This document shows positions 1 through 64,000 of a stretch of 64,000 nucleotides of DNA, piece by piece. The position numbers and the translations under genes are program-made. The notes beneath the pieces are model-generated. The model was not told the origin of the DNA, did no database searches, and saw only the letters and a program-made list of their open reading frames with translations. This stretch comes from a virus. Numbering within the stretch: the first letter of the stretch is position 1; each line of letters begins with the position of its first letter. The stretch lies in UHGV virus genome UHGV-0311442. One strand, written 5' to 3'.

Positions 1-500
1 TCTTTTTCCCACAATCTGCTTTCGGCGTCGTAAATCGAAAACCAGAAACCGACGAGGTTCTTTGTCCGTTTAACGTTCATTAAGTCGTTATAAATGGGGA
101 AGAGTGCTTTATTGAAACTTTCTAACATCTCTGGAGAGAGTAGAAAGTTCACGTAGTATTCTAGCCATTGATAAACGGCTTCCCAGACATCTTCAGAAGA
201 GAAATGCTCGAATACGGCGTCATCACAATCGTAGTTATCGAAGACCCCTGAGAGATCTATTATGACGTCGCGAAGGTCAAAGTTTCGGTTGGTATTGACA
301 GCCTCAATAACTTCGGAGATAAGACGAGTAAAGACGTTTGTGCAGGCAGTCTGTGCGGTATAAAAGAATTCTCCTTGTGCGGTTGACCACTTCGGGTCCT
401 TCAAATGTTCATTGAAGTATTGTGGCCAAATTTTATAAAAGATTCCCTCGAACAACGAGGGATTGATACGTTGTAATTGAGGGACATAAACTTTTAGCAT
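1..500 (-). CDS. hypothetical protein, 3' end truncated by window edge
   Basis: ATG at 500-498 (minus) preceded by GGAG; frame checked open down to position 1; absent from ORF track because its stop lies outside the window. Confidence 0.4.
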   Translation of the reverse strand, partial: MLKVYVPQLQRINPSLFEGIFYKIWPQYFNEHLKDPKWSTAQGEFFYTAQTACTNVFTRLISEVIEAVNTNRNFDLRDVIIDLSGVFDNYDCDDAVFEHFSSEDVWEAVYQWLEYYVNFLLSPEMLESFNKALFPIYNDLMNVKRTKNLVGFWFSIYDAESRLWEK

Positions 501-536
501 TTTAATAACTCCAATGGTGTTACACCTGGATAATAT

Positions 537-1205
537 CTATCTAAGAATATTTTTAGCGAAAAAAGGATCGACTGTAAACTCCTTCACCTGTGAGTCATAA
601 CCCGAATGTATTTGATCGCTACTGAGCAAATACTGGTCTAAATCGTGCGGAAGAATCCAAGAATCGCCTTGCTTAAAAATACCATAATCTGCTGTTCCTG
701 CGGAAAAAATGATTTCCTCTGGAAACGAATAGATGTGGCGTAAGGCAAGATCGGATGGCTTTAACACGATTAATCGAACGGGATGTTGACTGACTGCCTC
801 TTTAATAAACTGTTCACGATTAAACCAAATTATTTTTTCGGGGTAAGTTTCGAATTCAGCCCATGTCCGCGTGATAACTAATTTGGAAATCTTTCTCAAT
901 TCTTCAGAATGCTCTGCGTAGCCAATACACTCCTTGCGTACTTCATGATTTTCTACCGATGCTGTGAATTTTTGGAATAGGTGTTGTTGGAAAAAGCCGT
1001 TCTCCGGGATATCACAACCCGCGTTGTATAGTGCAATGATCTCCCACAACAACGAAAGAGAAAACACAAATGCTAACTTTTCCACCACTTCCCAATCTTC
1101 GGAGTAAGGGGCTTTAAAGCCCCAATACTGCCGTGCGTTATACATAAAGTGAGTTTGTAAAAACCGGGGGGCTTTTGACAAGACCTCACTATAAACGATC
1201 AGCAT
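537..1205 (-). CDS. hypothetical protein (222 aa)
   Basis: ORF track; ATG with AAGGAG upstream; 7-nt overlap with upstream gene suggests coupling. Confidence 0.55.
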   Translation of the reverse strand: MLIVYSEVLSKAPRFLQTHFMYNARQYWGFKAPYSEDWEVVEKLAFVFSLSLLWEIIALYNAGCDIPENGFFQQHLFQKFTASVENHEVRKECIGYAEHSEELRKISKLVITRTWAEFETYPEKIIWFNREQFIKEAVSQHPVRLIVLKPSDLALRHIYSFPEEIIFSAGTADYGIFKQGDSWILPHDLDQYLLSSDQIHSGYDSQVKEFTVDPFFAKNILR

Positions 1206-2719
1206 TCAAGCTCCTTATCCGTCAGTATTCGTTTGTTTGAATAATAGCCGCACCACAACCCATGATATTTTTCCCCGATATAAACCAACGCATATTCGAT
1301 ATACTGCCGTTCTGGACGCCGTACCGCCACGTAGAAACGCCCTTCTGGTTCTTTCATACGGTTGATTTCCGTACGCGTCGGTATGTCGATACCACGAGTA
1401 AGGATAGTTTTAACCTTGTTTTTGCTACCAGGGATATGGATAGTTACGTCAAAACCTTTATCTACATTACGATAAAAGTCTTTCTTCGGCTTACCCTTCT
1501 CATCGTAAAGCAGGTCAGTAATGTCGTTCATTACGACTGAGTTTTTCCCCTCCATGGCATCGCGTAACCAACCTGCAAGCTCATCACGAATCGTAATGCA
1601 GCGATAAGACAATAACGCGGGACGAAGAATTCGTGTAATCGAAAGATCTTCAAACATCCATAGGTTTTTGTCTTCGCTAAAATGCATCCGATCGACAGGA
1701 ATACCGTTAGCTGCGGCTTCTGCGAACTTCTTACGTTTTACGAATAAGTTAAAAACAACGGCGATGGGATCAAACTGACGTAAACGGGGCACCCCTTCCC
1801 ATGCTTTCGCAGAGTGGGTATTTACCAACTCGTATACGTTGTTCCATGGTTCTTTGGTAAACATTACGCAGAATTGTGCGTCTGGAATGTACTTACCAAC
1901 GAAGACGATATCGTCCTTCTGTTTTGCATGGTTCCCACCGAACATGTAATAAAGTTTATTACCGTTAACTGTAACCGTGGGATGCGGTTCGTTCACCATC
2001 GGGTAACAGAACTTCGTAACACAGATATCGGGAAAAGCAGACAAATTGACACCTTCACCAACAACTTCTGGTTGCTGTTCTTCCTCAGGCATCTCGTCTT
2101 TTGACCAATACGGTGTATAGTCTAGCCCCTCACCTCGAGCCGAGATACTTGAACCTTTCCGTGCTAACTCGTCGGCACGCTCGTTTCCATAACGCCCTGA
2201 GTGACCTTTAATTTTAAGGACACGAACGCCTTTCCCTTCTTTCTTTAACCGCTGTTTAACCTCCCACATCCGTTGGATTAATTCCAAATTCGCAATGGGT
2301 GTGCCGTCCGCACGACGCCAGCCGCGTGCTGCCCAACCATCAATCCAATCGTTATACGTGTTGACAACGTAAGATGCGTCGATATAGATAACATAGTTTT
2401 TGGCAACGAAAGGGGCGTGTTCGAAGACGGTCAGGAAAGCCACGAGTTCTGCAACGTCGGAGTGTGACATTTTTGGTACAGGCACAACACCGTCAATAAA
2501 CTCCACGGTTTCTGGTAAAGGTGGAAGTTTTTCATCCTTGTTTATCTGGCGGTATCCTGACGTCGTAATCCCCTCGGGAATAGAGGGATGGCGGTAAACC
2601 CGACCATCCTCAATCGTTTCACGATTAAATAAGTATCCATGAATCCCCGCTCCTGTACCGAGCGGGGAGGTCAAATGGCTACCATCCGTGTAAATTACTG
2701 CAACATCAACGTTCTTCAT
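1199..2719 (-). CDS. RNase H-like domain protein with ~300 aa C-terminal extension of unknown function
   Basis: N-terminal DGS... and KIKGHSGRYGNERADELARKG match the RNase HI active-site pattern (GHxGxxxNExAD). Confidence 0.6.
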   Translation of the reverse strand: MKNVDVAVIYTDGSHLTSPLGTGAGIHGYLFNRETIEDGRVYRHPSIPEGITTSGYRQINKDEKLPPLPETVEFIDGVVPVPKMSHSDVAELVAFLTVFEHAPFVAKNYVIYIDASYVVNTYNDWIDGWAARGWRRADGTPIANLELIQRMWEVKQRLKKEGKGVRVLKIKGHSGRYGNERADELARKGSSISARGEGLDYTPYWSKDEMPEEEQQPEVVGEGVNLSAFPDICVTKFCYPMVNEPHPTVTVNGNKLYYMFGGNHAKQKDDIVFVGKYIPDAQFCVMFTKEPWNNVYELVNTHSAKAWEGVPRLRQFDPIAVVFNLFVKRKKFAEAAANGIPVDRMHFSEDKNLWMFEDLSITRILRPALLSYRCITIRDELAGWLRDAMEGKNSVVMNDITDLLYDEKGKPKKDFYRNVDKGFDVTIHIPGSKNKVKTILTRGIDIPTRTEINRMKEPEGRFYVAVRRPERQYIEYALVYIGEKYHGLWCGYYSNKRILTDKELEC

Positions 2720-2721
2720 TC

Positions 2722-3456
2722 TTAATCCCTGGTTAATTGATCACGAATCTGCGGCGCAACATACTCGCCAGTTTTCAGTTCTTCGTGACAGGCTTTGGCG
2801 CGTTCAAACCCGTATTGGCGGGTGACCAAAGCGAGGTGATAAATACGTGCCGTAGTGTAGGCTTCTTTTGCTGCATCCCACATTGCGTGGTGCTCAAAAG
2901 CGGGCTTACCGCGCGTCCAATAAACTTGCTCTACCGTTAAGTCGGGTTCGAAACCAAACGCAAAAGCTAAACGCTCTGCGGTACGATCGCTATCTAACGC
3001 GCTAAATTTACGGAACTTCCCTGGCGGGATATCGCATTGTGCGAATGCGTTCATGAAAACCGGCGCATCGAAGTCGGGACCGCGCATGGTAATAACAAAC
3101 TCATGCTTTGCGGTGATCTCTCCGAGCCATTTTTGCATCGCCCACAGCGCGTCTGGCAATGCTGTTGTTCCACCCCAGGCTTCTTCATACGCTTCACGAG
3201 ATGGTGCGTATTCGGGTTCACCTTTACCTTCCCACCAACCAACGGTTTGTGGGTCTTCGTGGAAAATGGCTTTTGCTTTAGGATCGTTAGGATCAATACG
3301 GATGTATGAAGAACCGACCATTTTCAAGGTAGGGACGTCAAAAGCCACTAAACCTGCACTCAACAGATAAGCATCAGGACGTAACGATTTGGTTTCTGCA
3401 TCAGCACCAATAACCAGTGTCGGTGTGTACGGGGTGACAATTTTTGGGTAGGTCAT
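2722..3456 (-). CDS. DEDDh-type 3'-5' exonuclease (DexA/DnaQ-like)
   Basis: LVIGADAETKSL (D-x-E), PDFDAPVF, HHAMWDAAKEAY (H-x4-D) arrangement; AGGAG RBS. Confidence 0.5.
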   Translation of the reverse strand: MTYPKIVTPYTPTLVIGADAETKSLRPDAYLLSAGLVAFDVPTLKMVGSSYIRIDPNDPKAKAIFHEDPQTVGWWEGKGEPEYAPSREAYEEAWGGTTALPDALWAMQKWLGEITAKHEFVITMRGPDFDAPVFMNAFAQCDIPPGKFRKFSALDSDRTAERLAFAFGFEPDLTVEQVYWTRGKPAFEHHAMWDAAKEAYTTARIYHLALVTRQYGFERAKACHEELKTGEYVAPQIRDQLTRD

Positions 3457-3546
3457 GTTGAATTCTCCTGTTAGTCTACATTAAAATAGTCGTAAACGTT
3501 AAAAAGAAAGACCCTCCTGTACCACGAAAGGGTACAGGAGGGAGTG

Positions 3547-4002
3547 TCAGTACAAACACGATGTCAAGTATTGGTTATACGAATCGAGCAGTGTCTGACG
3601 GTCGGAACGGTAATTCCACAACAAATTATTGAGTTTACGCGATAAATCACGGCTAATCTCTTGGGGCGTTAAAGAACTTTCATCAAGAGATAAGCGTTCA
3701 GGTACAACATGTAACTTCGGTAACTCATAACGTTCACAAAGTGGAGCCAGCATTGGTGGGCTCCAGCCACGTTTAACGGCTTGTTGGTTTAAATTTCGGG
3801 TGTAGACATAAACGTAGTAAGCATAGGTGTTGACATCCGCAACATACTCACGCATTGCATTATTGTCAATTTTCCAATTCACCATTATTGGCGGTGTAGG
3901 AGGAAGTTCCAGTGGCCTATAAGCTGGACGTTTAACTTCGTCGCCGTAGCTATTACTCACCAACCCCACGAACACCATCATGATGAATAACAGCATTTTC
4001 AT
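3547..4002 (-). CDS. secreted protein (signal peptide), unknown function
   Basis: N-terminus MKMLLFIMMVFVGLVSNSYG; AAGGAG 6 nt upstream of ATG at 4002 (track start 4005 is TTG). Confidence 0.5.
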   Translation of the reverse strand: MKMLLFIMMVFVGLVSNSYGDEVKRPAYRPLELPPTPPIMVNWKIDNNAMREYVADVNTYAYYVYVYTRNLNQQAVKRGWSPPMLAPLCERYELPKLHVVPERLSLDESSLTPQEISRDLSRKLNNLLWNYRSDRQTLLDSYNQYLTSCLY

Positions 4003-4005
4003 CAA

Positions 4006-4509
4006 TCACTCCTTAGAAGACGTTAGCGTCTTTATGATCTCCTGTCGAAAACTGTTCGCATTTAAATTGCCAACAGGTCTCGCCGAAGCCTCTTTACGTT
4101 GTTCTGGTGTTGAAGCTGGATTAACAGGAGTTTCTGGTTTTGTCGAAGACAGATCCTTCGCCGTACCGCTCGCTTTCGATGAATTAAACGTGCTTTCATA
4201 TGGCGGTTTCTGGCCGAGGCAAACGAAGAGCCTGTCGTATAACTTCCCATTATCTTCTTTTAGTTTATCTCGATCTTGTTTCATCTCTTGGTAAGACTGC
4301 GACATATAAGTGTCATGAGACTGCACTGCAACGAGCGCGTGAAACTGTTGTACATAGGCGTAGGAGACGAAGCCAGAATACGACAACAAGATCGTGATGA
4401 TTAAAGTCATTATCTTGCTTGCTCTTGATACGTTTTCTCCTTCTCCTGGTTTAAATGCTTCCATTAACATCTGAAGGAAGAACGGAAGCACTTTAAAAAA
4501 TGAACCCAT
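4006..4509 (-). CDS. bitopic membrane protein with periplasmic coiled coil (i-spanin-like architecture)
   Basis: single hydrophobic helix IMTLIITILLSYSGFVSYAYV followed by charged coiled-coil-like segment; GAGGTGA RBS; stop overlaps RBS of next gene. Confidence 0.5.
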   Translation of the reverse strand: MGSFFKVLPFFLQMLMEAFKPGEGENVSRASKIMTLIITILLSYSGFVSYAYVQQFHALVAVQSHDTYMSQSYQEMKQDRDKLKEDNGKLYDRLFVCLGQKPPYESTFNSSKASGTAKDLSSTKPETPVNPASTPEQRKEASARPVGNLNANSFRQEIIKTLTSSKE

Positions 4510-4534
4510 TGCTCACCTCGGAGTATTTTTAATT

Positions 4535-5908
4535 ATGTTAGACTTACAAGGTTTTATTCAGATACCGGCACTGTTTGACAATCAGGACGGCGTCACCGCT
4601 CCGGTGGGCGAGCTGTCGGATTTGACACTCTCGTACGCGAAGAGTAAACAGACGTTTACTAAAACCAATTTGCAAGTTCAATTGGTGACTTTTACGTCTA
4701 AACGAGAAAAACAGACGGTTGTTGTGCCAGCCGAGTTTTCTGATCATATTCTAACCGTTTCTCAATGGATTTACCAGCAAGCCATCTTGGGGAATCTGAG
4801 AAATGACGAACTCGAATTCCAGCGCCTGTTATTAGGCCAATTCCAATCAACCATTTCTGGTGTTCAGTCTGGTGCGATGATACAGACGAACAGTAACTGG
4901 TTCCCACGTTGGGTGAGCTGGAAATATGAAGTAACGGCAGATCAAGTACAAGATGACACTGATGTAGATAATCAGATCATTGTTTGGTTCTCGGATGAAG
5001 ACTTCGATCAAGATTACACAGGGTTCGAAATCGAAGTACAGATGCCGATTTCACCAATCGACACATTTTTGTCGACCAAGTCAGTCGTTGAAAAGGCGAT
5101 GGAAGGGTTTAACCTTACCGAACACCATAAGAAAATCAATGAGTTAATGGCAGGGTTTCCTTACACCGCTATCCAAACCAACTACTATACTTGGCACGAT
5201 CAAGAAAACTACGAGTCCACCCTAGTTGTCCCAATGTCGGTTATTATTTACGGACGTGCGGGGAAAAACCCAACGAAAATAAAGCAGGCGTTGCGAGAAC
5301 ATATTCTCGCTAATTCCAGCTTTACTGTCCCTGTCGGGGTAAAAGTATTTCCCGAGATTTTCACTACCACGAAATTTACAATTGTTCCCGGATGGAAAAT
5401 TCGTGGAATACCCAATGAGGAAGATGTGGCGGCGCTTTATTCCCCCATCCTTCCATATGATTTCTGGGTCAAAGCTATCAGTCGGTTTGGAGAATGGGCA
5501 GACCTGACGGTAGCAGAAAGAAATACTAAAACGATCAGTAAACCTACAACAGACGTAACTGACTTACCAACAGTTTATAAATCATTAAACTGTGTTGTAA
5601 TCAGTGGGCCGGAAAACGATACACGGAAAGCGACCTTACACGAAACTATCCCGGATTATGCGTTAATTGCGACGACTAACCCTGATATTGCGCGTATGTC
5701 GAAAACAACGACCGAATGGTTGGCGTTATTCTTCCAGGCACTTATTGCTGCGGAAGAATACCACCCGTATCAAACCAGCTTAGATGTTGTAAAACTGGTC
5801 GATGAGGCCGACCCTGATAACTACTTCTGGGTGTTTGAATACGACAACGTAGAATATCGTATCCTGTCTCGGAAAGCGAAATGGTACACCGAGTTAGACG
5901 AGGAGTAA
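4535..5908 (+). CDS. hypothetical protein (457 aa)
   Basis: long ORF, GGAG upstream, followed 4 nt later by next gene. Confidence 0.5.
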   Translation: MLDLQGFIQIPALFDNQDGVTAPVGELSDLTLSYAKSKQTFTKTNLQVQLVTFTSKREKQTVVVPAEFSDHILTVSQWIYQQAILGNLRNDELEFQRLLLGQFQSTISGVQSGAMIQTNSNWFPRWVSWKYEVTADQVQDDTDVDNQIIVWFSDEDFDQDYTGFEIEVQMPISPIDTFLSTKSVVEKAMEGFNLTEHHKKINELMAGFPYTAIQTNYYTWHDQENYESTLVVPMSVIIYGRAGKNPTKIKQALREHILANSSFTVPVGVKVFPEIFTTTKFTIVPGWKIRGIPNEEDVAALYSPILPYDFWVKAISRFGEWADLTVAERNTKTISKPTTDVTDLPTVYKSLNCVVISGPENDTRKATLHETIPDYALIATTNPDIARMSKTTTEWLALFFQALIAAEEYHPYQTSLDVVKLVDEADPDNYFWVFEYDNVEYRILSRKAKWYTELDEE

Positions 5909-5911
5909 TGA

Positions 5912-6535
5912 ATGGCTACGCGTTTACCACTCCAGGTACCGGTCAACACCACGGGACTGTTCAAAGTAAAAACACCATTTACTTTGGCCGAGACGGTCAT
6001 TTATACGGTAGAAGCGTCACGTACCTTCCCAGATTTAGTACGTCAGAATATTGACGTTTATAACTCGTATTACCAGCCAGTAGGGCTAGGACGTGAAGAA
6101 TATTTAGCAGATGCGAATGTTAGTGCGTCGATTCTGACATTTAAATCTCGGGACGGTCAAGTTGTATATATACCTGACACCTACCTGGAATCATACCCAG
6201 GTTTATCCGGGATCACGTATCAACGAAATGTGTTAGTGGTAGATTTGGCACTGGTACCGGATTACGTGAAAGTGTCGTCTATAACAAAAGACGTTTCAGA
6301 TATTCTCACGCATACACTAGGGATTGAGCCGAAAGTTGAAATTACAACACTCGAGTATGAGGGGAAGGTAACGGAGGAACAACACTTGCAGATGGAAGCG
6401 GCACGAAAAAATAAAATTCGTGAATCTATTCCATTAGGTGAGAAAGTTGCTGCGTTGACAGAAGAGAACAAAAAATTAAAAGAGTTAAACAACCAAATGT
6501 TAGAGATTCTTAAAGCTAACGGGTTAGTTAATTAA
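5912..6535 (+). CDS. hypothetical protein with C-terminal coiled coil (207 aa)
   Basis: GAGGAG RBS; C-terminus KVAALTEENKKLKELNNQMLEILK; followed by terminator. Confidence 0.55.
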   Translation: MATRLPLQVPVNTTGLFKVKTPFTLAETVIYTVEASRTFPDLVRQNIDVYNSYYQPVGLGREEYLADANVSASILTFKSRDGQVVYIPDTYLESYPGLSGITYQRNVLVVDLALVPDYVKVSSITKDVSDILTHTLGIEPKVEITTLEYEGKVTEEQHLQMEAARKNKIRESIPLGEKVAALTEENKKLKELNNQMLEILKANGLVN

Positions 6536-6542
6536 AAAAGAT

Positions 6543-6577
6543 TACCCTACTCCTTCGGGAGTAGGGTAGCTTTTATT
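6543..6577. terminator. bidirectional rho-independent terminator
   Basis: hairpin TACCCTACTCC-ttcg-GGAGTAGGGTA flanked by A-run and T-run between convergent genes. Confidence 0.6.
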
Positions 6578-7129
6578 TTAAATGTCGACTTCTAGTTTAC
6601 GGTAATCGATGACGCCTTGAGCAATCATAGCAGCAACATCGTTCCAAGTACGAAAAATGAAGTAAACGGTATCCCCGTTTAAATAGATATTGGATTCTTT
6701 ATCCGGGAAATCATCTTCACTGAGGTAGTAGTAGGGTTTGTCGAATGGGAAGTCACGTTCATCAGAGGAACCAAGTACCGCATAACGATTGCCACAATCA
6801 AACAGAATCTTCCAACCAGACATTTCACTATTAGCGTCAATACGATCGTCGATTTCAACGGTAATAGGAGAATGATCAAGAAAGCTGATTGTAACCTCCC
6901 CGTTATGTTGTCGTTTGAATCGATGAATATCTGTAGGCACAATTTCAGATGCTGCTATAAGGGAATAAAGTTGCGTTACGGTGATCTTTTTGTAAACACT
7001 ATCGCCATCCCACAAACGATCAAATAAGAAATTAGCCAGGAAATTTATATCCTTTAAACGTGAACGGAAAACAGAGCCACGACGAATACCGTAAGCCAGA
7101 TGAGTTAAATATTCAGACGATGGAAACAT
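6578..7129 (-). CDS. hypothetical protein (183 aa)
   Basis: ORF track; AGGAG 8 nt upstream of ATG. Confidence 0.55.
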   Translation of the reverse strand: MFPSSEYLTHLAYGIRRGSVFRSRLKDINFLANFLFDRLWDGDSVYKKITVTQLYSLIAASEIVPTDIHRFKRQHNGEVTISFLDHSPITVEIDDRIDANSEMSGWKILFDCGNRYAVLGSSDERDFPFDKPYYYLSEDDFPDKESNIYLNGDTVYFIFRTWNDVAAMIAQGVIDYRKLEVDI

Positions 7130-7148
7130 TTTAATACTCCTAAGGTGG

Positions 7149-7184
7149 AAAAAAGAATTAACCCTACTCCCGGAGGAGTAGGGG
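7149..7184 (-). terminator. rho-independent terminator
   Basis: hairpin CCCTACTCC-cgga-GGAGTAGGG with T-run on minus strand, just downstream of 7192..8124. Confidence 0.55.
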
Positions 7185-7191
7185 ATTTAAA

Positions 7192-8124
7192 TTACTTTTT
7201 GGTTTGACCCAGGTTTTCAAGAACCAGCTCACGAATGTACTTCTGAGTACGTTTCTTCGGTGGTAAAGCCATAAGGGTGTCAACGATTCCCTGGCCGCCG
7301 ATAACCTTGCTGACGAGTTGTTGAACTTGGAAGAGTTCTGCTTCTTCGTCGCTAATTTCGTTAGCTTGGTCTTTCTGACACAATGCTTCTACCAGGTCAG
7401 CTACGGATATTTCATTTTCGTCACCAGGGAAATCCAGGTTTAACGATTCGAAAACATCACGCTTAACGAGCACAGATTTCAGATCATCGTAGTTTTCACA
7501 AACGGCGACTTCTGTGCCAGGTACCGTTTCTTCTTCGTCTTGATCTTCATTCTCAGCGGAGAGGTAACTTACTTCTGTTGCGTGGAATGTTGCGTCAGCT
7601 TTTCTCAGGACGTAGCTCACATGCGACCAATTGCTCAGGATGAAGTAGACAACACCCCCATTTAATCCGATATTGCCCTGGCGAAGTTCGAGAGCAATTT
7701 CCAGGCGGCGTGAAATCTGCCCCAAGTCAAAGAAAGACTCGTCGCGTGCCGCAACAACTTCGTACTGATTCACCCCTTGTTCTACAACAACGAACCAGTT
7801 ATCCGGGAGAGGATACGGGTTGCGCATGAAAGAAAGTTCGTTCCCTACGCCTGGGTCAACAGTAACGGATGTATGGCGCATTCCCATGGAGAAGTTGAAC
7901 GTATCCCCATTTAGAACCGCAATTGCACCGTCAATCGGAAGAATTTTGGTGGTACGATCAATAGAGAAAATCTCTTTCTGCGCAATTGAAGGCTGATTAC
8001 TGCCTAGGAAATGGTTACGCAGAAAAGCAGCGGTTGGGCCTAAGCTGGCTTGCAGTATATGGTAGTTATAACGACGACGCAGCGTGTTAGCCAGTTCGTA
8101 AATTACTTCAGATGGAAAAGTCAT
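7192..8124 (-). CDS. hypothetical protein (310 aa)
   Basis: ORF track; SD-like sequence upstream. Confidence 0.55.
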   Translation of the reverse strand: MTFPSEVIYELANTLRRRYNYHILQASLGPTAAFLRNHFLGSNQPSIAQKEIFSIDRTTKILPIDGAIAVLNGDTFNFSMGMRHTSVTVDPGVGNELSFMRNPYPLPDNWFVVVEQGVNQYEVVAARDESFFDLGQISRRLEIALELRQGNIGLNGGVVYFILSNWSHVSYVLRKADATFHATEVSYLSAENEDQDEEETVPGTEVAVCENYDDLKSVLVKRDVFESLNLDFPGDENEISVADLVEALCQKDQANEISDEEAELFQVQQLVSKVIGGQGIVDTLMALPPKKRTQKYIRELVLENLGQTKK

Positions 8125-8177
8125 TTTAATAGTCCTCTTTTAGGTTTGTTCAAATCAACTAAGGGTTATGTAAAAAG

Positions 8178-8657
8178 TTAAAATAATGGCAAGTTACGCC
8201 ATTGCCCTACCGAGTAAAAAGCTTTTGGATGTTTACGGATATACGCTTTCGCTTCTTCTGGCAACCAACGATCGCCTACCAGTTTTTGTTGTGCAACAAT
8301 TACCGCCATCAACAAATACGGATTTTTCGCACCGGGGAACTTTGCATTGGTTTCTAGCGCAATATCCAACATTGACGACCAGCCCAATAATTTATGTTGC
8401 GCCGGTAAACGTTCTTCAATATACATCAGCCATTTCATGATTTGTTTAGGCTTATACGGACAGGTATAATTCGCCCAACAGACCATGACGAACTTAATAG
8501 CCTTCGCAATCACCCATACAGGGACAGTCACGAAAAGGCAGAAAATGGCCAACTGCGAGGCGGGCGCTTCGACAAAAGTAATCGCCACAAGGACCATAAA
8601 CAATTCAAGTACCACAAACCAAAAACGCGTTGGATAACGCCAAATGAATTTTATCAT
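8178..8657 (-). CDS. integral membrane protein (2 predicted TM helices)
   Basis: hydrophobic segments FWFVVLELFMVLVAITFV and LAIFCLFVTVPVWVIAKAIKFV. Confidence 0.5.
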   Translation of the reverse strand: MIKFIWRYPTRFWFVVLELFMVLVAITFVEAPASQLAIFCLFVTVPVWVIAKAIKFVMVCWANYTCPYKPKQIMKWLMYIEERLPAQHKLLGWSSMLDIALETNAKFPGAKNPYLLMAVIVAQQKLVGDRWLPEEAKAYIRKHPKAFYSVGQWRNLPLF

Positions 8658-8679
8658 AACTCTGTTCCTTTAGGGAATG

Positions 8680-8717
8680 AAAATAAAAGTACCCCTTACT
8701 CCGTATAGGGTAAGGGG
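8680..8717 (-). terminator. rho-independent terminator
   Basis: hairpin CCCCTTAC...GTAAGGGG with T-run on minus strand. Confidence 0.45.
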
Positions 8718-8723
8718 TAGAGG

Positions 8724-9233
8724 TTAGAAGAACGGCTGGTTTGGAATGACAGCGTACTCTAAAATGAACATGTGTTCTGGGGCGTCTTCTTTACGCCAGA
8801 CTTTGTGCGTCGTCACAAGTTTTTCCAGAATCGTTAAAAAACTACGCTGGCAGTATGTGTTTTCACCAAGCAGTAGATTTTGAAGTTCTACAGTAGCGTC
8901 CATATACGCCTGTTTAAAGACTAAACTACGATTATACTGTCCGGTAAAATTCCAAAGCAAGACTTTCCCTTCTTCGGTTTCTTTTACCGTTGGCCGTAAA
9001 CCACAAATCCACAACAAGGCAAGGTTGACGTTCCAGTCAAACTCTAAACCTTCTTCTTCGTCATCACCGAATGCTGTGGGTAAAGCATCGTAAAATTCGT
9101 GTTTCTCTGCGAATTCTTCATCTGACTTAATCTCGTCTTCGATGCTGCTTCGGACGATACTGTAAACGTCTTTCGCGGTCAATTGTGCGGCTTTTGTAAT
9201 GCCTTTATACCAATCGGTTACTACGATGCTCAA
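8724..9233 (-). CDS. hypothetical protein (169 aa), probable TTG start
   Basis: no ATG near N-terminus; TTG at 9233 preceded by GAGGAG at ideal spacing; overlaps stop of upstream gene. Confidence 0.45.
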   Translation of the reverse strand: MSIVVTDWYKGITKAAQLTAKDVYSIVRSSIEDEIKSDEEFAEKHEFYDALPTAFGDDEEEGLEFDWNVNLALLWICGLRPTVKETEEGKVLLWNFTGQYNRSLVFKQAYMDATVELQNLLLGENTYCQRSFLTILEKLVTTHKVWRKEDAPEHMFILEYAVIPNQPFF

Positions 9234-9928
9234 AGGGTAACTCCTCTATTGATTGGAAAACTCGTGTTTATCGTATCCCAAATTTTACTAACTTCCGCCA
9301 ATTGAATCTGACGTGGTGTTTTCTTCGCAAACGCAAGCTGACGTGGGGCCGAGCCCACAACAACAGGCACATCGATTTTCGCGCTATAGAACGCGGCGTC
9401 TTTCATAAAGCCTGCCATTTCTCGTTGTGCTGCTCGAGATTTGCTTTTGATTCGCGTGTGAGCGCCACTTTCACCCCAGTGGTAAGCTAACGCAACTTCA
9501 GCCATGGTGGGCTTGCGTTTGAGTCGTTTGGTTAACCCCTTTTCAAGATGTTTAACATACGCGGCAGCCAGCAAAACAGCATTACGCGGATTATACAAAT
9601 CGGCGTTCTGACTAAGACCTAATTCTTTTCCATAAAGCCTTAGCAGATTACGCTTGGTACTTGGAAGCATCTGTACCAGGCTGTGTGCTCGTGAGCTTTT
9701 GTTGTAAGCCTTGGGATCAAAACGCGATTCACGATAAATCAGCGTAATCATCAGCTTAGGATCAACGCCTTGCTTTCGAGAGATTTCCACAATTAACGGG
9801 CTGACTTTTTCGAACCGATGTTGGATTTGTGTAAACTCACGCTGATGCTTAGATTGCGGCGTTGATGTTGACGCCTGTGCGTTAAACGCGAAAAGTGTTA
9901 CCAGTAAAAGAAAGAAGATACGAAACAT
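9230..9928 (-). CDS. secreted soluble lytic transglycosylase (SLT domain)
   Basis: signal peptide MFRIFFLLLVTLFAFNAQAS; SLT motifs ITLIYRESRFDP and SLVQMLPST; GGAG RBS before the second ATG (9928). Confidence 0.6.
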   Translation of the reverse strand: MFRIFFLLLVTLFAFNAQASTSTPQSKHQREFTQIQHRFEKVSPLIVEISRKQGVDPKLMITLIYRESRFDPKAYNKSSRAHSLVQMLPSTKRNLLRLYGKELGLSQNADLYNPRNAVLLAAAYVKHLEKGLTKRLKRKPTMAEVALAYHWGESGAHTRIKSKSRAAQREMAGFMKDAAFYSAKIDVPVVVGSAPRQLAFAKKTPRQIQLAEVSKIWDTINTSFPINRGVTL

Positions 9929-10028
9929 TTTGTTTCTCCAGTTGGATTTATACATTTCCGTATTCCGTAAGACGAAATGACGGCGCGGACAGCTAATACT
10001 CCTTTGTTGTGTGCCCTAATGATAATAT

Positions 10029-10526
10029 CTATTTAAAAGAGTTTGGAATTAATGACTCTGCTTCTCGGTACAGCTTATCGGGTAAGTATAACGTGTAGTG
10101 TTGTCTCCTCGGTTCAAGTTTTTTGTAAAGCCACAAAAAGATTTCTTGTCTTTCCCAGGAATCTAACCACCCATTTGCCATCCCCAGTGGAGGGATAGCA
10201 ACGCTGGTATCCAGTTCCTCAACACAATCTGCTAATGCGGTAATGCCCGCAGTAACATAAGAAACCTGGGACTTTAAACGCCAATGTGTTTTCGTTGGGA
10301 GCAAGATGCACTTTTCATCAGGGTAAACGTAAACGCTTCCAATCTTAATTTCGTCTTCGCGACACCGCTTACGGTAATCTTGATAAAGGTTGGGGTAGCG
10401 TTCACGGCACGCCAGTGCAATACCGCGACCCATCGCTCCTACGCAGTTAATGGTAACGACTTTATAGTCTTCGGGCGCATTAAAAAGATCGTTACCAATT
10501 TCAGATTCTTTACGTACCGTTAACAT
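10029..10526 (-). CDS. macro-domain-like protein (possible ADP-ribose-binding/processing)
   Basis: VVTINCVGAMGRGIALA and VAIPPLGMANGW resemble the macro-domain Gly-rich loop and second motif; start set to first ATG (track start is TTG); weak RBS. Confidence 0.4.
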   Translation of the reverse strand: MLTVRKESEIGNDLFNAPEDYKVVTINCVGAMGRGIALACRERYPNLYQDYRKRCREDEIKIGSVYVYPDEKCILLPTKTHWRLKSQVSYVTAGITALADCVEELDTSVAIPPLGMANGWLDSWERQEIFLWLYKKLEPRRQHYTLYLPDKLYREAESLIPNSFK

Positions 10527-10613
10527 AACGAAACGCCCGGAGTTGATGTGTAGTATTAAAACGTGTACCGCCGATTGATAACTCGACAAGTATAGCGATA
10601 TATGTTTTACCCA

Positions 10614-10982
10614 TTAGCGATTTTTCGTAATCCATTGTTTGACCGCCGCTTCTAAACCTTCGTGTTGTAAGCCCAGGCGTTGCATAGTCAGCGCCAAGTT
10701 GAGCGTGTGCACAACCTGTTCACGGAACTGATGATCGTTCATGCGGTCCCAGACCTTCTCTACCGAAATATTGTGTTTCCAGAGCAAATAAGCTTCGCGA
10801 CACGATGCGCGACGAACCAAGCTGGGTTTAACAAAAGGCAACTCGATTTCAGGCAAGTAACCTAAAAGCTTAACTAGCGGCGTTACCTGCGTCTTACCGA
10901 AGTCACCGCACTGATAACAAATTTGTAGAATATCAATTTCATTCAACGGTATACCGTAAATTGATGGGTTCTCTGTGAACAT
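10614..10982 (-). CDS. hypothetical protein (122 aa)
   Basis: strong GAGGAG RBS. Confidence 0.5.
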   Translation of the reverse strand: MFTENPSIYGIPLNEIDILQICYQCGDFGKTQVTPLVKLLGYLPEIELPFVKPSLVRRASCREAYLLWKHNISVEKVWDRMNDHQFREQVVHTLNLALTMQRLGLQHEGLEAAVKQWITKNR

Positions 10983-11184
10983 TCATATTCTCCTCAGGCT
11001 CGAAATGTGTTTCGGGTGGCAACGTCCCTAAAGCCCCTTGGATACAAGCTGTCAGCGTAGGTTTGCCGAAACAGACCTTACCTATTGTCCCCACATTGGG
11101 ATGCTGTAAGAACGCTTTTGCACGTTCGTATTCCTTCCAACAAATACTCGTATCCAAACCACCCACTCCGTACGATTTTAACAT
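10939..11184 (-). CDS. hypothetical protein (81 aa)
   Basis: ORF track; weak RBS; 44-nt overlap with next gene. Confidence 0.3.
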   Translation of the reverse strand: MLKSYGVGGLDTSICWKEYERAKAFLQHPNVGTIGKVCFGKPTLTACIQGALGTLPPETHFEPEENMNVHREPINLRYTVE

Positions 11185-11187
11185 AAT

Positions 11188-11250
11188 TAGCTCTCTTGAC
11201 GTAAATTTCTCACACTCATAGTGAGGTACGTCAAGAGAGCTTGATTGTTT
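11188..11250 (+). other. 15-bp perfect inverted repeat (AGCTCTCTTGACGTA / TACGTCAAGAGAGCT) with nested inner repeat, followed by T-run on plus strand
   Basis: read directly from sequence; terminator-like in plus orientation inside a minus-strand gene block. Confidence 0.5.
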
Positions 11251-11694
11251 TTAGAATGTTTTGCTAAAATCGACCCACTCACGATCGTGCGAGTAAACCG
11301 CCTGATAGCCGCGTCGGATGAAATACTCTTTTGCTTCTTTACATTTCGCATACATGCCAGTAACAATCTCGCCGAAAACTTCATCAGCTGCAATTGCTTT
11401 GAAAATCTCTTTCATTACACCCCGTTGACGGTAGTCTGGGAGCACGTATACTGAACGTATCTTAAGTGAACCGTTACGATTCCGATAACTACAGTATCCT
11501 ACCGCGACGTCATCCTGATACACCAGAACTATGCAGTTACCTTCGATCAGTTGCCGAGCTTTTAATTTCGGTACCGACGTTTTGATTTTCAGTAACGTGG
11601 CCTGGTGGTCTAAGTAACGGTAGTGCAGTTTGAGTAAATCGGCAGCTTGTCGCTCACCGACTTTAGAAGATGCGTTCAACAAATAAATTTCCAT
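11251..11694 (-). CDS. GNAT family N-acetyltransferase
   Basis: acetyl-CoA binding motif YRQRGVMKEIFKAI (R/Q-x-x-G-x-G/A pattern); start re-set to ATG at 11694. Confidence 0.6.
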   Translation of the reverse strand: MEIYLLNASSKVGERQAADLLKLHYRYLDHQATLLKIKTSVPKLKARQLIEGNCIVLVYQDDVAVGYCSYRNRNGSLKIRSVYVLPDYRQRGVMKEIFKAIAADEVFGEIVTGMYAKCKEAKEYFIRRGYQAVYSHDREWVDFSKTF

Positions 11695-11725
11695 TTGCAA
11701 ACCTTAGAGACGCAAAAAAGTAAAA

Positions 11726-11854
11726 TTAAAACCAACGCGCGATGACGAAAGCCGCAGCGGCTAATATGGCTGTGGTGATTATTAACCCACCCCATGAAAG
11801 TTCCGCGTCGTATAGTGCGGATATCGCTACATTCGTAGCGTTTATCGTGGTCAT
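11726..11854 (-). CDS. possible small membrane protein (42 aa)
   Basis: unlisted small ORF MTTINATNVAISALYDAELSWGGLIITTAILAAAAFVIARWF with GGAG RBS. Confidence 0.25.
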   Translation of the reverse strand: MTTINATNVAISALYDAELSWGGLIITTAILAAAAFVIARWF

Positions 11855-12020
11855 TTTCTGCTCCTATCAATACCCTCACACCGGAGGGTATCTTCTGGAT
11901 TATTTGGGTGGTTAATCTTCGAACGCCCAACGGTGTCGTTTAATCAGCCAGTTTAAACCTTTACCAATTAACCACAACGAGCCAAGTGTTAACAGAACCC
12001 CTACAACCATATTCCCTCTC

Positions 12021-12200
12021 CTAATTCCGCCATTCGCATTCGCGTTGACGCCAAATTGAACCCCACGATAGTTTAATCAGATAAGATGAAACTACCCATA
12101 AAATCATCACCACACAAAACATGACATAAAGAACCGCTAGAATGGACATGAAGCCAAACCCTGCCGCATCCACAATACGACGGAACCAATCAGTTTGCAT
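12021..12200 (-). CDS. possible small membrane protein (59 aa)
   Basis: hydrophobic core FGFMSILAVLYVMFCVVMILWVV; AAGGAG upstream; overlaps 3' end of ATPase gene. Confidence 0.35.
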   Translation of the reverse strand: MQTDWFRRIVDAAGFGFMSILAVLYVMFCVVMILWVVSSYLIKLSWGSIWRQRECEWRN

Positions 12201-14694
12201 AAACAATTTTTACTCCTTCGTTATACACCGCAGGCAATGTCACCCCTTCCGGTTCGATGACACAGTACGATGCTTCATTAAGTTTAGAATGAACCTCGGC
12301 TTCGTGGGAGACTACCAACAGTTGTGAAAATTCTCCTGAGTTTGCTAACGTTTTAATAAAGCCGACCAGGTTGTTACGGTGCTCCTCATCCATGCCCTCC
12401 GAAGGTTCATCCAAAAGCAACGGAAACTGATGCAACTTCAGCGCTTTGTACGCAGTCAGTCTGAACATCAGATTAAATATCGCACGCTGCGCCTTTGACC
12501 CTTTACGCACGTCAGGAACAGGCTCAGGATGCGTTTTTAGCTGGACAGGAAAAGTATAATCCAAATCGCCGTCAGTGAGATCACAAGGCATAACACGCAT
12601 GGGGTACGTCCAGACCTGTTCGATATAACGCGTCATTAACTCTGTGATTCTAACGATAGCGTTGTAAAAATACTTTCTAAGTACACCCTTTTCTGGCGAG
12701 AAGGCTTGAATCATCAGTTTGTTATTGAACTGCTGGGCTTGTAAGTCAGCAAGTTCGCGTTCCAAACTGTTGAGCTGGTTCAATTCATTTTCCATCTGAC
12801 GATAACGTTCGCGTGCGGTTGTAAAAGCATCCAGCTTCCCTTCTCGTGTACGTAAGAGTTCCTCGACGACCGTATTTGTCAACGTAACCTTAACGTCACT
12901 CTCTAACCGTTCGAATAACGCACTGAAATCATCTACAGCACGTTTAACATTCACTAGATAGGTAAGTGTCGTGTTAGCCAGTTCGTGCTCTCTACGACGC
13001 ATTGAGAGCATCTCTGTGGCTTTACCTAATCGCGACTGTTGGAAGGCGATCTTTTGTTGTAAAGCACCATCGACGTTACCAACGGCCGCTACGGCATCCT
13101 GCCATTCTTTTTCCGCCTTCACTAACCGTTGTCTGGTTTCATGGTACTCAATAGCAGAGTACAACTCACCGTCAAACGCTGCGCATAGACTCCCGAACTG
13201 CTCGCGAGACTCTGTGAAAACGTTACGTTCTTGCAAACGCTTAAAGAACATACTCAAAACAGGGTCCTTTGAATACGTCAGTACAATCTCACGAACCTGC
13301 CGCATATAAGTTACATCAGATTCTAATTCAACACGATCGCGTAATAAGGTCTCTAACTGCGTTTGCAGTTCCGTGCGCTGCTGTTGCTGTCCACGAATCG
13401 AAGACTCAAGTTCAGGCAAAGAACGCGTAACGCCTGGTCGAAACTTAAACCGACACTGCGGACAATCCACTTCCGCTGTTTCTAAGTAGTGGTTACGTTC
13501 GTGATTTAAATTCTGTAAAACGTTCTCCACTCGCTGGAGTCTATCCCGCAACCCGGCGGTTTTTTGATCCATCACCAGAAGCCGTTCTTCCAAAACATTG
13601 AGTTTTTCGGTCGAATGAATTGCGTCCAGCGTTGTTCCTAACCGTTGTCCCCAAACACGCGCGTCGGTAGCCGCACGAAGTTGGTCTAAATTGACGTTAT
13701 CGTTAAATAGACCCGGAAAGAGATGTTCAGTGTCCCATTTGGTAAGTAACTCACGTAAACGTGCCAGCGTATTCTTGAGACCTTCGTGATTCCGCATCAG
13801 GTAGTCCTGTCGTGTCGACTCATCCATCAATAACGACAAGTCTTTATTCAACATCGATACCTCTGTTTCAGTAGACACGACAGCTTCGCGGGCGGTCGCC
13901 TCGTTTTGTCGTGCGACCTGTATCTGTTCATCAGTAGGCAGACCACCACGATGTTGTAATATTGCGTCGATGGTTGGACCCAAGCTGTTTAATGACGCTT
14001 GGATTGTTTCGATGGTGACGCCGCGATTTAATCCTGGCAACTGTTCGATTTCTCGGTTCAGTTCACGTAAATCCGATTCCAAACCTTTTAATCTCGTCGC
14101 TAACTGCTGCCGTTCTTCCTCGTTCTCAATAACACGCGTCCGTAATTCGGCGATCTTACGGCTGGTGATTTCAATACCCCCATTTAAGGCAGTAAGGTTT
14201 TTACGTAAACGTTGATAAAACCCTAACGCGTAAGTGAGGTCAGAGGTGCTTAAACGGTAAAACCACTTGCGACGTAATTCGGTTCCCGCATCGGTTAACA
14301 AGACCTCACCATTTAATAGTTCTTTAATTTCTTTCGTAATACCCGTGATTTCTTCAACACGGGAGTTGTAGACTTTCGCATTACCTTGCTCGACGATCTT
14401 TGCCCCCGTGGTCAGGTTCTCAATATCACAAACCAAAGAGTTGCCTTTACGGGCAACTTTGAATCGATAGCGTTGATCGCCGACTAAACAGTAATTCGTG
14501 TAAGAACCGCCGTCCCTGAATTCAGTTTTAGCTGGTGCTAAGGGTAAGAACACAGACAGTAGACTGGTTTTCCCGCAGCCGTTCCCACCCAGGATAATTG
14601 TTGTTGGAGACTGGATAGTGAAATCGAAGGTTTCAATTTCATGTAACCCCATCCCCGTAAAACCTTTGAGTATAATGCGTTCAACTTTTAGCAT
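12190..14694 (-). CDS. Rad50/SbcC-like SMC-family ATPase with zinc hook
   Basis: Walker A ILGGNGCGKTSLL; long coiled-coil middle; CPQC hook motif mid-protein; Walker B/D-loop LLLDEPSEGMD; H-loop VSHE; start re-set to ATG at 14694 with GGAGGTG RBS. Confidence 0.7.
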   Translation of the reverse strand: MLKVERIILKGFTGMGLHEIETFDFTIQSPTTIILGGNGCGKTSLLSVFLPLAPAKTEFRDGGSYTNYCLVGDQRYRFKVARKGNSLVCDIENLTTGAKIVEQGNAKVYNSRVEEITGITKEIKELLNGEVLLTDAGTELRRKWFYRLSTSDLTYALGFYQRLRKNLTALNGGIEITSRKIAELRTRVIENEEERQQLATRLKGLESDLRELNREIEQLPGLNRGVTIETIQASLNSLGPTIDAILQHRGGLPTDEQIQVARQNEATAREAVVSTETEVSMLNKDLSLLMDESTRQDYLMRNHEGLKNTLARLRELLTKWDTEHLFPGLFNDNVNLDQLRAATDARVWGQRLGTTLDAIHSTEKLNVLEERLLVMDQKTAGLRDRLQRVENVLQNLNHERNHYLETAEVDCPQCRFKFRPGVTRSLPELESSIRGQQQQRTELQTQLETLLRDRVELESDVTYMRQVREIVLTYSKDPVLSMFFKRLQERNVFTESREQFGSLCAAFDGELYSAIEYHETRQRLVKAEKEWQDAVAAVGNVDGALQQKIAFQQSRLGKATEMLSMRRREHELANTTLTYLVNVKRAVDDFSALFERLESDVKVTLTNTVVEELLRTREGKLDAFTTARERYRQMENELNQLNSLERELADLQAQQFNNKLMIQAFSPEKGVLRKYFYNAIVRITELMTRYIEQVWTYPMRVMPCDLTDGDLDYTFPVQLKTHPEPVPDVRKGSKAQRAIFNLMFRLTAYKALKLHQFPLLLDEPSEGMDEEHRNNLVGFIKTLANSGEFSQLLVVSHEAEVHSKLNEASYCVIEPEGVTLPAVYNEGVKIVYAN

Positions 14695-14772
14695 ACCCAC
14701 CTCCATAAAGACGGAGTGTGGTGTAAAAAGAAAAAAATAAAGAAAGGGAGAACCCGAAGGTTCTCCCAAACG

Positions 14773-15381
14773 TTATTTGGTGTACAGGTGATAACCCATT
14801 GAAGTCCAATAATCGACGTTCTTCGTGTTTTCTACCCAAACCTGTCCCGCCTTTGTGGCTAAGACTTCCATTGTCAATGTACAGATCAGATTTGTTACCG
14901 GGATACAATTTCCAGGTGTAACATCATCCAGATAAACCGGATATAAAAACGGCGATTTAATGGATTGGTACGGGTAAGAATAGTGGCTACCGACCTTCCA
15001 CCCTTCTTCTACAGGACAGAGATTAAAAGTGCGTGTTTCAGGAACTGCGTTTTCAGAGATCCAGTTAACAACATCGGCTTTAATTCGATCGTGGTCGATA
15101 TAGTAGAACACAACACGTTGTGGGATACTTGTGGTACCAGCCGGGTCTAAAGCCTCCAACGCCTTAAAAGGCGACGTTAACAATGTTGTACTGTTCTCAA
15201 GCGCGTAAACCAACTTTTCGTAAGCAGTCGGTGTTTTACGTTTAAAATATTCCCGTAAGCGAGGGTATGCCAGGAAGCCCTCTACTTCTTCTTCCATTAA
15301 GTCAATGAATAAAGGCGTATGCGAAAAGCGTTCTGCATTTTGCATCGCTTCAAGAAAACGAACTAATGTAATTTCGTTCAT
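14773..15381 (-). CDS. hypothetical protein (202 aa)
   Basis: ORF track; AAGGAAAG RBS; no Mre11 phosphoesterase motifs. Confidence 0.55.
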   Translation of the reverse strand: MNEITLVRFLEAMQNAERFSHTPLFIDLMEEEVEGFLAYPRLREYFKRKTPTAYEKLVYALENSTTLLTSPFKALEALDPAGTTSIPQRVVFYYIDHDRIKADVVNWISENAVPETRTFNLCPVEEGWKVGSHYSYPYQSIKSPFLYPVYLDDVTPGNCIPVTNLICTLTMEVLATKAGQVWVENTKNVDYWTSMGYHLYTK

Positions 15382-15401
15382 CTGGTCTTTCCTTTTAGAT
15401 C

Positions 15402-15429
15402 AAAAAAAGAAGCCCCGAGTAAACGGGGC
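15402..15429 (-). terminator. rho-independent terminator
   Basis: hairpin GCCCCG-agtaaa-CGGGGC with T-run on minus strand. Confidence 0.5.
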
Positions 15430-15437
15430 CGGGCTAA

Positions 15438-15914
15438 TTACAGCCCTAAGTGCGTGAGTGATAAAATAGGTTGTGTTTCACCTTTAATCGTCGCGAAGGA
15501 ACGATACATTTCTGCGTTACTTGAAAAAACTTCGTTAGCAACGATACATTCACCCGTCTCTAAAGAAAGGAGATAAATGTAGTCGCTCCATACGCTTTGT
15601 ACCAACACCCACTCAAGTGCGGTATCATTTTCGCGTGTTGTTCGCAGGTGGTGAAAGTAAGGACGGATTGCATCAACTGCCGCATTAAAACGACGGTGAT
15701 AAATTCGGGTTAAATCAAAGGTCCAGATTGTTTCCAGGTCGACTGGATGTAGTGTGCGCACCGTTTCGATAATTGTCGACTGATCATTAAGGCGCGAGGC
15801 TTCGGCGATACGCAGCAGTTTCCAGGCCACCGTTAAGTTGTGGCGAATTTGTTCAGGTTTAGCCGACAGGTCATGATGAAATTGCGCAGCTTGGTAAACG
15901 TTAGATAATTGCAT
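15438..15914 (-). CDS. hypothetical protein (158 aa)
   Basis: ORF track; conserved TACCTAAAGGAGTATTAAA-ATG initiation context. Confidence 0.55.
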   Translation of the reverse strand: MQLSNVYQAAQFHHDLSAKPEQIRHNLTVAWKLLRIAEASRLNDQSTIIETVRTLHPVDLETIWTFDLTRIYHRRFNAAVDAIRPYFHHLRTTRENDTALEWVLVQSVWSDYIYLLSLETGECIVANEVFSSNAEMYRSFATIKGETQPILSLTHLGL

Positions 15915-15943
15915 TTTAATACTCCTTTAGGTAAACATGTCGT

Positions 15944-15969
15944 AAAAAGGACCCCGGACGTACCGGGGT
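15944..15969 (-). terminator. rho-independent terminator
   Basis: hairpin ACCCCGG-acgta-CCGGGGT with T-run on minus strand. Confidence 0.5.
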
Positions 15970-15980
15970 CAAGACTACAC

Positions 15981-16370
15981 TCAATGATCTAATTCAATAG
16001 CACCAGCCATCTTGCCCCGTTCTTCGATAACAATCAGATAACGGTCGCGAGATTTGCTTTTAGCGAGAGTTAAGACAACAGTAGGGTCGCATGTTTTCGT
16101 GGTGATAGGAAGAACCTCTCTTTCGACGGAATCGAGCAGAAAGTAATAACCTGCGGGACACATTGTGCCACCGTCAGCTTTTACCAGAATATAGCGCCCG
16201 TCTGCGCCGACTTCTTGGCAGATTGTTTCACCGACTTCGCAAACTTCAAACCCCGGAGGATTGTACTGATAATCGGTATTGTTGTTTGGGGTTAGCAGTA
16301 AATCGTTAACTTGAGTAGATGCTGCTACACTCAGGGAGAAGAAGAATGCTAAAACGCAGACGAGACGCAT
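15981..16370 (-). CDS. secreted protein 1 of 5 (signal peptide)
   Basis: MRLVCVLAFFFSLSVAAS; AAGGAG RBS. Confidence 0.55.
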   Translation of the reverse strand: MRLVCVLAFFFSLSVAASTQVNDLLLTPNNNTDYQYNPPGFEVCEVGETICQEVGADGRYILVKADGGTMCPAGYYFLLDSVEREVLPITTKTCDPTVVLTLAKSKSRDRYLIVIEERGKMAGAIELDH

Positions 16371-16380
16371 GAGTTACTCC

Positions 16381-16791
16381 TTAAATTTTAAGTTTATCCA
16401 TAGCTACAACGATAGGTTTTTCCGAAGTGTCTAATATCCCTACCATTGGCACACCATCTACGACTTCGAAGAATGGTTTGTTATTACCAGAGCATAGACG
16501 TTTGTCGTTGTATTCGAGACGTTGGGCCTTCCACGTTTCGAGGTTGAGTACAGACATTGGGCTGTCGTAGCACCAGGCACCACCTTGCTCAACGATGAAT
16601 ACGTATCTGCTACCTTTGTATTTAAACAGACTCTTCGCCTGACAGTACAACCCGTCAATTTCCGTACAATAGAAATCATCGGTGCTATTGACGTATTTAA
16701 TATTGTCTGGCAACTGAATCGTCTTTGCTGTAGCGTTGACAGAGAACAGAACAGCCATTGCAATGAGAAGAGTGTTGATGATAGTTTTCAT
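16381..16791 (-). CDS. secreted protein 2 of 5 (signal peptide)
   Basis: MKTIINTLLIAMAVLFSVNATA; AAGGA RBS. Confidence 0.55.
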   Translation of the reverse strand: MKTIINTLLIAMAVLFSVNATAKTIQLPDNIKYVNSTDDFYCTEIDGLYCQAKSLFKYKGSRYVFIVEQGGAWCYDSPMSVLNLETWKAQRLEYNDKRLCSGNNKPFFEVVDGVPMVGILDTSEKPIVVAMDKLKI

Positions 16792-16802
16792 GATAAAAGT
16801 CC

Positions 16803-17288
16803 TTAGTATTTAGATTGTTCTACGTATTTCTTAACCAGGTAAGCGAATTCAGCAACACCGATATCACCGAACCAAATCAGGTAACCGGGGTCGATGTTGT
16901 AGTAATAGCCGACGAGTTTCTTGGTGTGTGGGTTGTATAGCGTTACGATGTATTCCCAACCACAAGCGTTAGCTTTACAACCGCCGCTTTCAATCCAGAT
17001 TTTGTTGTTGATATTTACCGGATACATGTTACCGCCAGGGCCATCCATGTAACCTTTAGAGCCGAACATACCATCCAGTCCCACAGGGTCTAGTGTTTTA
17101 TCAACAACGGCTTTAAACGACTTATCGGTATCGTACAAGTCGTTGATGTTTGGGCACGCATTTGGCTGACCTTCCCAAGCGTTTCCATCGCAGGTAAGCA
17201 ATTCGTCTACGGAGGCCGCATCTACAGTTGGCGTGGCACCGATAAACAAGAAAACCAGAAAGAACATCAGTGTATGTAAACGTTTCAT
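16803..17288 (-). CDS. secreted Cys-containing protein 3 of 5 (signal peptide)
   Basis: MKRLHTLMFFLVFLFIGATPTVDAAS; AAGGAG RBS; several Cys in mature part. Confidence 0.55.
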   Translation of the reverse strand: MKRLHTLMFFLVFLFIGATPTVDAASVDELLTCDGNAWEGQPNACPNINDLYDTDKSFKAVVDKTLDPVGLDGMFGSKGYMDGPGGNMYPVNINNKIWIESGGCKANACGWEYIVTLYNPHTKKLVGYYYNIDPGYLIWFGDIGVAEFAYLVKKYVEQSKY

Positions 17289-17306
17289 TGTAACTACTCC
17301 TTTAGA

Positions 17307-17693
17307 TTATTCGGCAGGACGATTTAAGGTAACGCGTCCGATTAATTCGGCGTTGTGAAAGAAGTCCACAGCGGTATAATTACCAACGGATAATGGGTGA
17401 ATACTAACTGACATTACTTTCGGTTGTTCGCAAGCAATATCGGTTAGACGTTGGTAGACTTGCGCACGGGTGTCAGCAATGAGTAACCCCGTACACGCTT
17501 CACCACGCACTAAACGATAAACTTGCAGTTTACCGAAACTGCGCATTAACGTAGGCGTCTCATCCGGGTTGATAATCGGTGAGTCAGGAGCCGGTTCGTA
17601 ATAGCGGACATCCGAATCACCGAAAGCATAAGTGCCAGTAATTCCGACCGCACAGAAAATAATGATAGTATAAAGTATAGTTCTGATATTCAT
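17307..17693 (-). CDS. secreted protein 4 of 5 (signal peptide)
   Basis: MNIRTILYTIIIFCAVGITGTYAFG; start ambiguous (GTG 17699 or ATG 17693). Confidence 0.5.
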   Translation of the reverse strand: MNIRTILYTIIIFCAVGITGTYAFGDSDVRYYEPAPDSPIINPDETPTLMRSFGKLQVYRLVRGEACTGLLIADTRAQVYQRLTDIACEQPKVMSVSIHPLSVGNYTAVDFFHNAELIGRVTLNRPAE

Positions 17694-17721
17694 TTTCACG
17701 CACTCTAAAAAAGATTAATAG

Positions 17722-18183
17722 TTATTTGTTAGGACGGGTGTGCCCACAGTTTTGGAAGAAAGTTTCAGATAAACGATCGCCTTCTACGGTAAAGTTAGCG
17801 GCATCGTTACCATTGATACTCACACTGAAAGTTTTGGCATTACCGATAGCATTAACGAAAGCAACCCAAGCGTGTTCTGCCTTGTCACTACCGTCCACGG
17901 TAGGGATGTTATAGGTTTTGCCGTTTACGACAATATCCATCGTGTTATCTTCAGCGTTAGTTGCACCTACGGGTTCCCCGTAATACCAAACCATGCGACC
18001 GTAAAATTTGCGATTCGCAGTTTCAGTGTCACAGTTGATAGACAGTCCGTTTCCGGCGGTGTCTTCAATTTCGTAAACTGCCTGGCCAGGGTTTTGTATT
18101 TGTTCCCAGCTGTTGATAGCGGCGTGTGCAGTATTGAAACCGATTACGAAAAGGGCGATTAAAAAGGAAGTGAAGATTTTCAT
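17722..18183 (-). CDS. secreted protein 5 of 5 (signal peptide)
   Basis: MKIFTSFLIALFVIGFNTAHA; AAAGGAG RBS; first gene after promoter-like motif. Confidence 0.55.
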   Translation of the reverse strand: MKIFTSFLIALFVIGFNTAHAAINSWEQIQNPGQAVYEIEDTAGNGLSINCDTETANRKFYGRMVWYYGEPVGATNAEDNTMDIVVNGKTYNIPTVDGSDKAEHAWVAFVNAIGNAKTFSVSINGNDAANFTVEGDRLSETFFQNCGHTRPNK

Positions 18184-18230
18184 TGTTTTGCTCCTTTATG
18201 GCGTTAATGTATAAAGAGTTAATCGTAACT

Positions 18231-18267
18231 CTCACCTAAGTAATATATATCTGAAATTATTTTTAAT
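18231..18267 (-). promoter_or_regulatory. conserved promoter-like motif, copy 1
   Basis: minus-strand reading ATTTCAGATATATATTACTTAGGTGAG, then a 5'-UTR hairpin and RBS of 17722..18183. Confidence 0.45.
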
Positions 18268-18276
18268 ATTAACGAA

Positions 18277-18307
18277 CAAAAAATAAAAGGTGGGGGTAAA
18301 CCCCCAC
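18277..18307 (-). terminator. rho-independent terminator
   Basis: hairpin GTGGGGG-taaa-CCCCCAC with T-run on minus strand. Confidence 0.55.
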
Positions 18308-18312
18308 CGATG

Positions 18313-18891
18313 TTATACATCGAACCGGTACTGCCGGGAGTTAATGAGGAACTCGGTATTCAGCTCAATCCATTCGAGTAAATCACCCAACGGTAATCGG
18401 TTTGGGTTTTCTAACTCAATAGACGCTACCGGATAAGAGTTTACTAATTCCGTAATTGCCTCAATACCCTCTTGCGTTCCGTCGTCTTCTAAGGTGATTG
18501 TAAACGGCATATCGGTACGATCCGCATTAGGATTGTACAAACTGACTTTCGTTGCTTGGACAAACGCAGTCAGGTCGTCACGTATAATGCGTGTATCAGG
18601 CGCTAGAACTACCCAGAGATGTTGTCCTGGCTGGAGTTTACGTTTTGCGTAGTTTAAGAACGGGTTAGCCGGTAAGCTTTCCAAACCACTGCAAATGTTC
18701 CGTAAATGAATCCCTCGTGGGTCTTTATAGTCCACGCTGAAGATTCCTACCGGTTCCTTCGCTGCCTGTTTTATCAGAAAGACCAATACCGTGTCCGCTC
18801 TTTCTGGTAAGGAAAGCTCTATTCCCTCAAGCTCCCCATCGACGAGGTTTTCCAACCAAACGTCTTTTCGCATTTCTATTAATCGGTACAC
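18313..18891 (-). CDS. hypothetical protein (192 aa), GTG start
   Basis: GTG at 18891 preceded by GAGGTG at 5 nt. Confidence 0.5.
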   Translation of the reverse strand: MYRLIEMRKDVWLENLVDGELEGIELSLPERADTVLVFLIKQAAKEPVGIFSVDYKDPRGIHLRNICSGLESLPANPFLNYAKRKLQPGQHLWVVLAPDTRIIRDDLTAFVQATKVSLYNPNADRTDMPFTITLEDDGTQEGIEAITELVNSYPVASIELENPNRLPLGDLLEWIELNTEFLINSRQYRFDV

Positions 18892-18903
18892 GGTACCACC
18901 TCA

Positions 18904-19677
18904 CTATTGATTAAGTTTTACATCGGCAATAAACAGCAATTGTTTACCATGTTGCTGCACTTCTTTCCAACCTAGTTTCATAGCAGCGTCAACAACATCT
19001 AACATGCTGTAACGGGACATCAACGCGGTTGATTTTGTTCCTGACATTAAATAAAGCGGCTCATTAGGGCAACGGTCTCGAGCATCAGGAAGTTCTCGAA
19101 TAACCGCTGAGCCTTCGGGTGCGGTAACAACGTGAATCACGGTAAATGGTCTCTTATGCGTTAAATAGATACGAAATCCAACGTGTTCAGATTCATGAAA
19201 GATTTTCTTCACAACCACATCTTTTAGTGTTGTCTGAACATCATCCCCAGGTAATATCGTGGATTCACGAGAAACGAAACAACGACTATTTTCAATCGTG
19301 GAGAAATAATTACGTATCGGCAAACTGGCGTTATGATCGCGCAGTTTTTTGCTCAATAGATCGAAGTTCAGTTCTTTAACTTTTTCTAACCACTCTTTGG
19401 CTTGTTGAATGTAATAACTACCAACAGCGCGATAAGTTAATACCTTACCTGTGCTCACTTTCCAAAGCTTGATGCTTAGTGAATTTGGCTTATAGCGACG
19501 ATACTCACCCTGCGTATGGTTGATGCGCTCGTAACGCTCTACATCATCAACTGGTGCAGATTCGACCGATTGTAATTGCAGCGTACGATCTAATCTATCG
19601 GCAAATAGTAGTGATGATAGCGGGCCTTCGATCATATACGGTTCGGTTTTAAAGATATCGTCTAAATGGACTTTCAT
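18904..19677 (-). CDS. GW...QLLF-motif paralog family member (257 aa)
   Basis: C-terminus AMKLGWKEVQQHGKQLLFIADV shared with three neighbours. Confidence 0.55.
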   Translation of the reverse strand: MKVHLDDIFKTEPYMIEGPLSSLLFADRLDRTLQLQSVESAPVDDVERYERINHTQGEYRRYKPNSLSIKLWKVSTGKVLTYRAVGSYYIQQAKEWLEKVKELNFDLLSKKLRDHNASLPIRNYFSTIENSRCFVSRESTILPGDDVQTTLKDVVVKKIFHESEHVGFRIYLTHKRPFTVIHVVTAPEGSAVIRELPDARDRCPNEPLYLMSGTKSTALMSRYSMLDVVDAAMKLGWKEVQQHGKQLLFIADVKLNQ

Positions 19678-19744
19678 TTCTATTTCCTTCTTAACAAAAG
19701 CCGCGACTAAAGCGCGGCAGTTAGAGAAAGTGTAGTTTCACTTA

Positions 19745-20896
19745 TTAAAGGTCAGCAACAAACAGCAGCTGACTGCCGTACGGTTCGACAGATTTCCAAC
19801 CGTAATCTTTACCGATCGTCGTTAGATGGCCGGTATTTAACTTTTTGTCAACCATCCGCAGACGCATCATTAGCGTATTGGATTCTGCCGCATCGAGTAA
19901 CAACGCAGGTTCTTTTTCAGTGCGGTCATCCGCTTTCGGGAAGAAACTGTAATACTGACTTTTGGGCAGTTCGATTGTCAACGTATAGTTTTTCTTTGTA
20001 ATGAATAACGCCATCCCTTCGAAATTACAATCGAAACGATATTCCCAACCCGCCTCGGCTAAAACGTCTTTTAGCATTTCCATGACTTTAAGCTGGTTAA
20101 CGCTAGGCAGTCGGTAAGCTGCAAGGTTACTTGGAAATATGCGTATACCGTCGACGACACTATCGGTGGTTTCGTCAATAAGTTCAGGATAACGTTGCGA
20201 GAAAATATGATCGCTCTTGCTTTTCTCTTCGATGTCACGAATGAATTGGGCTATTTCGTCTCTTAAGCCAGACACTTGATTTTCTCCTTCGACTTCAATA
20301 ATCTGGTGGGGTTCGCCGCTAATTAAAATGTGGTAAACGATGTCGTCGGTAGAACGGTAAGTGAGTTTGATAGCTTTATCACTTAACATTTCGTAGCGGA
20401 AGAAACTTTCGTACCAAGTTGACCCGAAATCGTTTCGTGTAAGTTCCTGCTCAACTTTGATGGTTTTTGCTTCAAAACCAATTAACCCACTTAATAACGC
20501 GTGTTCTGGTTTAGTTAAAATGTTCGCACCGTGAAAGGGCACTTTCTCAAGCTGAAAACATAAATTACTGACTTTACCACTTGGGAAGACCTTAAACATA
20601 ATCTTCCGGCTGCTACTCTTTTCCCTAACAACGAGTTTACGGTAATTTAGTCCACAATTTGTGTAAACCGCGAACTTGTAACCTTCAATTTCTTCATCGT
20701 AAGTACAGACATCGACAGGTGCGATAATCTCATTGTATTCAGTAAGTACACAGCAGCCCAAGTTATAACCAAACAACTCACGTTGTAATGAAGATTCGAT
20801 GGTTAAGCTTGGTAGTGACCAAGTCCGATTATAGCATCTGTCCATCAGTTCTTTTAGGATCTTGGCATGTCCTGGCTTAGAAATAATATTTCGCAT
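19745..20896 (-). CDS. GW...QLLF-motif paralog family member (383 aa)
   Basis: C-terminus GKDYGWKSVEPYGSQLLFVADL. Confidence 0.55.
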   Translation of the reverse strand: MRNIISKPGHAKILKELMDRCYNRTWSLPSLTIESSLQRELFGYNLGCCVLTEYNEIIAPVDVCTYDEEIEGYKFAVYTNCGLNYRKLVVREKSSSRKIMFKVFPSGKVSNLCFQLEKVPFHGANILTKPEHALLSGLIGFEAKTIKVEQELTRNDFGSTWYESFFRYEMLSDKAIKLTYRSTDDIVYHILISGEPHQIIEVEGENQVSGLRDEIAQFIRDIEEKSKSDHIFSQRYPELIDETTDSVVDGIRIFPSNLAAYRLPSVNQLKVMEMLKDVLAEAGWEYRFDCNFEGMALFITKKNYTLTIELPKSQYYSFFPKADDRTEKEPALLLDAAESNTLMMRLRMVDKKLNTGHLTTIGKDYGWKSVEPYGSQLLFVADL

Positions 20897-20926
20897 TTTT
20901 ACTCTCCTTTAGGGTTTTTTTGTTAC

Positions 20927-21481
20927 TTAAGCAGGGTAAGCTAAAAACAACAACTGCTGGCCGAGTTTACGTACAGTATACCAACCGTGGGCTTTAGCGA
21001 CCGCGATCAACGTTTCCCAGTCATCAACATCACACTGCTCATTCCGAAGTCTTGTAAAGAGTGCCTCGGCTTCGCTTTGGTTTAATAACTTACCTGGGTT
21101 GTCTGGGGTGCAGTCAGTAGGGGTTGGAAAGAAAGTATACTGACGCGCTAGGAGAAAATCGACCAGATACTTGGTATTTTCTTTATAAACCAGCGTGGAA
21201 GACTTTCCTTCGTGGAAGAAGCTGCCTGTTTTCCAAGCGCTATCCCCCAGTAAGCTCTGAAGGTAATCTGTAAAGCCCGTTCTGAAAGGGATATGGTTTT
21301 TACGTGTGATGTTACGACGCAGCGGGGTTTCCTCTACAGCTTGTACACCCACCCCTACTATCATCGCACCTGGCTGAATAATGCTATTGGTCAGTACGGT
21401 ATAAGGACGGACAAAGAAATGTTCGCCTACGCCTTTTTCAAGGGTTTGGATAATTTCATTTTTCAGTTCAGTTTGAAACAT
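20927..21481 (-). CDS. GW...QLLF-motif paralog family member (184 aa)
   Basis: C-terminus AKAHGWYTVRKLGQQLLFLAYPA. Confidence 0.55.
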   Translation of the reverse strand: MFQTELKNEIIQTLEKGVGEHFFVRPYTVLTNSIIQPGAMIVGVGVQAVEETPLRRNITRKNHIPFRTGFTDYLQSLLGDSAWKTGSFFHEGKSSTLVYKENTKYLVDFLLARQYTFFPTPTDCTPDNPGKLLNQSEAEALFTRLRNEQCDVDDWETLIAVAKAHGWYTVRKLGQQLLFLAYPA

Positions 21482-21510
21482 GGTATATTCTCCTTTTTCG
21501 GTTTTCTTAA

Positions 21511-22248
21511 TTACGCGGTTTTAATTAACAGCAGATAGTCCTTCGTAATCTCAGCACAACCCCACCCTCTCATCGCGGCGATTTTACGAAGATCAATTTT
21601 CTCGTGATATCTCAATAAGGGATCGCCTGAGTTAATCTCAACCAGGTGTGTGGCTTTAGAAATCGTTTCTACATCAGGGATCTGTTTTGCTAAGTCGGAT
21701 GCAATTAACTCGATGATACGGTATCCCTCTAACACAGAAACATAGATGCGCAAACCATATAGCGTGCCTTCGTCTTCTAATGGACAAAGATCGATGCCGG
21801 GTCCAAGCAGTGATAACTCGACGTTATCGGGAAGGTTTTCTGCATTTCGGAGTAACCCTATCCCATTTCTAAACAGAGGGAAGTAAGAGAATAGTGGTGG
21901 TAAAGCCCAACCGTTCCCAATAAGCACATCAGCGATACTCGTAGGTGTGTTCGCAAGAAGACGAATGTGGTCAGCCACAACTTCAAGTTCGGCGTCACTG
22001 ATCAACTTATAGATTAACATGACACTGGTTTCGGTATTAATAACAAAGAAGACGCGGTTGGCGTAACTGCCTATCACGTATTCGTCAATCATACAGTCGA
22101 TAACGTCACTGTCTGGATAATCTTCAGGTTTAATTGTTCCAGCATCGATTAACTTAGCAGGTTGCGATTGTTTTATTAGTTCGTTAACCACCGTAGAAGA
22201 AAGTTCTAAACTGGTGTTGGTAAAGATATCGTCTAATAATTCTTTCAT
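21511..22248 (-). CDS. GW...LL-motif paralog family member, divergent (245 aa)
   Basis: C-terminus AAMRGWGCAEITKDYLLLIKTA. Confidence 0.5.
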   Translation of the reverse strand: MKELLDDIFTNTSLELSSTVVNELIKQSQPAKLIDAGTIKPEDYPDSDVIDCMIDEYVIGSYANRVFFVINTETSVMLIYKLISDAELEVVADHIRLLANTPTSIADVLIGNGWALPPLFSYFPLFRNGIGLLRNAENLPDNVELSLLGPGIDLCPLEDEGTLYGLRIYVSVLEGYRIIELIASDLAKQIPDVETISKATHLVEINSGDPLLRYHEKIDLRKIAAMRGWGCAEITKDYLLLIKTA

Positions 22249-22516
22249 GATTTACTCGCTAATCCCAATGAAGGGAAGGCTATTATTATGGATTGTAAAA
22301 GAGGTATAAGGAAGTCACTACGTTCCTCTGGGAAGAGTATGTCGGTATACTCCGTATACCTCCGCTATTTATATCCGTATACATAATGCCCCCTACCCCC
22401 TACCGGTATCCCGAGTAGCAGAATAAAGGGACATAATGTAATTTTTAGTAACCTTTAACGAAAGGTACTAAAAGGGTAACGTGTCCGTAGGGACTGAACT
22501 GGTACTTCAGTCCCTA

Positions 22517-22548
22517 TTCACTTAAGTAAAATATATCTGAAATCAATT
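22517..22548 (-). promoter_or_regulatory. conserved promoter-like motif, copy 2 (variant)
   Basis: minus-strand reading GATTTCAGATATATTTTACTTAAGTGAA followed by a hairpin; lies about 265 nt upstream of 21511..22248. Confidence 0.4.
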
Positions 22549-22568
22549 CCGATCTAAGGAACGTCCCG

Positions 22569-23534
22569 ATGGAGAAATCCAGTGTTGATTTTTTCTCAAT
22601 TGGTATCGTCGCGGAAGACAAACCCCGTGGTACAGATCGGGTAAAAGTGATACCAATTGAAACTAACTTTGCTAACCCTACCGTGGTGCAATCTGTTTCT
22701 TCAGCAACTGAAAAGACGCATGAAACGTCTGGTGCAACAGATAACCTAACCATTAAGACGGGTAACACGATAACAGCAAAGTGGTGGAAGTTTAACTCCA
22801 ACCGAATTAATTCCCCTGACGTTAAACGAGAAGACTACGTTATCTTGTTACGTTTGGGGAAAACCGATATTTATTTTTGGATTGATCTGAACTTCGCTAA
22901 CGTTAAGCGATTAGAAGATGCGGTTTATGCGTGGTCGGCTGACCCTGAAAACCAAATGGCGGATGACTTGTCCAATGCGTATGTGTTGAACGTTTCGACG
23001 ATTGACAAACATATCACGCTAAGAACAAGTATGGTGAATGGCGAGAAAGCGGCGTGGTTGTTTCAGTTTGATAATGCAAACGGTACGTGGCAGTGCGTTG
23101 ACCATAAAGGAAACAAGTATTACATTAACTCGGTTGAAGATGATCTCGGGTTTGAGAATGCGATGCTTTCAAAAGTGAACATCAACAAAGAAGATGCGTT
23201 CATTTATTCAAAGCGTTCTATTAACCTGGAAACGAAAACGATTAATGAAAAATGCGAAGTTCGCAATACAGAAGCAGCGAAATCCGTTACGTTTAAAACA
23301 CAAACCTGGTTAACGGAAGCGGGAAGTTCGACAACGTTTAAAACGCCGAACTTTAAACAAGAAGGGAAGGAAGCGATGTTCACCGGTAATTTGGAAATCG
23401 CTAAGAACTTCAAATACGGTGGTACGGGTGAAGGTGTGGGTGTCTTTACGGTTAAAGATGCTGTTATTTCCGGTATTACCTTTAGCGTTCACATTCACCA
23501 AGGTAAACATGGTCCGACATCACCTCCGCAATAA
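22569..23534 (+). CDS. hypothetical protein (321 aa), possibly virion-associated
   Basis: ORF track; AAGGA RBS; plus-strand gene isolated between minus-strand blocks. Confidence 0.5.
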   Translation: MEKSSVDFFSIGIVAEDKPRGTDRVKVIPIETNFANPTVVQSVSSATEKTHETSGATDNLTIKTGNTITAKWWKFNSNRINSPDVKREDYVILLRLGKTDIYFWIDLNFANVKRLEDAVYAWSADPENQMADDLSNAYVLNVSTIDKHITLRTSMVNGEKAAWLFQFDNANGTWQCVDHKGNKYYINSVEDDLGFENAMLSKVNINKEDAFIYSKRSINLETKTINEKCEVRNTEAAKSVTFKTQTWLTEAGSSTTFKTPNFKQEGKEAMFTGNLEIAKNFKYGGTGEGVGVFTVKDAVISGITFSVHIHQGKHGPTSPPQ

Positions 23535-23740
23535 TTCCCCTTTTTCTTACGTTGTTTTTATATATTGTGACCTGACGTTGGTAAAACTTTTTATCAACAC
23601 TTTTCTTAAACCCATCGTTTAGTTAAGCAGGCCACTTTTTTCGCGCACTCTACTCCTCCCTACGGGGAGGAGCTATCTTATGCTTCGGTTGTAACACACG
23701 TCGGTCTTAGACCACCTTCCTTTTGAAATGGAGAGCTGTT

Positions 23741-23950
23741 ATGTCTATTAAAGAGTTCTCTTCTGCTGAGCATATTCCAGAAGAGTTTAAGAAAATCGGT
23801 AACGTTAGCGCCTTCGGCGATACCGTTGATCATGTAACTGGTAAGCTGGCTGCTGAAGCCGAAAAAATTGGCGGCGACGCATTCAAAGTTATCGGTATTT
23901 CCGGCAACAACAAACTGCACGGTAACGCGATTGTCTACAAAAAAGACTAA
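23741..23950 (+). CDS. DUF1471 (BhsA/YhcN-family)-like small protein without signal peptide
   Basis: GDTVDHVTGKLAAEAEKIGGDAFKVIGISGNNKLHGNAIVYK matches the DUF1471 domain pattern; GGAG RBS; flanked by hairpins. Confidence 0.55.
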   Translation: MSIKEFSSAEHIPEEFKKIGNVSAFGDTVDHVTGKLAAEAEKIGGDAFKVIGISGNNKLHGNAIVYKKD

Positions 23951-23952
23951 GC

Positions 23953-24010
23953 GAAAAAAAAACGTGCTACTCCTACCCTCTAAGAGGGTAGGAGGTTACT
24001 TTATTTTTTT
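23953..24010. terminator. bidirectional rho-independent terminator
   Basis: hairpin CTCCTACCCTC-taag-AGGGTAGGAG flanked by A8 and T-run between convergent genes. Confidence 0.6.
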
Positions 24011-25263
24011 CGTGCTCTAAAGCGATGCATTTCTAAATACACTTTTTCCCAGGGACCGAATGGACCAACGATTGCTTGAGCATCGTTAATCTTCTTCTGA
24101 TTATACCACCGGGCTTCACGAAAGACGTAGTTTTGACTGTCGAATTCGGTGGTGTTAAATACCCACTCACCTTCCTCCCACGTAGGCCAATAACCTACCG
24201 TCTTACCAAATCGATTATTTAAGTACCCTAATGGTTTTTCAGAATCAGGATCGTTAGGGTCCTTGAGATAACAACGTCCCCAAACTGCGTTATGGGATAC
24301 ACCCACAACCTCTTCTTCTAAATACGGATTATCTACCGTAAAGATAAAAGAGGATTCGTGGAGTAAAAGTGCCTTTAATGTTTCGGGGTTGCGAATACGT
24401 TGGACATTAGTAGGTGTTGATAAATCCCCCACACCGATGGCGTCCCAGTCGTAATAGCGACGGGTTTCCAGAACGGTCCGTGCAAGATCAAAATTCGGTA
24501 AAGAAATCATGATAGCACGGTCGGAGAAATAACCGCCCGGGGGCAACCAACGTAACATCCCGCCTATGACGAAACCCACGGTTTTTCCCGTAATAGATTC
24601 GGGCAGCGATATCATTAACGTAGAGTAATAGTCGCGTGTAGTGTCGAGCTTGTTTAGGGTAAGGTTGGCAATGGGGTAAGTTTTAACATTCCCTAACTGA
24701 CCAAAAACCATACAACCAATATCTGGCGTACAGGCTCTCCGTACGATTTTACCGGCCCCGGGTAATCGCACACCTACGGTATCCGTCTGGTGTGGTACCC
24801 ACTGACCGTTGATGTTGTAGAGCACACTATTACGGTATTTGTCCTTCCACTTGTCCTCACAAACGACGACAACGTCATCAGCATCGTCTAAGCTGAAATC
24901 TTGACTGTGATGGTACCCCGGCGGACACAGATATGTCTCGACAGGCACATCGGCATTAATTGATTGGTAGTGTGCCCAACTGAATTCCAGTTTCGGCAAT
25001 CCGGCCTTTAGAGTGGGGATGACGTTTCCGGCTTTTTCATTTAACCAATCTTGTAAAGTGTCTGTTCGGTTTTGTAGTTCGGCAAGATGGTATTGACTGA
25101 CTAACGTATAGTCTTTACCAAGTGCACTTAAACCGATCTCAAAGGTGTGGTAGTCTGAACACAACGTATTTAAGGGTTGCGTGACATCGATGGCTCCCCA
25201 GGTACGGGACTCTCGAGAGAAGCCAAAAGCGCTGTCGGGCCGCACTTGATAAGCAGTAGTCAC
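24001..25263 (-). CDS. hypothetical protein (420 aa), GTG start
   Basis: GTG at 25263 with GAGGAA upstream; divergent from tail-fibre operon. Confidence 0.5.
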   Translation of the reverse strand: MTTAYQVRPDSAFGFSRESRTWGAIDVTQPLNTLCSDYHTFEIGLSALGKDYTLVSQYHLAELQNRTDTLQDWLNEKAGNVIPTLKAGLPKLEFSWAHYQSINADVPVETYLCPPGYHHSQDFSLDDADDVVVVCEDKWKDKYRNSVLYNINGQWVPHQTDTVGVRLPGAGKIVRRACTPDIGCMVFGQLGNVKTYPIANLTLNKLDTTRDYYSTLMISLPESITGKTVGFVIGGMLRWLPPGGYFSDRAIMISLPNFDLARTVLETRRYYDWDAIGVGDLSTPTNVQRIRNPETLKALLLHESSFIFTVDNPYLEEEVVGVSHNAVWGRCYLKDPNDPDSEKPLGYLNNRFGKTVGYWPTWEEGEWVFNTTEFDSQNYVFREARWYNQKKINDAQAIVGPFGPWEKVYLEMHRFRARKK

Positions 25264-25331
25264 AGCTCTTTTCCTCTATAGATTCAAGTCATAGTATGAA
25301 CTTCGACGCCCACGGACTATAGGAGTAGAGA

Positions 25332-28300
25332 ATGGCTGTCGTCCTAGACCCACACTTCAAAAAACCGGGGAATAAAATAACCGGTGAAGCGGTCGCCGTC
25401 TTTGGTACGAAATACCGAATGTTGGTACCTGCCCACGCCCCTTTTTTCACCACATCCCTGGTGGTCAAGAGCGGCGGCAAAACACTGACCATAGGCGACG
25501 ATTACGTTATTACGCACCCGTACGAGACCGGTATGTTGCGCACAGCCTATCTCATTCACGGGATGATTTGGATTGTTAATGACAAATACAAATCGAATTT
25601 TACGGTAGATTACCACGCCGTTGGTTGTGGTCAGGCTACCCAACAACAGATTACCGCAGAACGCGAACTCAATAAAGATAAATACCCGTCTGCGTGTCAG
25701 TGGGACACCGTCATCGGGGACGTTTACTTTCCACCGGTCGATATCCAGTTCGATTGGGAGAATTGGAAAGGTGAACTGGAATTAATGCAGGCTATTGCTG
25801 GATTAGGCGATTCGTTAGGGGAAGTCGTGAGTCGGCTTAACCCCATCGCACGCAATACCCTGGATTTAGAATACCGTGCTAATAGCAAGGTTATCACTTC
25901 CGAGCAGTATGCCGTATACGACAATAAAGGTGGCTTCACCTACAACACTGCCCGTCATCGTTATAGCTTGAGTTATAAAACTGCAACCTTTAACGACTAC
26001 GCCCTGTCAGTGAAACACAGAATTCCTGCTATTCTGCCAGACATGACGAAATTGAATCCAAACGAACAGATCGATTGGATGCTCTGTTATGCTAACGGCG
26101 GTGCAAGTATTCTACGGCTGCAGCTAAAACAGCGCAAAATCTCACTGGTCTTAACGGTCGCTATTGGTAGCGGTTCAACAAACTACGATTATACGTTAAT
26201 CAACGGCTTAACTGACGATGAGTTAAAAAACGATATCGATTTTAGTGTAACCCGACAACCCGGAAACGGTGTTTACGTCATCGTAGTAAAAACAAATAAA
26301 CAGACCATGGATTACACATTCAATGTCGATACGCCGCCTGATGAGTTCTCGGCAGGGTATTCGAAAACGGATGTTGCTAAATGGTTGAAGTTTAAAACGA
26401 ACATTAATTTAAACTGGTATGCGGCCGAAAACGATTATATTCAAATTCGTTCTTTACCCGGCGCACCAGAACCTGACATCGATAACGATGTTTACCAGTT
26501 AATAGTCAAATACCATCAGTTAGTTGAGCAGCTGTATCGTAACGCGCCTGCACACGAACACGTTACACGTAAGGACAACCCGCACACCGATACGTGGGGT
26601 CCGATCCGTGCGTTAGAGCTGAATGGTATTGCGACAGATGCCGCGTTAGCTTACGGGAAGACGAAACAGCAGTTAACGGATTATGTTAATGCTAAGTACC
26701 CAACACAAGCAACGTTAACCGCACAGAAAAAACTGCTTCGTGAATCGCCGAGCAAGAACGTTAACGGCACGATTACCACACTTCCGGGTTTTACTTCGTT
26801 CACGACGGAAGTTGATCCGGTCTCGATGTCGAAATACGTGAGTCCTTATTTTAGCGAAAGCTATGTTAGTAGTGGTCACAGATATCACGGCGCGCTTCGT
26901 TATACAGGAGCGAAAAGCGGTTTCAGTGCTAACTTTAATGCAGTGCCTGCCAACCTGCAAGATATTGACTTTATTGTTACTGGACGTAAAACAGCGTCTG
27001 GTAATGAAGCGGTCGGTAGGGTTGGTTTACGTTTCTACGAAAATCCTGGTAGTAACTCCGGTAAGTACGTAGAGATTACCGGTGAAGTCTGGTCCGGTAC
27101 TCTTACTATCGAACTGGCGTTGCACGGTTACGGTAGTCCGGTACCGGCAGTTCGGTATATTTCACAAGCTCCTAACCCGGCAATACCGGATGGGGATTTT
27201 ACGCTACGTTTTCAACTGAAGCGTACAGGGAATGTGTTTGACGTCGTTATTACCGTAAACAGTAAAACGTATAGCGGTAGGATTAACTTCAATAACATGG
27301 ACGCTGCGTTAGAAGCATTAGAGAATCAGCACCACTTTAAATCGCTGATCAATAATGTTGCCGACGCCGTTACCATTAGTTCGCAAAACAAAGGTAACAC
27401 GGTTACCATTAAGAAAGCACCGGATGTTGTTGACGAGACACGTTTAGGTGCCCAGTTTGTTGTTGATCCGAAATCCATCAAGTTTATTGGCCAAGGTTCA
27501 ACTGATGTTAACGTGGCTAACAACCCCGTAACGTTCCAAGCAGGTACTAACCAGCTTGTGCTATACCCCGATGACCGAGGATTGTTGTGGCGTGGTAAAA
27601 AACTCTTAGACCCCACCACCGTAGCCCCGTATCTGCCAGGCAATACCGCAGGTGGCACAGGTTTATTCTACGCAAGTTCGACAACAACGGTTACGATCAC
27701 CGGTAGCGGGATAAAAGCCTCGCCGTTCGTAGCGACCTTTATTCTTCCTACCGCGACCGATACAACAGCTCTGGCAGCTTGGCAGTTGACCGATGAGTTC
27801 GGTACCGCTGAAAACCTTGCAGCAACGCCAGCACTGATTGAAAAACTCGATGCGGAGTTCACCGGTAAGTTAGTTGCAGTTAAATCGTACATTAACGACA
27901 TGCAACTTACCAGCTCGGTTACTATCGATAAGATTACCTTTGGTTTAGGTAACGTTGCGAATACGCCTGATGTCGATTTACCGATTTCTACAGCACAACG
28001 TGCGGAGTTAGATAAATACTCGCCTAAAGTTCACCAACACCCGTTTACCGCTTTTGGTACAGGGAACGCAACCACAGCGCAACGTGGTCTGATTAAATTT
28101 GGTCTGGATGTGGATGATGCGACTTTAGCACTCGATGGGAGTGTGGTAATGGCGCAGACTTCCCAGATTGAAAAATTGGAGCGCGCTGTCAGCGGTGTTG
28201 ACTCGGAGGCACGTCTTGACATTATACGTTTTGGTGAGTCTGGTAACGACTTAATAGACGTTACGGTCAAAGACAAAATTCTGGTCACGCTTCCAGCTTC

Positions 28301-29654
28301 AACGTATTTTATCGGTGGTGAAACATACGACGTTCCGTTGATGACGATTAACGTCAGTGAACGTTTTCCGAAATTGAATACAGAAATCTACGCAGGGATT
28401 TTTGTTGATATTGTTGACAACAAAGCGAAGTATATTGTCCACGACAGCTACAGTCAGGCTGAAACGGATACCATGACGCGTGTAGGGTTGATTGGTGTTA
28501 ACGACATTTCTGAGGTGTTCGTTACGGAGATGCGTAATGTCACACGGTTGGGCGATTTCCGTGAACTGAAAGATCATAAAGCCGATGACAACGCACACAT
28601 TCAACGCTCCGCGTCACGTGCAGCGCTTGGGTTAGCTAACTTAACCGTAGGTGCGCCTTGCTGGGCTTCTGGACTCCAGGCAGTAGTACGCGGTGAAGCA
28701 GATTGGCGTTATGTTGTCGATGGGCAGTATAAAGCCTTAGACGGGGTGAAATACGACCAGCTCGCATCCAAGTGGATTTTTGACGCGAAAGGGGTAAGCG
28801 ATAACCTGCACGGGTTTATCCACAGCATGTTCCCAGCTTTTAAGAACGCAGGAATGCGGGTAAGTTGGGAAACAGAAAGTAACGCAAAAACCGGTACGGT
28901 GCTAGAAACTGTTTTAGGATGCTGGAAAAACACCGACGGCGAGTTTATGCGGTTGTCGTTACTTATCACTCGTGGTTATCGTTTAACTGACAGCAACGGT
29001 GAATATTGTTACGCAGGGTTCGGTTTGAACTTCGGTAGCGGGAAATCGGTAGTGTTAGGTTTCACACCAACGAAGCGTGTTACGCCTGCACCGTGGAATA
29101 CGTTACAACCTGACGTAACGTTTACCCACACCCGTGCTGCAAATAACGCAATAACGTTTAACGCAACATTGACCTTAGCGGGCACTACGTATACCATCGT
29201 GGTGTTTTTATCTGCGACTGATAAATACGTAAGTTGCACGGCAGCAGGGGGAGCTACGCAGAAAATCCCTCTAACTGACCGTTTAACTGGGTTCAATATC
29301 GCACCTATCGTTAACGATCCGTATACCCCTATTTACTACGGTTTAGGGGGACTTTATGAGGATGAAGTTCGTGCCAACATCCGTTCTACGGCAGATAGCG
29401 CAACCGCGAATAAAGTCTATGGTACGTTGTTAGACTATATTAGCAACTATTCCTCATTAAATCGTGTGCGCGTTATGGAATTGACCGGTGTCAGTTCAGA
29501 CCCCGAAACGCTTAATGCGTTAGTGGCAACTGAATTTAATAACAACCTGGCGGATTACGCTGCGTTACCGATACCTCCTTATCTTAACAAGGAGCGCGTA
29601 ATGTCGTTTATCGACACCAACAATAAAGTGCAGGCGGTAATCATTCGCGATTAA
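25332..29654 (+). CDS. tail fibre protein (1440 aa)
   Basis: AGGAG RBS; tail-fibre-type repeat motifs (GNVANTPDVDLPISTAQRAEL; GNATTAQRGLIKFG); N-terminal PFF module shared with the next three genes. Confidence 0.65.
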   Translation: MAVVLDPHFKKPGNKITGEAVAVFGTKYRMLVPAHAPFFTTSLVVKSGGKTLTIGDDYVITHPYETGMLRTAYLIHGMIWIVNDKYKSNFTVDYHAVGCGQATQQQITAERELNKDKYPSACQWDTVIGDVYFPPVDIQFDWENWKGELELMQAIAGLGDSLGEVVSRLNPIARNTLDLEYRANSKVITSEQYAVYDNKGGFTYNTARHRYSLSYKTATFNDYALSVKHRIPAILPDMTKLNPNEQIDWMLCYANGGASILRLQLKQRKISLVLTVAIGSGSTNYDYTLINGLTDDELKNDIDFSVTRQPGNGVYVIVVKTNKQTMDYTFNVDTPPDEFSAGYSKTDVAKWLKFKTNINLNWYAAENDYIQIRSLPGAPEPDIDNDVYQLIVKYHQLVEQLYRNAPAHEHVTRKDNPHTDTWGPIRALELNGIATDAALAYGKTKQQLTDYVNAKYPTQATLTAQKKLLRESPSKNVNGTITTLPGFTSFTTEVDPVSMSKYVSPYFSESYVSSGHRYHGALRYTGAKSGFSANFNAVPANLQDIDFIVTGRKTASGNEAVGRVGLRFYENPGSNSGKYVEITGEVWSGTLTIELALHGYGSPVPAVRYISQAPNPAIPDGDFTLRFQLKRTGNVFDVVITVNSKTYSGRINFNNMDAALEALENQHHFKSLINNVADAVTISSQNKGNTVTIKKAPDVVDETRLGAQFVVDPKSIKFIGQGSTDVNVANNPVTFQAGTNQLVLYPDDRGLLWRGKKLLDPTTVAPYLPGNTAGGTGLFYASSTTTVTITGSGIKASPFVATFILPTATDTTALAAWQLTDEFGTAENLAATPALIEKLDAEFTGKLVAVKSYINDMQLTSSVTIDKITFGLGNVANTPDVDLPISTAQRAELDKYSPKVHQHPFTAFGTGNATTAQRGLIKFGLDVDDATLALDGSVVMAQTSQIEKLERAVSGVDSEARLDIIRFGESGNDLIDVTVKDKILVTLPASTYFIGGETYDVPLMTINVSERFPKLNTEIYAGIFVDIVDNKAKYIVHDSYSQAETDTMTRVGLIGVNDISEVFVTEMRNVTRLGDFRELKDHKADDNAHIQRSASRAALGLANLTVGAPCWASGLQAVVRGEADWRYVVDGQYKALDGVKYDQLASKWIFDAKGVSDNLHGFIHSMFPAFKNAGMRVSWETESNAKTGTVLETVLGCWKNTDGEFMRLSLLITRGYRLTDSNGEYCYAGFGLNFGSGKSVVLGFTPTKRVTPAPWNTLQPDVTFTHTRAANNAITFNATLTLAGTTYTIVVFLSATDKYVSCTAAGGATQKIPLTDRLTGFNIAPIVNDPYTPIYYGLGGLYEDEVRANIRSTADSATANKVYGTLLDYISNYSSLNRVRVMELTGVSSDPETLNALVATEFNNNLADYAALPIPPYLNKERVMSFIDTNNKVQAVIIRD

Positions 29655-29667
29655 GGAGATTTTTTTG

Positions 29668-32600
29668 ATGAAAGCGTATCCTTACGATCCTCGGGGGACG
29701 AAAGCCGAGAATCACTTCTTAGAGGAGCGTATCATCGGGTCAGAAAATAACAACGATCGGGTGGTGATTTTAGACCATCGCCCGTTCTTTGAAGATTTAG
29801 TCGTCAGACAACCAGGTTCAACCACCCCACTGAGTCGTGGGGTGGACTACGAACTGCAATATCAGCTGACGGAACTGGATGACTCGGTAGCAGCCAACGT
29901 GTATTGTGGGGTACACCTTATCAACCCATCCATCAAAGGCATCGTAACCTTTGAAGGGCAAATGCTCGGCGGTACGTTCTACGACCCGTTTGTTGATATT
30001 CTCGATGAACTGGTGAAATATTTGAATAACCCAGTCAGTGCTGACTGGCTGTTATTAGACGGTAGACCATCGTTATATCCAGCGACGCCAGCAGCAACGT
30101 CCTGGGCGGATTTGCTGAACAAAAAATATTTAGCGTCGGCAGTTCACGATATTGAATTGAAAACCGACGACGCTAACCAGCTAATTAAAGACAAATTAGC
30201 TGAAGTTAAAGCGTTAGTGACTGCGTTGGGTAAAGAAATCGAAGCATTTAACTACCCGGCACATATCGCAGCGAAGAACCCGCACGAAACCACATCCGCG
30301 CAGATTAACGCGCATCCTGTTAACTTGAAAACACCCGACACCTTTATGGCGTACGGGTTAAAGTTGAAAGCACTGACGGATGAGCTGAAAGCGTTTCGTT
30401 TACCGCAGTCGGTTATCGATACGTATATCTCTCACTGGATTTCTTCGGAAGTGCGGGGCGTGTTTAACTGTACGGTGTCAGGAAACCGCGCACAGTTCCG
30501 TTCGAAAAACGGTGAGTCCGAAATCATTTTTGCCAACGATGGTTTTACGTTAAAATCCAACGGTTCTGTGGTGTTAGCGGTAGGGCATCTGGAAGGCACA
30601 GGTGCAGGACGCTATATCAACTGGCGTGCCGGTAAAAACACATTACGCATCGAGTCAACAGGCGATGCTTTAGGGATGAACAAACTCACCCTGAACGGTA
30701 ACCCGTTACTGACTACCACGGCGTTGATGGAATACCAACAAGATCCAGATGCGGGTTCTGGTGGCGGTGGCGACCCTGATGACTCGAAGGTGTACATTGA
30801 AGGTCGTAATGGGATTAGCTTTACCGGTAAAGGTTCTCGCGCCGACCCTATCGTGGGGACTATCGACCCAACAAAAGCGACAACCGCCGAAAAAGGCGTC
30901 GCTAAACTTAAAACAGGTAAAGGTACAGAAACGACTGGGGTTGCTGCAACACCGGCTTCGTTAGCACCATACTCGACCGACCTATCGGGGTATGTGGCTA
31001 AAACGACCATGATTAACGGTAAGCCGATGAACGACGGCTCCAGGACAATCACGAAAGCTGATCTGGGGTTAGGGCGAGCGGATAACACCGCAGACGTTGA
31101 CAAGCCGTTGTCTACCGAGTTAAATACGGCGCTTAGTGGTTTAGCGGATGCAGGTCACCACCACGATTGGTCGGAACTAGGCATTTATAAAGCCTCGCAA
31201 ACCGTTTACGGTATCGGTCGTTACGCAACTAACCAGAACGGTTTGGTTGAAAACCGTGCAGTGGTGCCGAACGTCTTAAAAGAACTTTCGGCGCGTTTAG
31301 ATGTGGTCGCCGCGGCGATTGCAAACGCGAAAGAAGGGTCGGTAACAGATTTCGCTGCGGTAAAAGGCGCAGACTGGCGCTTTAATAGCCAGGGTACGGC
31401 AATCTCCGTTCAAGATTTGAAATATTTCTATTTGCTGAACGGTGCGAAAGCTGATAGCGCCGTTACAGGTTCGATTGACCTGCAAACTACGCCGATGTTT
31501 AACTGGTTCTCACCGAACAACCAAATTGAGACGACCTGGCCTACGGGGAAAGTGAGTGCTGGTAAGGGCATTAGCTGGACAGGTATTGAAGAACCACCAC
31601 TAATGGGTTTCCAATCTGTTCCGGTAGGTAAAACTGCCTCACAGATGGGCGACCAGTCAGTTGTTACTGTGTTGGCCAAAACGCGGGTAAGAGCACGCCA
31701 GCCGAAGCTTTGGGTTTATGCCGCTGGAGGTGGCCCGGTTACAGTTTACATTAACGGTATCCAGGCAGCCACAGGCCAGTCTCCGCTCGTTGCAGTGTAC
31801 GAAACATCAGCGGACGTTGAAAACTACACCGTAGCGGTTAAAGCTGAGTGTAGCGACACGGCTAAATCCGCAGCGGTGCAATTCGAAATTTACGACGGTG
31901 ACTACCCCGTTTATTTCAGTGGCCCTGAAACGCACGTAGAGCTTCTCCAAGAGTTTGTTACAACACACGTAGGCATTCGTCATTATCTGTACGTTAACAT
32001 GCTCACAGGCTCTCTGTATTCGCGTACTGAGCCAATTCAGAGTATTGCAGTTGACCCTGAGCGCGGTTATATCGGCTACGTTGATATTGTTGCCGGTGAA
32101 TCTTACTCGAATAAAACCGTGAGTTTTGAAACCACGTTTGATTTCGGGAAAAGTACCGAGGTTAGTGAGCACATCGACGCTCGTAAAGCACACGGACTCA
32201 GTTCTGTAGACTGGACGTTAACGGATAACCCACGGTTGCCGTTATTAAATCGTGCGATTGCTGAACCGAGAACGTGTATTTTTAGAAAAGCGTTAACGGC
32301 CGGTACTGGTGATGTTTTTCATCTGGTAAGTCGTGGTCTTTATACCTACGCACACAACCAAAACGTGAAGTCCAGTCTTCAATACGTTGTGATACCTGAG
32401 GGTGCTACACCGTATTGCTGGTTTACACCGTTTAACCCGAAAGAAAACAACGCGCCGACGTTCGAAGGTTCGTTTGCGTTCGACGTTGACGATGTCGGTG
32501 GAACACAAGCACTCACGGCTGCACCGGATTTGGTGCTGTGTACGTCAACACAAGGTAGCAGCGTTAAACGTCGTTACGTACGTATTGACCTAACTGCCAA

Positions 32601-33849
32601 AGCGTGTAAGCTGGGGATTGGTTCTCGTTCAGATTCTGCTGTTACGGATATCCCGTTAGTGATGGAGGAATCTGGGGAAACGGCGGTGGTGGCAACGTTT
32701 AAGGATGTGTTGTTCAACGGCGAGGAAACCAACGCAGCGATACTCGACTTGATAGGCTGGGGTCCAAATAAAGACAAAATCTCTGCAAACCATGCGCCAC
32801 GTGGTATGATTCGTTATCGTTACAACGTAAACACTCGGGTATTACGTTTAGCACTCTCATTCTCACAGTTCGGAACGACAACAGTTAAGCAACGTCAGTT
32901 GGAAATTCAATTCCCGTTTGATTTAGTGGATTACTTCACCGGTGACGGTGTAGGGTTGTCGTTTAAAGAACTGTCTGCGAAATGCCGTGTAACGATTAGC
33001 CACGCACTGATTGATCCGGTCACGACTAAAATCGATATTGATAAGTACCATTACTTACGCTCGTTATTTGAGTCGTATTTGGACGCATCTGTTGGTTATT
33101 TGGCTGATACCAAAGACGTCGACTTTAGTCAGTCTGTGATTGACCCAGCGACTTATGAGATTAGTCAGAAATACCGCGTTACCGAAAGCATTGCGCTGCC
33201 GACCGGCCAGGGAAGTGTTGCTGTTTCCCATGACGGCCAGTTACCTGCGCAGTTCTTTGACCGTAAGCTTTCTCGTGGTGCTTTGATGGCCAAGAAAGGT
33301 GAACTTCATGCCTCCTGGAACAATGAGTGGAGTACATCCAAAGCTGCCGCAAACCGGTATCGGCATAAACTCATTCTACGCTTTGCGCAAGGTGCTGATA
33401 AACAGCAGTACCGTGTTGCAAAAGTGGCAGGAACGGTGAAGTGTAACTGGCCGGGTAAGGTGATTATCGGCGATGCTGGGAAGGACGCGTATGTATCAGC
33501 TATTGATAGCGTGCCGTTTGCGCTTTCGACCAGCGCGGACACAGGTAAAGCAGTTACCCTTACGCCAAAGGATCTACGTGTAGGGCAGGATATTTATATT
33601 GTCTTAGAACCACCGGGTAATAATCCTGAAGGCTACGAGCTTAACTTTACCTGTTCGTTAGATGTCACTGACGAGAACGGTGTTCGTCAAGACCAACTCA
33701 ATGCGCAGAGCTTCGAACTCCGTAGCGGCGAAAGTCAATTCTTAATGGAGAAACGCAATCCGTACCACATCACGAGTAAAGCGTGGAAGTGGATTTTGGC
33801 TGTACTGAAACGAGAACTTAACGGGAAGCAGTTAGGGAATCGTACTTAG
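29668..33849 (+). CDS. tail fibre protein (1393 aa)
   Basis: AAGGAGA RBS; classical fibre motifs KATTAEKGVAKLKTGKGTETTGVAATPASL and ADLGLGRADNTADVDKPLSTELNTALSG. Confidence 0.7.
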   Translation: MKAYPYDPRGTKAENHFLEERIIGSENNNDRVVILDHRPFFEDLVVRQPGSTTPLSRGVDYELQYQLTELDDSVAANVYCGVHLINPSIKGIVTFEGQMLGGTFYDPFVDILDELVKYLNNPVSADWLLLDGRPSLYPATPAATSWADLLNKKYLASAVHDIELKTDDANQLIKDKLAEVKALVTALGKEIEAFNYPAHIAAKNPHETTSAQINAHPVNLKTPDTFMAYGLKLKALTDELKAFRLPQSVIDTYISHWISSEVRGVFNCTVSGNRAQFRSKNGESEIIFANDGFTLKSNGSVVLAVGHLEGTGAGRYINWRAGKNTLRIESTGDALGMNKLTLNGNPLLTTTALMEYQQDPDAGSGGGGDPDDSKVYIEGRNGISFTGKGSRADPIVGTIDPTKATTAEKGVAKLKTGKGTETTGVAATPASLAPYSTDLSGYVAKTTMINGKPMNDGSRTITKADLGLGRADNTADVDKPLSTELNTALSGLADAGHHHDWSELGIYKASQTVYGIGRYATNQNGLVENRAVVPNVLKELSARLDVVAAAIANAKEGSVTDFAAVKGADWRFNSQGTAISVQDLKYFYLLNGAKADSAVTGSIDLQTTPMFNWFSPNNQIETTWPTGKVSAGKGISWTGIEEPPLMGFQSVPVGKTASQMGDQSVVTVLAKTRVRARQPKLWVYAAGGGPVTVYINGIQAATGQSPLVAVYETSADVENYTVAVKAECSDTAKSAAVQFEIYDGDYPVYFSGPETHVELLQEFVTTHVGIRHYLYVNMLTGSLYSRTEPIQSIAVDPERGYIGYVDIVAGESYSNKTVSFETTFDFGKSTEVSEHIDARKAHGLSSVDWTLTDNPRLPLLNRAIAEPRTCIFRKALTAGTGDVFHLVSRGLYTYAHNQNVKSSLQYVVIPEGATPYCWFTPFNPKENNAPTFEGSFAFDVDDVGGTQALTAAPDLVLCTSTQGSSVKRRYVRIDLTAKACKLGIGSRSDSAVTDIPLVMEESGETAVVATFKDVLFNGEETNAAILDLIGWGPNKDKISANHAPRGMIRYRYNVNTRVLRLALSFSQFGTTTVKQRQLEIQFPFDLVDYFTGDGVGLSFKELSAKCRVTISHALIDPVTTKIDIDKYHYLRSLFESYLDASVGYLADTKDVDFSQSVIDPATYEISQKYRVTESIALPTGQGSVAVSHDGQLPAQFFDRKLSRGALMAKKGELHASWNNEWSTSKAAANRYRHKLILRFAQGADKQQYRVAKVAGTVKCNWPGKVIIGDAGKDAYVSAIDSVPFALSTSADTGKAVTLTPKDLRVGQDIYIVLEPPGNNPEGYELNFTCSLDVTDENGVRQDQLNAQSFELRSGESQFLMEKRNPYHITSKAWKWILAVLKRELNGKQLGNRT

Positions 33850-33887
33850 GACAGGCTGCCTGCGGGCAGTTGTGTGTCCGTAGGTAA

Positions 33888-33924
33888 CCCCTCCCTGTAA
33901 TGGGGAGGGGTATCCATTTTATTT
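33888..33924 (+). terminator. rho-independent terminator
   Basis: hairpin CCCCTCCC-tgtaa-TGGGGAGGGG followed by TATCCATTTTATTT. Confidence 0.55.
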
Positions 33925-33943
33925 AAAAGTAGGAGTCTTTACG

Positions 33944-36900
33944 ATGCCGAGAGAAGACGCGGCGCAGTTTAACGGTACGCTAAGCACAGCGACGTACCCT
34001 AACCGATTTAACGTGGTCATTCCGCCTGAAGGACCTTTTTATCGTATCGGATTAAAACTCACAGTAGCCGACGATACCGCGCCTAACGGACGTCGTACTC
34101 TGATTGAGGGGTTGGACTACTATTTAGGCTATTACTTTAAAGAACTCGCAGAAGCTGAGCAAGATCAGATTTACGGCGGGTTCATGTTGCTGACCGCAAC
34201 AGAAATCGAATATGAGATTTTAGGGGTAGCACGCCAGTATCGTGTACCACAATCTGAAATCGGAAAGTTCTTAGTTCGTACTGACCTGAAAGACCCACGT
34301 AACGTGGACTGGTCAGAGTTAATGGCGTATGCGCCAGTTATTCAACCCATCGATCCTCCTGCTAACTTAGAAGAAGCTATTCTGAGGGATGAGGTTGTTA
34401 AAGCGTTAAACGATATCCGTAAGAAAATCGTTCAACGTTCAACAGAGTTAGATGCAGCGTTTACCGAAGTCACTAACCTGATTTACGAGAACGGTAAAAA
34501 GGTTTTCGACGAGGAGTTATACCAACACCACCTTAATCCTAACGCACACCAGTATACGACCACTGATGTTGGTGCCCTTCCGGTTTTGGGACGTGCTGTC
34601 GACGCTACAAAAGCGTTTGGACTGACGATTGACGAATTGGCTACGCTGATGGGTTCGGCGGGTATTGAGCAATCAGACGTTGATCAGTTAATGGGTGAAG
34701 CCCTTGGTACCGTTTACGGTCGTTGGGGTAGCACAAACGGTAACGAGCTGACGTTTAAAACCGCAGGCGGACACATCATCAGTATCCGTGGTGATAAGTG
34801 GTTAATTACCTCACCGCAACCGTTGGTGATTAAAGCAGACCAGGACAACAACGAATCGGGTTTGGCGGTTGAATTTAGTGCGGGACTGAATACGCTTTGG
34901 GTGCACTCTGGGACAGAACAGGATGTATTAGCGCCGGTTTACAACTCTGTGTATTTGGTTACACCAGAAATGGTGAACATGTACCTGACGTCTGTAACGT
35001 TACTTGAAGCAAATGCCTATTTCAAACCATCAGACAGCGTAAAACCATACGGTACAGCGAAGCAGTCTAATCCGCTAACGTTGAACGCGAATATTCCCAC
35101 AGCAACCGAGTCGGTTTATGGGGTGTTTTCGATTACGAATATCGCAACCTCCGTAGCACTAGGCACTGCTATTTCCCAAAAGGCGGTGACCGAATTAAAA
35201 GACCGGTTAGACTTGTACGTTGACGATGACTACACGGTTAACGGTAAAGGGTTTGTTAAGACAGGCGATAAAATGGTGTTAACCTTAACGAAAACCGATT
35301 TCGGTATCGATAAGATGGATAACACCATGCCGATCGCTAAACCGGTAACAAAAGCGTTAGCGAATGTGCTGAAAAATAAAAGTGTGAAGGAGCACACGCA
35401 CACTACCGCCGATTTGGATAATGTCCCGATTGGTAGTGCGACTGTAGATGGTATTTTACAGTTGTGGGATGCGATTGATGCCACGAATGATAAAGCCGTC
35501 ACGTCTCGTCAAGGGTGGTTGTTCGCAAAAGAGATCAAGAAGGTTTCCGATAAACTGAATACCATCTTACCTGCGTGGACTGTCGGTGGGGCGAAGTTCG
35601 GTAACAAAAACTTCTTACCCATTCCGGCACTCGGTAATTATTCAGGTTTTACAAAGAACCAGTCCTATCAGAAAGGCGTTGTAGGATATCAACAAGGTAA
35701 AGTTTATTCGTTACGTAATGCTTCTAATGGTGTACCTGGTACAGAGGCTATTTATTACGGTTATGCTGATATCAATACGTCGAATGCATTTGAGAACCCT
35801 CAGCAAACTTCGGTGAAATACCATCCTGCTGGGATGAGTAAATATCCTGGAGTGACCTTAAAAGCTATTTTGATCGGTGGTCAGGAAGCGATTATTTGTC
35901 TGGGTTCTGACAATAACCGTTATCTGGTCTTGTTCAATGGCTCGATGGACCACAGTAAGCACACAGTGGTGTGCCGTGTTACAATGCCGAATTATCGCGA
36001 TAATAGTCCCACTGGTTCAAACGAGATTCCGTGGAATCCTCGGCCAGAATCTGACGATGTTGTTCTGGTTGACGACCACGTTTACCTTCTTCGCTCCACG
36101 GTAAATAACGCTGCTTATGCCGTGGCGGCATGGCGTTTACGTAAAGCCGATTTGTCTACTAATGTTGCGTTAGAATTTGAACGTGTAACGTTAAATGGTG
36201 AAATGGGACAATTCGGAGATAACCTCTGCCTAAGAATTGGCCAGAAGACCGAAGAGTCGCAGACTGGTCAATTCTTCACGTATTACCCACCCGAGGCACG
36301 GGCTAAATGGACAATCGGTCACAACTTTGTCCATGGTCCAGAATGTAACCATGCTTGTGCGGTGCGTGACAGTGTGATTCGTGTGAATCATGTACCCACT
36401 GTGTGGTTTGCGGCTGCCGACGGTTCGACGATTAATTTCCGTCAATGGTCAACAAGTTTCACAATCGATACGTTAACGGGTAGAGTTACGTTGGAGGGTG
36501 CCGAACGTTTCCCCATTAAGGCTGATACTACCACACTGACGTTCGCGGATGGTTCAACTGTAGAAACCAGTCGTAAGTGGGGCGGTGGTCAAGCAAACAA
36601 TCGTTGTTTTGCAACGTATGCTAAACCTAACGGCACCGGAATGATGCTTTCCTGTTGGCAGGTTAACGATGCGGACCAGATGCCGAATGTTTCTATTAAA
36701 GGAACGCAAGGCAAAGAGTTTTTCGATTATTTGCGTTACGATAACCCGAACAATACCTCAGGCGAAGGAACGTTTACTTGGGATAAAGGCCGTGGTTCTA
36801 TCTATACCATCGGTCTTTCTCATCCTGTCGGTATCGGTGGTTCGAATAAGGTTTGGCTATCCAATCCACGCAACCGTTATACGATCGAAGTAGAAGTTGA

Positions 36901-39127
36901 CCCAAGTAAACCTTATGACGTTCCTGGATATAGCGGTTATGGCCCGAACAACAACCGTCGAGAAGTTGATGCAACCCTTTACGAACAGTTAAGCTGTATG
37001 GCTGCTTGCATGACTCCAGAGGAGCGTCACGGCCAGTTAAACGGTTGGTATTTGACGAAAGCGGAAACCTTCCCATATCGAAACATCTACGGTAACTTTG
37101 CCCTGTCATCAGAACGGCTGACGTTAGAGGAAGCGGATCGCCAGAAGATGATTAGGATGATTGTCGATGGTGCACCATCTGGTCAGGCAAACGGTTACGC
37201 GAACGAGCGCATCAGCGCAGCACACCAAAGCGGTAACGCGTTGTTTGCGCTCTGGTTGCTAGGCATTAACACTGTTTGTGAGTTCGACTTATTACAAGTC
37301 TCATGCATGAAAATCTTGAGTAACGGACGTCGAGTTCTCGACATCTATTATTTCATGGTGAGTCCGACTAAAGAAAACGGTTATCTACGTTTTAACTCGG
37401 CTACTTTCAAACTCGTTGATTGGTTCTTAGACCTTGATTACGGCTTAAGTTATCAGTCTCTGAGGGAAGAAGCGGGTAATAAAACGCGACGTGTAGGCCA
37501 GCCAATTTTTGCTTCTGCCGACGGTGTAAACTTCGGTCTATGGCTACCTTATACGCTGACAATACGGAATATCGGGGACCTAAATGCTTTGGGTTACGCT
37601 GCGAAGTATACCTTCGACCCTGGGTCGGGTTGGACTCGCGTTCCCGGTAAGTCACAATTGCGTCGGATGGCCCCTGCTCATAATCCCGAAACAGGCTGCT
37701 ACATGGGTGCGGGTAATTGGGACAAGATGGCACTAATTTTCTCTAAAGCAGATCGTGTCTTCTGTTCAGGTAACGCATATACAGCCGAAGAGTTCGTTAA
37801 TGACACCAGATTCACAACTGGGGGACAGGCGGTTATTATCGCTGGTGTGGAAACTGCCGAAGGTTGGATTCTATATTTGACGGAAGAGGTCAGGTTAGAT
37901 TTCGGTAGTAATAGCTATACATTACCGACGTGGTTGGTGGATTTAAGCAATGAATTCCCAGAAAACCATGCTAACCAGACGTTCTATGTTCATGCTGCTC
38001 TTGTAGGTTCGAAAGCTCAATATCAGATCGGTCTGGAAAAGCTGCCGGATACGAGTTCGCGATTATTTGTTGGTACAGTTACAACCGATAAAAAGCGCAT
38101 AGTTGCTATTAACATCGATAAAGTGAAACGGTTAGGCAGGGTTCGTGAATTAGAAGAACACGCTGCTGTTAGAGATCAGCACGACGTTGCAGCGGCGTAC
38201 GATCGAAAAACGGGTCCACTCCAAACCTTGGTTAACCAACCGCTGAAAGCCCCCACGGCATCTGCGGGCAAGGGTGCAGGGTATGCCGATGGTCAGAGAT
38301 GGAATGCGTTGACCGGGATCACAACACGTCCCAAACTGCCGATACAGGAAACCTACGCAGGTTATAAAAGTATCGGTAGAGTAGCGTATGAGAACTGCGC
38401 TGATCAGTTCTGGCAGAAAGCGGTCGCTGCAAACGTTGCAGCGGCTACTGCGTCTGAGAACAGTCAAGCGGCAGCCGCGAACATGAAGTGGTTGGGCGCG
38501 TATACGAAACCGACTACAGGTGCGAATGCATATCTGGCGCTGAGTCTGCGTGTTAAAGTGCCTGGTAATCCCGGCACCGCTAATCGTAGACTAAAAATCA
38601 GGCTTGCGGCTCCGACAGGTATAACCCAAGTTCGTTACGGGTTAAACCAGTCTGGTGGCACGATGACTGAACAGACAGTAACGTTAACTGCTAACAGTTA
38701 TCTGGAAAAAGAACACGCCGGATTTAAGCCAGCCGAAGAAGTCCGTGTACATGCTACGTTTGTCATTCCAAAAAATGAATACGATAGCTACCGTACGAAG
38801 TTCGGTGCTGTTCAGCTGATTGACGTTGAGTCGAACACTGTCATTAAACAGACAGATATCGACACACCGTTTATCGTGTATACCGACACGGAGTTAGCAG
38901 CGCAATCTGGTTTGGTGTATAAAGCGGTTAAGGGTCAGTTCCATCAACTCCCGTCTCAACCTGTCGTCATTGTAACTGATGGACAGACAGGGACTACGCC
39001 ACCGGTGAAAACCTCGTTTGCTGACGGGACATTAACGGTCTACGTGGCAACCACGTACGATGCGGTTAACCCAGCACAAACCCGCGATATCGATAAGCTC
39101 CAGTTCAATCTTATGTTTACATCTTAA
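33944..39127 (+). CDS. tail fibre / receptor-binding protein (1727 aa)
   Basis: shares N-terminal GPFY...DYxLxY module; largest ORF of the operon. Confidence 0.6.
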   Translation: MPREDAAQFNGTLSTATYPNRFNVVIPPEGPFYRIGLKLTVADDTAPNGRRTLIEGLDYYLGYYFKELAEAEQDQIYGGFMLLTATEIEYEILGVARQYRVPQSEIGKFLVRTDLKDPRNVDWSELMAYAPVIQPIDPPANLEEAILRDEVVKALNDIRKKIVQRSTELDAAFTEVTNLIYENGKKVFDEELYQHHLNPNAHQYTTTDVGALPVLGRAVDATKAFGLTIDELATLMGSAGIEQSDVDQLMGEALGTVYGRWGSTNGNELTFKTAGGHIISIRGDKWLITSPQPLVIKADQDNNESGLAVEFSAGLNTLWVHSGTEQDVLAPVYNSVYLVTPEMVNMYLTSVTLLEANAYFKPSDSVKPYGTAKQSNPLTLNANIPTATESVYGVFSITNIATSVALGTAISQKAVTELKDRLDLYVDDDYTVNGKGFVKTGDKMVLTLTKTDFGIDKMDNTMPIAKPVTKALANVLKNKSVKEHTHTTADLDNVPIGSATVDGILQLWDAIDATNDKAVTSRQGWLFAKEIKKVSDKLNTILPAWTVGGAKFGNKNFLPIPALGNYSGFTKNQSYQKGVVGYQQGKVYSLRNASNGVPGTEAIYYGYADINTSNAFENPQQTSVKYHPAGMSKYPGVTLKAILIGGQEAIICLGSDNNRYLVLFNGSMDHSKHTVVCRVTMPNYRDNSPTGSNEIPWNPRPESDDVVLVDDHVYLLRSTVNNAAYAVAAWRLRKADLSTNVALEFERVTLNGEMGQFGDNLCLRIGQKTEESQTGQFFTYYPPEARAKWTIGHNFVHGPECNHACAVRDSVIRVNHVPTVWFAAADGSTINFRQWSTSFTIDTLTGRVTLEGAERFPIKADTTTLTFADGSTVETSRKWGGGQANNRCFATYAKPNGTGMMLSCWQVNDADQMPNVSIKGTQGKEFFDYLRYDNPNNTSGEGTFTWDKGRGSIYTIGLSHPVGIGGSNKVWLSNPRNRYTIEVEVDPSKPYDVPGYSGYGPNNNRREVDATLYEQLSCMAACMTPEERHGQLNGWYLTKAETFPYRNIYGNFALSSERLTLEEADRQKMIRMIVDGAPSGQANGYANERISAAHQSGNALFALWLLGINTVCEFDLLQVSCMKILSNGRRVLDIYYFMVSPTKENGYLRFNSATFKLVDWFLDLDYGLSYQSLREEAGNKTRRVGQPIFASADGVNFGLWLPYTLTIRNIGDLNALGYAAKYTFDPGSGWTRVPGKSQLRRMAPAHNPETGCYMGAGNWDKMALIFSKADRVFCSGNAYTAEEFVNDTRFTTGGQAVIIAGVETAEGWILYLTEEVRLDFGSNSYTLPTWLVDLSNEFPENHANQTFYVHAALVGSKAQYQIGLEKLPDTSSRLFVGTVTTDKKRIVAINIDKVKRLGRVRELEEHAAVRDQHDVAAAYDRKTGPLQTLVNQPLKAPTASAGKGAGYADGQRWNALTGITTRPKLPIQETYAGYKSIGRVAYENCADQFWQKAVAANVAAATASENSQAAAANMKWLGAYTKPTTGANAYLALSLRVKVPGNPGTANRRLKIRLAAPTGITQVRYGLNQSGGTMTEQTVTLTANSYLEKEHAGFKPAEEVRVHATFVIPKNEYDSYRTKFGAVQLIDVESNTVIKQTDIDTPFIVYTDTELAAQSGLVYKAVKGQFHQLPSQPVVIVTDGQTGTTPPVKTSFADGTLTVYVATTYDAVNPAQTRDIDKLQFNLMFTS

Positions 39128-39167
39128 CGCCACGAGACAAGGACGTCTCGGATTAAGGAGAGTGGCC

Positions 39168-40367
39168 ATGGCCTCCATTGTATATCAGTACCCTTTAGAT
39201 TTAACGGGAACCCTAACCTCTAACGCCGTGGAGCGTCAGGTTACGTTAGGTACAGGTAAAGTTAACCGTGCGTTTGCTTTTCCTGACGGACCGTTTTATG
39301 CTGATACGTTCCGCTTGCGGGTTGCCAATCGACCCGACGCGACGTATGAACGCGGAACGGACTATGAGTTGATTTTTGCACACCCGGGTTACGAGAAATT
39401 GACGAAGAACCGGGAAGTGGTAATGGCGGTTGTTGTAACGAACACCGCGATTCCGACCGATATCACGGTATCGGCGCAAGTAGTCGGTGGTCCGCAGTCT
39501 GCAAACGTGACTGCGATAGAACAGGCGATTGCCGAGTTGAATCTCGATAATCGAACTGTTGGCTTTAAAGACTTGCGAAATGTGCCGGACACGTTTCCTT
39601 CGGCACCAACGTATAAAGACGTCGGCGATATTTACGGCTTCGAATATATCATTACAGTGCTCGCTGGCATCAAAGATGCGATAACGGCGGGTGATGCTGT
39701 ACAGCTTGAGAACATCAAAGCGATTCTCGAAAGCCTGAAAAACGATTTCCTGGACGCGCTGAACGCGCACATTAACGCCACGGGTAATGTCCACCATCTG
39801 GATATTCATCAGGTTAACGGGTTAACAGAAACGGAGATCCGTGCACTTATCCGTGACGTACAATCTGCCATCGATGCAACCATTACTGATATTAATGCGT
39901 TGAAGAAAGCAGACGAAGCGTTAGGAAAACGTATTGATGCTGTTGTCAAATCTTTGGAAGCGTGGAACGACCAACTTAACATCGTTGCCCAAAACTACCA
40001 GAAGATGGCATTGGCATTGGCGAACCTAAATTCGCTAGTGTTACAGTTACAGAAAAATATCAACGATCTGAACACCAAACTCAACCAAGCGATTCAGCGC
40101 ATTGCTGCGTTAGAACAACGGGGTAATGAGTCCGATCAGAAAATTGATAATCTGCAACAAAACCTGGATGCGCTTAAACAACAGGTTGCGAATAACACGA
40201 ACGCAATCAGTCAGGCGAATCAGAACCTACAAAACCATATTGCGGCGGATAACCCGCACACAGGTTATCTCCACAAGAAATACGGCGGTGTGGTTCAGGC
40301 TCCAGTGCACGTTAACGCTAACTTGACGTCCCGTGATGACGTTCAGGCAGAAGCGGGTACGAAATAA
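39168..40367 (+). CDS. tail fibre-associated protein with C-terminal coiled coil (400 aa)
   Basis: start re-set to ATG 39168 with AAGGAGAG RBS; N-terminal FPDGPFY...DYELIF module; heptad-like Q/N/L-rich C-terminus. Confidence 0.55.
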   Translation: MASIVYQYPLDLTGTLTSNAVERQVTLGTGKVNRAFAFPDGPFYADTFRLRVANRPDATYERGTDYELIFAHPGYEKLTKNREVVMAVVVTNTAIPTDITVSAQVVGGPQSANVTAIEQAIAELNLDNRTVGFKDLRNVPDTFPSAPTYKDVGDIYGFEYIITVLAGIKDAITAGDAVQLENIKAILESLKNDFLDALNAHINATGNVHHLDIHQVNGLTETEIRALIRDVQSAIDATITDINALKKADEALGKRIDAVVKSLEAWNDQLNIVAQNYQKMALALANLNSLVLQLQKNINDLNTKLNQAIQRIAALEQRGNESDQKIDNLQQNLDALKQQVANNTNAISQANQNLQNHIAADNPHTGYLHKKYGGVVQAPVHVNANLTSRDDVQAEAGTK

Positions 40368-40376
40368 CTTTATTAC

Positions 40377-40423
40377 AGGAGGAACTATGCTTATGGGCGT
40401 AGTCCTCCATTCTTTTTTATTTT
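40377..40423 (+). terminator. rho-independent terminator (likely partial)
   Basis: stem AGGAGG...CCTCC followed by ATTCTTTTTTATTTT. Confidence 0.5.
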
Positions 40424-40434
40424 AAGGATACGTG

Positions 40435-40830
40435 ATGGCGATCAGTGTTAAAAATGTACGTGACCGAATCACCAACGTAGAGAACCAAATGGCAACTGGC
40501 CCACGTGTTGATCCGCAAGTTGCGTCGAAAGCACATAATGCCGCCGACACTTTTTCGGGTTGGACGCCAAGTCGGTTAGACTGCGGGGGAAGCTGTAGCT
40601 GGACGTGCTCAAACGGTTGTACGCATGGCTGTACGAGTTGTTCGGGCACCTGTACGTCGGTGTGTGTAGGTAGCTGCTCCTCTGCGTGCGGTAACCAGTG
40701 TACTGGATGTAGTTCAACGTGTTCTGGTGGCTGTTCAGGTTGCAGTGGGACCTGTGGAGGTGCTTGCTCGGGCCGTTGTTCTACGGGTTGTTCTGGTGCT
40801 TGCTCCGGTGGCTGTTCTGGCCCAACCTAA
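40435..40830 (+). CDS. Cys-rich repeat peptide precursor A (leader + (C-x3)n core, ~21 Cys)
   Basis: AAGGA RBS; N-terminal ~50 aa ordinary sequence then DCGGSCSWTCSNGCTHGCTSCSGTC... of only C/S/G/T/N/A/V. Confidence 0.6.
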   Translation: MAISVKNVRDRITNVENQMATGPRVDPQVASKAHNAADTFSGWTPSRLDCGGSCSWTCSNGCTHGCTSCSGTCTSVCVGSCSSACGNQCTGCSSTCSGGCSGCSGTCGGACSGRCSTGCSGACSGGCSGPT

Positions 40831-40840
40831 GAGGTGAAAA

Positions 40841-41239
40841 ATGGCAATTGGATTACCTGCGCTACAAGCGCGGCTAAATAACATTGACAACACTGCATTG
40901 AAGAATACGGGTGCAGTACAAAACTATATTCGTGGGAAAGCGACGAACAACGCAGACCTATTCGGTGGGCAAGCTCGCAACCACTATGACTGCGGGGGAA
41001 GCTGTAGCTGGACCTGTTCGAGCTGTTCTGGTGGTTGTACAGGGAACGCATCAGGCGGCTGTGGCTCTTCCTGTTCTGCAAACTGTGTATCAGGTTGTAG
41101 CGCGGGCTGTAGTGGATGTTCGAATACCTGTTCTGGTGGCTGCTCAGGAAGCTGTACGGGGAGTTGTTCTAACTCGTGTGTAGGAAACTGTTCTGCAGGC
41201 TGCTCTGGTGCTTGCTCCGGTGGCTGTTCTGGGAGGTAA
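40841..41239 (+). CDS. Cys-rich repeat peptide precursor B
   Basis: AGAGGTGA RBS; leader shares NADLFGG and YDCGGSCSWTCS junction with A; CxxxC repeats. Confidence 0.6.
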   Translation: MAIGLPALQARLNNIDNTALKNTGAVQNYIRGKATNNADLFGGQARNHYDCGGSCSWTCSSCSGGCTGNASGGCGSSCSANCVSGCSAGCSGCSNTCSGGCSGSCTGSCSNSCVGNCSAGCSGACSGGCSGR

Positions 41240-41241
41240 TT

Positions 41242-41448
41242 GTGATTAGCCTTAAGAACCTTCGTGATCGGTTAGTAACAGCGGAAGGGTATATTACGAC
41301 CGCTAACGCAAACAACTATATTGCAAACCAGGGCACCGTGTCTTCAACCAATAACCTTGCCGGTTTACCTTTAAGCCATTATAACTGTAACGGCGGATGT
41401 AGCTGGTCGTGCAGTGGTAGCTGTAGTAAAGGTGCGGGGGGAAGGTAA
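41242..41448 (+). CDS. Cys-rich peptide precursor C (short core), GTG start
   Basis: GGGAGG 5 nt before GTG at 41242; ISLKNLRDRL leader resembling A; core YNCNGGCSWSCSGSCSKGAGGR. Confidence 0.5.
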   Translation: MISLKNLRDRLVTAEGYITTANANNYIANQGTVSSTNNLAGLPLSHYNCNGGCSWSCSGSCSKGAGGR

Positions 41449-41597
41449 CTAAGCCCTCCAGTGGTAGTATGTCTATTACGCAATAACCGAGTTAATCGTA
41501 CGGGTTTACTACTGAGTTTCAAGTTACCGGTAGGCAATGGTGCGGTGGTTTCTATACCCTGAATGTCCGTTTGACCGTGAAATAATTGGAGCAATCA

Positions 41598-42485
41598 ATG
41601 AAGAATGATTTACATTTAGCGTACAAAACAATTTTCAATCATCCACTTCACATTTCTTCCCCTGATTCCGTACGTGCACACTTAGCAGATGAAGTTCGTC
41701 TGTTGACTCAGTTGCCGGGCGAATGGCCTAAAGTGCGCGGACGTTTCTTTACCGATCGTAAAAACTATCGTGTGGAAAATACGTTTAAGATTCGTGATCT
41801 GACGGCAGAAAGTGTAGTGGTCTTTACCGGTGACTCCGAGTTGCGTGGTAAACTGGTTGCGGGTAAATATTTCTTTAGTGACGGGATTTTGAATAACTCC
41901 GTAGATATGGAATTGTTCTTTACCCCATTTGAAGAAATGGGCGCAAAACCAGTTGCCCGTCGTTGGTGGTCGCCGGATTACTTAGGCTCGTTCCCGTATT
42001 TCTTTACCCTGGTAACACCAGAAACGAAGAACTATTTCGATACGGAATCGTATATCGAAATTGAAGGGTACGAAGCGTTAGGGATTAATTGCTTAGCGGA
42101 TTTAATGGCGTATAGCTATAAGTTCGTGTGGGATCGTGAACGTTCCGTGTGGGTTGCCCTGACGGATGAACACGAAATTACAAAACGCATCCGTAAGCCT
42201 TGGATGCAGCATTTGATTCAAACGCGTATTGGCGAGCATCCGTCAACAGAAGCGGATCTGGCAAAACTCGTTAGTTTCTTAATGACGAAAGTCACGTTAA
42301 CTGACGAAGAGAAAGCAGCAGTGTCGGCGGTGTTGGACCGTAACGTAACGTTAGCGGATTTAGAACGTTTAAATGTCCGTTATAAAGACCTTAATCGTAT
42401 TTTGGAAGCGTATAACTCTCCATTCTTGTTAACCCCTGGTGCTAACGTAGACGACGATCCTTTGTTCGCCATTGATTATATTTAA
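41598..42485 (+). CDS. hypothetical protein (295 aa), cassette accessory
   Basis: GGAG RBS before ATG 41598; sits between precursor genes and radical SAM genes. Confidence 0.5.
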   Translation: MKNDLHLAYKTIFNHPLHISSPDSVRAHLADEVRLLTQLPGEWPKVRGRFFTDRKNYRVENTFKIRDLTAESVVVFTGDSELRGKLVAGKYFFSDGILNNSVDMELFFTPFEEMGAKPVARRWWSPDYLGSFPYFFTLVTPETKNYFDTESYIEIEGYEALGINCLADLMAYSYKFVWDRERSVWVALTDEHEITKRIRKPWMQHLIQTRIGEHPSTEADLAKLVSFLMTKVTLTDEEKAAVSAVLDRNVTLADLERLNVRYKDLNRILEAYNSPFLLTPGANVDDDPLFAIDYI

Positions 42486-42506
42486 AAACGACCGGAGTCA
42501 CCTGCA

Positions 42507-43430
42507 ATGACAACCAATGCAGAACCAAGGTTATCGAATCGTTTATACGATAAACCCACCGTATTGTCCGTAGTCGCTACGTCCAAGTGTAACCTGGATT
42601 GTAGCTTCTGCGGTGGAGCCTATTACATGAATCGTGAAGATTCTCCGCGAGAGTTTCAACGTGAGCGAATTTTGGAAGCGCTGGAAGCTAATCCAACCAT
42701 TACCGAAATTCAGTGGACGGGTGGTGAGCCATTACTGGCAACCCGTAAAATTGAGGCGTTTGTTGACGAATTAAAAGTGATTCGTCCAGAACTCAAACAC
42801 CAGTTGTATACCAATGGCTTAAAGATGCGTAAATCGCATCTCCCGTTGCTAAAACAGTTTGACAATGTCTACGTTAGCATCGATGGGTTTAAGTCGTCTG
42901 AGCGCCCGTTTATGCGCTTTATTGACGAAGGCTGTTACGAAGCACTGGAAACGATCTACGAGCTGGATAATGTCCAGACTTGGGGTGTCCTGACACGGGA
43001 CCGTTTAGGGGACAAACGCTGGCACGAAGATATTATTCAGCTGCACAGCGCGATTTACCATTACGGTTTCCGTGCAATGACGTTACTCTTAGATGCGAAA
43101 ATGCCAAAACCTTTATCGCCTGACCACGTCATGAACTTTATTTACGGCTACTATCAGGTTCAGGACAACATTGAACGTCTGAATGTAGTAAATGGACGTG
43201 AATGTGGCTTTACGGTAAGTAAAGTGTTTGAAGAAGGGTGTAACGTTTGCAGCGAAAGTCTTTGGATTAATGCAGACGGTGGTGAGCACCAACTCCAGAA
43301 TGCACCTAACGTTCTGGAATCGGGATGTAACCAACTGGCCTTCTCTATCGGTGTAGAGGCGTACGAATATATTCGTCGCGTAGTGATGGCAGGACGTAAT
43401 AGAGGGGCGGCAAATGAGCCAAGCAAATGA
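42507..43430 (+). CDS. radical SAM enzyme (307 aa)
   Basis: CNLDCSFCGG (CxxxCxxC) and GGEPLL SAM-binding motif; extra C-terminal Cys (CNVCSE...GCNQ). Confidence 0.7.
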   Translation: MTTNAEPRLSNRLYDKPTVLSVVATSKCNLDCSFCGGAYYMNREDSPREFQRERILEALEANPTITEIQWTGGEPLLATRKIEAFVDELKVIRPELKHQLYTNGLKMRKSHLPLLKQFDNVYVSIDGFKSSERPFMRFIDEGCYEALETIYELDNVQTWGVLTRDRLGDKRWHEDIIQLHSAIYHYGFRAMTLLLDAKMPKPLSPDHVMNFIYGYYQVQDNIERLNVVNGRECGFTVSKVFEEGCNVCSESLWINADGGEHQLQNAPNVLESGCNQLAFSIGVEAYEYIRRVVMAGRNRGAANEPSK

Positions 43431-44736
43431 ATTCCCTAAGCAGTTAACGTATCAGATCGTAACCAACCTTTCGTGTAACCTGGACTGCGAATATTGTTAC
43501 GAACGTAAGTACCCGCGTAACAACAAAGCGGCCGACATTGTTGATTTCTTACACGCCTGTTTTGAACGTGATAAAAACGAACCGAATGTTGAAGTTATTA
43601 TCGACATTATCGGCGGTGAACCGTTCATGCAGCCTAAGTTGCTGCTGGCAGCGTTTGAAACCGCAGAGCAGTTGTGTAAAGAACACAACCGTCCGTTTAT
43701 GTTTAGTATCTCCACGAACGGGACCTTGTTAGATCGTCCGTTGAACCGTGAGATTGTAGAACGTTGGAAAGACAAACTTTCGGTTGGGGTTTCGATTGAT
43801 GGCTTGCCTGAGTCCCATGACCGTTATCGTATCTTCACAACAACGCGCCAGGGTTCTTACGAAGCCGCAGTACGTGGCTATAATTACTTAAAAGAGGTTG
43901 GCATTGCAGAACTCGGCGTAAAAGCGACCTTTACGTTAGAAACACTGCCGTTCTATGCTGCAGGGATGAAGTCATTAATTGACATTACTGGCGGTGGGAC
44001 AATTTCTGGGAACGTAACCTTCGAAGACGTTATGCCACGTAGCATGGCGACGTCAATCGCTTTACAGATGATGGATGTGATAGATTATTGGGTTGAGAAA
44101 GGATTACACACCAACCCACGTAATATCTTATCGCACATCATTCCAGAAGGGTTGGATTTCGATACGATTTGGGAACCGAACTGGCGTGACCAGTTACTGT
44201 ATAATGACACCGTACGGTTGAACCCAGAACGTTTACGTCCGTTCTGTGGGACGTTAACGCACATGACGTGCTTAGGATTTGACCGTAAGATCTTTGGCTG
44301 TAACCGCTTTATGTCAACGGTAACGTCGCGTTCTGCGGTGTTTGAGTTGGTAGGTCGGGAATTCGTCAGTCTGGACAACGGTAAATTGTTAGAAGAGATT
44401 CAAACGCAATATACCAACTACCCAGAGACCTGTTTAGGTTGTCCGATGAAACACGCTTGTGGTAGCTGTGCGGCGGCTTCTTACGAGAACGGGGAAGGAA
44501 CGTTAGAAGACCGTAAAGCGTATCACGCTGAACGTCGTCAGTGTGGCTGGACGACAGCGAAACTGATGGTGGCGGAATACTGGAAACAGAAGATGGGTAC
44601 GACGTCAGCAAAAGCGTTCCACGACACGAGCATGTGTTATTGCCCACGCTGTGTTCGTGAACGTGCCCAAAAGGAAAAATTATTAAGAGAAGCCAAAGAT
44701 GAAACCAATTCTGATCAACAATATTACGAAGCGTAG
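43414..44736 (+). CDS. radical SAM enzyme with SPASM-like C-terminal domain (440 aa)
   Basis: CNLDCEYCYE and GGEPF motifs; C-terminal CLGCPMKHACGSC cluster typical of SPASM/twitch auxiliary Fe-S domains; 17-nt overlap with upstream gene. Confidence 0.7.
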   Translation: MSQANEFPKQLTYQIVTNLSCNLDCEYCYERKYPRNNKAADIVDFLHACFERDKNEPNVEVIIDIIGGEPFMQPKLLLAAFETAEQLCKEHNRPFMFSISTNGTLLDRPLNREIVERWKDKLSVGVSIDGLPESHDRYRIFTTTRQGSYEAAVRGYNYLKEVGIAELGVKATFTLETLPFYAAGMKSLIDITGGGTISGNVTFEDVMPRSMATSIALQMMDVIDYWVEKGLHTNPRNILSHIIPEGLDFDTIWEPNWRDQLLYNDTVRLNPERLRPFCGTLTHMTCLGFDRKIFGCNRFMSTVTSRSAVFELVGREFVSLDNGKLLEEIQTQYTNYPETCLGCPMKHACGSCAAASYENGEGTLEDRKAYHAERRQCGWTTAKLMVAEYWKQKMGTTSAKAFHDTSMCYCPRCVRERAQKEKLLREAKDETNSDQQYYEA

Positions 44737-45271
44737 AATTCGACTTCTGGATAAGTTTCTGGAAAACAGTAAGCTATTCGGTTGTTATGTGGTGATTAAC
44801 GGTGAAGATTTTACCGATGACGTAAAACGCTTACTGATTCGTCACGGTGTGACTGTAATCATCCCAATGTACTGCACCGAACTTACTGACCTGTCGGTCG
44901 CGGAAATTGAAAAACGTAACCCAGGGTTTGAAGAACGGGTATTGGATTTCCCACGTCACAAAATTGCGTTTCTACGCCGCTCTTTAAGCGAACCCAGCGC
45001 AGAATCTATCACTGTGTTGGCATTGTCCTTCCCCGGCATTACTATCTTCGCAACACGTAACCCGAACTCACCGATTGATGGGTTTTACGATGAGCGAGAG
45101 AAATTTAATACCGTGATTTTTCCTGAGCTAACGCCAGAAGAATGCCAGGGTATCCGTATCGATTGGGAATCGGACTTCGACACAAGATTCCGTCATATCG
45201 ATTTTGAACTGTTAATCGAATTAGGGTTGATTAAAGGAGACGATGAATGTCTGCTACTGGTGAAGGCTTAA
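44699..45271 (+). CDS. hypothetical protein (190 aa), cassette accessory
   Basis: ORF track; overlaps preceding gene by 38 nt. Confidence 0.45.
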   Translation: MKPILINNITKRRIRLLDKFLENSKLFGCYVVINGEDFTDDVKRLLIRHGVTVIIPMYCTELTDLSVAEIEKRNPGFEERVLDFPRHKIAFLRRSLSEPSAESITVLALSFPGITIFATRNPNSPIDGFYDEREKFNTVIFPELTPEECQGIRIDWESDFDTRFRHIDFELLIELGLIKGDDECLLLVKA

Positions 45272-45918
45272 CGAAAGAAGAAATCCGTCGCCGTTATTTT
45301 GCGCACGATTTACCGATTGACCGTCATGGTAACTACATGGAGAAAATCGGTAGTGAAGATCACGGCCGTACAGGGTTTTGTGCGTTACTGCACTATAAGT
45401 TGATTGATGGGATGTCTGATCGCGAAGCATTGGAACAAATGCGTAACTACGACATGTCTGAAATCGAAGCACGGTTTACGCTACAGAAAGCGAAAGACTT
45501 TGTTAACGACACGTTGGGGATTGACCTGGAAGAAATTCGTGCAGGTTTACGTTCCACGGTGCGGTACATCTTTACCGATGTTCAGAAAATTCTAAGCGCT
45601 CTGGAATTCCGTTATCAGGATGCGCGCTATGCTGAGATTCAGGTAGGTGATTTCACTTTCCAGGCAGATGAGAAGTCACAGGTAGCACTGAGTCGTTATA
45701 TCCAGTCAGAAACTGCGCCAGCGTATTGGTTAACGGCTAACAACACCCGTATCGAACCGTTTACGTTAGAACAGTGCAAGACGTTGCTGGCAGCAATCGT
45801 TGAGCGCGATCAAAGACTACACCACGCAATGTCTGAGCAGAAAAGAGAAGTCAGAGCTTGGGCTGAAGCACGTGATTACGATTCAATTAAAGCGTTTGCG
45901 TTAGAGCAAGGGCTGTAA
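45247..45918 (+). CDS. hypothetical protein (223 aa), cassette accessory
   Basis: GGAG RBS; last gene before bidirectional terminator. Confidence 0.5.
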   Translation: MSATGEGLTKEEIRRRYFAHDLPIDRHGNYMEKIGSEDHGRTGFCALLHYKLIDGMSDREALEQMRNYDMSEIEARFTLQKAKDFVNDTLGIDLEEIRAGLRSTVRYIFTDVQKILSALEFRYQDARYAEIQVGDFTFQADEKSQVALSRYIQSETAPAYWLTANNTRIEPFTLEQCKTLLAAIVERDQRLHHAMSEQKREVRAWAEARDYDSIKAFALEQGL

Positions 45919-45926
45919 TCGACAGC

Positions 45927-45982
45927 GAAAAAAAATAGTATACCTACCTCCTATTACGGGAGGTAGGTATTTTTATTTTTTC
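45927..45982. terminator. bidirectional rho-independent terminator
   Basis: hairpin TACCTACCTCC-tattacg-GGAGGTAGGTA flanked by A8 and TTTTTATTTTTT. Confidence 0.65.
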
Positions 45983-46513
45983 TTAGGACGTAAAACCGTC
46001 CAGCTCACCGTTGGTGGTGGCCAGGTCAATACGATTATCAACAACTTTCGGCGTAATTACGAAAGTTGCCATTACACCTGGTTTATAACGGAGGTTCTTT
46101 TCAGTAACGGTGCACGTTACCGTACGCAGAGTGACGTTTTCATGTTCGTCTTTCTGGTCTTCGGTGTTGTACACAACGTCGCCTGGTGCGATAGCATCGT
46201 TCGGTTTAACTTTATTGATGTAATATTGTAACCAAGCGCGCAGTTCATTTTCTTGAACCCAGCGAGACAGATCGTCAGTTAGTTCAATACGGCCTACAAC
46301 ACCCGGTTCCAGACGATCGTAATGCAGTTCGATTGCACCTTTGAAATTCTCAGAACCTGGTAGTGCAGTCATGGTAACTTTGGTATTCTTACCTTCGCCT
46401 TCCAGCGCAGTAGGGAGACCAAAGGACACTTCTTTATCAGTTACCTGATGTGGTAGCTCAGTGTTAGCAGCATTATAAAGCGCGACCAACATCATCTGGT
46501 TAGTAGCGGCCAT
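45983..46513 (-). CDS. five-member paralog family protein (176 aa)
   Basis: shares N-terminal pattern and ENFKG...HYxRL core with 46579..47109; similar to 49774, 50264, 61107. Confidence 0.55.
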   Translation of the reverse strand: MAATNQMMLVALYNAANTELPHQVTDKEVSFGLPTALEGEGKNTKVTMTALPGSENFKGAIELHYDRLEPGVVGRIELTDDLSRWVQENELRAWLQYYINKVKPNDAIAPGDVVYNTEDQKDEHENVTLRTVTCTVTEKNLRYKPGVMATFVITPKVVDNRIDLATTNGELDGFTS

Positions 46514-46561
46514 TATCTTAAATCCTCAATAGTACGAGTTAAAGAAATATCGGGGAGGTTA

Positions 46562-46571
46562 CCCCCCCCCC
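46562..46571. repeat. C10/G10 homopolymer tract in intergenic hairpin
   Basis: ten consecutive C on plus strand. Confidence 0.8.
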
Positions 46572-46578
46572 GATTTAA

Positions 46579-47109
46579 TTATTCTTTAGGAGACGGTGCG
46601 GTGAAGCCATCCAGTTCACCTTCCAAACCGCTCAGTGCTACTTTCTCAGGAGCCGGAGGAGTAACTTTATACGTCGCGACAGTACCAGGCAGGAACTTCA
46701 AGTGGCCAGCCACAACCGTTACCACGTAAATGGTTTTGCCTTCTTCTTCACGAGAAATAGTTTGCAGGTCGTTTTCACCGAACTCGTCATCGGTGTACCC
46801 TTTCTCAGCCATGGCTGCGTTAACTTTCGCCAGGATCTTCGTTGGTGAATCGAAATCGGTAGTAGGTGCAGTTACTTCAACTTCACCAACGATGTCGCAG
46901 GAAAGACGAGTATAGTGGAATTCTTTCTCGCCTTTGAAGTTCTGGCTTTCTGCCTTGGCGGTCAGAGTAATTTTAGTGTTGCGGCCAGCTTCTCCGGTGA
47001 ACTCAGCGACAGCACTAAAATTAACATCATTTACAGTCAACTTAGAAGCAGTTTGGTTGTTTTTAGCAATTACAATCTCGATAAGCTGCTGTTGAAAAGT
47101 TTTAGCCAT
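46579..47109 (-). CDS. five-member paralog family protein (176 aa)
   Basis: TKITLTAKAESQNFKGEKEFHYTRL aligns with TKVTMTALPGSENFKGAIELHYDRL in neighbour. Confidence 0.55.
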   Translation of the reverse strand: MAKTFQQQLIEIVIAKNNQTASKLTVNDVNFSAVAEFTGEAGRNTKITLTAKAESQNFKGEKEFHYTRLSCDIVGEVEVTAPTTDFDSPTKILAKVNAAMAEKGYTDDEFGENDLQTISREEEGKTIYVVTVVAGHLKFLPGTVATYKVTPPAPEKVALSGLEGELDGFTAPSPKE

Positions 47110-47248
47110 TGTTTTACCTCGTAAGTAGTATGGGTGGTTTGCATAGTATTGTTCGGATTATAGAAGTGTTGTTAATAGTTATGACAGACAGCAGTAAGGG
47201 TTGTCTGTAAAATTATTATTTTTTAACTTTTTATAGAAGGGTGAAAAC

Positions 47249-47728
47249 ATGCTAAAACGTTTTCTACTTGTTGTAACTGCAGCACTTTCGTTGGCAAGCT
47301 GTGCCCTACAACCCACCGCTAACGGTCAATTCTCGACTGTACCCGTAGAGCCACACGACATGGTTATTTACACCTGTATGGGTGTTGAGCAAGATTTTGC
47401 AAATTACAAACCTGTCGTCAGTTCGACTAACCTAATGTTAGGTTCAGTAACTGTAGTCGATACTGGTGCTAACTGGGTAGCCACTTGGCCAAACGGTAAG
47501 ATTGAATCACCACAACTTTATAAAGATCTATTAGGTAAAGTTAATGGGAATATCGATCCTATCACGGGACAACGTTACTACCGTGTAAATGGACTACTTT
47601 CAAAAACGCCAACATTTGCGTATTCTACTTTAGAATATAAAACGGGCGATGGTAAAGGCATTACTTTCTTCCACTGTAAGGAAGGTGTAGCTCCTGACAG
47701 TGGAACAATGCTCCATCCTGCGGAATAA
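47249..47728 (+). CDS. lipoprotein (159 aa)
   Basis: signal peptide with lipobox LASC (MLKRFLLVVTAALSLASC); own terminator; opposite strand to neighbours. Confidence 0.6.
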   Translation: MLKRFLLVVTAALSLASCALQPTANGQFSTVPVEPHDMVIYTCMGVEQDFANYKPVVSSTNLMLGSVTVVDTGANWVATWPNGKIESPQLYKDLLGKVNGNIDPITGQRYYRVNGLLSKTPTFAYSTLEYKTGDGKGITFFHCKEGVAPDSGTMLHPAE

Positions 47729-47735
47729 TAAAAAC

Positions 47736-47773
47736 TACCCTACTCCCGATAAGGAGTAGGGTATATTGATTTT
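47736..47773 (+). terminator. rho-independent terminator
   Basis: hairpin TACCCTACTCC-cgataa-GGAGTAGGGTA followed by TATTGATTTT. Confidence 0.6.
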
Positions 47774-47846
47774 AACCGTCAAATCGTGCGTAAAACGCAT
47801 TCTAAGCGTCTTTATACAAAATAAGGTATAAACGCCTTAGAAATAG

Positions 47847-48362
47847 TTAAATCTCGACTAAAGCGCTCCAATCGATTGGTTTTTGCTTAACCACTTTCAC
47901 AGTACCACGATTTGGTGACCAGAAAGTAATGTTAGGTTGATTACGAACGTCGATGTGTAACCAGCTGATGTCACATTCAATAAAGTGAATGAACGGAAAC
48001 TCATCAGGGTTAGCAGCGATATAGTCGTGAACCTGTTTTACGGTGCTATCCAACAACGTTGCATCAATTGCGTTACCGAATTTGTGTTGACTTCCTGAAT
48101 CGGCGTAAAGCTGTAACGCACGTTGTTTATAACTACCGCCCTTAGGCTTTTCTTGATTAATAAAGAAATCTAAAGTTCTTAGTCCGCGTTGTTGCGCAGC
48201 GGTTGAGTTAATCACCATTCTACCGAAACGGTTACGAATCTGTTGCAGTGAAATCATTAGCAACGGGTTCATAAACCGGATTGCAGAATCGCCGTATTTG
48301 GCAATATAAGACTGTGGTACTAACTCTCTGAGTTTAAAATTACTCGGATTTGGATGAAACAT
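47847..48362 (-). CDS. peptidase M15-family cell-wall peptidase
   Basis: SGSQHKFGNAIDA and WLHIDVR motifs (zinc ligands of M15 D,D-/L,D-peptidases); GGGAGGGAAG RBS. Confidence 0.6.
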   Translation of the reverse strand: MFHPNPSNFKLRELVPQSYIAKYGDSAIRFMNPLLMISLQQIRNRFGRMVINSTAAQQRGLRTLDFFINQEKPKGGSYKQRALQLYADSGSQHKFGNAIDATLLDSTVKQVHDYIAANPDEFPFIHFIECDISWLHIDVRNQPNITFWSPNRGTVKVVKQKPIDWSALVEI

Positions 48363-49005
48363 CTTCCCTCCCAGACAGAAAAGCGCGTTTGATGTTCAGG
48401 TATTTGACATTAACGGGCTGATCTGTGGTGATATCAATACGTTCGTGGTCAGGGATTGCAGGTTCCTTAAACTCGCGAACGAATAAATAGTTTCGATTAT
48501 AATCTAACGTACGAAACGCGTTAGTGTTGTAGGATGGCTTTGCATTAGGATCTACGTAGGAATCCCAGCCGAATTCAACGACGGCCTTATAAAATGTTTG
48601 GCAGATATAAGGTGAGATTTCCAACGACTGCATAATACGCAGGAACGTTAAATCAGAGAACTCTTTATCGATAATACGCGAAACGTTACCACCCGGTGTC
48701 ATGGGATAGCTACGCTCCGTGTTACATTTTTGATAGAGTAGGTCGTGAATGCAGGCCGCAGGTGCCCACGGTCCGTCAGGATGGAAAATTCCCTGGAGGT
48801 GTTCAGGAATTGACGCTAAATCGGTAACGAACCCTTTCGGTGCTGTTAACCACAGTTGCGTGTCAGGCAATACACCCGTTAAATAAACCGCACGGTCTAA
48901 GTGTACGTGGTCGTGATAAATCTCACGTAACGTAAACGGATAATGGTAATCCTCCGTTAATACAAACCACTTATTGTCTAAACGTTTATATTGAAACTTC
49001 TCCAT
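48340..49005 (-). CDS. DUF1353-like protein
   Basis: TDLASIPEHLQGIFHPDGPWAPAACIHDLLY resembles the DUF1353 D-x-AS-x-P...HD pattern; start re-set to ATG 49005. Confidence 0.4.
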   Translation of the reverse strand: MEKFQYKRLDNKWFVLTEDYHYPFTLREIYHDHVHLDRAVYLTGVLPDTQLWLTAPKGFVTDLASIPEHLQGIFHPDGPWAPAACIHDLLYQKCNTERSYPMTPGGNVSRIIDKEFSDLTFLRIMQSLEISPYICQTFYKAVVEFGWDSYVDPNAKPSYNTNAFRTLDYNRNYLFVREFKEPAIPDHERIDITTDQPVNVKYLNIKRAFLSGREDVSSKSE

Positions 49006-49121
49006 TACCCACACCTTCCCTTATAGAAACCAGAAAAATTCGCATCCACGCTTTTCGTCTTTACGTTTTCGTCCAGACGTTAACGCTTTCCACAATAGTG
49101 CTAAGAGTTTAGCAAACCAGT

Positions 49122-49712
49122 TCATTTTACTAACCCCGCCTTCACTACATAATCCGGCATTTCCCTGAACACACGTGCGTACCAGCCGTAAGCGAATTTT
49201 TCATTCTTCTTACGCTTTTCGGAGATTTCTGTGTAGTAGGTTACCTGGTGTGAGATTAACGCAAAGATTAAGATGCCTAACCCCTCGTCTTTACGGTAAT
49301 TCAGATAAGCATTCAGGGCACCTAGCGTTTTAGGTCCCATACCGCCGTCGGTGTCAATATCTGCGTAAAGTTTCCCTTCGTTATTTAAAACGTTCAGAAT
49401 ACGTTGTAACGATTTCACACAGTTAACGCGGCCAGAGTTAATAGCAAAATCAAACATCCGGTCTGCGAGTAAGGGTGAAATAGCTAAAATCTCATCGAGT
49501 TTAAGTTTCTTCCACCAACCGCGATCGTAAATATCAAACGCCTGCGCACGGGTCAGATCCTTCATTTTTCCTTTATACCCGTATTCGCGTGCAGTTGTTA
49601 GTGTTACACCGTGACAGGTTTCCCCACCTTTATCGTCAGGGTCGTTTACGTACCCGCCTTCTAAATCTGTTTTCGAAGCAATAATACCTTCTTTAGTCCA
49701 ACGTTCGGCCAT
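49122..49712 (-). CDS. GH108-type muramidase with peptidoglycan-binding domain (endolysin candidate)
   Basis: N-terminal DLEGGYVNDPDDKGGETCHGVT (EGGY catalytic motif of GH108) plus C-terminal PG-binding-like region; GAGGAG RBS. Confidence 0.7.
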   Translation of the reverse strand: MAERWTKEGIIASKTDLEGGYVNDPDDKGGETCHGVTLTTAREYGYKGKMKDLTRAQAFDIYDRGWWKKLKLDEILAISPLLADRMFDFAINSGRVNCVKSLQRILNVLNNEGKLYADIDTDGGMGPKTLGALNAYLNYRKDEGLGILIFALISHQVTYYTEISEKRKKNEKFAYGWYARVFREMPDYVVKAGLVK

Positions 49713-49734
49713 TTTGTTTAACTCCTCTTTTACA

Positions 49735-49769
49735 CAAAAAAAGAAAAGAGGGTGGGATTACCCCACCCT
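49735..49769 (-). terminator. rho-independent terminator
   Basis: hairpin AGGGTGGG-atta-CCCACCCT with T-run on minus strand. Confidence 0.55.
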
Positions 49770-49773
49770 GTCG

Positions 49774-50250
49774 TTATTTCTTCTTAGCGCGTGATGGCTT
49801 AGCTGGCGGTGTTTCAACAGTCGGTTTACGCGCAACGCGCACTGTAAAACCACCGACCCAGGTTAGGCACTCAGGACGGAAGAAAATGCCGTGCTCGATT
49901 GCACTGCCGCCCAGCGGTAACTCACCAACCTGCTCTACCCATACGTCGTCTTCAGTAAGGGTTAAGCCATACTGTTCGTTAATTACAGGCAACAGGTCCG
50001 CAGTCGTGGTGGCTGTTTCAACTAACAGTTTCGGCAATACGTTGAGGAAATACAAACCGGCATCGATGCGGTTATACTGGAACGTTTGCTTATTAGCATA
50101 ACCGAGATTCTTAACCGCCACAACCGTAATTTCGGTATTGTACGCACCGGTACTTACGACGGGCTCACCCAATGTAACTTTGGCGGTGTCGAACTCAGCG
50201 TCTGGGTTAGCCTTTTTAATAAGGTCGAAGATAGTTTCTTGACTGGTCAT
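49774..50250 (-). CDS. five-member paralog family protein (158 aa)
   Basis: N-terminal pattern and DLLPVINEQYGLTLTEDDV shared with 50264 and 61107. Confidence 0.55.
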   Translation of the reverse strand: MTSQETIFDLIKKANPDAEFDTAKVTLGEPVVSTGAYNTEITVVAVKNLGYANKQTFQYNRIDAGLYFLNVLPKLLVETATTTADLLPVINEQYGLTLTEDDVWVEQVGELPLGGSAIEHGIFFRPECLTWVGGFTVRVARKPTVETPPAKPSRAKKK

Positions 50251-50263
50251 TACTGTAATCCTC

Positions 50264-51112
50264 TTAATCTAAGAATCCCGGTAAGACCGAATTAGTTTTA
50301 GCTAATTCAATCTTCGACTTCGGACGATCGGTACCGTTAAAGTGGATTAACAGATTACCGGTCAGGTTAGCACACAGTCCACTGAGTGCGAGTACCAGCA
50401 CACGTGTGTACTTTGTGTTTGCGCCTTCGTAACCTGCGGTAGGCCCATCGTAGATAACCTTAGCACCGTAGAGGTTATTAGCAGCGTTCTTAGGTACGCT
50501 TACCCATATCTCATCAACGACGTTAGTCAGTTTAGTGGCTAACTCAGCCAGGTCGACGGTGTCGTTAATGGTAATCGGATCAAGGTAATCTTTTTCTGCT
50601 GTGAAATCAATTGGATAAGAATAAACCGCAGCGTTACCTTTCTTAGTGGACGGATACTCTACCAGGTTTTCTAATTGAGTAACAGGTAACAGTTTAGCCA
50701 GATCAATAGGATCGCGTAGCGTAAGTGTTACTTCGCCACACCACTCGTAGGATTTCTCGTTAGCGGTAAGCTGATGGGTTTCACCTTCAACTTTCGCATC
50801 AACGATATCCGACGGCAGAATATTTAAATCGTATTTTGCATTGATTGCATTAAGCAAATCTGCAGCGGTTACAACACCGTCGTTACCAAACACCAACTCA
50901 CCTGTTAGGTATTCGGGCAAATTACGACGATGGTAAGTCACAGTTAAAGTAGTAGACTCATCGCCTTTGAGTTTAGAAGTCAGAACCACCTGGGTATCAA
51001 CCCCAGTACCAGTAGGTTCGCCGATATCAACATCACTGAAGGTCAATGGCGGAACAATATTGTTTTCAGTGTTGATGAGTTTTAGCAGTTTCTGTTTTGA
51101 CGTAAGAGACAT
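50264..51112 (-). CDS. five-member paralog family protein, extended (282 aa)
   Basis: N-terminal KLINTENN...TFSDVDIG...LTVTYHRR and DLLNAINAKYDL. Confidence 0.55.
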   Translation of the reverse strand: MSLTSKQKLLKLINTENNIVPPLTFSDVDIGEPTGTGVDTQVVLTSKLKGDESTTLTVTYHRRNLPEYLTGELVFGNDGVVTAADLLNAINAKYDLNILPSDIVDAKVEGETHQLTANEKSYEWCGEVTLTLRDPIDLAKLLPVTQLENLVEYPSTKKGNAAVYSYPIDFTAEKDYLDPITINDTVDLAELATKLTNVVDEIWVSVPKNAANNLYGAKVIYDGPTAGYEGANTKYTRVLVLALSGLCANLTGNLLIHFNGTDRPKSKIELAKTNSVLPGFLD

Positions 51113-51234
51113 CGCGTTAACTCACAATAAGTAAAAAGGTTTAAGAGGTCGTTTTACATCCCTCAGCCAGCATAGGAATAGTCGAGTAGAGGGTAAGCAA
51201 AGTAGTGTCGAAATAACAAAAAAGAAAAGGGAAA

Positions 51235-51271
51235 GAAAATTAATTCCGCTATAGACCGAAGCCTATAGCGG
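51235..51271 (-). terminator. possible terminator hairpin
   Basis: CCGCTATAG-accgaagc-CTATAGCGG downstream of 51279..51710. Confidence 0.35.
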
Positions 51272-51278
51272 AGAGAGG

Positions 51279-51710
51279 TTAGCGAACGTTATGTGCTAAG
51301 TACATCAGAGAACGAGTGTCGGTGTCACGATAAGTTTGTGACATCTGGCTCAGTAACTTGTTGGCGGTAGGATCGCTATAAAGACGTTTTAACCATTCGT
51401 CAACCATTTCTGGTACAGTGTCGACCAGCAGTGGATAGTTAAGATTTTCCAGTGTGTATTCAACGAATTCGTGCATCAGATTCTGGTCACGATGCATGGT
51501 GTCACCTAACTCACCTGCGGGATACTCTTCACGAGGACGTTTACCCCAGCTGCAAATCTCCATATAGGCCGTGTTTACAATCTCTTTGTATTCCTCTAAC
51601 TTAAGTAAATCGAAGCCAGCATTCGGGCGGCAGAAACCTACTAAAACGCTCAGAGCAATAGGGTTGTTACGAACGTAGTTACGGATTTCATCATTTAATA
51701 CGAAAAACAT
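51279..51710 (-). CDS. hypothetical protein (143 aa), paralog of 52914..53342
   Basis: aligned N-termini (NDEIRNYVRNNPIALSVL vs NSDLRDYIRQYPASIPVL) and shared W-x-R-L...DP motif. Confidence 0.55.
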   Translation of the reverse strand: MFFVLNDEIRNYVRNNPIALSVLVGFCRPNAGFDLLKLEEYKEIVNTAYMEICSWGKRPREEYPAGELGDTMHRDQNLMHEFVEYTLENLNYPLLVDTVPEMVDEWLKRLYSDPTANKLLSQMSQTYRDTDTRSLMYLAHNVR

Positions 51711-51742
51711 TTTAATACTCCTTTAGGTAAATACAATAATGG

Positions 51743-51762
51743 AGGGGTGGTTTACCACCCCT
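51743..51762 (-). terminator. possible terminator hairpin
   Basis: GGGGTGG-ttta-CCACCCC after stop of 51780..52892; weak T-run. Confidence 0.35.
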
Positions 51763-51779
51763 TGTACGATTTTAGTTAA

Positions 51780-52892
51780 TTAACGAAATTTTTGACAAGC
51801 AGGGCAATCGCAGCCTATGCCAGATGATATTTCTCTAAAGATCGCGTCGATCGAGTGCTCATTATTCTTAAGAAAACGAGCTCCCGCCAAGTCACGCAGA
51901 TGAGTTTTTAACTTTCCGATAATACCGGGTTCATAGTTGAGTAGAATGGTAAGTGTATTGTCTGTGTAAGTCCACTGACGGACTTTCTCAGGAAACCAAC
52001 GAGCGATATCACGCATAAACTTATCGGCATCTTCTTTCCCAATAGTAGTGATTGTCAGAAGACGTAGACGATTGTCAACAATCTCATTAATGAGGTTGCT
52101 AATTTCTTCGTCAAGAGCAGCGTCCCACCATTTCCATTTAATGATGAGTTTTTCGCCCTCGAGTTTAGTCTCTACTTTGGTAGGATAGAAAGCTGTCAAG
52201 GTATCATTAATCGCTTCGGCCTCTGGGCCAGTGTAAGTAAAGGAATACGGTTCTTCGAACCATTTAATAACGTCAGGATCATTATCAACAAGCACGGTTA
52301 GCGTGCCGTCGACATAATTAGACCCACGAATTTTCTCCTTGTATTCGTGAACAGCACTACGCATGAGTTCATCAGCGGTATCTTTTCCGATACCATGAAT
52401 CGAAATAAGTCGAACGGCATCGTTATCGATCAGCTCAGCGATAGAACTAATTTCTTCCATGAGATTACGATCGTCTTTCTTCAATCGAACGACGATCTTA
52501 TCGTTATCCGAATAAATGCCTAAATCGTCGGGATAGAGGGTCTCTAACGCTTCTTTAATTTCCTTAATCTTCTTACCTTCGTACCAGAGGACGTGTGGTT
52601 CGTCTTTCTGCTGTTCTTCTACTTTCGGTTGTTCAGTCTCGGTCGTTTCCACCCGAGTGTTCGTGGTACCTTCTGCTGGGTTGAGTAACTCACCGATTTC
52701 TTTCGCGATAGTGTCGCAAAGATAATCGTTGCAGTGAGTCCAGTAGAATACGATGCTTTCATCGTTGACCTGCTCTACACGGAAATGTACACCTTTATCC
52801 AGGAATATGCGATAAAGTTGATCAAGTAACTGTGCTTCAGGAACCGGACGGATTTCAGTTTTAACGAGCGGGGTAATTTCGATATTAAACAT
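51780..52892 (-). CDS. hypothetical protein with internal duplication and C-terminal Cys cluster (370 aa)
   Basis: two ~65-aa repeats; C-terminal CDCPACQKF. Confidence 0.55.
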   Translation of the reverse strand: MFNIEITPLVKTEIRPVPEAQLLDQLYRIFLDKGVHFRVEQVNDESIVFYWTHCNDYLCDTIAKEIGELLNPAEGTTNTRVETTETEQPKVEEQQKDEPHVLWYEGKKIKEIKEALETLYPDDLGIYSDNDKIVVRLKKDDRNLMEEISSIAELIDNDAVRLISIHGIGKDTADELMRSAVHEYKEKIRGSNYVDGTLTVLVDNDPDVIKWFEEPYSFTYTGPEAEAINDTLTAFYPTKVETKLEGEKLIIKWKWWDAALDEEISNLINEIVDNRLRLLTITTIGKEDADKFMRDIARWFPEKVRQWTYTDNTLTILLNYEPGIIGKLKTHLRDLAGARFLKNNEHSIDAIFREISSGIGCDCPACQKFR

Positions 52893-52913
52893 GTCATTTT
52901 TCCTTTTGGTAAA

Positions 52914-53342
52914 TTAGCTGTAATTGTGCTTAAAGAACTCTAAAGCACGCTGGTCGTTTGTAATCGCCGTTGTGGACATTCGTTTTAACGCCTGGCGGCA
53001 GTAAGGGTCGTTCAGAATACGTTGCTGCCAAGCGTTGACTATTTCCGTCACTGTTTCCCCTTCTACAGCAGTGTTAAGTTTATCGAGGCAGTGCCGTCCT
53101 AACAGAAACGCAACTGCGTAATCGGTAAACATCTCGGTGCCGAAATCCCCGTCGGGATAATCGCAACGTTTACGTACCGACGTTGCGGTAATGGAGTTAT
53201 AAGCGGTTTTTATTATCTCGTGGAACTGTTCCACCGTTAAGATGTTAACGTCAGTACCTGAAAGCGTAAGCGATGCCAGTACAGGAATACTGGCTGGGTA
53301 CTGACGGATGTAATCACGCAAATCTGAATTGAGCGTTTTCAT
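52914..53342 (-). CDS. hypothetical protein (142 aa), paralog of 51279..51710
   Basis: see 51279..51710. Confidence 0.55.
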   Translation of the reverse strand: MKTLNSDLRDYIRQYPASIPVLASLTLSGTDVNILTVEQFHEIIKTAYNSITATSVRKRCDYPDGDFGTEMFTDYAVAFLLGRHCLDKLNTAVEGETVTEIVNAWQQRILNDPYCRQALKRMSTTAITNDQRALEFFKHNYS

Positions 53343-54090
53343 TCATGAACCCTTTTGTTTTTATCCAATATAAGCAATTTGCACCAACCTGAACTGGCTC
53401 GATCCTATCAAGTTCTTCCATCAGAGCCAGATAAGTTTGCCAAACGGTTTGACGTTCGAAGAAAAATGATGTTGTGCCATTAGACCTAAGACATGCACGT
53501 ACTAAGTGCTCGGTTTGTGAAAACTGTATATTAACGTTGTTCAGGACACGTTGTATAGTATCAGAGTCGTAATGCGCGAAACGATCTTTGTGTACCAGAA
53601 CCATCTCTATAGGCGAGGAATCGTCATTGACTGAAAAAGGTTCGTCAATGCGAATAAGGTTATTCCGGTGAGGTACCCCATCGTAACCGAGCGTATAGAC
53701 ATCCATACCTTCCCCCGGGTTACAGTCGAAATACTCCAGAATTTTATCAGCGTTTTTCTCCGCCGAACGTTTAAAGTAAACAATATAAACGGTATGACTA
53801 ATCTTCTCAACTTCGTATACTTTTTCGGAGAACGATCTGAAAATTGCCATGACGTTTAATCTTCCTTTGTCTTTAGCAACGTAACTTGCAACTAAACACG
53901 TTGCTTCACCACGAAGAACATCGTCAATGAACTCTTTTGCTCGTTTTAATTCATCCTCGTTAAAACCACCGATAGTGAGCTCATTCCCATAAATCTGATA
54001 AGCAAGATGTGGAGTAACGTTTTTCAGGAAACTCGTAATGATGTGCGTGTATGCCCAAAGACTACTATTCTTAAACTCGATAGTTTTCAT
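53314..54090 (-). CDS. hypothetical protein (258 aa)
   Basis: ORF track. Confidence 0.5.
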   Translation of the reverse strand: MKTIEFKNSSLWAYTHIITSFLKNVTPHLAYQIYGNELTIGGFNEDELKRAKEFIDDVLRGEATCLVASYVAKDKGRLNVMAIFRSFSEKVYEVEKISHTVYIVYFKRSAEKNADKILEYFDCNPGEGMDVYTLGYDGVPHRNNLIRIDEPFSVNDDSSPIEMVLVHKDRFAHYDSDTIQRVLNNVNIQFSQTEHLVRACLRSNGTTSFFFERQTVWQTYLALMEELDRIEPVQVGANCLYWIKTKGFMNENAQFRFA

Positions 54091-54134
54091 TTTATTTTCC
54101 TTTTGGTTTTACAAGCTGAAACGTTAATTTACGC

Positions 54135-54629
54135 TTAGAGGTGTTTTCCGATAACTTCCGAAACTAATTCGTAAAGGTCATCGTCACTGCACACGTCTAC
54201 GCTAATTCCGATATCGATACTACGACTGCGGAACCCTACTTTGAGCGTTTTACCGAATTCGGTTTGTAGGGCTTTATAGAGTCTATTCTTATCTTCTTTA
54301 AAGAGAGGAACAGGTAGTCTAACAGTGAACTTGTAATGTTCTTTCGAAACAAGTTCGTTAGAATAATTAAAACGTTTAGCCACACGGGTTCCGACAATCT
54401 GTGTTATCAGCTTAAACATTTCTTCGTCACTATACGGAGTTGCGCCATAACCGATATCAATAGAATTTCTACGGAATCCTGCGCAGAATAATGCACCGAA
54501 TTGCTCACGGAATTCTTTGTATAGAACATCTTTTTCTACATCCCACAGCCCGTAACCCAAGTCAACAGTGAATTTGTATTTTTCTTTGTCAACTAATTCG
54601 TTAGTGTAATCAAGTCTAGTGAAGTTCAT
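54135..54629 (-). CDS. tandem-duplicated ~80-aa domain protein (164 aa)
   Basis: two repeats sharing NELV-KE-YKFTV...LYK...FG...GFR-SIDIG...CSD..L. Confidence 0.55.
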   Translation of the reverse strand: MNFTRLDYTNELVDKEKYKFTVDLGYGLWDVEKDVLYKEFREQFGALFCAGFRRNSIDIGYGATPYSDEEMFKLITQIVGTRVAKRFNYSNELVSKEHYKFTVRLPVPLFKEDKNRLYKALQTEFGKTLKVGFRSRSIDIGISVDVCSDDDLYELVSEVIGKHL

Positions 54630-54676
54630 GGTATATTCTCCTAAAATGGTTTTCGTTAAGTGAGAGCTTTTGTACT

Positions 54677-54710
54677 CTCACCTAAGTAATATATATCTGA
54701 AATTATTTTT
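54677..54710 (-). promoter_or_regulatory. conserved promoter-like motif, copy 3
   Basis: minus-strand reading AATAATTTCAGATATATATTACTTAGGTGAGAG, then hairpin and RBS of 54135..54629. Confidence 0.45.
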
Positions 54711-54711
54711 A

Positions 54712-54993
54712 TTAAAAACCCGCAATAAAACTGCCTAGCGAGACACGTTGCAAGTATTTTGGTTTGCGTGCCAGGTAACAGTTCTTAGGATTACCTATTG
54801 CCATCTGTGCAACTGCACGTTCTAAACGCGGCGCTTCTAAGATGGCACGATAGTTCCCTTCGTAGTGCATCAACCACGCACACTCTTCAACAAAACGTTT
54901 TGCTTCTCGGTATTCTAACGTACGAATTAACTTCTTGCCCCGGTATTGTTTTACATCACCGTTTTGACAAAATACAATAGTTTCACGCTTCAT
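54712..54993 (-). CDS. hypothetical protein (93 aa)
   Basis: ORF track. Confidence 0.45.
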   Translation of the reverse strand: MKRETIVFCQNGDVKQYRGKKLIRTLEYREAKRFVEECAWLMHYEGNYRAILEAPRLERAVAQMAIGNPKNCYLARKPKYLQRVSLGSFIAGF

Positions 54994-55294
54994 TGATAAT
55001 CTCCCAGTTCGCTCTTATAATCTCACGTTTACAGTCTTCAATATCTTTACGGTAAAACGTCGTTTTTTCTTTTAATAGCTTTAATATCTCCTCTTTAGGC
55101 AATTTCCCCTCACAACCCAATTCAGCAATAGCACAAACGAGAACAGTCAAATATTCTACTGAACCGGTTTTCGCACGATATTCAGAGATAAGTTCTTGTT
55201 GTGTTTCAACGGTTTCTTCTAATAACTTGATATATTCTTCGTGCTTTGCGCACGCTTTGCATTTTCCGAAACCTAGCAATTTAAAAACCACTAT
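54983..55294 (-). CDS. hypothetical protein with CxxC (103 aa), GTG start
   Basis: AAGGAGG 5 nt before GTG at 55294; the track ATG at 55330 lacks an RBS. Confidence 0.45.
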   Translation of the reverse strand: MVVFKLLGFGKCKACAKHEEYIKLLEETVETQQELISEYRAKTGSVEYLTVLVCAIAELGCEGKLPKEEILKLLKEKTTFYRKDIEDCKREIIRANWEIINEA

Positions 55295-55592
55295 TACCTC
55301 CTTTGGCAATCCAGGTCGCCACACGCACATGAGCGTCTTGAAAAGACGATATGAGCAAGATCACACCGCCTAACGTACGAGGGACGCGTAAGGCTTCGTA
55401 ACGACGGCAGTAAGAACGTACGCAATACTCGGAACCTAAGATAACGATTTCGCAGTATTCTGAACGAATAGGTAGTAGTTGAGAAACGAGTTTATCGCAC
55501 GTTTCTTTATTGTCTTCTAACAACCCACCACGGAGAATATAGTTGACAATGTTCTCAGGTACCGATGTGTTTGTGATTTTACTTTCCATCAT
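55281..55592 (-). CDS. hypothetical Cys-containing protein (103 aa)
   Basis: AGGAG RBS. Confidence 0.5.
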   Translation of the reverse strand: MMESKITNTSVPENIVNYILRGGLLEDNKETCDKLVSQLLPIRSEYCEIVILGSEYCVRSYCRRYEALRVPRTLGGVILLISSFQDAHVRVATWIAKGGNSGF

Positions 55593-55978
55593 TAAACTCC
55601 TATAGTGATCTCCGTAATGTGCATTCTTCGCATCTCACGGGTCATTCTGTCTATTGCTCGTTGACACTCGAATAAATTGTCGTAGTATTTCTGGGCGGTA
55701 ACGTTGAATATAATCCGACCTTCTTTCAATTGTTTAGCAACGACTTTTGTAGTTTCCGATTCAAACAGCAAACCACCTTCCCTGCCGATCTTAACTAAAA
55801 CGTCACGAATGATAACGTTTATAAGCTCACCATTTGGGGAAACCACGATTTCCGTATACCAATCGCCCTCGCTAACGATACGTTGTACCCTTTCACCGCA
55901 TAGCCAGTTTTTAACTTTCCCGTTAACATACAGTTGGGCTTTCAGTAACAAACGTCTTTTAATGTAAGATAAACGCAT
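55592..55978 (-). CDS. hypothetical protein (128 aa), paralog of 55982..56356
   Basis: shared GDWYTEI...IGREGG...F...TAQ core. Confidence 0.55.
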   Translation of the reverse strand: MRLSYIKRRLLLKAQLYVNGKVKNWLCGERVQRIVSEGDWYTEIVVSPNGELINVIIRDVLVKIGREGGLLFESETTKVVAKQLKEGRIIFNVTAQKYYDNLFECQRAIDRMTREMRRMHITEITIGV

Positions 55979-55981
55979 CTT

Positions 55982-56356
55982 TTAAACCTCCACCGTAGTT
56001 CGTTCAGTTTCTTTAATAAACTTACTAAGCGATTCATTTAAACGTTTTACTCTTTCACCAAACTTAACTACTGTATCGTAAAGGCATTGTGCTGTACCGT
56101 TAAATAAAATCGGACCGTTTTTTAACTCCAGGGCAGAAACTTGATAGTATTCAGAGTTGAAGATTGCTCCTCCCTCGCGTCCTATTCTAACAACTACGTT
56201 ACGAACTTGTATGTTTTGTAACCCACCGTTTGCTAACGTAATAATCTCTGTATACCAGTCACCCGATTTAACTACCGTTGTGACATTCTTGCCGCAAGCC
56301 CAGGTTTTAAACGAAGTGTCTAGCCAACATCTGAATTTGTATAACAGTAATGACAT
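55982..56356 (-). CDS. hypothetical protein (124 aa), paralog of 55592..55978
   Basis: GGAGGAG RBS; see above. Confidence 0.55.
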   Translation of the reverse strand: MSLLLYKFRCWLDTSFKTWACGKNVTTVVKSGDWYTEIITLANGGLQNIQVRNVVVRIGREGGAIFNSEYYQVSALELKNGPILFNGTAQCLYDTVVKFGERVKRLNESLSKFIKETERTTVEV

Positions 56357-56398
56357 ATCGTTACTCCTCCCTCTCAGGATTTCCTGAGAGGGGTTATA

Positions 56399-56680
56399 TC
56401 ACAGTTTCTCTTCTATTGTATCTAATCGAACTAACGCATCGTGACTGACTTTCCGTGCGTGTCCGATTGTCCCACCGAGGGCTTTTGTTGTTGGGTCTAA
56501 GGTATTCAGACGGTGATACTGATAATCGATATCACGTATACAACGCGCCTGTTGTTTTACCATCCGAATTAATAGTCGTTTGGTTTGACGATTGTTACTA
56601 AGCTCCTGCCGTAATCGCGTGTTTTCTTTATAAAGCTCCTGTTGACGTGAGTTAATTAAACCCAACAACCAATCTAACAT
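56399..56680 (-). CDS. hypothetical coiled-coil protein (93 aa)
   Basis: ORF track. Confidence 0.45.
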   Translation of the reverse strand: MLDWLLGLINSRQQELYKENTRLRQELSNNRQTKRLLIRMVKQQARCIRDIDYQYHRLNTLDPTTKALGGTIGHARKVSHDALVRLDTIEEKL

Positions 56681-56682
56681 TT

Positions 56683-57198
56683 TTACCCCCGGTGCAAGAA
56701 AATACGGTTAGTGTTTTCGAATTTCGGTTCTGTCCACTCTAGTTCCCAGTAAGCCTGGTTAATATCGCGAGACGTGAGTTTCAAATTCGAAACACCGGGG
56801 ATATCGATCTGCTGCAGTAAATTAATAATCGTCACCAGCTCTTTACGAGGACGGTTCCAGATAACTTCAAGATACTCTTTCAGACGCTCCGGATAAGCGA
56901 CAGGTCGAATATAAACTAGTCCAGCGGGATACTCAATTGCTGAGGGTGTTCTAGGCACTAACCAAACCCAGTCTTTTAATAACGGTCCTGGGTGATAGTT
57001 AGAGAGTTGAGTAAGCGCGTTTGCGACCGAACAACAACGGAAGTAGGTGATATCCCAATCGTGTTCATGGCAATTTCGCGCAACGATAACTTTTAAACGG
57101 TCAATAGGTTTACCGTCGATGGTCGTAACACCAGGTTGATTCGCCAGAATCTGACGTTCACGTTTAGTGTAAAGATTCATGTTAATATTTACTGACAT
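56683..57198 (-). CDS. hypothetical protein (171 aa)
   Basis: ORF track; conserved initiation context. Confidence 0.5.
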   Translation of the reverse strand: MSVNINMNLYTKRERQILANQPGVTTIDGKPIDRLKVIVARNCHEHDWDITYFRCCSVANALTQLSNYHPGPLLKDWVWLVPRTPSAIEYPAGLVYIRPVAYPERLKEYLEVIWNRPRKELVTIINLLQQIDIPGVSNLKLTSRDINQAYWELEWTEPKFENTNRIFLHRG

Positions 57199-57244
57199 TT
57201 AATGCTCCTTTAGGTAAATGGTGGGGTAATTAAGCTACGGTTCC

Positions 57245-57688
57245 TTAAATCATGCCTGGGAATTCGAAATCGATTTTATCTAAAAGTTTGTAGTCGTCTT
57301 TTAGCTGAAGCATTAGCGTATTCTTAAACAGTTCAAGCGAACCGATAAAGTAAGCCGTATAGCAGCTACCACGAACAGAAGAGGAAAGACCCAAGTCTCT
57401 TAAACACTGTTTCAAGATTTCATGTTCTTCAGCGGTACCGAAAAGTTGGAAATTGATAACGGTAATCTGTTTATTAATGATTGCCGATAACCATTCTTTA
57501 ATTCTTCTCGTGGTTATTCTTTCTTTGAAATCACTAGCTTCTGGCAGCCAGGTAATGTGAACAAACGGTGCATCGTAATCCACGAGAACTTTCTGCTGCC
57601 AACGTACTTGCATCAAACCACGAATACGGTTTGCTAACGTTTCAGAATCACAAAGTAGCATAATGCCGTTGGTAGTATTTGGTTTCAT
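57245..57688 (-). CDS. hypothetical protein (147 aa)
   Basis: AAGGAAGGG RBS. Confidence 0.5.
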   Translation of the reverse strand: MKPNTTNGIMLLCDSETLANRIRGLMQVRWQQKVLVDYDAPFVHITWLPEASDFKERITTRRIKEWLSAIINKQITVINFQLFGTAEEHEILKQCLRDLGLSSSVRGSCYTAYFIGSLELFKNTLMLQLKDDYKLLDKIDFEFPGMI

Positions 57689-58536
57689 AATTGCCCTTCC
57701 TTCTTAATGTAATCTTCAACCAACTTATCAAACACGATTTTTATCTTCTCGCGTTCTTCTTCGCCCAATTCACCGGAACAGGTTAGTCCGTTTATCTTTC
57801 CGTACCGTAATTCCAACACATACTTCAACCGATGACGTAAGGCTTGTTCAAAATGCGTTGGAATATAAATTGGTTCGAAGTTGTGCAATAAAATAAAATC
57901 GTCTTCGGTGTGTTTAGGAGGTTCGAATTTTACTCTATCTAAGATAGTAAGCCAGCGTTGTCTGTCGACTAGCCGATCGTCCCAATAAACAGGTTTTGTC
58001 TTAGAGGGGGTAAGTGTATTGTAGTCACTGGAATCGGAGATACGGAAATTTGCTGTGACGTAAGTCTTCGAGAGTAACGAGAGAAGACAAATCGTGCCTT
58101 CTTTAGGGTAGCTTAAAAGCTCTCCGAGTACGTCTTTAGCTTTCTTGAAGTAGTCTCTAATATAGTCTTCAGCAATTGGTTGAATTTCTACTTCCATACA
58201 GCTAATTTGGGGCCCGTCTATCCGTAAAGGAATTTTTAGTTCAGCAATATACTGCCTATCAGATGTATAAGCTCGCGTAATAATAGGGTACGTAACAGGC
58301 TTGGCCAAATGACGATATTCATCATTTCTAATGACTGAGTAACGTCCAAACCCGCCTTTATTCGATTTTGAAAAAGCGTAAAGGTCTTTTAGATACTCTA
58401 GATACTGGTCATCGGTCATTTCGTCGGTATTAAATTCACGAATGTAAAGTCGTTCAACAAATCCCTTTGTTTGTTCGTAGTAATAACTGGGGTCCCTATT
58501 TGCTAGAATGTGCGGGAGATAATACGGGTGTGACAT
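57685..58536 (-). CDS. hypothetical protein (283 aa)
   Basis: AAAGGAGGA RBS; first gene after promoter-like motif. Confidence 0.55.
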   Translation of the reverse strand: MSHPYYLPHILANRDPSYYYEQTKGFVERLYIREFNTDEMTDDQYLEYLKDLYAFSKSNKGGFGRYSVIRNDEYRHLAKPVTYPIITRAYTSDRQYIAELKIPLRIDGPQISCMEVEIQPIAEDYIRDYFKKAKDVLGELLSYPKEGTICLLSLLSKTYVTANFRISDSSDYNTLTPSKTKPVYWDDRLVDRQRWLTILDRVKFEPPKHTEDDFILLHNFEPIYIPTHFEQALRHRLKYVLELRYGKINGLTCSGELGEEEREKIKIVFDKLVEDYIKKEGQL

Positions 58537-58584
58537 CTAATCCTCCTTTCGGCTATAACTAATGGAGTGAACGTAAATTTCACT

Positions 58585-58616
58585 CTCCCCTAGGTAATAT
58601 ATATCTGAGAAAAAAT
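58585..58616 (-). promoter_or_regulatory. conserved promoter-like motif, copy 4
   Basis: minus-strand reading TTCTCAGATATATATTACCTAGGGGAGAG then hairpin GAGTGAA...TTCACTC and RBS. Confidence 0.45.
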
Positions 58617-58653
58617 ATAAAAACCGTAGGATGGACTTAGTCCATCCTACGGT
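58617..58653 (-). terminator. rho-independent terminator
   Basis: hairpin CCGTAGGATGGAC-tta-GTCCATCCTACGG flanked by A/T runs. Confidence 0.6.
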
Positions 58654-58658
58654 TTAAA

Positions 58659-60785
58659 TTAAATAACTACCCAGCTTTTACCATCGGAGCCAACTTGCAT
58701 TAGCGTAATACTTTCAGTGGTCTCAATGGGTTTGGCAAGACCTTCCGTCCCACCCTTTGGAGTGATGAGAACGTTCGAATTTTGCGGTTTAACGGTGATC
58801 GAACCAGCCTTATTTGCCACGATCTGTATATTTCTACCCACGCTATATTCTAGATCAGGAATAGTAAGTTGGCCGCCACGGTTGGTGGCTGGGAAATACA
58901 CATAAGACGATACATCTTCCTCAGATAACACTATACTACCAGAATCACGATTGACCGAGATCTCAAACTTAGAAATATCGATATCGTAGGCAGTAACTTT
59001 CGTAATATCTGTCAGAACCAATTCGTTCAAATTGGTCTTAGCTGTACTGTTCGCCAGATCAAATGGAGTGCCATTCTTGCCGTCAAGCACAGGCGTGACT
59101 TTGATTTTATTGTCACCCGGATAAATGATTTCAAACGTATGCCAGTTATTATCGTACGCACCAAAAGTTCCTAATTGCACATTCTGCTTTTTATGATGCA
59201 TCAGATAAAGATTCGTACCGTCGGTCTGTAAGAAAAAAGACATTAAGTACGGGTTCGTATCAGCCACACCAGCGTCAGCAAGTGTAGTACCAGAAGGTAG
59301 GTCGGACGCGGAAATACGCCAATAAAGTCCTAATCCGAAACGATCTGCTGCTAAATCACCTTTTAGTCTAAAAGTAACGGTCAGACGTCCACCGTAACGT
59401 ATCATGTCCGCAGCAGATGTCATTGACTTAGTTACATTCCAAGGTTTCATCGTTACAGCCTTTCTTAATTCGACGAAATGCCCGTTTCCATCCTCAGAAT
59501 CTTGCACGGTTACGTTACAATCAACGATATTGTTCCAACCCTGCCCTTTCAGGGAACCATCTCCACGACGTCCGTTATAACCCACAGACTCTACTAATGG
59601 GGTATAGCTTCTTACCACATTCATATTGTCTTTGAGCTCTTTAGTGTCGTTCTTCGTCAGGAGCATTGCACCATTCGCTGTTCTTGATAATATCTCAGCA
59701 GCTATTCTCTCTGAGATAATACCGCGTCGTGCCCAAGAACTGAAATGGCTATTCCTTGTTTCAGACGTCCAGTTTTTATTACTACGGGTGGCAGCACCGT
59801 AGTAGGCAGCACCAGCGATATCAGGATCGTCAGTGGGATCATTAGTCGGTACACGTTGGCCATTATCGTCGTACATGAATGGAACAAAAAAGATATTTTT
59901 TTGTTCATTGTTACGATAATTACCGTATATGGTTTCATATTGAACAGGATATTTTTCCTTCCAATAGTAGGTAGTGTCCCCGCAGATCCATGGTACTTCG
60001 GCGGTGTCGTACTCGGGCATCTGAGAGAGATGGTCAGAGAGATCAGTTCGGAAACGCTCTACCATTGCCATAAATAACGCTGGTTGTTGTGCGTAACCTA
60101 CTTTAGTCAGATCATACTCCCCCTGCATCCACACTACAGCCAAGAGTTTATTTTTAGGATTAACGTCCAGAGCTTTTTTGGTCCGGCTAACTAAATCTTT
60201 ATAAAGAGGTTTTTCCACCCCCCATACCGATGACGTCGCAGAGGCTCCTGTGGCTTCATCGAAGGTACCTTCTGCACCACCCGTGAAAGCAGAACCGCCG
60301 CGTGCGCAGGGTACTAGTAAGATACCAGCGTTGCTAGGAATATACGGGAGAAGACGCTTCGCGATGTGTAGACCTTGACCCACACATCCGTATTCACCTT
60401 TGTCCAAATTGGCTTTGGGGTGCGAGAATACGGACATATCTTGCACGTCGTGCAGACAGTGATCCGCTGGAATGACGTCGTTATACTTACAATCAGCACC
60501 ATTAGGCGTTACCTTCGCACGGCGCGCCATTTGTTTAATCCGCGGATCGGGAGCGTCCAACGTCGCTGGTAAAGGCAATCCTTCACCATAACTCATCGCA
60601 TTAGATTGCCCGGCTATAGGGATCACGAAGTAATAATCCGGTTCCGTCACCCCCCCCCCTTGAAGTTCTGCAATATCAATTTTATATTCTTTTTCTTCCT
60701 TAGAAAGGAGAACTACCGCACCTTTGAGATCGCCAGAGAAATTGTCGAGTTCATGGATACGTTTCTTTCCAATTGGTTGAACCAT
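58659..60785 (-). CDS. tail-associated SASA/SGNH-type carbohydrate O-acetylesterase with C-terminal beta-rich domain (708 aa)
   Basis: N-terminal FVIPIAGQSNAMSYGEG (GQSN motif); GGAGGT RBS before ATG 60785; adjacent to fibre genes. Confidence 0.6.
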   Translation of the reverse strand: MVQPIGKKRIHELDNFSGDLKGAVVLLSKEEKEYKIDIAELQGGGVTEPDYYFVIPIAGQSNAMSYGEGLPLPATLDAPDPRIKQMARRAKVTPNGADCKYNDVIPADHCLHDVQDMSVFSHPKANLDKGEYGCVGQGLHIAKRLLPYIPSNAGILLVPCARGGSAFTGGAEGTFDEATGASATSSVWGVEKPLYKDLVSRTKKALDVNPKNKLLAVVWMQGEYDLTKVGYAQQPALFMAMVERFRTDLSDHLSQMPEYDTAEVPWICGDTTYYWKEKYPVQYETIYGNYRNNEQKNIFFVPFMYDDNGQRVPTNDPTDDPDIAGAAYYGAATRSNKNWTSETRNSHFSSWARRGIISERIAAEILSRTANGAMLLTKNDTKELKDNMNVVRSYTPLVESVGYNGRRGDGSLKGQGWNNIVDCNVTVQDSEDGNGHFVELRKAVTMKPWNVTKSMTSAADMIRYGGRLTVTFRLKGDLAADRFGLGLYWRISASDLPSGTTLADAGVADTNPYLMSFFLQTDGTNLYLMHHKKQNVQLGTFGAYDNNWHTFEIIYPGDNKIKVTPVLDGKNGTPFDLANSTAKTNLNELVLTDITKVTAYDIDISKFEISVNRDSGSIVLSEEDVSSYVYFPATNRGGQLTIPDLEYSVGRNIQIVANKAGSITVKPQNSNVLITPKGGTEGLAKPIETTESITLMQVGSDGKSWVVI
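60650..60659 (-). repeat. G10 homopolymer tract inside the esterase coding sequence (codons for GGGV)
   Basis: ten consecutive C on plus strand; in frame as given. Confidence 0.85.
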
Positions 60786-61106
60786 TGTAACCTCCAATTT
60801 TTAAACCAATACTCTTCCGGTTAGCGCGACATGCCGTTCTGTGATAAGGCAGTACTAACGATAAGTTTAACCGGGGTTTGTTCTTCCGTAATAGGGATTT
60901 CATCGAGATTGTTGATATCAATAGTAACATCATGGACTTTAGGCATTGTTACCAAGATAGTCAACATTACCACCGATGCTTTTGTGGAAGTATCCGCAAC
61001 GTAATATTTAACGTCCAGTAATTCGTTACTTTCAGATAAGTAGAGTATTTGCGGATAGATTGTTATCAATGTAAAAAAAATACCAACGCCATTTAAGTTT
61101 TAGCCA

Positions 61107-61622
61107 TTAATGATCTCCGAAGGTTAATGCACAATTATCTGCGGTAACGATTAAATCGTCGTCTTTTGTTACTGCGGCTTCTTCACTGTTACCGAAAACC
61201 AGAACAGAGAATTGACCTTTATAACCTAATGAATTAGGTGATACCTGTAACGTTACCGCGTCTTTTCCTACAGTGAAAGAATCATCTGTTAGATCTTCAG
61301 CTTGTAAGTTACTGCCACAAGCTGCGTTAATCGCTTCGATTAAATCGTGTGTGGTAAACCCTTCCCCGGCTACTTTTACCAGAATAGGTTGCTGGTTTAA
61401 CCACCGCTCTGCGGTTAAACGGTTGTAATAGATCTGCAACGTTCTGTTTCCAGGACGCTTAATCTTTACAACGGCAGTGGTATCACGATTCATTTCTTCA
61501 GTAGGATTTACGTTGCTGAACTCAACCTCGTTTTCTTGCAGATCGAGCTGAAGGTCGTAGTTGATCAGCGATATAACCATGTTAGTTGAAGTTAATGATA
61601 AATCTGGTGTGAATTGCCCCAT
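61107..61622 (-). CDS. five-member paralog family protein (171 aa)
   Basis: start re-set to ATG 61622 with GGAGGT RBS; LINYDL...HDLIEAINAACG pattern. Confidence 0.5.
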   Translation of the reverse strand: MGQFTPDLSLTSTNMVISLINYDLQLDLQENEVEFSNVNPTEEMNRDTTAVVKIKRPGNRTLQIYYNRLTAERWLNQQPILVKVAGEGFTTHDLIEAINAACGSNLQAEDLTDDSFTVGKDAVTLQVSPNSLGYKGQFSVLVFGNSEEAAVTKDDDLIVTADNCALTFGDH

Positions 61623-61720
61623 AAAGTTTACCTCCAACGGTTAGGGGAGTCATAAAATGTTGGCTAAAACATTTCACCCCTCCCCCGATTATGTTTTCAG
61701 GCACTATGACTTGAAAATAA

Positions 61721-62224
61721 TTAACTAATTCTCAAATCACGTAGTGCGCCTGTTGACTTCATCACGTTTTGGAACGCAGCGCTGATGTTATTAGTCCAGT
61801 AGTAATGCTGTCCGTTAATAACCTGCTGATAGGCCAGCGCGCAGGTGTTGCCACCTAAATTTACGGTAATGTTAGAGGCTCTGCCTCCTTGTAAGTAAAC
61901 CGCTAAAGTAGGCTTTGCGTTGGTAAATATCGTCGTTAGCATTAACTCGATACCTATTAAAGTCCCCACCCCGCAGTTACCCGCGTTTTGAATGGTCCCC
62001 TGATTTTTCTGGTTTAACGGCCAGCTTGGTCCTACTGCGCCCCATTTATTACCTAAAGAATCGCTATATGCAGCGGTTGCAATTTTACAGCCCATAGATC
62101 GTCCCACCATTTGACTCATCATAAAAGGTCTACCCAATCCTAATTTACTACCCGCAGCGCTCATCCATTGTTGGCCAGTTTCATTCTTAGCTGAAGATCC
62201 GTCCCATCCTGACGCTACCCCCAT
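61721..62224 (-). CDS. Gly-rich putative tail fibre accessory protein (167 aa)
   Basis: AAGGAGGG RBS; N-terminal GWDGSSAKNETGQQWMSAAG shared with 62241..63032. Confidence 0.5.
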   Translation of the reverse strand: MGVASGWDGSSAKNETGQQWMSAAGSKLGLGRPFMMSQMVGRSMGCKIATAAYSDSLGNKWGAVGPSWPLNQKNQGTIQNAGNCGVGTLIGIELMLTTIFTNAKPTLAVYLQGGRASNITVNLGGNTCALAYQQVINGQHYYWTNNISAAFQNVMKSTGALRDLRIS

Positions 62225-62240
62225 CTACCCTCCTTTTTAA

Positions 62241-63032
62241 TTAAACACGTGAACCGTATATTGCACCTACTGCGTCCCATCTTGGCGCATTACCAGTAAC
62301 AGCTGCACCAGCTGCTCCGCCGTTATATTCTGTACCGTTACCTTGAGTATTACATCTTCCTCCACCAGCACCGACATTACCACCCGAACCGCCTGTATAT
62401 GCACTAAGAGACCCCTCACCAACAGATCCTCTACCAGGAGCGGAAATAGTACCAGCAGCCGCACCGGAACTCATATGAGAGGAAGACCCACCAGCACCGA
62501 ATGGGCGACCACCGCCACCACCAAATATTAGTCTACCCCTGTTACCGCCGCCACCGCCGCCACCGCCTCCGGCAATAGCGCCACGGTTGGTTATACGCAG
62601 TCTGTTTCCTATTCCGTTCTGTACTGCGGTTCCACCTGCACCGCCTGGCGAGTTAGAACCACCGTTGCCTCCTCTGCCGTATACTGTAACCCCAGGATTG
62701 ATGATGAGTGTAATATACGAATTTGGAAGATTGCTAGGGAATTCTAAACAAGGAACCCCGCTACTATAAGACACTAAATCCCCTGTAATGGTCACAACGA
62801 CAGCAGTAGAGCCTAAAGAACGTAAATAGTTAATAAGCGTATCTTTATTGTAATTGTGATTAGCTCCGATCGAATACTGAACCTCTTTTGATTTTCCCGC
62901 CAATTGCGACATCCAGCCTGGAACCGGCACACCGAGTGTGCGCATCGCGCCAGACATCCAACCATTACCAGCTTCAGCTTTTGCTGAAGAACCAATCCAT
63001 CCGGGAGTCGCTGATACAGACAAAATAACCAC
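62241..63032 (-). CDS. Gly-rich protein with poly-Gly tracts (263 aa), start uncertain
   Basis: GGGGGGGGGNRG tract; N-terminal GWIGSSAKAEAGNGWMSGA; GTG start without clear RBS, preceded by a perfect hairpin. Confidence 0.45.
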   Translation of the reverse strand: MVILSVSATPGWIGSSAKAEAGNGWMSGAMRTLGVPVPGWMSQLAGKSKEVQYSIGANHNYNKDTLINYLRSLGSTAVVVTITGDLVSYSSGVPCLEFPSNLPNSYITLIINPGVTVYGRGGNGGSNSPGGAGGTAVQNGIGNRLRITNRGAIAGGGGGGGGGNRGRLIFGGGGGRPFGAGGSSSHMSSGAAAGTISAPGRGSVGEGSLSAYTGGSGGNVGAGGGRCNTQGNGTEYNGGAAGAAVTGNAPRWDAVGAIYGSRV

Positions 63033-63078
63033 CTTATAACGTACTTGTGAGTCAGTGAGGGGAACCCCTCACTGATAA

Positions 63079-64000
63079 TTATAACTTGTTCTCGATTATC
63101 TCCGCCAACTCCTTTATTGCCTCAATAAGTAGAGCTATTTGGGCAGAGTTAGAGACCGTTAAAACGTCCTCACCATTAGCGTCTTTATAAGTAGAAACTG
63201 CTTCAGGTAACACTTTTTGTAAGGTCTGTGCTACAACGCCAGCCTCACGATGAACATTAGTGGATTTAAAGTTCTCCTTTTTGTCGTATATTAAACCTGA
63301 CAATTCCTTTACCTTCTCCAATGCATTAGTTATTGGAGAGAAATTACTTTTCAGCCGGGCGTCAGATCGTATATAAACGTCGTTAAAGTTACCGTTCCCA
63401 CCACAAACCCAAGTACCGTCGTTTTGCAAATAAGCATTGGCATCGGTGCCATTATCAGTACGTGAGTTGTTTATCATGTAAAAGCCGAATTGATAGTTAC
63501 CTAAACCACCAACAAAAAATTTCCTATCAGCATGGTCTTGTCTTAACAATGCCTGAGCAGAACTGGTTCCTACCGGATTAAGACCAAAAATAACGTTATG
63601 GTCTCTCATGCTAATCCAAGAACCTGAGTTGCTGTTAATAGAATATCTATTTGCATAAACCCAAGTATTGGTTCTTATATCTCCGGTAACGTTGAGAGGT
63701 TTATTGCTTTGAACAGCCCCACTCGTAAAGCGTAAAACATGAGCATTATTGGCGTAAACATCTAGAACGCCATCCCCGTTCTGCTTAAAGCCGGTGTCAT
63801 TATCCCCTAAAACTATGGAGTTCCCACCTAAAGCATTGGCGGTTCCAATACCCAATGCTCCATTCAATTGACCGCCAGATAATGGCAACGCCCCAACGTC
63901 GGCAGCAGTTGGCTTGTTTCTCGTATTGTACACGCGACGCCAACCTGGTGAGTAAGTATCGCCGTTAAATACGTAGATAAACTCCGCATTAGTGAGTGCG
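63079..64000 (-). CDS. tail fibre protein C-terminal portion with S74-type intramolecular chaperone domain (5' part beyond window)
   Basis: PTAADVGALPLSGGQLNG fibre motif; SDARLK autoprocessing motif followed by coiled coil; ORF runs off window end. Confidence 0.65.
   Translation of the reverse strand, partial: ALTNAEFIYVFNGDTYSPGWRRVYNTRNKPTAADVGALPLSGGQLNGALGIGTANALGGNSIVLGDNDTGFKQNGDGVLDVYANNAHVLRFTSGAVQSNKPLNVTGDIRTNTWVYANRYSINSNSGSWISMRDHNVIFGLNPVGTSSAQALLRQDHADRKFFVGGLGNYQFGFYMINNSRTDNGTDANAYLQNDGTWVCGGNGNFNDVYIRSDARLKSNFSPITNALEKVKELSGLIYDKKENFKSTNVHREAGVVAQTLQKVLPEAVSTYKDANGEDVLTVSNSAQIALLIEAIKELAEIIENKL

What the first reader, a model, noticed from the sequence alone, without database searches (positions are those of the whole stretch)
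1199..3456. RNase H-domain fusion protein next to a DEDDh exonuclease
The 506-aa protein has a complete RNase HI-like catalytic core in its first ~200 residues fused to a ~300-aa domain of unknown function, and is co-transcribed with a DEDDh 3'-5' exonuclease. The pairing suggests roles in primer removal or host nucleic-acid degradation, or in processing RNA-DNA hybrids of another system.
Basis: partly seen in the sequence, partly recalled or inferred. Interest (0 to 1): 0.4.

Follow-up and report, generated by a model that had tools for sequence, protein, structure and literature searches.

The report
Jumbo-phage RNase H-clamp polymerase subunit (Rhc)
The 506-aa protein is a new copy of Rhc, the recently described RNase H plus sliding-clamp-like subunit of the DNA polymerase of nucleus-forming jumbo phages, so the "unknown" C-terminal domain already has a name and a function, and the finding is real but largely ordinary.

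Summary
Both ORFs exist exactly as reported. The 506-aa protein has a complete RNase HI active site (D12, E91, D114, H173, D183). The 244-aa neighbour is a DexA-type (PF16473) DEDDh exonuclease (D19, E21, D130, H189, D194).

The protein is homologous over both domains to Goslar Rhc and to a PhiKZ gp155-type protein. These were shown in 2025-2026 to be the third subunit of the split B-family DNA polymerase of chimalliviruses. The clamp-derived domain binds DNAP-C and duplex DNA. The tethered RNase H removes RNA from RNA:DNA hybrids.

The catalytic position and both mutated polymerase-interface positions map onto conserved residues here (D114, L370, I498).

Exonuclease, Rhc and a 222-aa ORF form a tight unit bracketed by terminator-like hairpins. 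The exonuclease-Rhc adjacency is specific to one branch (SPN3US, Asesino, pVa-21 and relatives) and is absent in Goslar and PhiKZ-like phages.

Verdict: a new member of a known family from an uncultured jumbo phage. Interest is low. The only open point is the role of the coupled exonuclease.

The parts
3512..3542 (-). Intrinsic-terminator-like hairpin (12-bp stem, 8 G-C pairs, followed by TCTTTCTTTT). It closes the preceding unit, 56 nt upstream of the exonuclease start codon.
2722..3456 (-). DexA-type (PF16473 / Rv2179c-like) DEDDh 3'-5' exonuclease, 244 aa. Motifs are D19-x-E21, F129-D130 and H189-x4-D194. A Shine-Dalgarno GGAG lies upstream.
1199..2719 (-). Rhc (RNase H-clamp) orthologue, 506 aa, full-length match to phrog_3265.
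2120..2719 (-). Rhc N-terminal RNase HI domain (aa 1-~200). Active site is D12, E91, D114, H173, D183. It retains the basic-protrusion segment (WAARGWRRADGTPIAN) and has a family-specific insertion at about aa 30-80.
2054..2095 (-). Acidic, disordered interdomain linker (aa 209-222, pLDDT below 50). This fits a flexibly tethered RNase H domain.
   Evidence: PMC13648687 (RNase H domain not resolved in cryo-EM)
1202..2053 (-). Rhc C-terminal sliding-clamp-derived domain (aa 223-506). Conserved basic residues K236, K266 and K330 sit at the Goslar DNA-binding positions. Conserved L370, Y372 and I498 sit at the polymerase-interface positions.
537..1205 (-). Third gene of the unit, 222 aa, unknown function (phrog_9472 over its C-terminal part). 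Its start overlaps the Rhc stop by 7 nt. It is only 25% identical to Asesino gp227.
444..462 (-). Terminator-like hairpin downstream of the third gene. It is the likely 3' end of the three-gene unit.

Best explanation
The 506-aa gene encodes an orthologue of Rhc (RNase H-clamp; PhiKZ gp155/Nlp2; the paper's Goslar gp190, which is GenBank Goslar_00246). Rhc is the accessory third subunit of the split B-family DNA polymerase (DNAP-N + DNAP-C) of nucleus-forming jumbo phages (Chimalliviridae).

Mechanism, by homology with the characterised proteins:
- The C-terminal domain is a single clamp-fold unit that does not form a ring.
- One face docks on the DNAP-C thumb and palm. Its concave basic face holds the duplex DNA leaving the active site, which shifts the polymerase from exonucleolysis to processive extension.
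- The RNase HI domain hangs on a flexible acidic linker. It cleaves RNA in RNA:DNA hybrids on the incoming template and in R-loops, which also sustains late transcription inside the phage nucleus.

In this phage lineage the gene is translationally coupled to an upstream DexA-type DEDDh 3'-5' exonuclease and a downstream 222-aa ORF, forming one transcription unit. The exonuclease most likely trims or degrades 3' ends of nucleic-acid fragments during replication or nucleotide salvage. Its link to Rhc is an inference from gene order only.

Shown here: the domains, catalytic residues, clamp fold, homology, conserved interface positions and operon anatomy. Inferred: polymerase binding, the stimulatory activity, nuclear localisation and the exonuclease role.
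For: 1. RNase HI domain with an intact active site.
3. BLASTP to Goslar Rhc gives E=6e-26 over aa 68-497, spanning both domains. tblastn to a PhiKZ-type gp155 gives E=2e-28 over aa 5-494. The match to phrog_3265 is full length, E=1e-169.
4. The family alignment places Goslar D119 and PhiKZ-type D102 (the published catalytic mutants) on D114. PhiKZ M346 / Goslar L363 fall on L370, and PhiKZ I479 / Goslar Y505 fall on I498. Goslar DNA-binding residues R233, K259 and R318 fall on K236, K266 and K330.
5. The architecture is fixed. A search with the clamp domain alone against 1.84 billion representatives gives about 130 clusters, of which about 114 are 456-585 aa with the domain at the C-terminus. 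Of 75 members scanned, 67 carry Pfam RNase_H. The short hits checked are contig-end fragments.
6. The closest relatives are chimalliviruses: Asesino gp226 at 66% identity, and SPN3US-like phages at 63%. Asesino is experimentally nucleus-forming (PMC11724907). The divergent pair of a virion protein gene and a DUF7194 gene next to the operon is shared with Goslar, PhiKZ-like phages and uncultured relatives.
7. Function of the family: PMC13648698, PMC13648687 and PMC12571901.
Against: No experiment or complex prediction was done for this protein.

Two of the five Goslar DNA-binding positions (K262, R264) and two of the five Goslar assembly positions (S272, L507) are not conserved here.

Identity to the characterised orthologues is only about 24-25%.

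Neither chimallin nor the DNAP-N/DNAP-C genes lie inside the 64-kb window, so the polymerase partner is assumed from relatives.

The importance of RNase H catalysis differs between PhiKZ (dispensable) and Goslar (partly required), so its weight in this phage is unknown.
Confidence: 0.87

Rival explanations
1. This is a free-standing replication RNase H that works with the adjacent DEDDh exonuclease as a two-enzyme primer-removal module. RNase H nicks the RNA primer and the exonuclease clears the remains. The C-terminal domain would only anchor nucleic acid, independently of the polymerase.
For: The exonuclease and Rhc genes are tightly coupled. The adjacency is conserved down to about 33% exonuclease identity in Vibrio phage pVa-21 and in uncultured relatives. 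Both enzymes have intact active sites.
Against: The adjacency is absent in Goslar, PhiKZ-like phages and P0035, where Rhc is nevertheless present, and in PhiKZ and Goslar essential (PMC12571901; PMC13648698). A 3'-5' exonuclease has the wrong polarity for classical removal of a 5' RNA primer. The conserved polymerase-interface residues argue for polymerase docking. One relative (P0046) has lost the exonuclease DxE and FD motifs while keeping the gene.
Confidence: 0.08
2. The pair is a host-takeover or nucleotide-salvage module that degrades host nucleic acids, by analogy with T4 DexA.
For: The exonuclease is in the same Pfam family as T4 DexA. A profile comparison aligns the DxE and FD motifs (hhalign E=4e-5, probability 70%). 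T4 DexA is annotated as involved in host DNA degradation.
Against: RNase HI cuts only RNA in RNA:DNA hybrids. Rhc orthologues localise to the phage nucleus and act in phage replication and transcription (PMC13648698, PMC12571901). No defence or anti-defence family matches. At most this could apply to the exonuclease alone.
Confidence: 0.04
3. The C-terminal domain is a second enzyme, for example a nuclease using the invariant H264, D399 and D445, rather than a clamp-like binding module.
For: Several polar residues are invariant among close homologues: H264, D399, T401, D445, R449.
Confidence: 0.01

Closest known systems
Rhc of Escherichia phage Goslar (the paper's gp190; GenBank Goslar_00246, 508 aa)
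   Same: Same two-domain layout: RNase HI about 1-209 and clamp about 210-508, compared with 1-~200 and 223-506 here. Homology spans both domains (E=6e-26). The catalytic Asp is equivalent (D119 = D114). L363/W365/Y505 correspond to L370/Y372/I498, and R233/K259/R318 to K236/K266/K330. The neighbouring divergent virion-protein genes are the same.
   Different: Only 24% identical. K262, R264, S272 and L507 are not conserved. Goslar has no exonuclease gene next to Rhc; its PF16473 protein, Goslar_00147, lies elsewhere. The ORF downstream of Rhc belongs to a different family.
PhiKZ gp155 (Nlp2 / Rhc), compared here through the PhiKZ-type protein of phage KEN51 (482 aa)
   Same: RNase HI plus clamp-derived domain. 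D102 = D114. The cryo-EM-based assembly positions M346 and I479 correspond to L370 and I498. It is a core gene of Chimalliviridae (PMC13648687; PMC12571901).
   Different: About 25% identity. F478 is not conserved (K496/R497 here). There is no adjacent exonuclease. RNase H catalysis is dispensable in PhiKZ, and its status here is unknown.
Asesino gp226, SPN3US-group and Erwinia jumbo-phage 'putative ribonuclease H' (phrog_3265)
   Same: 57-66% identity over the full length. The operon is identical: exonuclease ('putative endodeoxyribonuclease'), then Rhc, then a variable ORF.
   Different: These proteins are annotated only as ribonuclease H and are not themselves characterised. There is no DNA-level (megablast) match, so the window comes from a distinct, uncultured relative.
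Herpesvirus processivity factors UL42, UL44 and PF-8
   Different: No sequence relationship. They have no fused RNase H domain and belong to a different polymerase lineage.
PCNA, 9-1-1, gp45 and beta sliding clamps
   Different: Canonical clamps are stand-alone, ring-forming and loaded by a clamp loader. This domain is always fused behind an RNase H, and the literature reports that it lacks the oligomerisation elements (PMC13648687). That last point was not tested here.
T4 DexA / Rv2179c family (PF16473) DEDDh exonucleases
   Same: The 244-aa neighbour passes the Pfam threshold and has the D-E-D-H-D motifs. The family profile aligns to T4 DexA over the DxE and FD motifs.
   Different: The relation to DexA is very distant (hhalign probability 70%). 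The substrate (RNA or DNA) is unknown. The gene context next to Rhc is specific to one chimallivirus branch.

Membership tests
Rhc (RNase H-clamp) of Chimalliviridae | N-terminal RNase HI domain with the D-E-D-(H)-D active site | tested here: met
   PF00075 E=5e-21. The residues are conserved across the family.
Rhc (RNase H-clamp) of Chimalliviridae | C-terminal domain with a DNA sliding-clamp fold | tested here: met
Rhc (RNase H-clamp) of Chimalliviridae | Sequence homology over both domains to the characterised Rhc proteins (Goslar, PhiKZ) | tested here: met
   Goslar E=6e-26, aa 68-497. PhiKZ-type E=2e-28, aa 5-494. phrog_3265 over the full length.
Rhc (RNase H-clamp) of Chimalliviridae | Conserved hydrophobic residues at the experimentally mapped DNAP-C interface | tested here: met
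   PhiKZ M346 / Goslar L363 map to L370 (L in 30 of 31 sequences). Goslar W365 maps to Y372 (aromatic in 30 of 31). PhiKZ I479 / Goslar Y505 map to I498 (I in 28 of 31, V, M or Y in the other three). PhiKZ F478 and Goslar S272 and L507 are not conserved.
Rhc (RNase H-clamp) of Chimalliviridae | Basic concave DNA-binding face on the clamp domain | tested here: inconclusive
   Three of the five Goslar DNA-binding-mutant positions are basic and conserved (K236, K266, K330). K262 and R264 fall in a low-confidence loop where D269 and I271 align, with K268 nearby. Surface electrostatics were not computed.
Rhc (RNase H-clamp) of Chimalliviridae | Acts as a single subunit, with no ring oligomerisation | not tested
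   Reported for PhiKZ Rhc (PMC13648687). No multimer prediction was available here.
Rhc (RNase H-clamp) of Chimalliviridae | Binds DNAP-C and stimulates the split DNAP-N/C polymerase; imported into the phage nucleus | not testable with these tools
   Requires biochemistry or microscopy, or at least a complex prediction with this phage's DNAP subunits, which lie outside the window.
Rhc (RNase H-clamp) of Chimalliviridae | Encoded by a chimallivirus genome (chimallin, split DNAP, two multisubunit RNAPs) | tested here: inconclusive
   The closest relatives are chimalliviruses. Asesino is nucleus-forming (PMC11724907). Gene order around Rhc is shared with Goslar and PhiKZ-like phages. An SbcC-like core gene is present. 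Chimallin and the DNAP genes were not found in the 64-kb window, and the 712-aa ORF is a NanS-type esterase, not chimallin.
Canonical sliding clamps (PCNA, beta, gp45) | Stand-alone protein forming a DNA-encircling ring | tested here: not met
   The domain is found fused C-terminally to RNase H in about 114 of 130 clusters, and 67 of 75 members scanned have PF00075. The short hits checked are truncated contigs. Ring formation itself was not tested.
T4-type RNase H (FEN / 5'-3' exonuclease family) | 5'-3' exonuclease / flap endonuclease domains | tested here: not met
   Only PF00075 (RNase HI type) is found. The FEN-type enzyme of chimalliviruses is a different gene (Goslar gp177, PMC13648698).
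DexA / Rv2179c-like DEDDh exonucleases (PF16473) | Pfam model above the gathering threshold | tested here: met
   43.1 bits against a cut-off of 27, aa 19-203. T4 DexA hits the same model at E=2.4e-22.
DexA / Rv2179c-like DEDDh exonucleases (PF16473) | DEDDh catalytic motifs (DxE, a D in Exo II, Hx4D) | tested here: met
   D19 and E21 are at least 90% conserved, D130 at least 90%, and H189 and D194 are invariant in 19 homologues.
DexA / Rv2179c-like DEDDh exonucleases (PF16473) | 3'-5' exonuclease activity and substrate preference | not testable with these tools
   Needs an enzyme assay. No solved structure is related by sequence.

The most novel reading that the evidence does not exclude
In the branch of chimalliviruses containing SPN3US, Asesino and pVa-21, the DexA-type DEDDh exonuclease that is translationally coupled to Rhc is an additional, lineage-specific accessory factor of the nuclear replisome. 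For example, it could trim 3' ends at R-loop-primed initiation sites, or clear the RNA and DNA fragments released by the Rhc RNase H domain. In that case the exonuclease-Rhc-ORF222 unit would be a functional module rather than a gene-order accident.
Probability: 0.15. Interest if true: 0.5.

Novelty: new member of a known kind. Interest (0 to 1): 0.2.

Why it matters
The finding mainly confirms that Rhc is conserved in an uncultured enterobacterial-type jumbo phage. That includes an intact RNase H site and the residues that two laboratories mutated at the polymerase interface. It adds one more divergent sequence for defining which Rhc features are universal (L370 and I498 equivalents, K236, K266, K330) and which are lineage-specific.

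The only element not covered by the literature I read is the conserved, translationally coupled DexA-type exonuclease upstream of Rhc in one branch of the family. If that enzyme turned out to work with the replisome, it would bear on the open question of how chimalliviruses prime and process replication intermediates without a primase. Otherwise this is routine annotation.

Tried and rejected
- Megablast of window 1-6000 against GenBank phages gave no match, so identification relied on protein searches.
- PADLOC and NCBIfam gave nothing for the C-terminal domain or the exonuclease, so a defence-system reading was rejected.
- PDB sequence searches gave only RNase HI hits for Rhc and nothing meaningful for the exonuclease.
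- I first assumed the paper's 'Goslar gp190' was GenBank Goslar_00190. That ORF is 364 aa, and tblastn found nothing in Goslar 115-205 kb. The real orthologue is Goslar_00246, 'putative ribonuclease HI', 508 aa.
- I tested whether the 712-aa ORF at 58659..60797 is chimallin. It is a NanS/SASA-type esterase.
- Short hits of the clamp domain (P0082, P0141) could have been stand-alone clamps, but both start at contig ends and are fragments.
- The exact window protein is not on record. The 99%-identical P0001 shows the same gene order in metagenome contigs.
- I looked for homology between the ORF downstream of Rhc here and the one in Goslar and PhiKZ-like phages and found none.
- The idea of a second catalytic site in the C-terminal domain was rejected.
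Full report
OBSERVATION.

The larger protein hits Pfam RNase_H (PF00075, E=5e-21, 75.8 bits against a cut-off of 25.8) over residues 81-190. It matches solved RNase HI chains at E~1e-11. These are invariant or at least 90% conserved in 28 close homologues. E91, D114, H173 and D183 remain at least 90% conserved in 75 members that are only 20-30% identical. The domain is longer than a bacterial RNase HI because of a family-specific insertion of about 45 residues after the first beta-hairpin.

The smaller protein hits PF16473 (Rv2179c-like 3'-5' exoribonuclease domain, E=4.9e-11, above threshold) and phrog_255 'exonuclease'. Its homologues conserve a full DEDDh set: D19-x-E21, F129-D130 and H189-x4-D194.

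GENOMIC BACKGROUND. There is no DNA-level match in GenBank phages. At the protein level the closest relatives are jumbo phages:
- Erwinia phage Asesino gp226 (66.5% identity, full length), SPN3US-like Salmonella phages (63%) and Erwinia phage Kwan (57%).
- At about 25% identity, PhiKZ-like, Phabio and Burkholderia FLC8 'ribonuclease' genes.

Asesino is an experimentally confirmed nucleus-forming chimallivirus (PMC11724907). The window also carries an SbcC-like nuclease, huge paralogous virion proteins, a baseplate protein and a transglycosylase, which is typical of this group. A 99%-identical protein (P0001) sits in the same gene order on metagenome contigs of up to about 177 kb. The window is therefore from an uncultured relative of the Asesino/SPN3US group.

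WHAT THE C-TERMINAL DOMAIN IS. Sequence libraries (Pfam, NCBIfam, PADLOC, PDB) give nothing for residues 200-506. All proteins that share this region have the same ~505-aa layout with RNase_H in front.

An AlphaFold2 model of the whole protein (pLDDT 86.6) shows two domains joined by a disordered acidic linker at 209-222. The C-terminal domain modelled alone is very confident (pLDDT 91.6, pTM 0.90).

- A T4-type gp45 5.3 and RAD1 5.2.
- Bacterial beta clamps about 4.9 and archaeal and eukaryotic PCNAs about 4.6.
- Herpesvirus UL44 (4.3) and PF-8 (4.1), with UL42 (3.7) further down the list.

Foldseek against the PDB is weak, but its top hits are also PCNAs. Against predicted viral structures, the domain matches the C-terminal halves of 'ribonuclease H' proteins of Wellington, Noxifer, Ralstonia RP12 and uncultured myoviruses, with TM 0.67-0.94.

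LITERATURE. This fusion has been described.
- PMC12571901 (Nature 2025) showed that PhiKZ155 (Nlp2) is essential for genome amplification and that a D102N mutant still complements.
- PMC13648698 (bioRxiv, October 2026) named the protein Rhc (RNase H-clamp). In Goslar it binds DNAP-C through the clamp domain, stimulates the split polymerase, and supports late transcription through its RNase H activity.
- PMC13648687 (bioRxiv, October 2026) gives cryo-EM structures of PhiKZ DNAP-N/C with Rhc and DNA. A single clamp-derived domain sits against the DNAP-C thumb and holds the emerging duplex. The RNase H domain is flexibly tethered and was not resolved.

TESTING MEMBERSHIP. The GenBank numbering differs from the paper's. 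Goslar Rhc is Goslar_00246, 508 aa, not Goslar_00190.

BLASTP of the window protein to Goslar Rhc gives E=6e-26 over residues 68-497, covering both domains. tblastn to a PhiKZ-type gene gives E=2e-28 over residues 5-494.

In a 31-sequence alignment, the published catalytic mutants Goslar D119 and PhiKZ D102 both fall on D114, which validates the alignment. The mapping of the other mutated positions is as follows:
- Polymerase interface, conserved: PhiKZ M346 / Goslar L363 map to L370. Goslar W365 maps to Y372. PhiKZ I479 / Goslar Y505 map to I498.
- DNA binding, conserved: Goslar R233, K259 and R318 map to K236, K266 and K330.
- Not conserved: Goslar K262, R264, S272 and L507, and PhiKZ F478.

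An exhaustive HMMER search with the clamp domain alone finds only about 130 clusters among 1.84 billion representatives. About 114 of these are 456-585 aa with the match at the C-terminus. Of 75 members scanned, 67 carry PF00075. Two short hits that might have been stand-alone versions are truncated at contig ends. The protein therefore meets every membership criterion that could be tested. Polymerase binding, monomeric state and nuclear import could not be tested.

THE EXONUCLEASE AND THE OPERON. The exonuclease stop and the Rhc start are separated by 2 nt (TAA-GA-ATG). The Rhc stop overlaps the start of a 222-aa ORF (ATGCTGA). A strong terminator-like hairpin (12-bp stem, 8 G-C pairs, T-run) lies between the preceding gene and the exonuclease (3542..3512, minus strand), and another follows the third ORF (462..444). 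The reading 'co-transcribed' is thus well supported by anatomy, although no transcript data exist.

The exonuclease-then-Rhc order recurs in several places:
- Asesino, and by coordinates in SPFM19 and Kwan.
- Vibrio phage pVa-21, at 33-35% exonuclease identity.
- Uncultured relatives with Rhc at 46-50% identity.

It is absent in Goslar, a PhiKZ-like phage and the most divergent homologue, P0035. Goslar carries a PF16473 protein elsewhere.

T4 DexA belongs to the same Pfam family. It aligns to the exonuclease family profile over the DxE and FD motifs (hhalign E=4e-5, probability 70%). One relative (P0046) has lost the DxE and FD motifs, which argues against a strictly essential catalytic role across the clade.

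MECHANISM. The best-supported explanation is that this gene encodes the third subunit of the phage's split B-family DNA polymerase. The clamp-derived domain docks on DNAP-C and holds the duplex product, which favours extension over proofreading degradation. The tethered RNase HI removes RNA hybridised to the template and resolves R-loops in a compartment where transcription is uncoupled from translation (PMC13648698, PMC13648687).

The steps shown here are the domains, the active site, the fold, the homology, the conserved interface positions and the operon structure. The activity, the polymerase partner and the localisation are inferred from orthologues that are 24-25% identical. The role of the exonuclease (3' end trimming, fragment clearance or nucleotide salvage) is inference only.

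NOVELTY AND SCORE. This is a new member of a known, recently characterised family. A specialist would not be surprised, hence interest 0.2. The residual novelty is the lineage-specific, translationally coupled DexA-type exonuclease. I give it a probability of 0.15 of being a true functional partner of the replisome.

Noticed in passing
window 58659-60797 (-): A 712-aa ORF with a SASA sialate O-acetylesterase domain plus DUF6645. It is about 50% identical to the NanS-p esterases of Stx-converting prophages of E. coli. This is an unexpected gene for a chimallivirus-like jumbo phage and hints at a gut or mucosal enterobacterial host.
   Followed up: partly
window 42507-44736 (+): Two tandem, overlapping radical-SAM genes (307 and 440 aa; PF04055 plus Fer4_12, phrog_1802) lie just downstream of the giant virion-protein block. 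Their function is unknown.
   Followed up: no
window 25332-40367 (+): Four consecutive paralogous giant virion-protein genes (1440, 1394, 1727 and 435 aa) cross-match phrog_7557, 8078, 7449 and 2163.
   Followed up: no
window about 2480-2630 (-), Rhc residues about 30-80: The RNase HI domain of all Rhc proteins carries an insertion of about 45 residues after the first beta-hairpin. It is absent from E. coli RnhA and is modelled with high confidence (pLDDT about 88-95). I found no stated function for it in the parts of the papers I read.
   Followed up: partly
window 537-1205 (-): The ORF downstream of Rhc overlaps its stop codon and evolves fast (25% identity to Asesino gp227). In Goslar, PhiKZ-like phages and P0035, an unrelated conserved ORF of about 140-153 aa occupies that slot instead. 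Two different 'always-after-Rhc' genes may deserve a look.
   Followed up: partly
protein P0046 (exonuclease homologue; longest contig carrying it 239,534 bp): This exonuclease orthologue has lost the DxE motif (CVAKT) and the Exo II Asp (FH instead of FD), while the rest is conserved. It is probably catalytically dead.
   Followed up: no
L012 14581-16432 (near-identical metagenome contig, beyond the left end of the window): Two tandem genes with Pfam AcrVA2-like (PF26125) domains lie about 3 kb downstream of the Rhc operon in the closely related contig.
   Followed up: no
Goslar MK327938 233087-234613 (L005 28088-29614): The paper's 'gp190' for Goslar Rhc does not correspond to GenBank locus tag Goslar_00190 (364 aa). 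The Rhc gene is Goslar_00246. Several SPFM Salmonella phage records hold fragmented or mis-framed versions of both Rhc and the exonuclease (P0030-P0034, P0059-P0064).
   Followed up: yes

What the first reader, a model, noticed from the sequence alone, without database searches (positions are those of the whole stretch)
3547..4509. Spanin-like gene pair far from the muramidase
A bitopic membrane protein with a periplasmic coiled coil is immediately followed by a secreted protein, the i-spanin/o-spanin arrangement except that the second protein has no lipobox. It lies about 45 kb from the GH108 muramidase. It could be a non-canonical spanin pair or an unrelated envelope complex.
Basis: inference. 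Interest (0 to 1): 0.4.

Follow-up and report, generated by a model that had tools for sequence, protein, structure and literature searches.

The report
Spanin-like jumbo-phage envelope gene pair
Two adjacent genes of an uncultured giant (phiKZ/SPN3US-type) phage encode a membrane-anchored protein and a secreted partner that look like the "spanin" pair phages use to burst the outer membrane, but they belong to a different, uncharacterised family, and here the partner has lost its lipid anchor.

Summary
On the minus strand, gene 1 (4509-4006, 167 aa) is an N-in/C-out single-pass membrane protein. Gene 2 (4002-3547, 151 aa) follows 4 nt later, has a signal peptide with no lipobox, and ends at a strong terminator. 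The window is a new SPN3US/Asesino-like jumbo phage.

The pair corresponds to phiKZ gp156.1/gp156. That rests on synteny between the gp157-like head gene and the RNase H gene, plus hhalign 96% for gene 2. It does not correspond to phiKZ's validated spanins gp141/gp141.1.

In 36 of 39 family representatives gene 2 is a lipoprotein. The window's clade (8 genomes, dN/dS 0.05-0.13) and one other lineage replaced the lipobox with a signal-peptidase-I site. PCH45, RAY, Miami and Aphrodite1 keep only a gene-1-like protein in this slot, and PCH45 and phiKZ carry canonical spanins elsewhere.

Best reading: a conserved envelope module with spanin-like layout, probably not the membrane-fusing spanin. A non-canonical spanin is not excluded, because no other spanin candidate exists in SPN3US. 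Function is untested. Interest is moderate.

The parts
4006..4509 (-). Gene 1: 167-aa bitopic inner-membrane protein (PHROG 8719). It is the positional equivalent of phiKZ gp156.1, PCH45 gp68, RAY gp146 and Miami gp218.
   Evidence: ORF and SD. PHROG 8719 at E 1.2e-58. 19 homologues at 51-98% identity. dN/dS about 0.15. Sits in the slot between the gp157-like and RNase H genes.
4414..4509 (-). Gene 1 aa 1-32: conserved cytoplasmic N-terminus, made of an amphipathic helix SFFKVLPFFLQMLMEAF followed by a KPGEGE loop.
   Evidence: Most residues are invariant across 10 homologues. Hydrophobic moment 1.6. AF2 helix 3-18. A similar N-terminal helix occurs in the phiKZ, PCH45, Miami, Aphrodite1, L030 and L031 slot proteins. 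Profile support is only weak: hhalign probability 29%.
4351..4413 (-). Gene 1 aa 33-53: the single transmembrane segment.
   Evidence: KD 19-residue maximum of 1.75 at residue 33. K+R count is 3 on the N side and 0 on the C side, giving N-in/C-out.
4219..4350 (-). Gene 1 aa 54-97: periplasmic helix with heptad-spaced hydrophobic residues, ending at the invariant Cys97 (LFxCLG).
   Evidence: AF2 models a continuous helix 29-97. The heptad d-positions read V-M-M-L-L-C. C97 is invariant.
4060..4218 (-). Gene 1 aa 98-150: Pro/Ser/Thr-rich spacer of variable length, predicted to be disordered.
   Evidence: Composition S8 P7 K5 T5. pLDDT below 50 for residues 108-133 and 143-148. A 17-aa deletion in L015 and indels among other homologues.
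4009..4059 (-). Gene 1 aa 151-167: conserved C-terminal helix (N-x-FRQEII-x-TL), preceded by the RPVG motif. It is the candidate docking site for the gene 2 product.
   Evidence: R144, P145, V146, G147 and F154-I158 are invariant. AF2 helix 151-163. Docking is an inference.
4009..4014 (-). Shine-Dalgarno AAGGAG for gene 2, lying inside the last codons of gene 1. The gene 1 stop (4006-4008) is 3 nt from the gene 2 ATG, so the two genes are probably translationally coupled.
   Evidence: Sequence read directly. The junction is conserved in L010, L012 and L015.
3547..4002 (-). Gene 2: 151-aa secreted protein (PHROG 8165), a homologue of the phiKZ gp156 lipoprotein family that lacks the lipobox.
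   Evidence: PHROG 8165 at E 1.7e-41. Against phiKZ gp156: hhalign probability 96.4%, E 1e-9; HMM E 8.9e-9; phiKZ gp156 hits PHROG 8165 at 1.8e-6. dN/dS 0.05-0.13.
3943..4002 (-). Gene 2 aa 1-20: Sec signal peptide with a signal-peptidase-I-type site (SNSYG|D). A Leu occupies the alignment column where 36 of 39 relatives have the lipobox Cys.
   Evidence: Alignments A1 and A2. The same motif occurs in 8 distinct genomes of the clade. Cleavage is an inference.
3550..3942 (-). Gene 2 aa 21-151: the mature periplasmic protein. A Pro-rich N-terminal stretch is followed by a two-helix hairpin (47-77 and 113-147). Cys89 and Cys149 are invariant, and the protein ends in C-x-Y.
   Evidence: AF2 mean pLDDT 89.3. 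C89 and C149 are invariant in 39 sequences. No fold match in the PDB.
3502..3542 (-). Intrinsic terminator 5 nt after the gene 2 stop codon: a 12-bp stem with 8 G-C pairs, followed by TCTTTCTTTT. It closes the two-gene unit.
   Evidence: Terminator scan. Folding energy -24.1 kcal/mol, z = -5.2. The hairpin is conserved in L010, L012 and L015; the only differences lie at the loop end of the stem.

Best explanation
The pair is this phage's version of a positionally conserved envelope module of nucleus-forming (phiKZ-like) jumbo phages, equivalent to phiKZ gp156.1/gp156. Its layout is spanin-like, but it is probably not the outer-membrane-fusing spanin.

Shown or predicted directly:
- Gene 1 is predicted to insert N-in/C-out.
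- It keeps a strongly conserved 32-residue amphipathic N-terminus on the cytoplasmic side.
- It projects a helix with a weak heptad pattern ending in an invariant Cys, then a flexible Pro/Ser/Thr spacer, then a conserved C-terminal helix into the periplasm.
- Gene 2 has a Sec signal peptide and a confidently modelled two-helix hairpin with two invariant Cys.

Inferred:
- Gene 2 is cut by signal peptidase I, is soluble in the periplasm and is disulfide-locked.
- It docks on the C-terminal helix of gene 1.

In most relatives the partner carries a lipobox and a non-Asp +2 residue. There the complex would bridge the inner and outer membranes. In this clade the lipid anchor has been replaced, so the complex hangs from the inner membrane only.

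The anchor is dispensable in two lineages, and the partner is absent altogether in PCH45, RAY, Miami and Aphrodite1. The core activity therefore resides in the bitopic protein and in periplasmic protein-protein contacts, not in pulling two membranes together.

My best guess for the role, which is inference only, is relay of an envelope or periplasmic state to the cytoplasm through the conserved N-terminus. This could serve lysis timing (lysis inhibition) or a superinfection signal. I give about 0.3 to that specific role within this explanation.
For: Identity of the family:
- PHROG 8719 and 8165, both of unknown function.
- Synteny with phiKZ: RNase H, gp156, gp157 and gp161.
- Gene 2 against phiKZ gp156: BLASTP 9e-5 with both Cys aligned; hhalign 96.4%; HMM 8.9e-9; PHROG cross-hit 1.8e-6.

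Distinct from canonical spanins:
- phiKZ gp141/gp141.1 complement lambda Rz/Rz1 amber mutants (PMC12894885) and tolerate almost no transposon insertions. They fall in 'Rz-like spanin' PHROGs, whereas gp156.1 and gp156 do not.
- PCH45 gp54 is an i-spanin with an embedded LVGC-lipobox ORF and is Tn-seq essential. The PCH45 slot holds a single bitopic protein with no lipoprotein.
- RAY, Miami and Aphrodite1 likewise have one bitopic coiled-coil gene in the slot and no adjacent or embedded lipobox ORF.

The anchor is dispensable:
- The lipobox Cys is present in 36 of 39 representatives.
- It is absent in 8 genomes of the window clade, with gene 2 dN/dS of 0.05-0.13.
- It is absent independently in L030/P0053.

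Features atypical for spanins:
- A conserved 32-aa cytoplasmic tail.
- A large partner confidently modelled as a helical hairpin, pLDDT 89.

The pair is a unit of its own: coupled start and a conserved terminator.
Against: - No experiment exists for any member of the family.
- In the complete SPN3US genome this pair is the only bitopic-protein-plus-lipoprotein pair. No product there is annotated as spanin or holin. If SPN3US-like phages need a spanin, this is the only visible candidate.
- The layout, the conserved periplasmic Cys residues, the non-Asp +2 residue in relatives and the closeness to a secreted SLT (2-5 kb) all fit spanins.
- The RAY slot protein weakly hits 'Rz-like spanin' PHROGs at about 2e-4.
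- Homology of gene 1 to gp156.1 and the other slot proteins is positional and architectural only. hhalign is not significant.
- The proposed signalling role has no direct support.
Confidence: 0.5

Rival explanations
1. It is the phage's real two-component spanin in a non-canonical form. Gene 1 is the i-spanin. Gene 2 is an o-spanin that reaches or perturbs the outer membrane without a lipid anchor, for example through its Tyr-rich helix or a host outer-membrane partner. After murein degradation the complex destroys the outer membrane.
For: - Type II membrane protein with a periplasmic helix, immediately followed by a secreted protein with a coupled start.
- Relatives carry a lipobox with a non-Asp +2 residue.
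- Both proteins have conserved periplasmic Cys residues.
- The spacer plus the tether are long enough to cross the periplasm.
- No other spanin candidate exists in SPN3US or in the 64-kb window.
- A secreted SLT lies 2-5 kb away across the clade.
Against: - The defining lipobox is absent here and in 8 related genomes.
- phiKZ and PCH45 have separate canonical spanins that are essential, so the gp156-type pair does not substitute for them.
- Several lineages have gene 1 without any partner.
- The partner is a large helical hairpin, unlike the short Pro-rich o-spanins.
- There is no similarity to any spanin PHROG.
Confidence: 0.2
2. It is a holin/antiholin-type lysis-timing pair, analogous to T4 T plus RI. 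Gene 1 would be a class III (one TMD, N-in/C-out) hole-former, and gene 2 a periplasmic modulator that binds its periplasmic domain.
For: - The topology is the same as T4 T, with a secreted soluble partner like RI (T4 biology as summarised in PMC12894885).
- phiKZ shows lysis-inhibition-like behaviour at high MOI, and the periplasmic sensor is unknown.
- No holin is annotated in SPN3US.
Against: - There is no sequence or profile similarity to any holin or antiholin family.
- The phiKZ holin is gp142 and is essential.
- A better-looking holin candidate, a two-TMD protein at 8178-8657, lies beside the SLT gene.
- Lethality of gene 1 has not been tested.
Confidence: 0.12
3. It is a superinfection-exclusion or envelope-protection module. 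An inner-membrane protein plus a periplasmic or outer-membrane partner would block DNA entry or the tail lysin of incoming phages, like T4 Imm/Sp or the Cor/Llp lipoproteins.
For: - Envelope location of both products.
- Middle-phase expression of the phiKZ operon that contains gp156.1 and gp156.
- The lipoprotein-to-soluble switch is compatible with a binding or inhibitor function. MliC/PliC is an analogy from my own knowledge.
Against: - Exclusion genes are usually accessory and patchy. This slot is occupied across Chimalliviridae and is under strong purifying selection.
- No transposon insertions were recovered in phiKZ 156 or 156.1, although polarity on gp155 could explain that.
Confidence: 0.1
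4. The missing lipobox is an artefact: a sequencing or assembly error, a wrong start codon, or a decaying pseudogene.
For: None beyond the oddity itself.
Against: - The same VGLVSN(S/G)YG|(D/E) N-terminus occurs in 8 independently assembled genomes that differ at many synonymous sites.
- dN/dS is 0.05-0.13.
- The SD and ATG are conserved.
- No alternative frame or start yields a lipobox.
Confidence: 0.01

Closest known systems
phiKZ gp156.1 / gp156 (PHIKZ_p47 / PHIKZ156; PHROGs 14813 / 15897), uncharacterised
   Same: - Same slot and orientation: divergent from the gp157-like head gene and upstream of the RNase H-like core gene.
- The first protein is a small bitopic protein with an N-terminal amphipathic helix, a TMD and a periplasmic helix.
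- The second protein is homologous over the Cys-to-Cys C-terminal domain.
   Different: - phiKZ gp156 has a lipobox (LISGC) and lacks the Tyr-rich first helix.
- gp156.1 has only about 40 periplasmic residues and no spacer.
- phiKZ has no exonuclease gene between the pair and RNase H. The pair is reported to be co-transcribed with gp155 and gp154, and no terminator was looked for there.
- Similarity of gene 1 to gp156.1 is not statistically supported.
Two-component spanins: lambda Rz/Rz1, the 'separated' T4 PseT.3/PseT.2, phiKZ gp141/gp141.1 and PCH45 gp54 with its embedded ORF
   Same: - Gene order and adjacency.
- A type II inner-membrane protein with a helical periplasmic domain.
- A secreted second subunit.
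- Conserved periplasmic Cys residues.
- In most relatives, an outer-membrane-type lipoprotein.
   Different: - No lipobox here.
- The second subunit is 131 aa and modelled as a helical hairpin rather than being short and Pro-rich.
- The first subunit has a conserved 32-aa cytoplasmic domain.
- No sequence or PHROG relationship to spanins.
- The family coexists with validated or canonical spanins in phiKZ and PCH45.
T4 holin T with periplasmic antiholin RI
   Same: A bitopic N-in/C-out protein with a periplasmic domain, plus a secreted soluble periplasmic protein. Both act at the envelope.
   Different: - No homology.
- The genes are adjacent here, which they are not in T4.
- RI uses a SAR domain.
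- No evidence that gene 1 forms holes.
MliC / PliC lysozyme inhibitors (lipoprotein versus soluble periplasmic homologues); analogy from my own knowledge, not tested
   Same: Homologous periplasmic proteins that exist in lipid-anchored and signal-peptidase-I-secreted versions. This shows that the anchor can be swapped when function depends on binding.
   Different: Unrelated fold and sequence. No evidence that gene 2 inhibits a muramidase.

Membership tests
Two-component spanin (i-spanin + o-spanin) | i-spanin: one N-terminal TMD, N-in/C-out | tested here: met
   One hydrophobic segment at aa 33-53. K+R count is 3 before and 0 after. AF2 models a helix through the TMD. No dedicated topology predictor was available.
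Two-component spanin (i-spanin + o-spanin) | i-spanin periplasmic domain mostly alpha-helical with coiled coil | tested here: inconclusive
   Residues 54-97 are helical with heptad-spaced hydrophobic residues. About half of the periplasmic domain (98-150) is a disordered P/S/T spacer. No coiled-coil predictor was run.
Two-component spanin (i-spanin + o-spanin) | o-spanin gene embedded in, overlapping or immediately downstream of the i-spanin gene | tested here: met
   The gene 2 ATG is 3 nt after the gene 1 stop codon, and its SD lies inside gene 1.
Two-component spanin (i-spanin + o-spanin) | o-spanin is an outer-membrane lipoprotein (signal peptidase II signal with lipobox Cys) | tested here: not met
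   There is no Cys in the first 88 residues. Leu occupies the lipobox column. The same holds in 8 clade genomes. The feature is met in 36 of 39 family representatives elsewhere.
Two-component spanin (i-spanin + o-spanin) | Sequence or profile relationship to an established spanin family | tested here: not met
   PHROG hits are to families of unknown function. There is no similarity to phiKZ gp141 or gp141.1 beyond the signal peptide. As a control, gp141 and gp141.1 do hit 'Rz-like spanin' PHROGs. Pfam and NCBIfam are uninformative, because even validated spanins hit nothing there.
Two-component spanin (i-spanin + o-spanin) | Functional: complements a spanin defect; a knockout gives spherical cells | not testable with these tools
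   Requires a lambda RzamRz1am complementation assay, as in PMC12894885.
phiKZ gp156.1/gp156-type envelope pair (PHROG 8719 + 8165 and relatives) | Second protein homologous to the gp156 family (Cys...Cys C-terminal domain) | tested here: met
   PHROG 8165 at 1.7e-41. hhalign against gp156 gives 96.4%. HMM gives 8.9e-9. C89 and C149 are invariant.
phiKZ gp156.1/gp156-type envelope pair (PHROG 8719 + 8165 and relatives) | Location between the gp157-like (cg46) and RNase H-like (cg47) core genes, transcribed towards RNase H | tested here: met
   Shown. The same arrangement occurs in SPN3US, Asesino, L010-L031, phiKZ, PCH45, RAY, Miami and Aphrodite1.
phiKZ gp156.1/gp156-type envelope pair (PHROG 8719 + 8165 and relatives) | First protein homologous to gp156.1 and the other slot proteins | tested here: inconclusive
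   The architecture and N-terminal helix pattern are the same. hhalign is not significant: 0.1% against gp156.1 and 29% against the slot-protein alignment.
phiKZ gp156.1/gp156-type envelope pair (PHROG 8719 + 8165 and relatives) | Second protein lipid-anchored (typical of the family) | tested here: not met
   See the lipobox row above. This clade and L030 are the exceptions.
Unimolecular spanin (u-spanin, T1 gp11 type) | One protein with an N-terminal lipobox and a C-terminal TMD | tested here: not met
   Neither protein has both features.
T4-type class III holin + RI antiholin | Homology to T or RI families; lethal, energy-poison-triggered hole formation | tested here: not met
   There are no Pfam, NCBIfam or PHROG hits to holin or antiholin families. 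The functional part cannot be tested here.

The most novel reading that the evidence does not exclude
The pair is a working spanin whose outer subunit is not a lipoprotein. In that case outer-membrane disruption would not need a lipid-anchored o-spanin, which would break the defining rule of two-component spanins.

A second, related reading is that the bitopic slot protein found across nucleus-forming phages is a new class of envelope-to-cytoplasm transducer that controls lysis timing.
Probability: 0.1. Interest if true: 0.8.

Novelty: new variant of a known kind. Interest (0 to 1): 0.45.

Why it matters
Lysis of nucleus-forming jumbo phages has only just been worked out for phiKZ (2026). It is unknown for the enterobacterial SPN3US/Asesino group, where no spanin or holin is annotated.

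This analysis shows three things:
- These phages, and phiKZ itself, carry a second, spanin-like pair made of an inner-membrane protein and a lipoprotein.
- The membrane partner of that pair sits in a slot that is occupied in every Chimalliviridae lineage examined.
- The lipid anchor has been discarded at least twice without loss of selection on the gene.

The result is a concrete, cheap experiment: lambda Rz/Rz1 complementation with anchored and anchor-less natural variants. It would decide whether this is a new spanin type or a new envelope module. It also warns annotators that the pattern 'TMD protein followed by lipoprotein' is not sufficient to call a spanin.

Tried and rejected
- **Nucleotide relatives.** Megablast of 3000-5000 against phage records found nothing, so the phage has no close cultured relative.
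- **Curated families.** Pfam and NCBIfam gave no hits for either protein. Validated spanins also hit nothing there, so this is uninformative.
- **Fold search of the gene 2 model.** No PDB match. BFVD returned only family members and weak hits to other jumbo-phage proteins.
- **Locus search with the broad alignment.** The search for related loci with A2 failed because there was no conserved stretch. With A1 it returned only close relatives.
- **Gene 1 homology.** hhalign of the gene 1 family against gp156.1, gp141 and the slot proteins was not significant.
- **Embedded or overlapping Rz1-like ORFs.** None were found in the pair or in the RAY, Miami, Aphrodite1 and PCH45 slot genes.
- **u-spanin.** Rejected, because neither protein combines a lipobox with a C-terminal TMD.
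- **Sequencing error or pseudogene.** Rejected.
- **PCH45 relatives.** No homologues of PCH45 gp54 or gp55 exist in SPN3US or the window.
- **Literature.** Nothing was found on SPN3US gp204/gp205 or phiKZ gp156/156.1 beyond co-transcription and Tn-seq tables.
- **PCH45 gp68.** Its Tn-seq status could not be retrieved because no supplement is held.
Full report
**1. What is in the sequence**

The finding covers two co-oriented minus-strand genes.
- Gene 1 runs 4509..4006 (167 aa, ATG, preceded by GAGGTG).
- Gene 2 runs 4002..3547 (151 aa). Its ATG lies 7 nt after an AAGGAG that sits in the last codons of gene 1, and 3 nt after the gene 1 stop codon. The ORF listing reports an upstream TTG at 4005.
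- Five nucleotides after the gene 2 stop codon there is a 12-bp G+C-rich hairpin followed by TCTTTCTTTT. Its folding energy is -24.1 kcal/mol (z = -5.2), and it is conserved in relatives; the only differences lie at the loop end of the stem.
- Upstream, only 25 bp separate gene 1 from a divergent virion-protein gene that starts at 4535.

Both genes are real. PHROG HMMs match end to end (phrog_8719 at 1.2e-58 and phrog_8165 at 1.7e-41, both 'unknown function'). Orthologues from four distinct genomes give dN/dS of 0.15-0.16 for gene 1 and 0.05-0.13 for gene 2.

**2. The proteins**

Gene 1:
- It has one hydrophobic segment at aa 33-53, with three K/R in the 15 residues before it and none after. 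It is therefore N-in/C-out.
- With a 10-sequence alignment, AF2 gives a helix at 3-18, a continuous helix at 29-97, a disordered stretch at about 98-150 and a helix at 151-163.
- Conservation is highest in four places: the cytoplasmic N-terminus (amphipathic SFFKVLPFFLQMLMEAF plus KPGEGE), the juxtamembrane FVSYAY, the end of the periplasmic helix (LYDRLFxCLG..PPY, with Cys97 invariant) and the C-terminal RPVG...FRQEI..TL.
- The Pro/Ser/Thr spacer varies and carries indels, including a 17-aa deletion in L015.

Gene 2:
- It begins MKMLLFIMMVFVGLVSNSYG|DEV. This is a short h-region with a -3 Ser / -1 Gly site, and there is no Cys before residue 89.
- With a 39-sequence alignment, AF2 gives mean pLDDT 89 and a two-helix hairpin (47-77 and 113-147) after a Pro-rich N-terminal stretch.
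- Cys89 and Cys149 are the only invariant residues of the family, and most members end in C-x-Y/F.

The GH108 + PG_binding_3 protein is at 49122-49712, about 45 kb away.

**3. Where the window comes from**

There is no nucleotide match in the phage collection. Both proteins find 50-60% identical relatives in SPN3US-like Salmonella, Escherichia, Proteus and Cronobacter phages and in Asesino/phiEaH2-like Erwinia jumbo phages of 240-250 kb.

Closer relatives (77-99% identity) come only from metagenome contigs of 220-227 kb, including a human-gut assembly, and from IMG/VR.

Gene order around the pair is the same throughout: macro domain, secreted SLT, a few small genes, two inverted structural genes (DUF7194 and gp157-like), the pair, a 3'-5' exonuclease and RNase H.

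**4. The lipobox question**

The SPN3US and Asesino homologues of gene 2 carry textbook lipoboxes, LLTG-C-P and LLVG-C-N.

A profile search of 1.84 billion representative proteins found 45 relatives.
- In the curated 39-sequence alignment, 36 have the lipobox Cys, and none of those I inspected has Asp at +2.
- The exceptions are the window, its near relative P0002, and P0053, which reads LAFSASA|VD and lies in a distant lineage (L030).

Across 18 non-identical gene pairs recovered from loci, all eight members of the window's clade have VGLVSN(S/G)YG|(D/E) and no usable Cys. These are the window, L010, L012, L015 and L017-L020. One member has a Cys at position 11 in a non-lipobox context, and it is Trp or Phe in the others.

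The loss is therefore real, fixed, under purifying selection, and has happened at least twice. It is not a sequencing error.

**5. Relationship to known spanins**

A 2026 paper showed that phiKZ has a lysis cassette, gp141-gp144. In it, gp141/gp141.1 (overlapping genes, lipobox LNGC) complement lambda RzamRz1am (PMC12894885). Kongari et al. 2018 list the same pair.

The window pair does not correspond to that pair.
- tblastn of phiKZ proteins against the window gives gp155 (RNase H) at 1238-2707, gp156 at 3556-3738, gp157 at 4535-5878, gp161 at 5939-6532 and the gp144 SLT domain at 9461-9802.
- phiKZ gp156 is a lipoprotein (LISG-C). It matches gene 2 over the Cys-to-Cys domain by BLASTP (9e-5, both Cys aligned), by hhalign (96.4%, E 1e-9), by a family HMM (8.9e-9) and through PHROG 8165 (1.8e-6).
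- The gene upstream of it, gp156.1, is a 96-aa bitopic protein with an N-terminal amphipathic helix. It is the positional equivalent of gene 1, although profile comparison is not significant.
- By contrast, the family matches gp141.1 only through its signal peptide and does not match gp141 at all.
- gp141 and gp141.1 fall in 'Rz-like spanin' PHROGs, whereas gp156.1 and gp156 fall in 'unknown' ones.

In the phiKZ Tn-seq tables, 141, 141.1, 142 and 144 tolerate essentially no insertions. The same is true of 154-157, but there polarity on the essential gp155 cannot be excluded. The 156.1-156-155-154 unit is co-transcribed, and gp155, which belongs to that unit, is a ChmA-dependent, middle-phase gene.

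**6. A wider look at the slot**

In the published core-genome table, gp157 (cg46) and gp155 (cg47) are core genes. Goslar and RAY each leave one unlisted gene between them. I read four such slots.
- PCH45 (73634-74158, 174 aa), RAY gp146 (114 aa), Miami gp218 (135 aa) and Aphrodite1_0005 (143 aa) are all single bitopic proteins with a periplasmic helical or coiled-coil domain.
- Most of them have an N-terminal amphipathic helix like that of gene 1.
- None has a downstream or embedded lipobox ORF.
- The family HMM for gene 2 finds nothing in the whole PCH45 genome.
- PCH45 has a canonical spanin elsewhere. Its gp54 is an i-spanin with an N-terminal TMD, and I found an unannotated embedded ORF with an LVGC lipobox inside it. 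gp54 is reported as Tn-seq essential and as an 'Rz lysis/spanin' gene.

Two independent lineages, phiKZ and PCH45, therefore combine a canonical spanin with a gene-1-like slot protein. The lipoprotein partner is optional across the family.

**7. The counter-argument**

I assembled the complete SPN3US genome from five fetches and scanned every ORF and every start for lipoboxes. Positive controls were phiKZ gp141.1 and gp156.
- Only three annotated genes qualify, and only the pair under study is a TMD protein followed by a lipoprotein.
- No SPN3US product is annotated as spanin or holin.
- The window itself has only one other lipoprotein (47249-47728), which has no membrane partner.

If SPN3US-like phages use a two-component spanin, this pair is the only visible candidate.

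The pair also sits 2-5 kb from a signal-peptide-bearing SLT transglycosylase in every member of the group. In L030 only the two inverted structural genes separate them. The RAY slot protein weakly hits 'Rz-like spanin' PHROGs at about 2e-4, which may be no more than TMD-plus-coiled-coil composition.

**8. Weighing**

For a mechanical spanin, the lipid anchor of the outer subunit is the feature that puts it in the outer membrane. A clade that drops the anchor yet keeps the gene under dN/dS of about 0.1 points elsewhere, as do lineages that drop the partner entirely. Both indicate that the conserved activity is periplasmic binding plus something done by the bitopic protein.

The best-conserved part of the bitopic protein is cytoplasmic, which is unusual for i-spanins. 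The partner is also a large helical hairpin, unlike typical o-spanins (the 'typical' picture is from Kongari 2018 and my own knowledge).

I therefore favour (0.5) a conserved Chimalliviridae envelope module that is spanin-like in layout but is not the fusogenic spanin. In most relatives it would bridge the inner and outer membranes. Here it is tethered to the inner membrane only.

- **Shown:** gene structure, homology and synteny, lipobox distribution, and selection.
- **Predicted from sequence:** membrane topology and secondary structure.
- **Inferred:** signal-peptidase-I cleavage, the Cys89-Cys149 disulfide, Cys97-mediated dimerisation, docking of gene 2 on the gene 1 C-terminal helix, and any role.

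My best guess for the role is relay of a periplasmic or envelope signal to the cytoplasm, serving lysis timing or a superinfection response. It rests only on architecture and on the open question of how phiKZ-type phages sense high multiplicity of infection.

The rivals are a non-canonical spanin (0.2), a T/RI-like holin-antiholin pair (0.12), superinfection exclusion (0.1) and artefact (0.01).

**9. Novelty and verdict**

- The family is present in databases but has no assigned function, and I found no paper that discusses it.
- The instance in the window is a new variant because it lacks the anchor.
- Interest is moderate at 0.45. This is a clear, testable lead on jumbo-phage envelope biology and a caution for spanin annotation, but it has no functional evidence.

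Noticed in passing
window 9230-9955 (-), 8724-9233 (-), 8178-8657 (-): An SLT-domain lytic transglycosylase with a cleavable-looking signal peptide (…FAFNAQA|S) lies about 4.7 kb upstream of the pair. It is followed by a 169-aa cytoplasmic protein (PHROG 8114) and a 159-aa protein with two N-terminal TMDs (PHROG 20030). This looks like a possible Sec-exported endolysin, regulator and holin cluster. The arrangement is conserved in relatives, and the SLT also has a signal peptide in L030.
   Followed up: partly
window 47249-47728 (+), 47847-48362 (-), 48340-49014 (-), 49122-49712 (-): The only canonical lipoprotein in the window (LSLAS-C, PHROG 9559, unknown function) sits beside three genes: a PHROG 894 'endolysin'-like protein, a DUF1353 'tail assembly chaperone' and the GH108 + PG_binding_3 muramidase. 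It has no membrane-protein partner and no C-terminal TMD, so it is neither an o-spanin nor a u-spanin. The SPN3US homologue is at 137623-138114.
   Followed up: partly
L016 20215-20535 (-) = PCH45 (MN334766) about 55214-55534, inside gp54 (55185-55721): There is an unannotated embedded ORF with an LVGC lipobox and a Pro-rich mature part inside the PCH45 gene that a Tn-seq preprint calls an Rz-like spanin. It is very likely the missing o-spanin of PCH45.
   Followed up: partly
P0008, P0027, P0031, P0058 (SPFM7/8/12 records; hits H119, H120): Several database proteins from the Salmonella phage SPFM records look like segment-shuffled versions of the SPN3US gp204/gp205 sequences, with the same peptides in a different order. 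This suggests scrambled assemblies or records. They were excluded from the alignments.
   Followed up: no
gene 2 family, C-terminus (window 3550-3558): Nearly all distant family members end in Cys-[LIVM]-[Tyr/Phe]-COOH. The SPN3US and Erwinia subgroups end in CLN, CLI or CLVQ. The terminal aromatic residue recalls C-terminal motifs read by periplasmic PDZ proteases. This remains unexplained.
   Followed up: no
L010 15857-17684, L012 16375-17274, L015 16822-18652 (beyond the left end of the window): One or two genes with Pfam AcrVA2-like domains lie about 5 kb downstream of the RNase H gene in the close relatives.
   Followed up: no
window 4510-4534: Only 25 bp separate the divergent start codons of gene 1 and the gp157-like virion gene. 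Any promoters for both must therefore lie inside the neighbouring coding sequences. The sigma-70 scan found nothing above chance, as expected for a phage that uses its own RNA polymerases.
   Followed up: partly
window 12190-14769 (-): An 859-aa SMC/SbcC-like ATPase, the phiKZ gp165-type core gene, lies upstream of the macro-domain and SLT genes. This order is the same in all relatives.
   Followed up: no

Follow-up and report, generated by a model that had tools for sequence, protein, structure and literature searches.

Nucleus-forming jumbo phages (chimalliviruses) encode AdfM, the anti-DarT factor macro (Morgan et al., Cell Rep 2026, PMC13309987). The proteins named AdfM are PhiKZ gp104, PhiPA3 gp108, Goslar gp83 and Asesino gp217 (PMC13309987). 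PhiKZ AdfM strips DarT2-installed thymidine-linked ADP-ribose (T-ADPr) from DNA in vitro, fully rescues DarT2 toxicity by itself and is required for growth on DarTG2-positive hosts, while Asesino AdfM is imported into the phage nucleus (PMC13309987). The roles of the catalytic Asn and Lys were assigned in the same study (PMC13309987). The same strategy, in which a stand-alone antitoxin-like activity neutralises DarT, is reported for an orphan antitoxin-like enzyme of T4-like phages acting against DarTG1 (PMC11825919) and for a phage antitoxin mimic acting against Vibrio cholerae DarTG (PMC11481870). These reportedly act on other DarTG systems in other phage groups, and their likeness to the protein analyzed below is one of strategy. 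The second described system of relevance is RimI, a GNAT whose substrates are the N-termini of EF-Tu and of ribosomal protein S18 (PMC9079301).

The locus analyzed here belongs to a 64-kb stretch of DNA (64,000 nucleotides of the virus genome UHGV-0311442, hereafter the window). In the initial annotation, which was made from the sequence alone, a macro-domain-like gene and a GNAT acetyltransferase gene with two small ORFs between them were read as a candidate anti-defence or host-modification pair.

Results

Gene content and phage lineage

Both named genes and the two small ORFs between them are present as annotated, all on the minus strand: the macrodomain gene (10029-10526, 165 aa), a conserved small ORF (10614-10982, 122 aa), an EF-Tu-like mini-ORF (10939-11184, 81 aa) and the GNAT acetyltransferase gene (11251-11694, 147 aa). 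The gap between the macro and GNAT genes is 724 bp. Mechanically, the macro ORF extends to a TTG at 10589, but the ATG start giving 165 aa is preferred because it is supported by the orthologues. The GNAT start, MEIYLL, agrees with the M-x-EIVIL of its orthologues.

The 122-aa ORF matches phrog_11720 at 8.7e-31, the 81-aa ORF matches phrog_28329 at 2.2e-16, and tblastn found matches to both in related genomes; by these matches, both small ORFs are conserved genes and not chance ORFs. Since the ATG start of the 122-aa ORF overlaps the upstream ORF by 44 nt, translation may really begin at the TTG at 10946. Asesino, SPN3US, Huxley, Kwan and metagenome contigs have syntenic ORFs that share 32-42% identity with the encoded protein. 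A counterpart is absent at the EarlPhillipIV locus, and the protein has no match in Pfam, NCBIfam or PADLOC.

The source is an uncultured lineage with a size of about 221-225 kb. The region had no megablast match among GenBank phages, and relatives were reached by protein comparison only. The SMC-like protein shares 71% identity with its counterpart in the published nucleus-forming phage Asesino, and the window and Asesino have the gene order SMC ... acetyltransferase ... macro ... transglycosylase in common. The nucleus shell gene (ChmA) and PicA were not identified within the 64-kb window. A 712-aa ORF at 58659-60797 (phrog_143) was considered as the nucleus shell protein and rejected, as it is a NanS/SASA-type esterase.

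The macrodomain gene

The protein encoded at 10029-10526 matches Pfam Macro (PF01661) with 27.2 bits against a cut-off of 22, over residues 25-116. Its sole NCBIfam match is antitoxin_DarG (3e-36, profile positions 7-155 of 338), and the PADLOC DarG profile matches at 3.4e-37. DarG macrodomains are also the best PDB matches (5m3i at 3.9e-26 and 5m31 at 4.2e-21), and the first PDB match outside DarG/DarTG-type macrodomains has E = 0.019. The macro assignment had been made from motif resemblance, with a non-macro fold named as the outcome that would speak against it. The profile and PDB sequence searches all gave macrodomains, and the assignment can be sharpened to an orphan DarG-type macrodomain orthologous to AdfM.

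The protein is 61% identical to Asesino gp217 (YP_009290835.1) and 40-43% identical to the Mtb and Taq DarG macrodomains over about 115 residues. The predicted catalytic residues, N27 and K79 (the latter in PTK), align with N22/K80 of Taq DarG and N23/K78 of PhiKZ AdfM, and both glycine-rich ADP-ribose loops are kept, as VGAMGRG (VGxMGxG) and PPLGMANG (PPLG). Because the catalytic Asn and Lys are conserved, the gene can be regarded as a further example of the already known AdfM type. By homology, it is an AdfM orthologue coding for an orphan DarG-type macrodomain, and its product is a predicted DNA (thymidine-linked) ADP-ribosyl glycohydrolase.

Like the chimallivirus AdfM proteins, the window protein is stand-alone, of AdfM size (~160-166 aa) and DarG-type by every profile, and like the gene of Asesino gp217, its gene has an SMC-like gene on the upstream side and a transglycosylase gene downstream. 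However, PhiKZ AdfM (gp104), the one tested biochemically, is just 34% identical to the window protein, and the second phosphate-binding loop reads NGW in the clade of the window protein versus NGG in DarG and PhiKZ. The same catalytic residues are found in DarG of Thermus aquaticus and M. tuberculosis (5m31, 5m3e, 5m3i), and the predicted chemistry, removal of ADP-ribose from ssDNA thymidine, is the same. In contrast to DarG, the window protein has no C-terminal DarT-binding domain and no adjacent darT, and it is phage-encoded and predicted to counter a host toxin instead of restraining a cognate one. The full-length DarG equivalog (NF048014) scored 125.4 bits against a cut-off of 250, with the C-terminal half absent, and neither the adjoining transglycosylase nor the adjoining ORFs had a DarT match in PADLOC or Pfam.

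The macrodomain would be antitoxin-derived, with the C-terminal DarT-binding half of DarG lost and no DarT alongside. By homology, Asn27 and Lys79 would hydrolyse ADP-ribose placed by host DarT2 on ssDNA thymidine of the phage, and this removal would let phage replication and packaging go on in DarTG2-carrying hosts. Because the phage is closely related to Asesino, whose AdfM enters the phage nucleus, the window protein probably acts inside the phage nucleus as well. The counter-defence role suggested for this gene in the initial annotation is supported via its predicted AdfM orthology.

The GNAT acetyltransferase gene

The GNAT call for 11251-11694 is upheld by Pfam models, the predicted fold and Foldseek. 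Acetyltransf_1, _7 and _10 scored 33.2, 32.9 and 27.0 bits, respectively, all above the Pfam cut-offs, and the protein matches phrog_3810 at 1e-25. Its AlphaFold2 model has a pLDDT of 92.4. Foldseek of this model against the PDB gave 544 matches at E<=1e-3, and the 50 matches listed are all acetyltransferases with TM up to 0.72. No single structural neighbour is prominent among these 50, where E. coli RimI (5isv) is the 48th, and the NCBIfam rimI model (TIGR01575) scored 17.4 bits against a cut-off of 86.4, which places the protein outside RimI. No specific subfamily was obtained from the PDB sequence search, NCBIfam or Foldseek.

At the position of the acetyl-CoA motif A (Q/R-x-x-G-x-G/A), the window protein reads RQRGVM. 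Within the family, Met is invariant where Gly/Ala is expected, and the Gly is replaced by Lys in SPN3US-type members. Binding of the acetyl-CoA pyrophosphate at motif A goes through backbone amides, so that these residues are compatible with an active as well as with an inactive enzyme. The family comprises 50 phage records and 35 matching proteins in a database of 5.8 billion clusters, and by the matches obtained it is restricted to this jumbo-phage group.

Like RimI, the phage protein has the GNAT fold, and some GenBank labels read 'ribosomal-protein-alanine acetyltransferase'. The link of RimI to EF-Tu and the EF-Tu-like neighbour of the phage GNAT form a suggestive parallel. However, the mini-ORF keeps EF-Tu residues 11-31 and not the N-terminal serine at which EF-Tu is acetylated.

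The EF-Tu-like mini-ORF

The core of the mini-ORF (10939-11184), residues 28-48 with the sequence HPNVGTIGKVCFGKPTLTACI, copies EF-Tu residues 11-31 (HVNVGTIG...). In EF-Tu, this segment runs through strand beta-1 and the P-loop into the beginning of helix A, and the P-loop is degenerate in the mini-ORF. NCBIfam EF-Tu models match the mini-ORF at 1e-4 to 4e-4. Conversely, a profile of the mini-ORF family recovers genuine EF-Tu at 5e-6 in the database of 5.8 billion clusters, and against the PDB its best 59 of 71 matches are all EF-Tu (top match 5.7e-8), covering EF-Tu residues about 7-38. The family members are 69-112 aa long. N30, V31 and G35 are invariant among them, H28, G32, T33 and I34 are nearly so, and several members have up to 12 consecutive residues identical to EF-Tu (12/12). 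The synonymous sites have diverged from tufA, and the pattern points to selection on the mini-ORF at protein level. Recent gene conversion from tuf was considered as the source of the EF-Tu identity and rejected, as the third-codon positions have diverged.

The P-loop reads GKVCFGKP in the window, and relatives have sequences such as GHVDHSRS and GRVAFDDT in its place. Most members have lost the Walker lysine, and the Walker Lys/Thr are mostly replaced. With the P-loop GxxxxGK[ST] not intact and a Pfam GTP_EFTU score of 12.1 bits against a cut-off of 26.5, the mini-ORF falls outside the translational GTPases. Additionally, the mini-ORF differs from EF-Tu (TufA/TufB) in that it has neither the G2-G5 motifs nor domains II/III, and it has its own N-terminal motif CWxEYxR as well as a GALGTLP motif. 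Judged by its motifs, the mini-protein cannot be a GTPase.

The AlphaFold2 model of the mini-ORF alone has a pLDDT of 54.8 and shows no confident fold. The matching part of EF-Tu is roughly the small N-terminal fragment that forms a chain of its own in structures of trypsin-nicked EF-Tu (2hcj, 5i4r). As the copied strand is buried in native EF-Tu, simple surface mimicry would be awkward. In Wellingtonvirus the mini-ORF is split across two frames, and both halves are still conserved.

The spacer hairpin and a proposed GNAT/mini-ORF module

In every distinct locus examined, namely the window, seven phage genomes and all four metagenome contigs, the mini-ORF directly follows the GNAT gene. The spacer between them is 66-71 nt, and in Kwan (Wellingtonvirus) it is 82 nt. 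Both genes occur on exactly the same 11 contigs in IMG/VR, and the other 17 loci there with the NVGTIG motif are EF-Tu genes with intact P-loops, either full-length or ended by a contig end or a stop. In these loci the two genes strictly occur together, their order and distance are fixed, and the spacer between them is structured and conserved. The consistent partner of the GNAT is the EF-Tu-like 81-aa ORF, with which it is strictly co-inherited, and not the macro gene.

The 66-nt spacer from the GNAT stop to the mini-ORF ATG holds a hairpin on the minus strand (11189-11241), which is supported by folding, covariation and conservation. The arms form a perfect 15 bp, and the RNA folding energy is -31.2 kcal/mol (z = -7.4). 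The hairpin was found in every related locus folded. Across loci, a 14-bp stem is 92.8% paired compared with 30-56% in slid controls, and 8 of the 14 stem pairs show compensatory double changes, a result matched by 0 of 500 shuffles. The Shine-Dalgarno of the mini-ORF lies within the 3' arm, and the structured spacer hides the ribosome-binding site of the mini-ORF. Alternatively, the hairpin may act as a terminator or stabilise the RNA. The conserved loop has the sequence TATGA. A generic promoter/terminator test found no further exact copies of the loop motif elsewhere in the 64-kb window, and an Rfam scan of the hairpin gave no family match.

A read-through fusion of the GNAT and the mini-ORF was also considered. 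The two are in the same frame in the window with one TAA between them, but the frame is common in only 3 of 6 genomes compared. Chance alone would give one in three, so this is no clear excess, and the fusion was rejected.

Discussion

We consider it likely that the interval holds two separate units, an AdfM orthologue and a unit of GNAT, hairpin and mini-ORF, and not one pair. The initial reading, that macrodomain and GNAT work as a pair in anti-defence or host modification, is not borne out by the distribution of the genes, by the gene order without GNAT or by the sufficiency of PhiKZ AdfM alone, and such a pair appears unlikely. Examples of what a pair might do are a GNAT that makes or uses acetylated ADP-ribose species, or one that modifies a target that the macrodomain de-modifies. 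TARG1/OARD1-type macrodomains, the subfamily of DarG, also hydrolyse O-acyl-ADP-ribose, which counts for a pair, and the macro and GNAT genes are never apart in the roughly 50 genomes with both. Mild support also comes from Moabitevirus, where an unrelated GNAT overlaps the start of the macro gene by 38 nt, with the 10 records representing one lineage. However, DarG-like macrodomains are found in 276-281 phage records (about 280) from many lineages versus 50 for the GNAT family, and no co-occurrence of the two was found beyond one shared syntenic block. PhiKZ has no GNAT beside AdfM, and Derbicusvirus keeps the SMC-to-macro order without a GNAT; in EarlPhillipIV the macro gene is retained (50% identity) while both the GNAT and the NVGTIG motif are absent. 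Among the related jumbo-phage loci, identity is 50-65% for the macro protein (34-37% to the more distant PhiKZ-type and Moabitevirus macros) and only 28-40% for the GNAT. Two to five variable ORFs lie between the macro gene and the GNAT, which is already tightly coupled to its own downstream partner, and as jumbo phages have several GNATs each, it is no surprise that one GNAT should by chance adjoin a macro gene in one of many lineages. Furthermore, DarT2 is neutralised by PhiKZ AdfM alone (PMC13309987). We propose that the macro and GNAT genes are close only because both are within a conserved block that runs from the SMC/SbcC-like gene to the transglycosylase. As for the macrodomain itself, action on ADP-ribosylated protein or RNA, O-acetyl-ADP-ribose or ADP-ribose-1''-phosphate, and not on DarT2-modified DNA, seems improbable. 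TARG1-type macrodomains are broad in vitro, and the replacement of NGG by NGW in this clade's binding loop could shift specificity. The macro family phrog_335 is labelled 'phosphatase', and 'Appr-1-p processing' is the annotation in many GenBank records. However, the 'phosphatase' labels were passed on from record to record and have no experimental origin, and DarG was favoured by >20 orders of magnitude over other macrodomains in every subfamily-level search. The tested relative, PhiKZ AdfM, removes thymidine-linked ADP-ribose and is needed on DarTG2-positive hosts (PMC13309987).

For the second unit, ribosomes finishing the GNAT gene would open the hairpin, so that both proteins would be made together. 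Our best guess, a weakly supported one, is that the mini-protein is a partner of the GNAT in the form of a pseudo-substrate, regulator or specificity adaptor, and the module would then target EF-Tu, or whatever recognises the N-terminal segment of EF-Tu. It is possible, but far from assured, that the GNAT, the SD-sequestering hairpin and the mini-protein make up an undescribed translationally coupled two-protein module of nucleus-forming jumbo phages that acts on host translation or on a defence that reads EF-Tu, with the mini-protein as a decoy, pseudo-substrate or targeting adaptor through which the acetyltransferase, or a host factor, would encounter the beta-1/P-loop segment. Literature searches found no description of a GNAT/EF-Tu-like module in the searchable literature. 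That the mini-ORF is instead a decaying, functionless captured fragment of tuf, and the hairpin a mere transcription terminator of the GNAT gene, is in our view improbable. Decay would fit the absence of the Walker lysine in most members, the model without a confident fold and the gene broken over two frames in Wellingtonvirus, and a terminator would fit the U-rich stretch after the stem. Nevertheless, the mini-ORF is open in every distinct locus examined, HxNVGTIG and GALGTLP are invariant or near-invariant while synonymous sites diverge, and even the two halves of the split Wellingtonvirus gene are still conserved. A good Shine-Dalgarno is found at 8 nt, within the 3' arm of the hairpin, in all genomes. 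The hairpin is kept in sequence and position across genera, whereas other terminator-like hairpins in the window are unrelated in sequence.

The macro gene extends AdfM, which was described only in 2026, to an uncultured jumbo-phage lineage of about 221-225 kb, and the presence of an AdfM orthologue predicts that the hosts of these phages confront them with DarTG2. The assignment helps annotation and brings little surprise. More interesting is the partner of the GNAT, which keeps up to a dozen EF-Tu residues from the N-terminal strand and the P-loop across several phage genera, with the GTPase function discarded. The GNAT module is directly testable, and Asesino and SPN3US are culturable models. 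If the module does modify or imitate EF-Tu, it would represent a new route for large phages to handle host translation or immunity, and a mini-protein acting as a decoy or adaptor would, if true, mean that phages mimic a host translation factor in a new way.

Genomic context

All genes of the interval lie on the minus strand. In the direction of transcription, the GNAT gene (11694 to 11251, 147 aa) comes first and is followed, after a 66-nt spacer, by an 81-aa ORF (11184 to 10939; hereafter the mini-ORF), a 122-aa ORF (10982 to 10614) overlapping the mini-ORF by 44 nt, the macrodomain gene (10526 to 10029, 165 aa) and an SLT transglycosylase gene (9955 to 9230). An SMC/SbcC-like gene (about 14694 to 12190) lies upstream of the GNAT gene. 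The initial annotation was correct on the coordinates, the strand relationship, the 700-bp spacing and the two small ORFs between the macro and GNAT genes, and both of its domain calls lie above the Pfam curated thresholds. Three tiny ORFs of 42, 32 and 61 aa, hydrophobic and membrane-like, are found between the SMC-like and GNAT genes (11726-12206, minus strand), and the corresponding position in Asesino, SPN3US, Huxley and Kwan is likewise taken up by small ORFs.

Megablast against GenBank phages returned no match. The SMC-like protein is 71% identical to its homologues in the Erwinia phage Asesino and in phiEaH2, and 58-60% identical to those of SPN3US-type Salmonella phages. The window, six phages (Asesino, SPN3US, Huxley, ChrisDB, pEa_SNUABM_29 and Kwan) and four metagenome contigs share one gene order (SMC, small ORFs, acetyltransferase, small ORFs, macro, transglycosylase), and four IMG/VR contigs of 107-225 kb encode GNATs with 84-100% identity. 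Together, the contigs, protein identities and shared gene order indicate that the window derives from a jumbo phage that is uncultured, has a genome of about 221-225 kb and is related to the genera of these phages. Among them, Asesino has been published as nucleus-forming (cited in PMC13309987).

Elsewhere in the window, a 712-aa ORF (58659-60797, minus strand) shares about 50% identity over about 80% of its length with NanS-p/SASA-family 9-O-acetyl-sialic-acid esterases. These esterases belong to Stx-converting prophages, and almost all of the 347 matching phage records are Stx or lambdoid. Jumbo phages do not usually encode such a protein, and its presence hints that the host is enteric and mucus-associated. 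At 25332-39127 (plus strand), three giant ORFs in a row, of 1440, 1394 and 1727 aa, encode mutually related virion structural proteins that cross-match phrog_7557, 8078, 7449 and 2163, and a 440-aa radical SAM domain protein (phrog_1802, 1.3e-114) is encoded at 43414-44736 (plus strand).

The macrodomain protein

The macro reading was borne out and can be made specific, as the protein has DarG-type matches, a conserved active site and 61% identity to Asesino gp217, a published AdfM (anti-DarT factor macro, a jumbo-phage macrodomain enzyme). In the PDB, the best matches were the DarG macrodomains of M. tuberculosis (5m3i, 3.9e-26) and T. aquaticus (5m31/5m3e, 4.2e-21), and the next macrodomain type other than DarG appeared only at 0.019. 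The sole NCBIfam match was antitoxin_DarG (3e-36, profile positions 7-155 of 338); its 125 bits against a cut-off of 250 are expected for a macrodomain without the DarG C-terminal half. PADLOC also matched the protein to DarG (3.4e-37). The protein shares 34% identity with PhiKZ gp104 and 40-43% with these two DarG macrodomains. N27 (N22 in T. aquaticus DarG), K79 within PTK (K80), VGxMGxG and PPLGxxNG are all kept; the one visible difference is that NGG in DarG and PhiKZ is NGW in the window protein and its clade. Pfam and PADLOC searches found no darT near the gene.

PhiKZ gp104, PhiPA3 gp108, Goslar gp83 and Asesino gp217 are the chimallivirus macrodomain proteins named AdfM (Morgan et al., Cell Rep 2026, PMC13309987). 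PhiKZ AdfM strips DarT2-installed ADP-ribose from thymidine in a TNTC oligonucleotide, an activity lowered by mutation of N23, and it rescues DarT2 toxicity alone, while AdfM deletion leaves the phage exposed to DarTG2 (PMC13309987). Our comparisons demonstrate, at the level of sequence, homology, a conserved active site and orthology to AdfM. The DarG-specific matches, the published AdfM work, the conserved residues and the lack of a nearby darT together lead us to assign the protein as an orphan DarG-type macrodomain and putative DNA ADP-ribosyl glycohydrolase, predicted to counter DarT2. It is a further member of a family whose kind is already published. AdfM of PhiKZ, PhiPA3 and Asesino localizes to the phage nucleus (PMC13309987), where the window protein would presumably also reside.

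The AdfM-like family is under-called by Pfam alone. The homologue in EarlPhillipIV (gp184; locus L010, 3983-4480), 50% identical to the window protein and annotated as hypothetical, has no Pfam Macro match at E<=0.01, and that of Kwan reaches only 16.7 bits.

Association of the macrodomain and GNAT genes

The initial annotation proposed the macro and GNAT genes as a candidate anti-defence or host-modification pair. This is not supported, and we regard a functional pair as improbable. The DarG-like macrodomain occurs in 276-281 phage records, compared with 50 for the GNAT, and among the phages carrying it are PhiKZ-like, phiEco32-like, Thermus, Vibrio, Streptomyces and T4-like ones. PhiKZ-type genomes carry AdfM without an adjoining GNAT. 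In the Derbicusvirus EarlPhillipIV the SMC-to-macro order is kept and the macro protein shares 50% identity with that of the window, but Pfam detects no GNAT, and the EF-Tu-like motif of the mini-ORF is also absent. In related jumbo-phage loci the macro protein keeps 50-65% identity, whereas the GNAT keeps only 28-40%. Jumbo phages carry several GNATs, so the only independent GNAT-macro adjacency found, in Moabitevirus (Serratia phages Kodama, Moabite and others), gives the pair weak support: here a GNAT gene and the start of the macro gene overlap by 38 nt (Kodama, with an AdfM-like macro gene; locus L007, 2532-3441), but the 10 records represent one lineage and this GNAT has no specific similarity to that of the window. 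PhiKZ AdfM neutralises DarT2 without a helper (PMC13309987). On balance, the evidence speaks against an obligate macro-GNAT pair.

The GNAT and the linked EF-Tu-like mini-ORF

The GNAT is instead strictly linked to the mini-ORF, which is its real partner. Their phage record sets nearly coincide (50 and 48, respectively), and the GNAT lies directly 5' of the mini-ORF, 66-71 nt away (82 nt in Kwan), in the window, in 7/7 phage genomes inspected and in 4/4 metagenome contigs. Both families occur on exactly the same 11 IMG/VR contigs; the other 17 loci with NVGTIG are EF-Tu genes with intact P-loops, either full-length or ended by a contig end or stop. In the window the two genes share a frame, with one TAA and 22 sense codons between them (11182-11253, minus strand). 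This holds in only 3/6 genomes with compared coordinates, which is not clearly above chance, and a read-through fusion is therefore unlikely.

Three Pfam GNAT models match the GNAT above their cut-offs, and its AlphaFold2 model is confident (pLDDT 92.4). At E<=1e-3 the model has matches in 544 PDB chains; the best 50 of 544 are all acetyltransferases and none stands out. Top matches include uncharacterised GNATs, a Helicobacter protein acetyltransferase, PaiA and several N-terminal acetyltransferases, with E. coli RimI at rank 48. NCBIfam rimI and ArsN2 scores are far below cut-offs. Motif A reads RQRGVM, with an invariant Met at the usual Gly/Ala position. The family is narrow: all but one of its 50 phage records are SPN3US-, Asesino-, Machina- or Wellington-type jumbo phages, and a search of 5.8 billion clusters gave only 35 matching proteins.

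The mini-ORF alone matches EF-Tu models weakly but repeatedly (1e-4 to 4e-4, NCBIfam), and the likeness becomes obvious once it is aligned with its orthologues. The window core, HPNVGTIGKVCFGKPTLTACI, aligns with a 21-residue EF-Tu segment, and the mini-ORFs of Asesino, Huxley and ChrisDB are identical to E. coli EF-Tu residues 11-22 at 12/12 positions. In the 28 members of the family, no variation is seen at N, V and the final G of NVGTIG, and H, G, T and I are almost invariant. The family profile finds true EF-Tu fragments at 5e-6 among the 5.8 billion clusters, and it matches 71 PDB sequences, of which the best 59 are all EF-Tu (top 5.7e-8), spanning residues about 7-38. The Walker Lys/Thr are mostly substituted (HSRS, FDDT, FSGS), which rules out a GTPase. 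Third-codon positions at identical residues match tufA in only 2/14 to 9/15 cases; recent gene conversion from tuf is thereby ruled out, and the EF-Tu identity is kept by protein-level selection. A few GenBank records label the gene 'putative elongation factor Tu', and a literature search on it found no paper. Modelled alone by AlphaFold2, the mini-protein has no confident fold (pLDDT 54.8), as fits a protein that folds on a partner.

In Wellingtonvirus, the motif is kept as NVGTIGHV[DE]WGM.PLTAA[VI], the rest of the protein is different, and the gene is split over two frames with both parts conserved (Kwan, locus L009, 5093-5498; pEa_SNUABM_11, locus L011, 4517-4952). The N-terminal motif of the family, CWxEYQR, is encoded by the ORF right after the spacer hairpin; the annotated downstream ORF, in the +1 frame, carries the EF-Tu motif. 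This arrangement, identical in the two independently sequenced genomes, may reflect either a split gene or programmed frameshifting.

The spacer hairpin

The spacer contains a hairpin with perfect 15-bp arms (11189-11203 and 11227-11241, minus strand), folding at -31.2 kcal/mol (z = -7.4), and the same hairpin is predicted in every relative folded. Across 12 aligned sequences, pairing in the 14-bp outer stem reaches 92.8%, with compensatory changes on both sides at 8 pairs; 0/500 shuffles reach the observed values and slid controls are only 30-56% paired. The Shine-Dalgarno sequence of the mini-ORF lies within the 3' arm, 8 nt before the ATG (AGGAGAG in most genomes, AAGAGAG in the window), and the GNAT stop codon is 4-13 nt 5' of the stem. 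We infer that the hairpin couples translation of the two genes: ribosomes that finish translating the GNAT would melt the stem, freeing the ribosome-binding site of the mini-ORF. The element, present as a single copy in the window and without a match in Rfam, may instead be a terminator or RNA-stability element.

The apical loop (11211-11223, minus strand; CACTATGAGTG, core TATGA) is nearly invariant across genera though outside the outer stem. It contains an AUG, in frame with the mini-ORF in SPN3US and Caitlin, and its TATG presumably resembles the late-promoter motif reported for PhiKZ. Three strong intergenic inverted repeats (6534-6577, 45929-45981 and 58621-58655; arms of 17-23 nt, two flanked by A/T runs) resemble bidirectional terminators, and their sequences show no relation to that of the spacer hairpin.

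Possible role of the module

The N-terminus of EF-Tu is acetylated by RimI, which is a GNAT (PMC9079301). The phage GNAT, however, does not resemble RimI, and the mini-ORF keeps EF-Tu residues 11-31 and not the N-terminal serine that RimI targets. The strand that it copies is buried in folded EF-Tu, and simple surface mimicry is therefore unlikely. As a tentative working model, which we consider possible but doubtful, the GNAT and mini-protein might be co-expressed as enzyme and partner, with EF-Tu, or a factor recognising this EF-Tu segment, as their target. The GNAT, the hairpin and the EF-Tu-like mini-ORF form a conserved module for which the searchable literature yielded no description; within the interval, this module is what merits follow-up.
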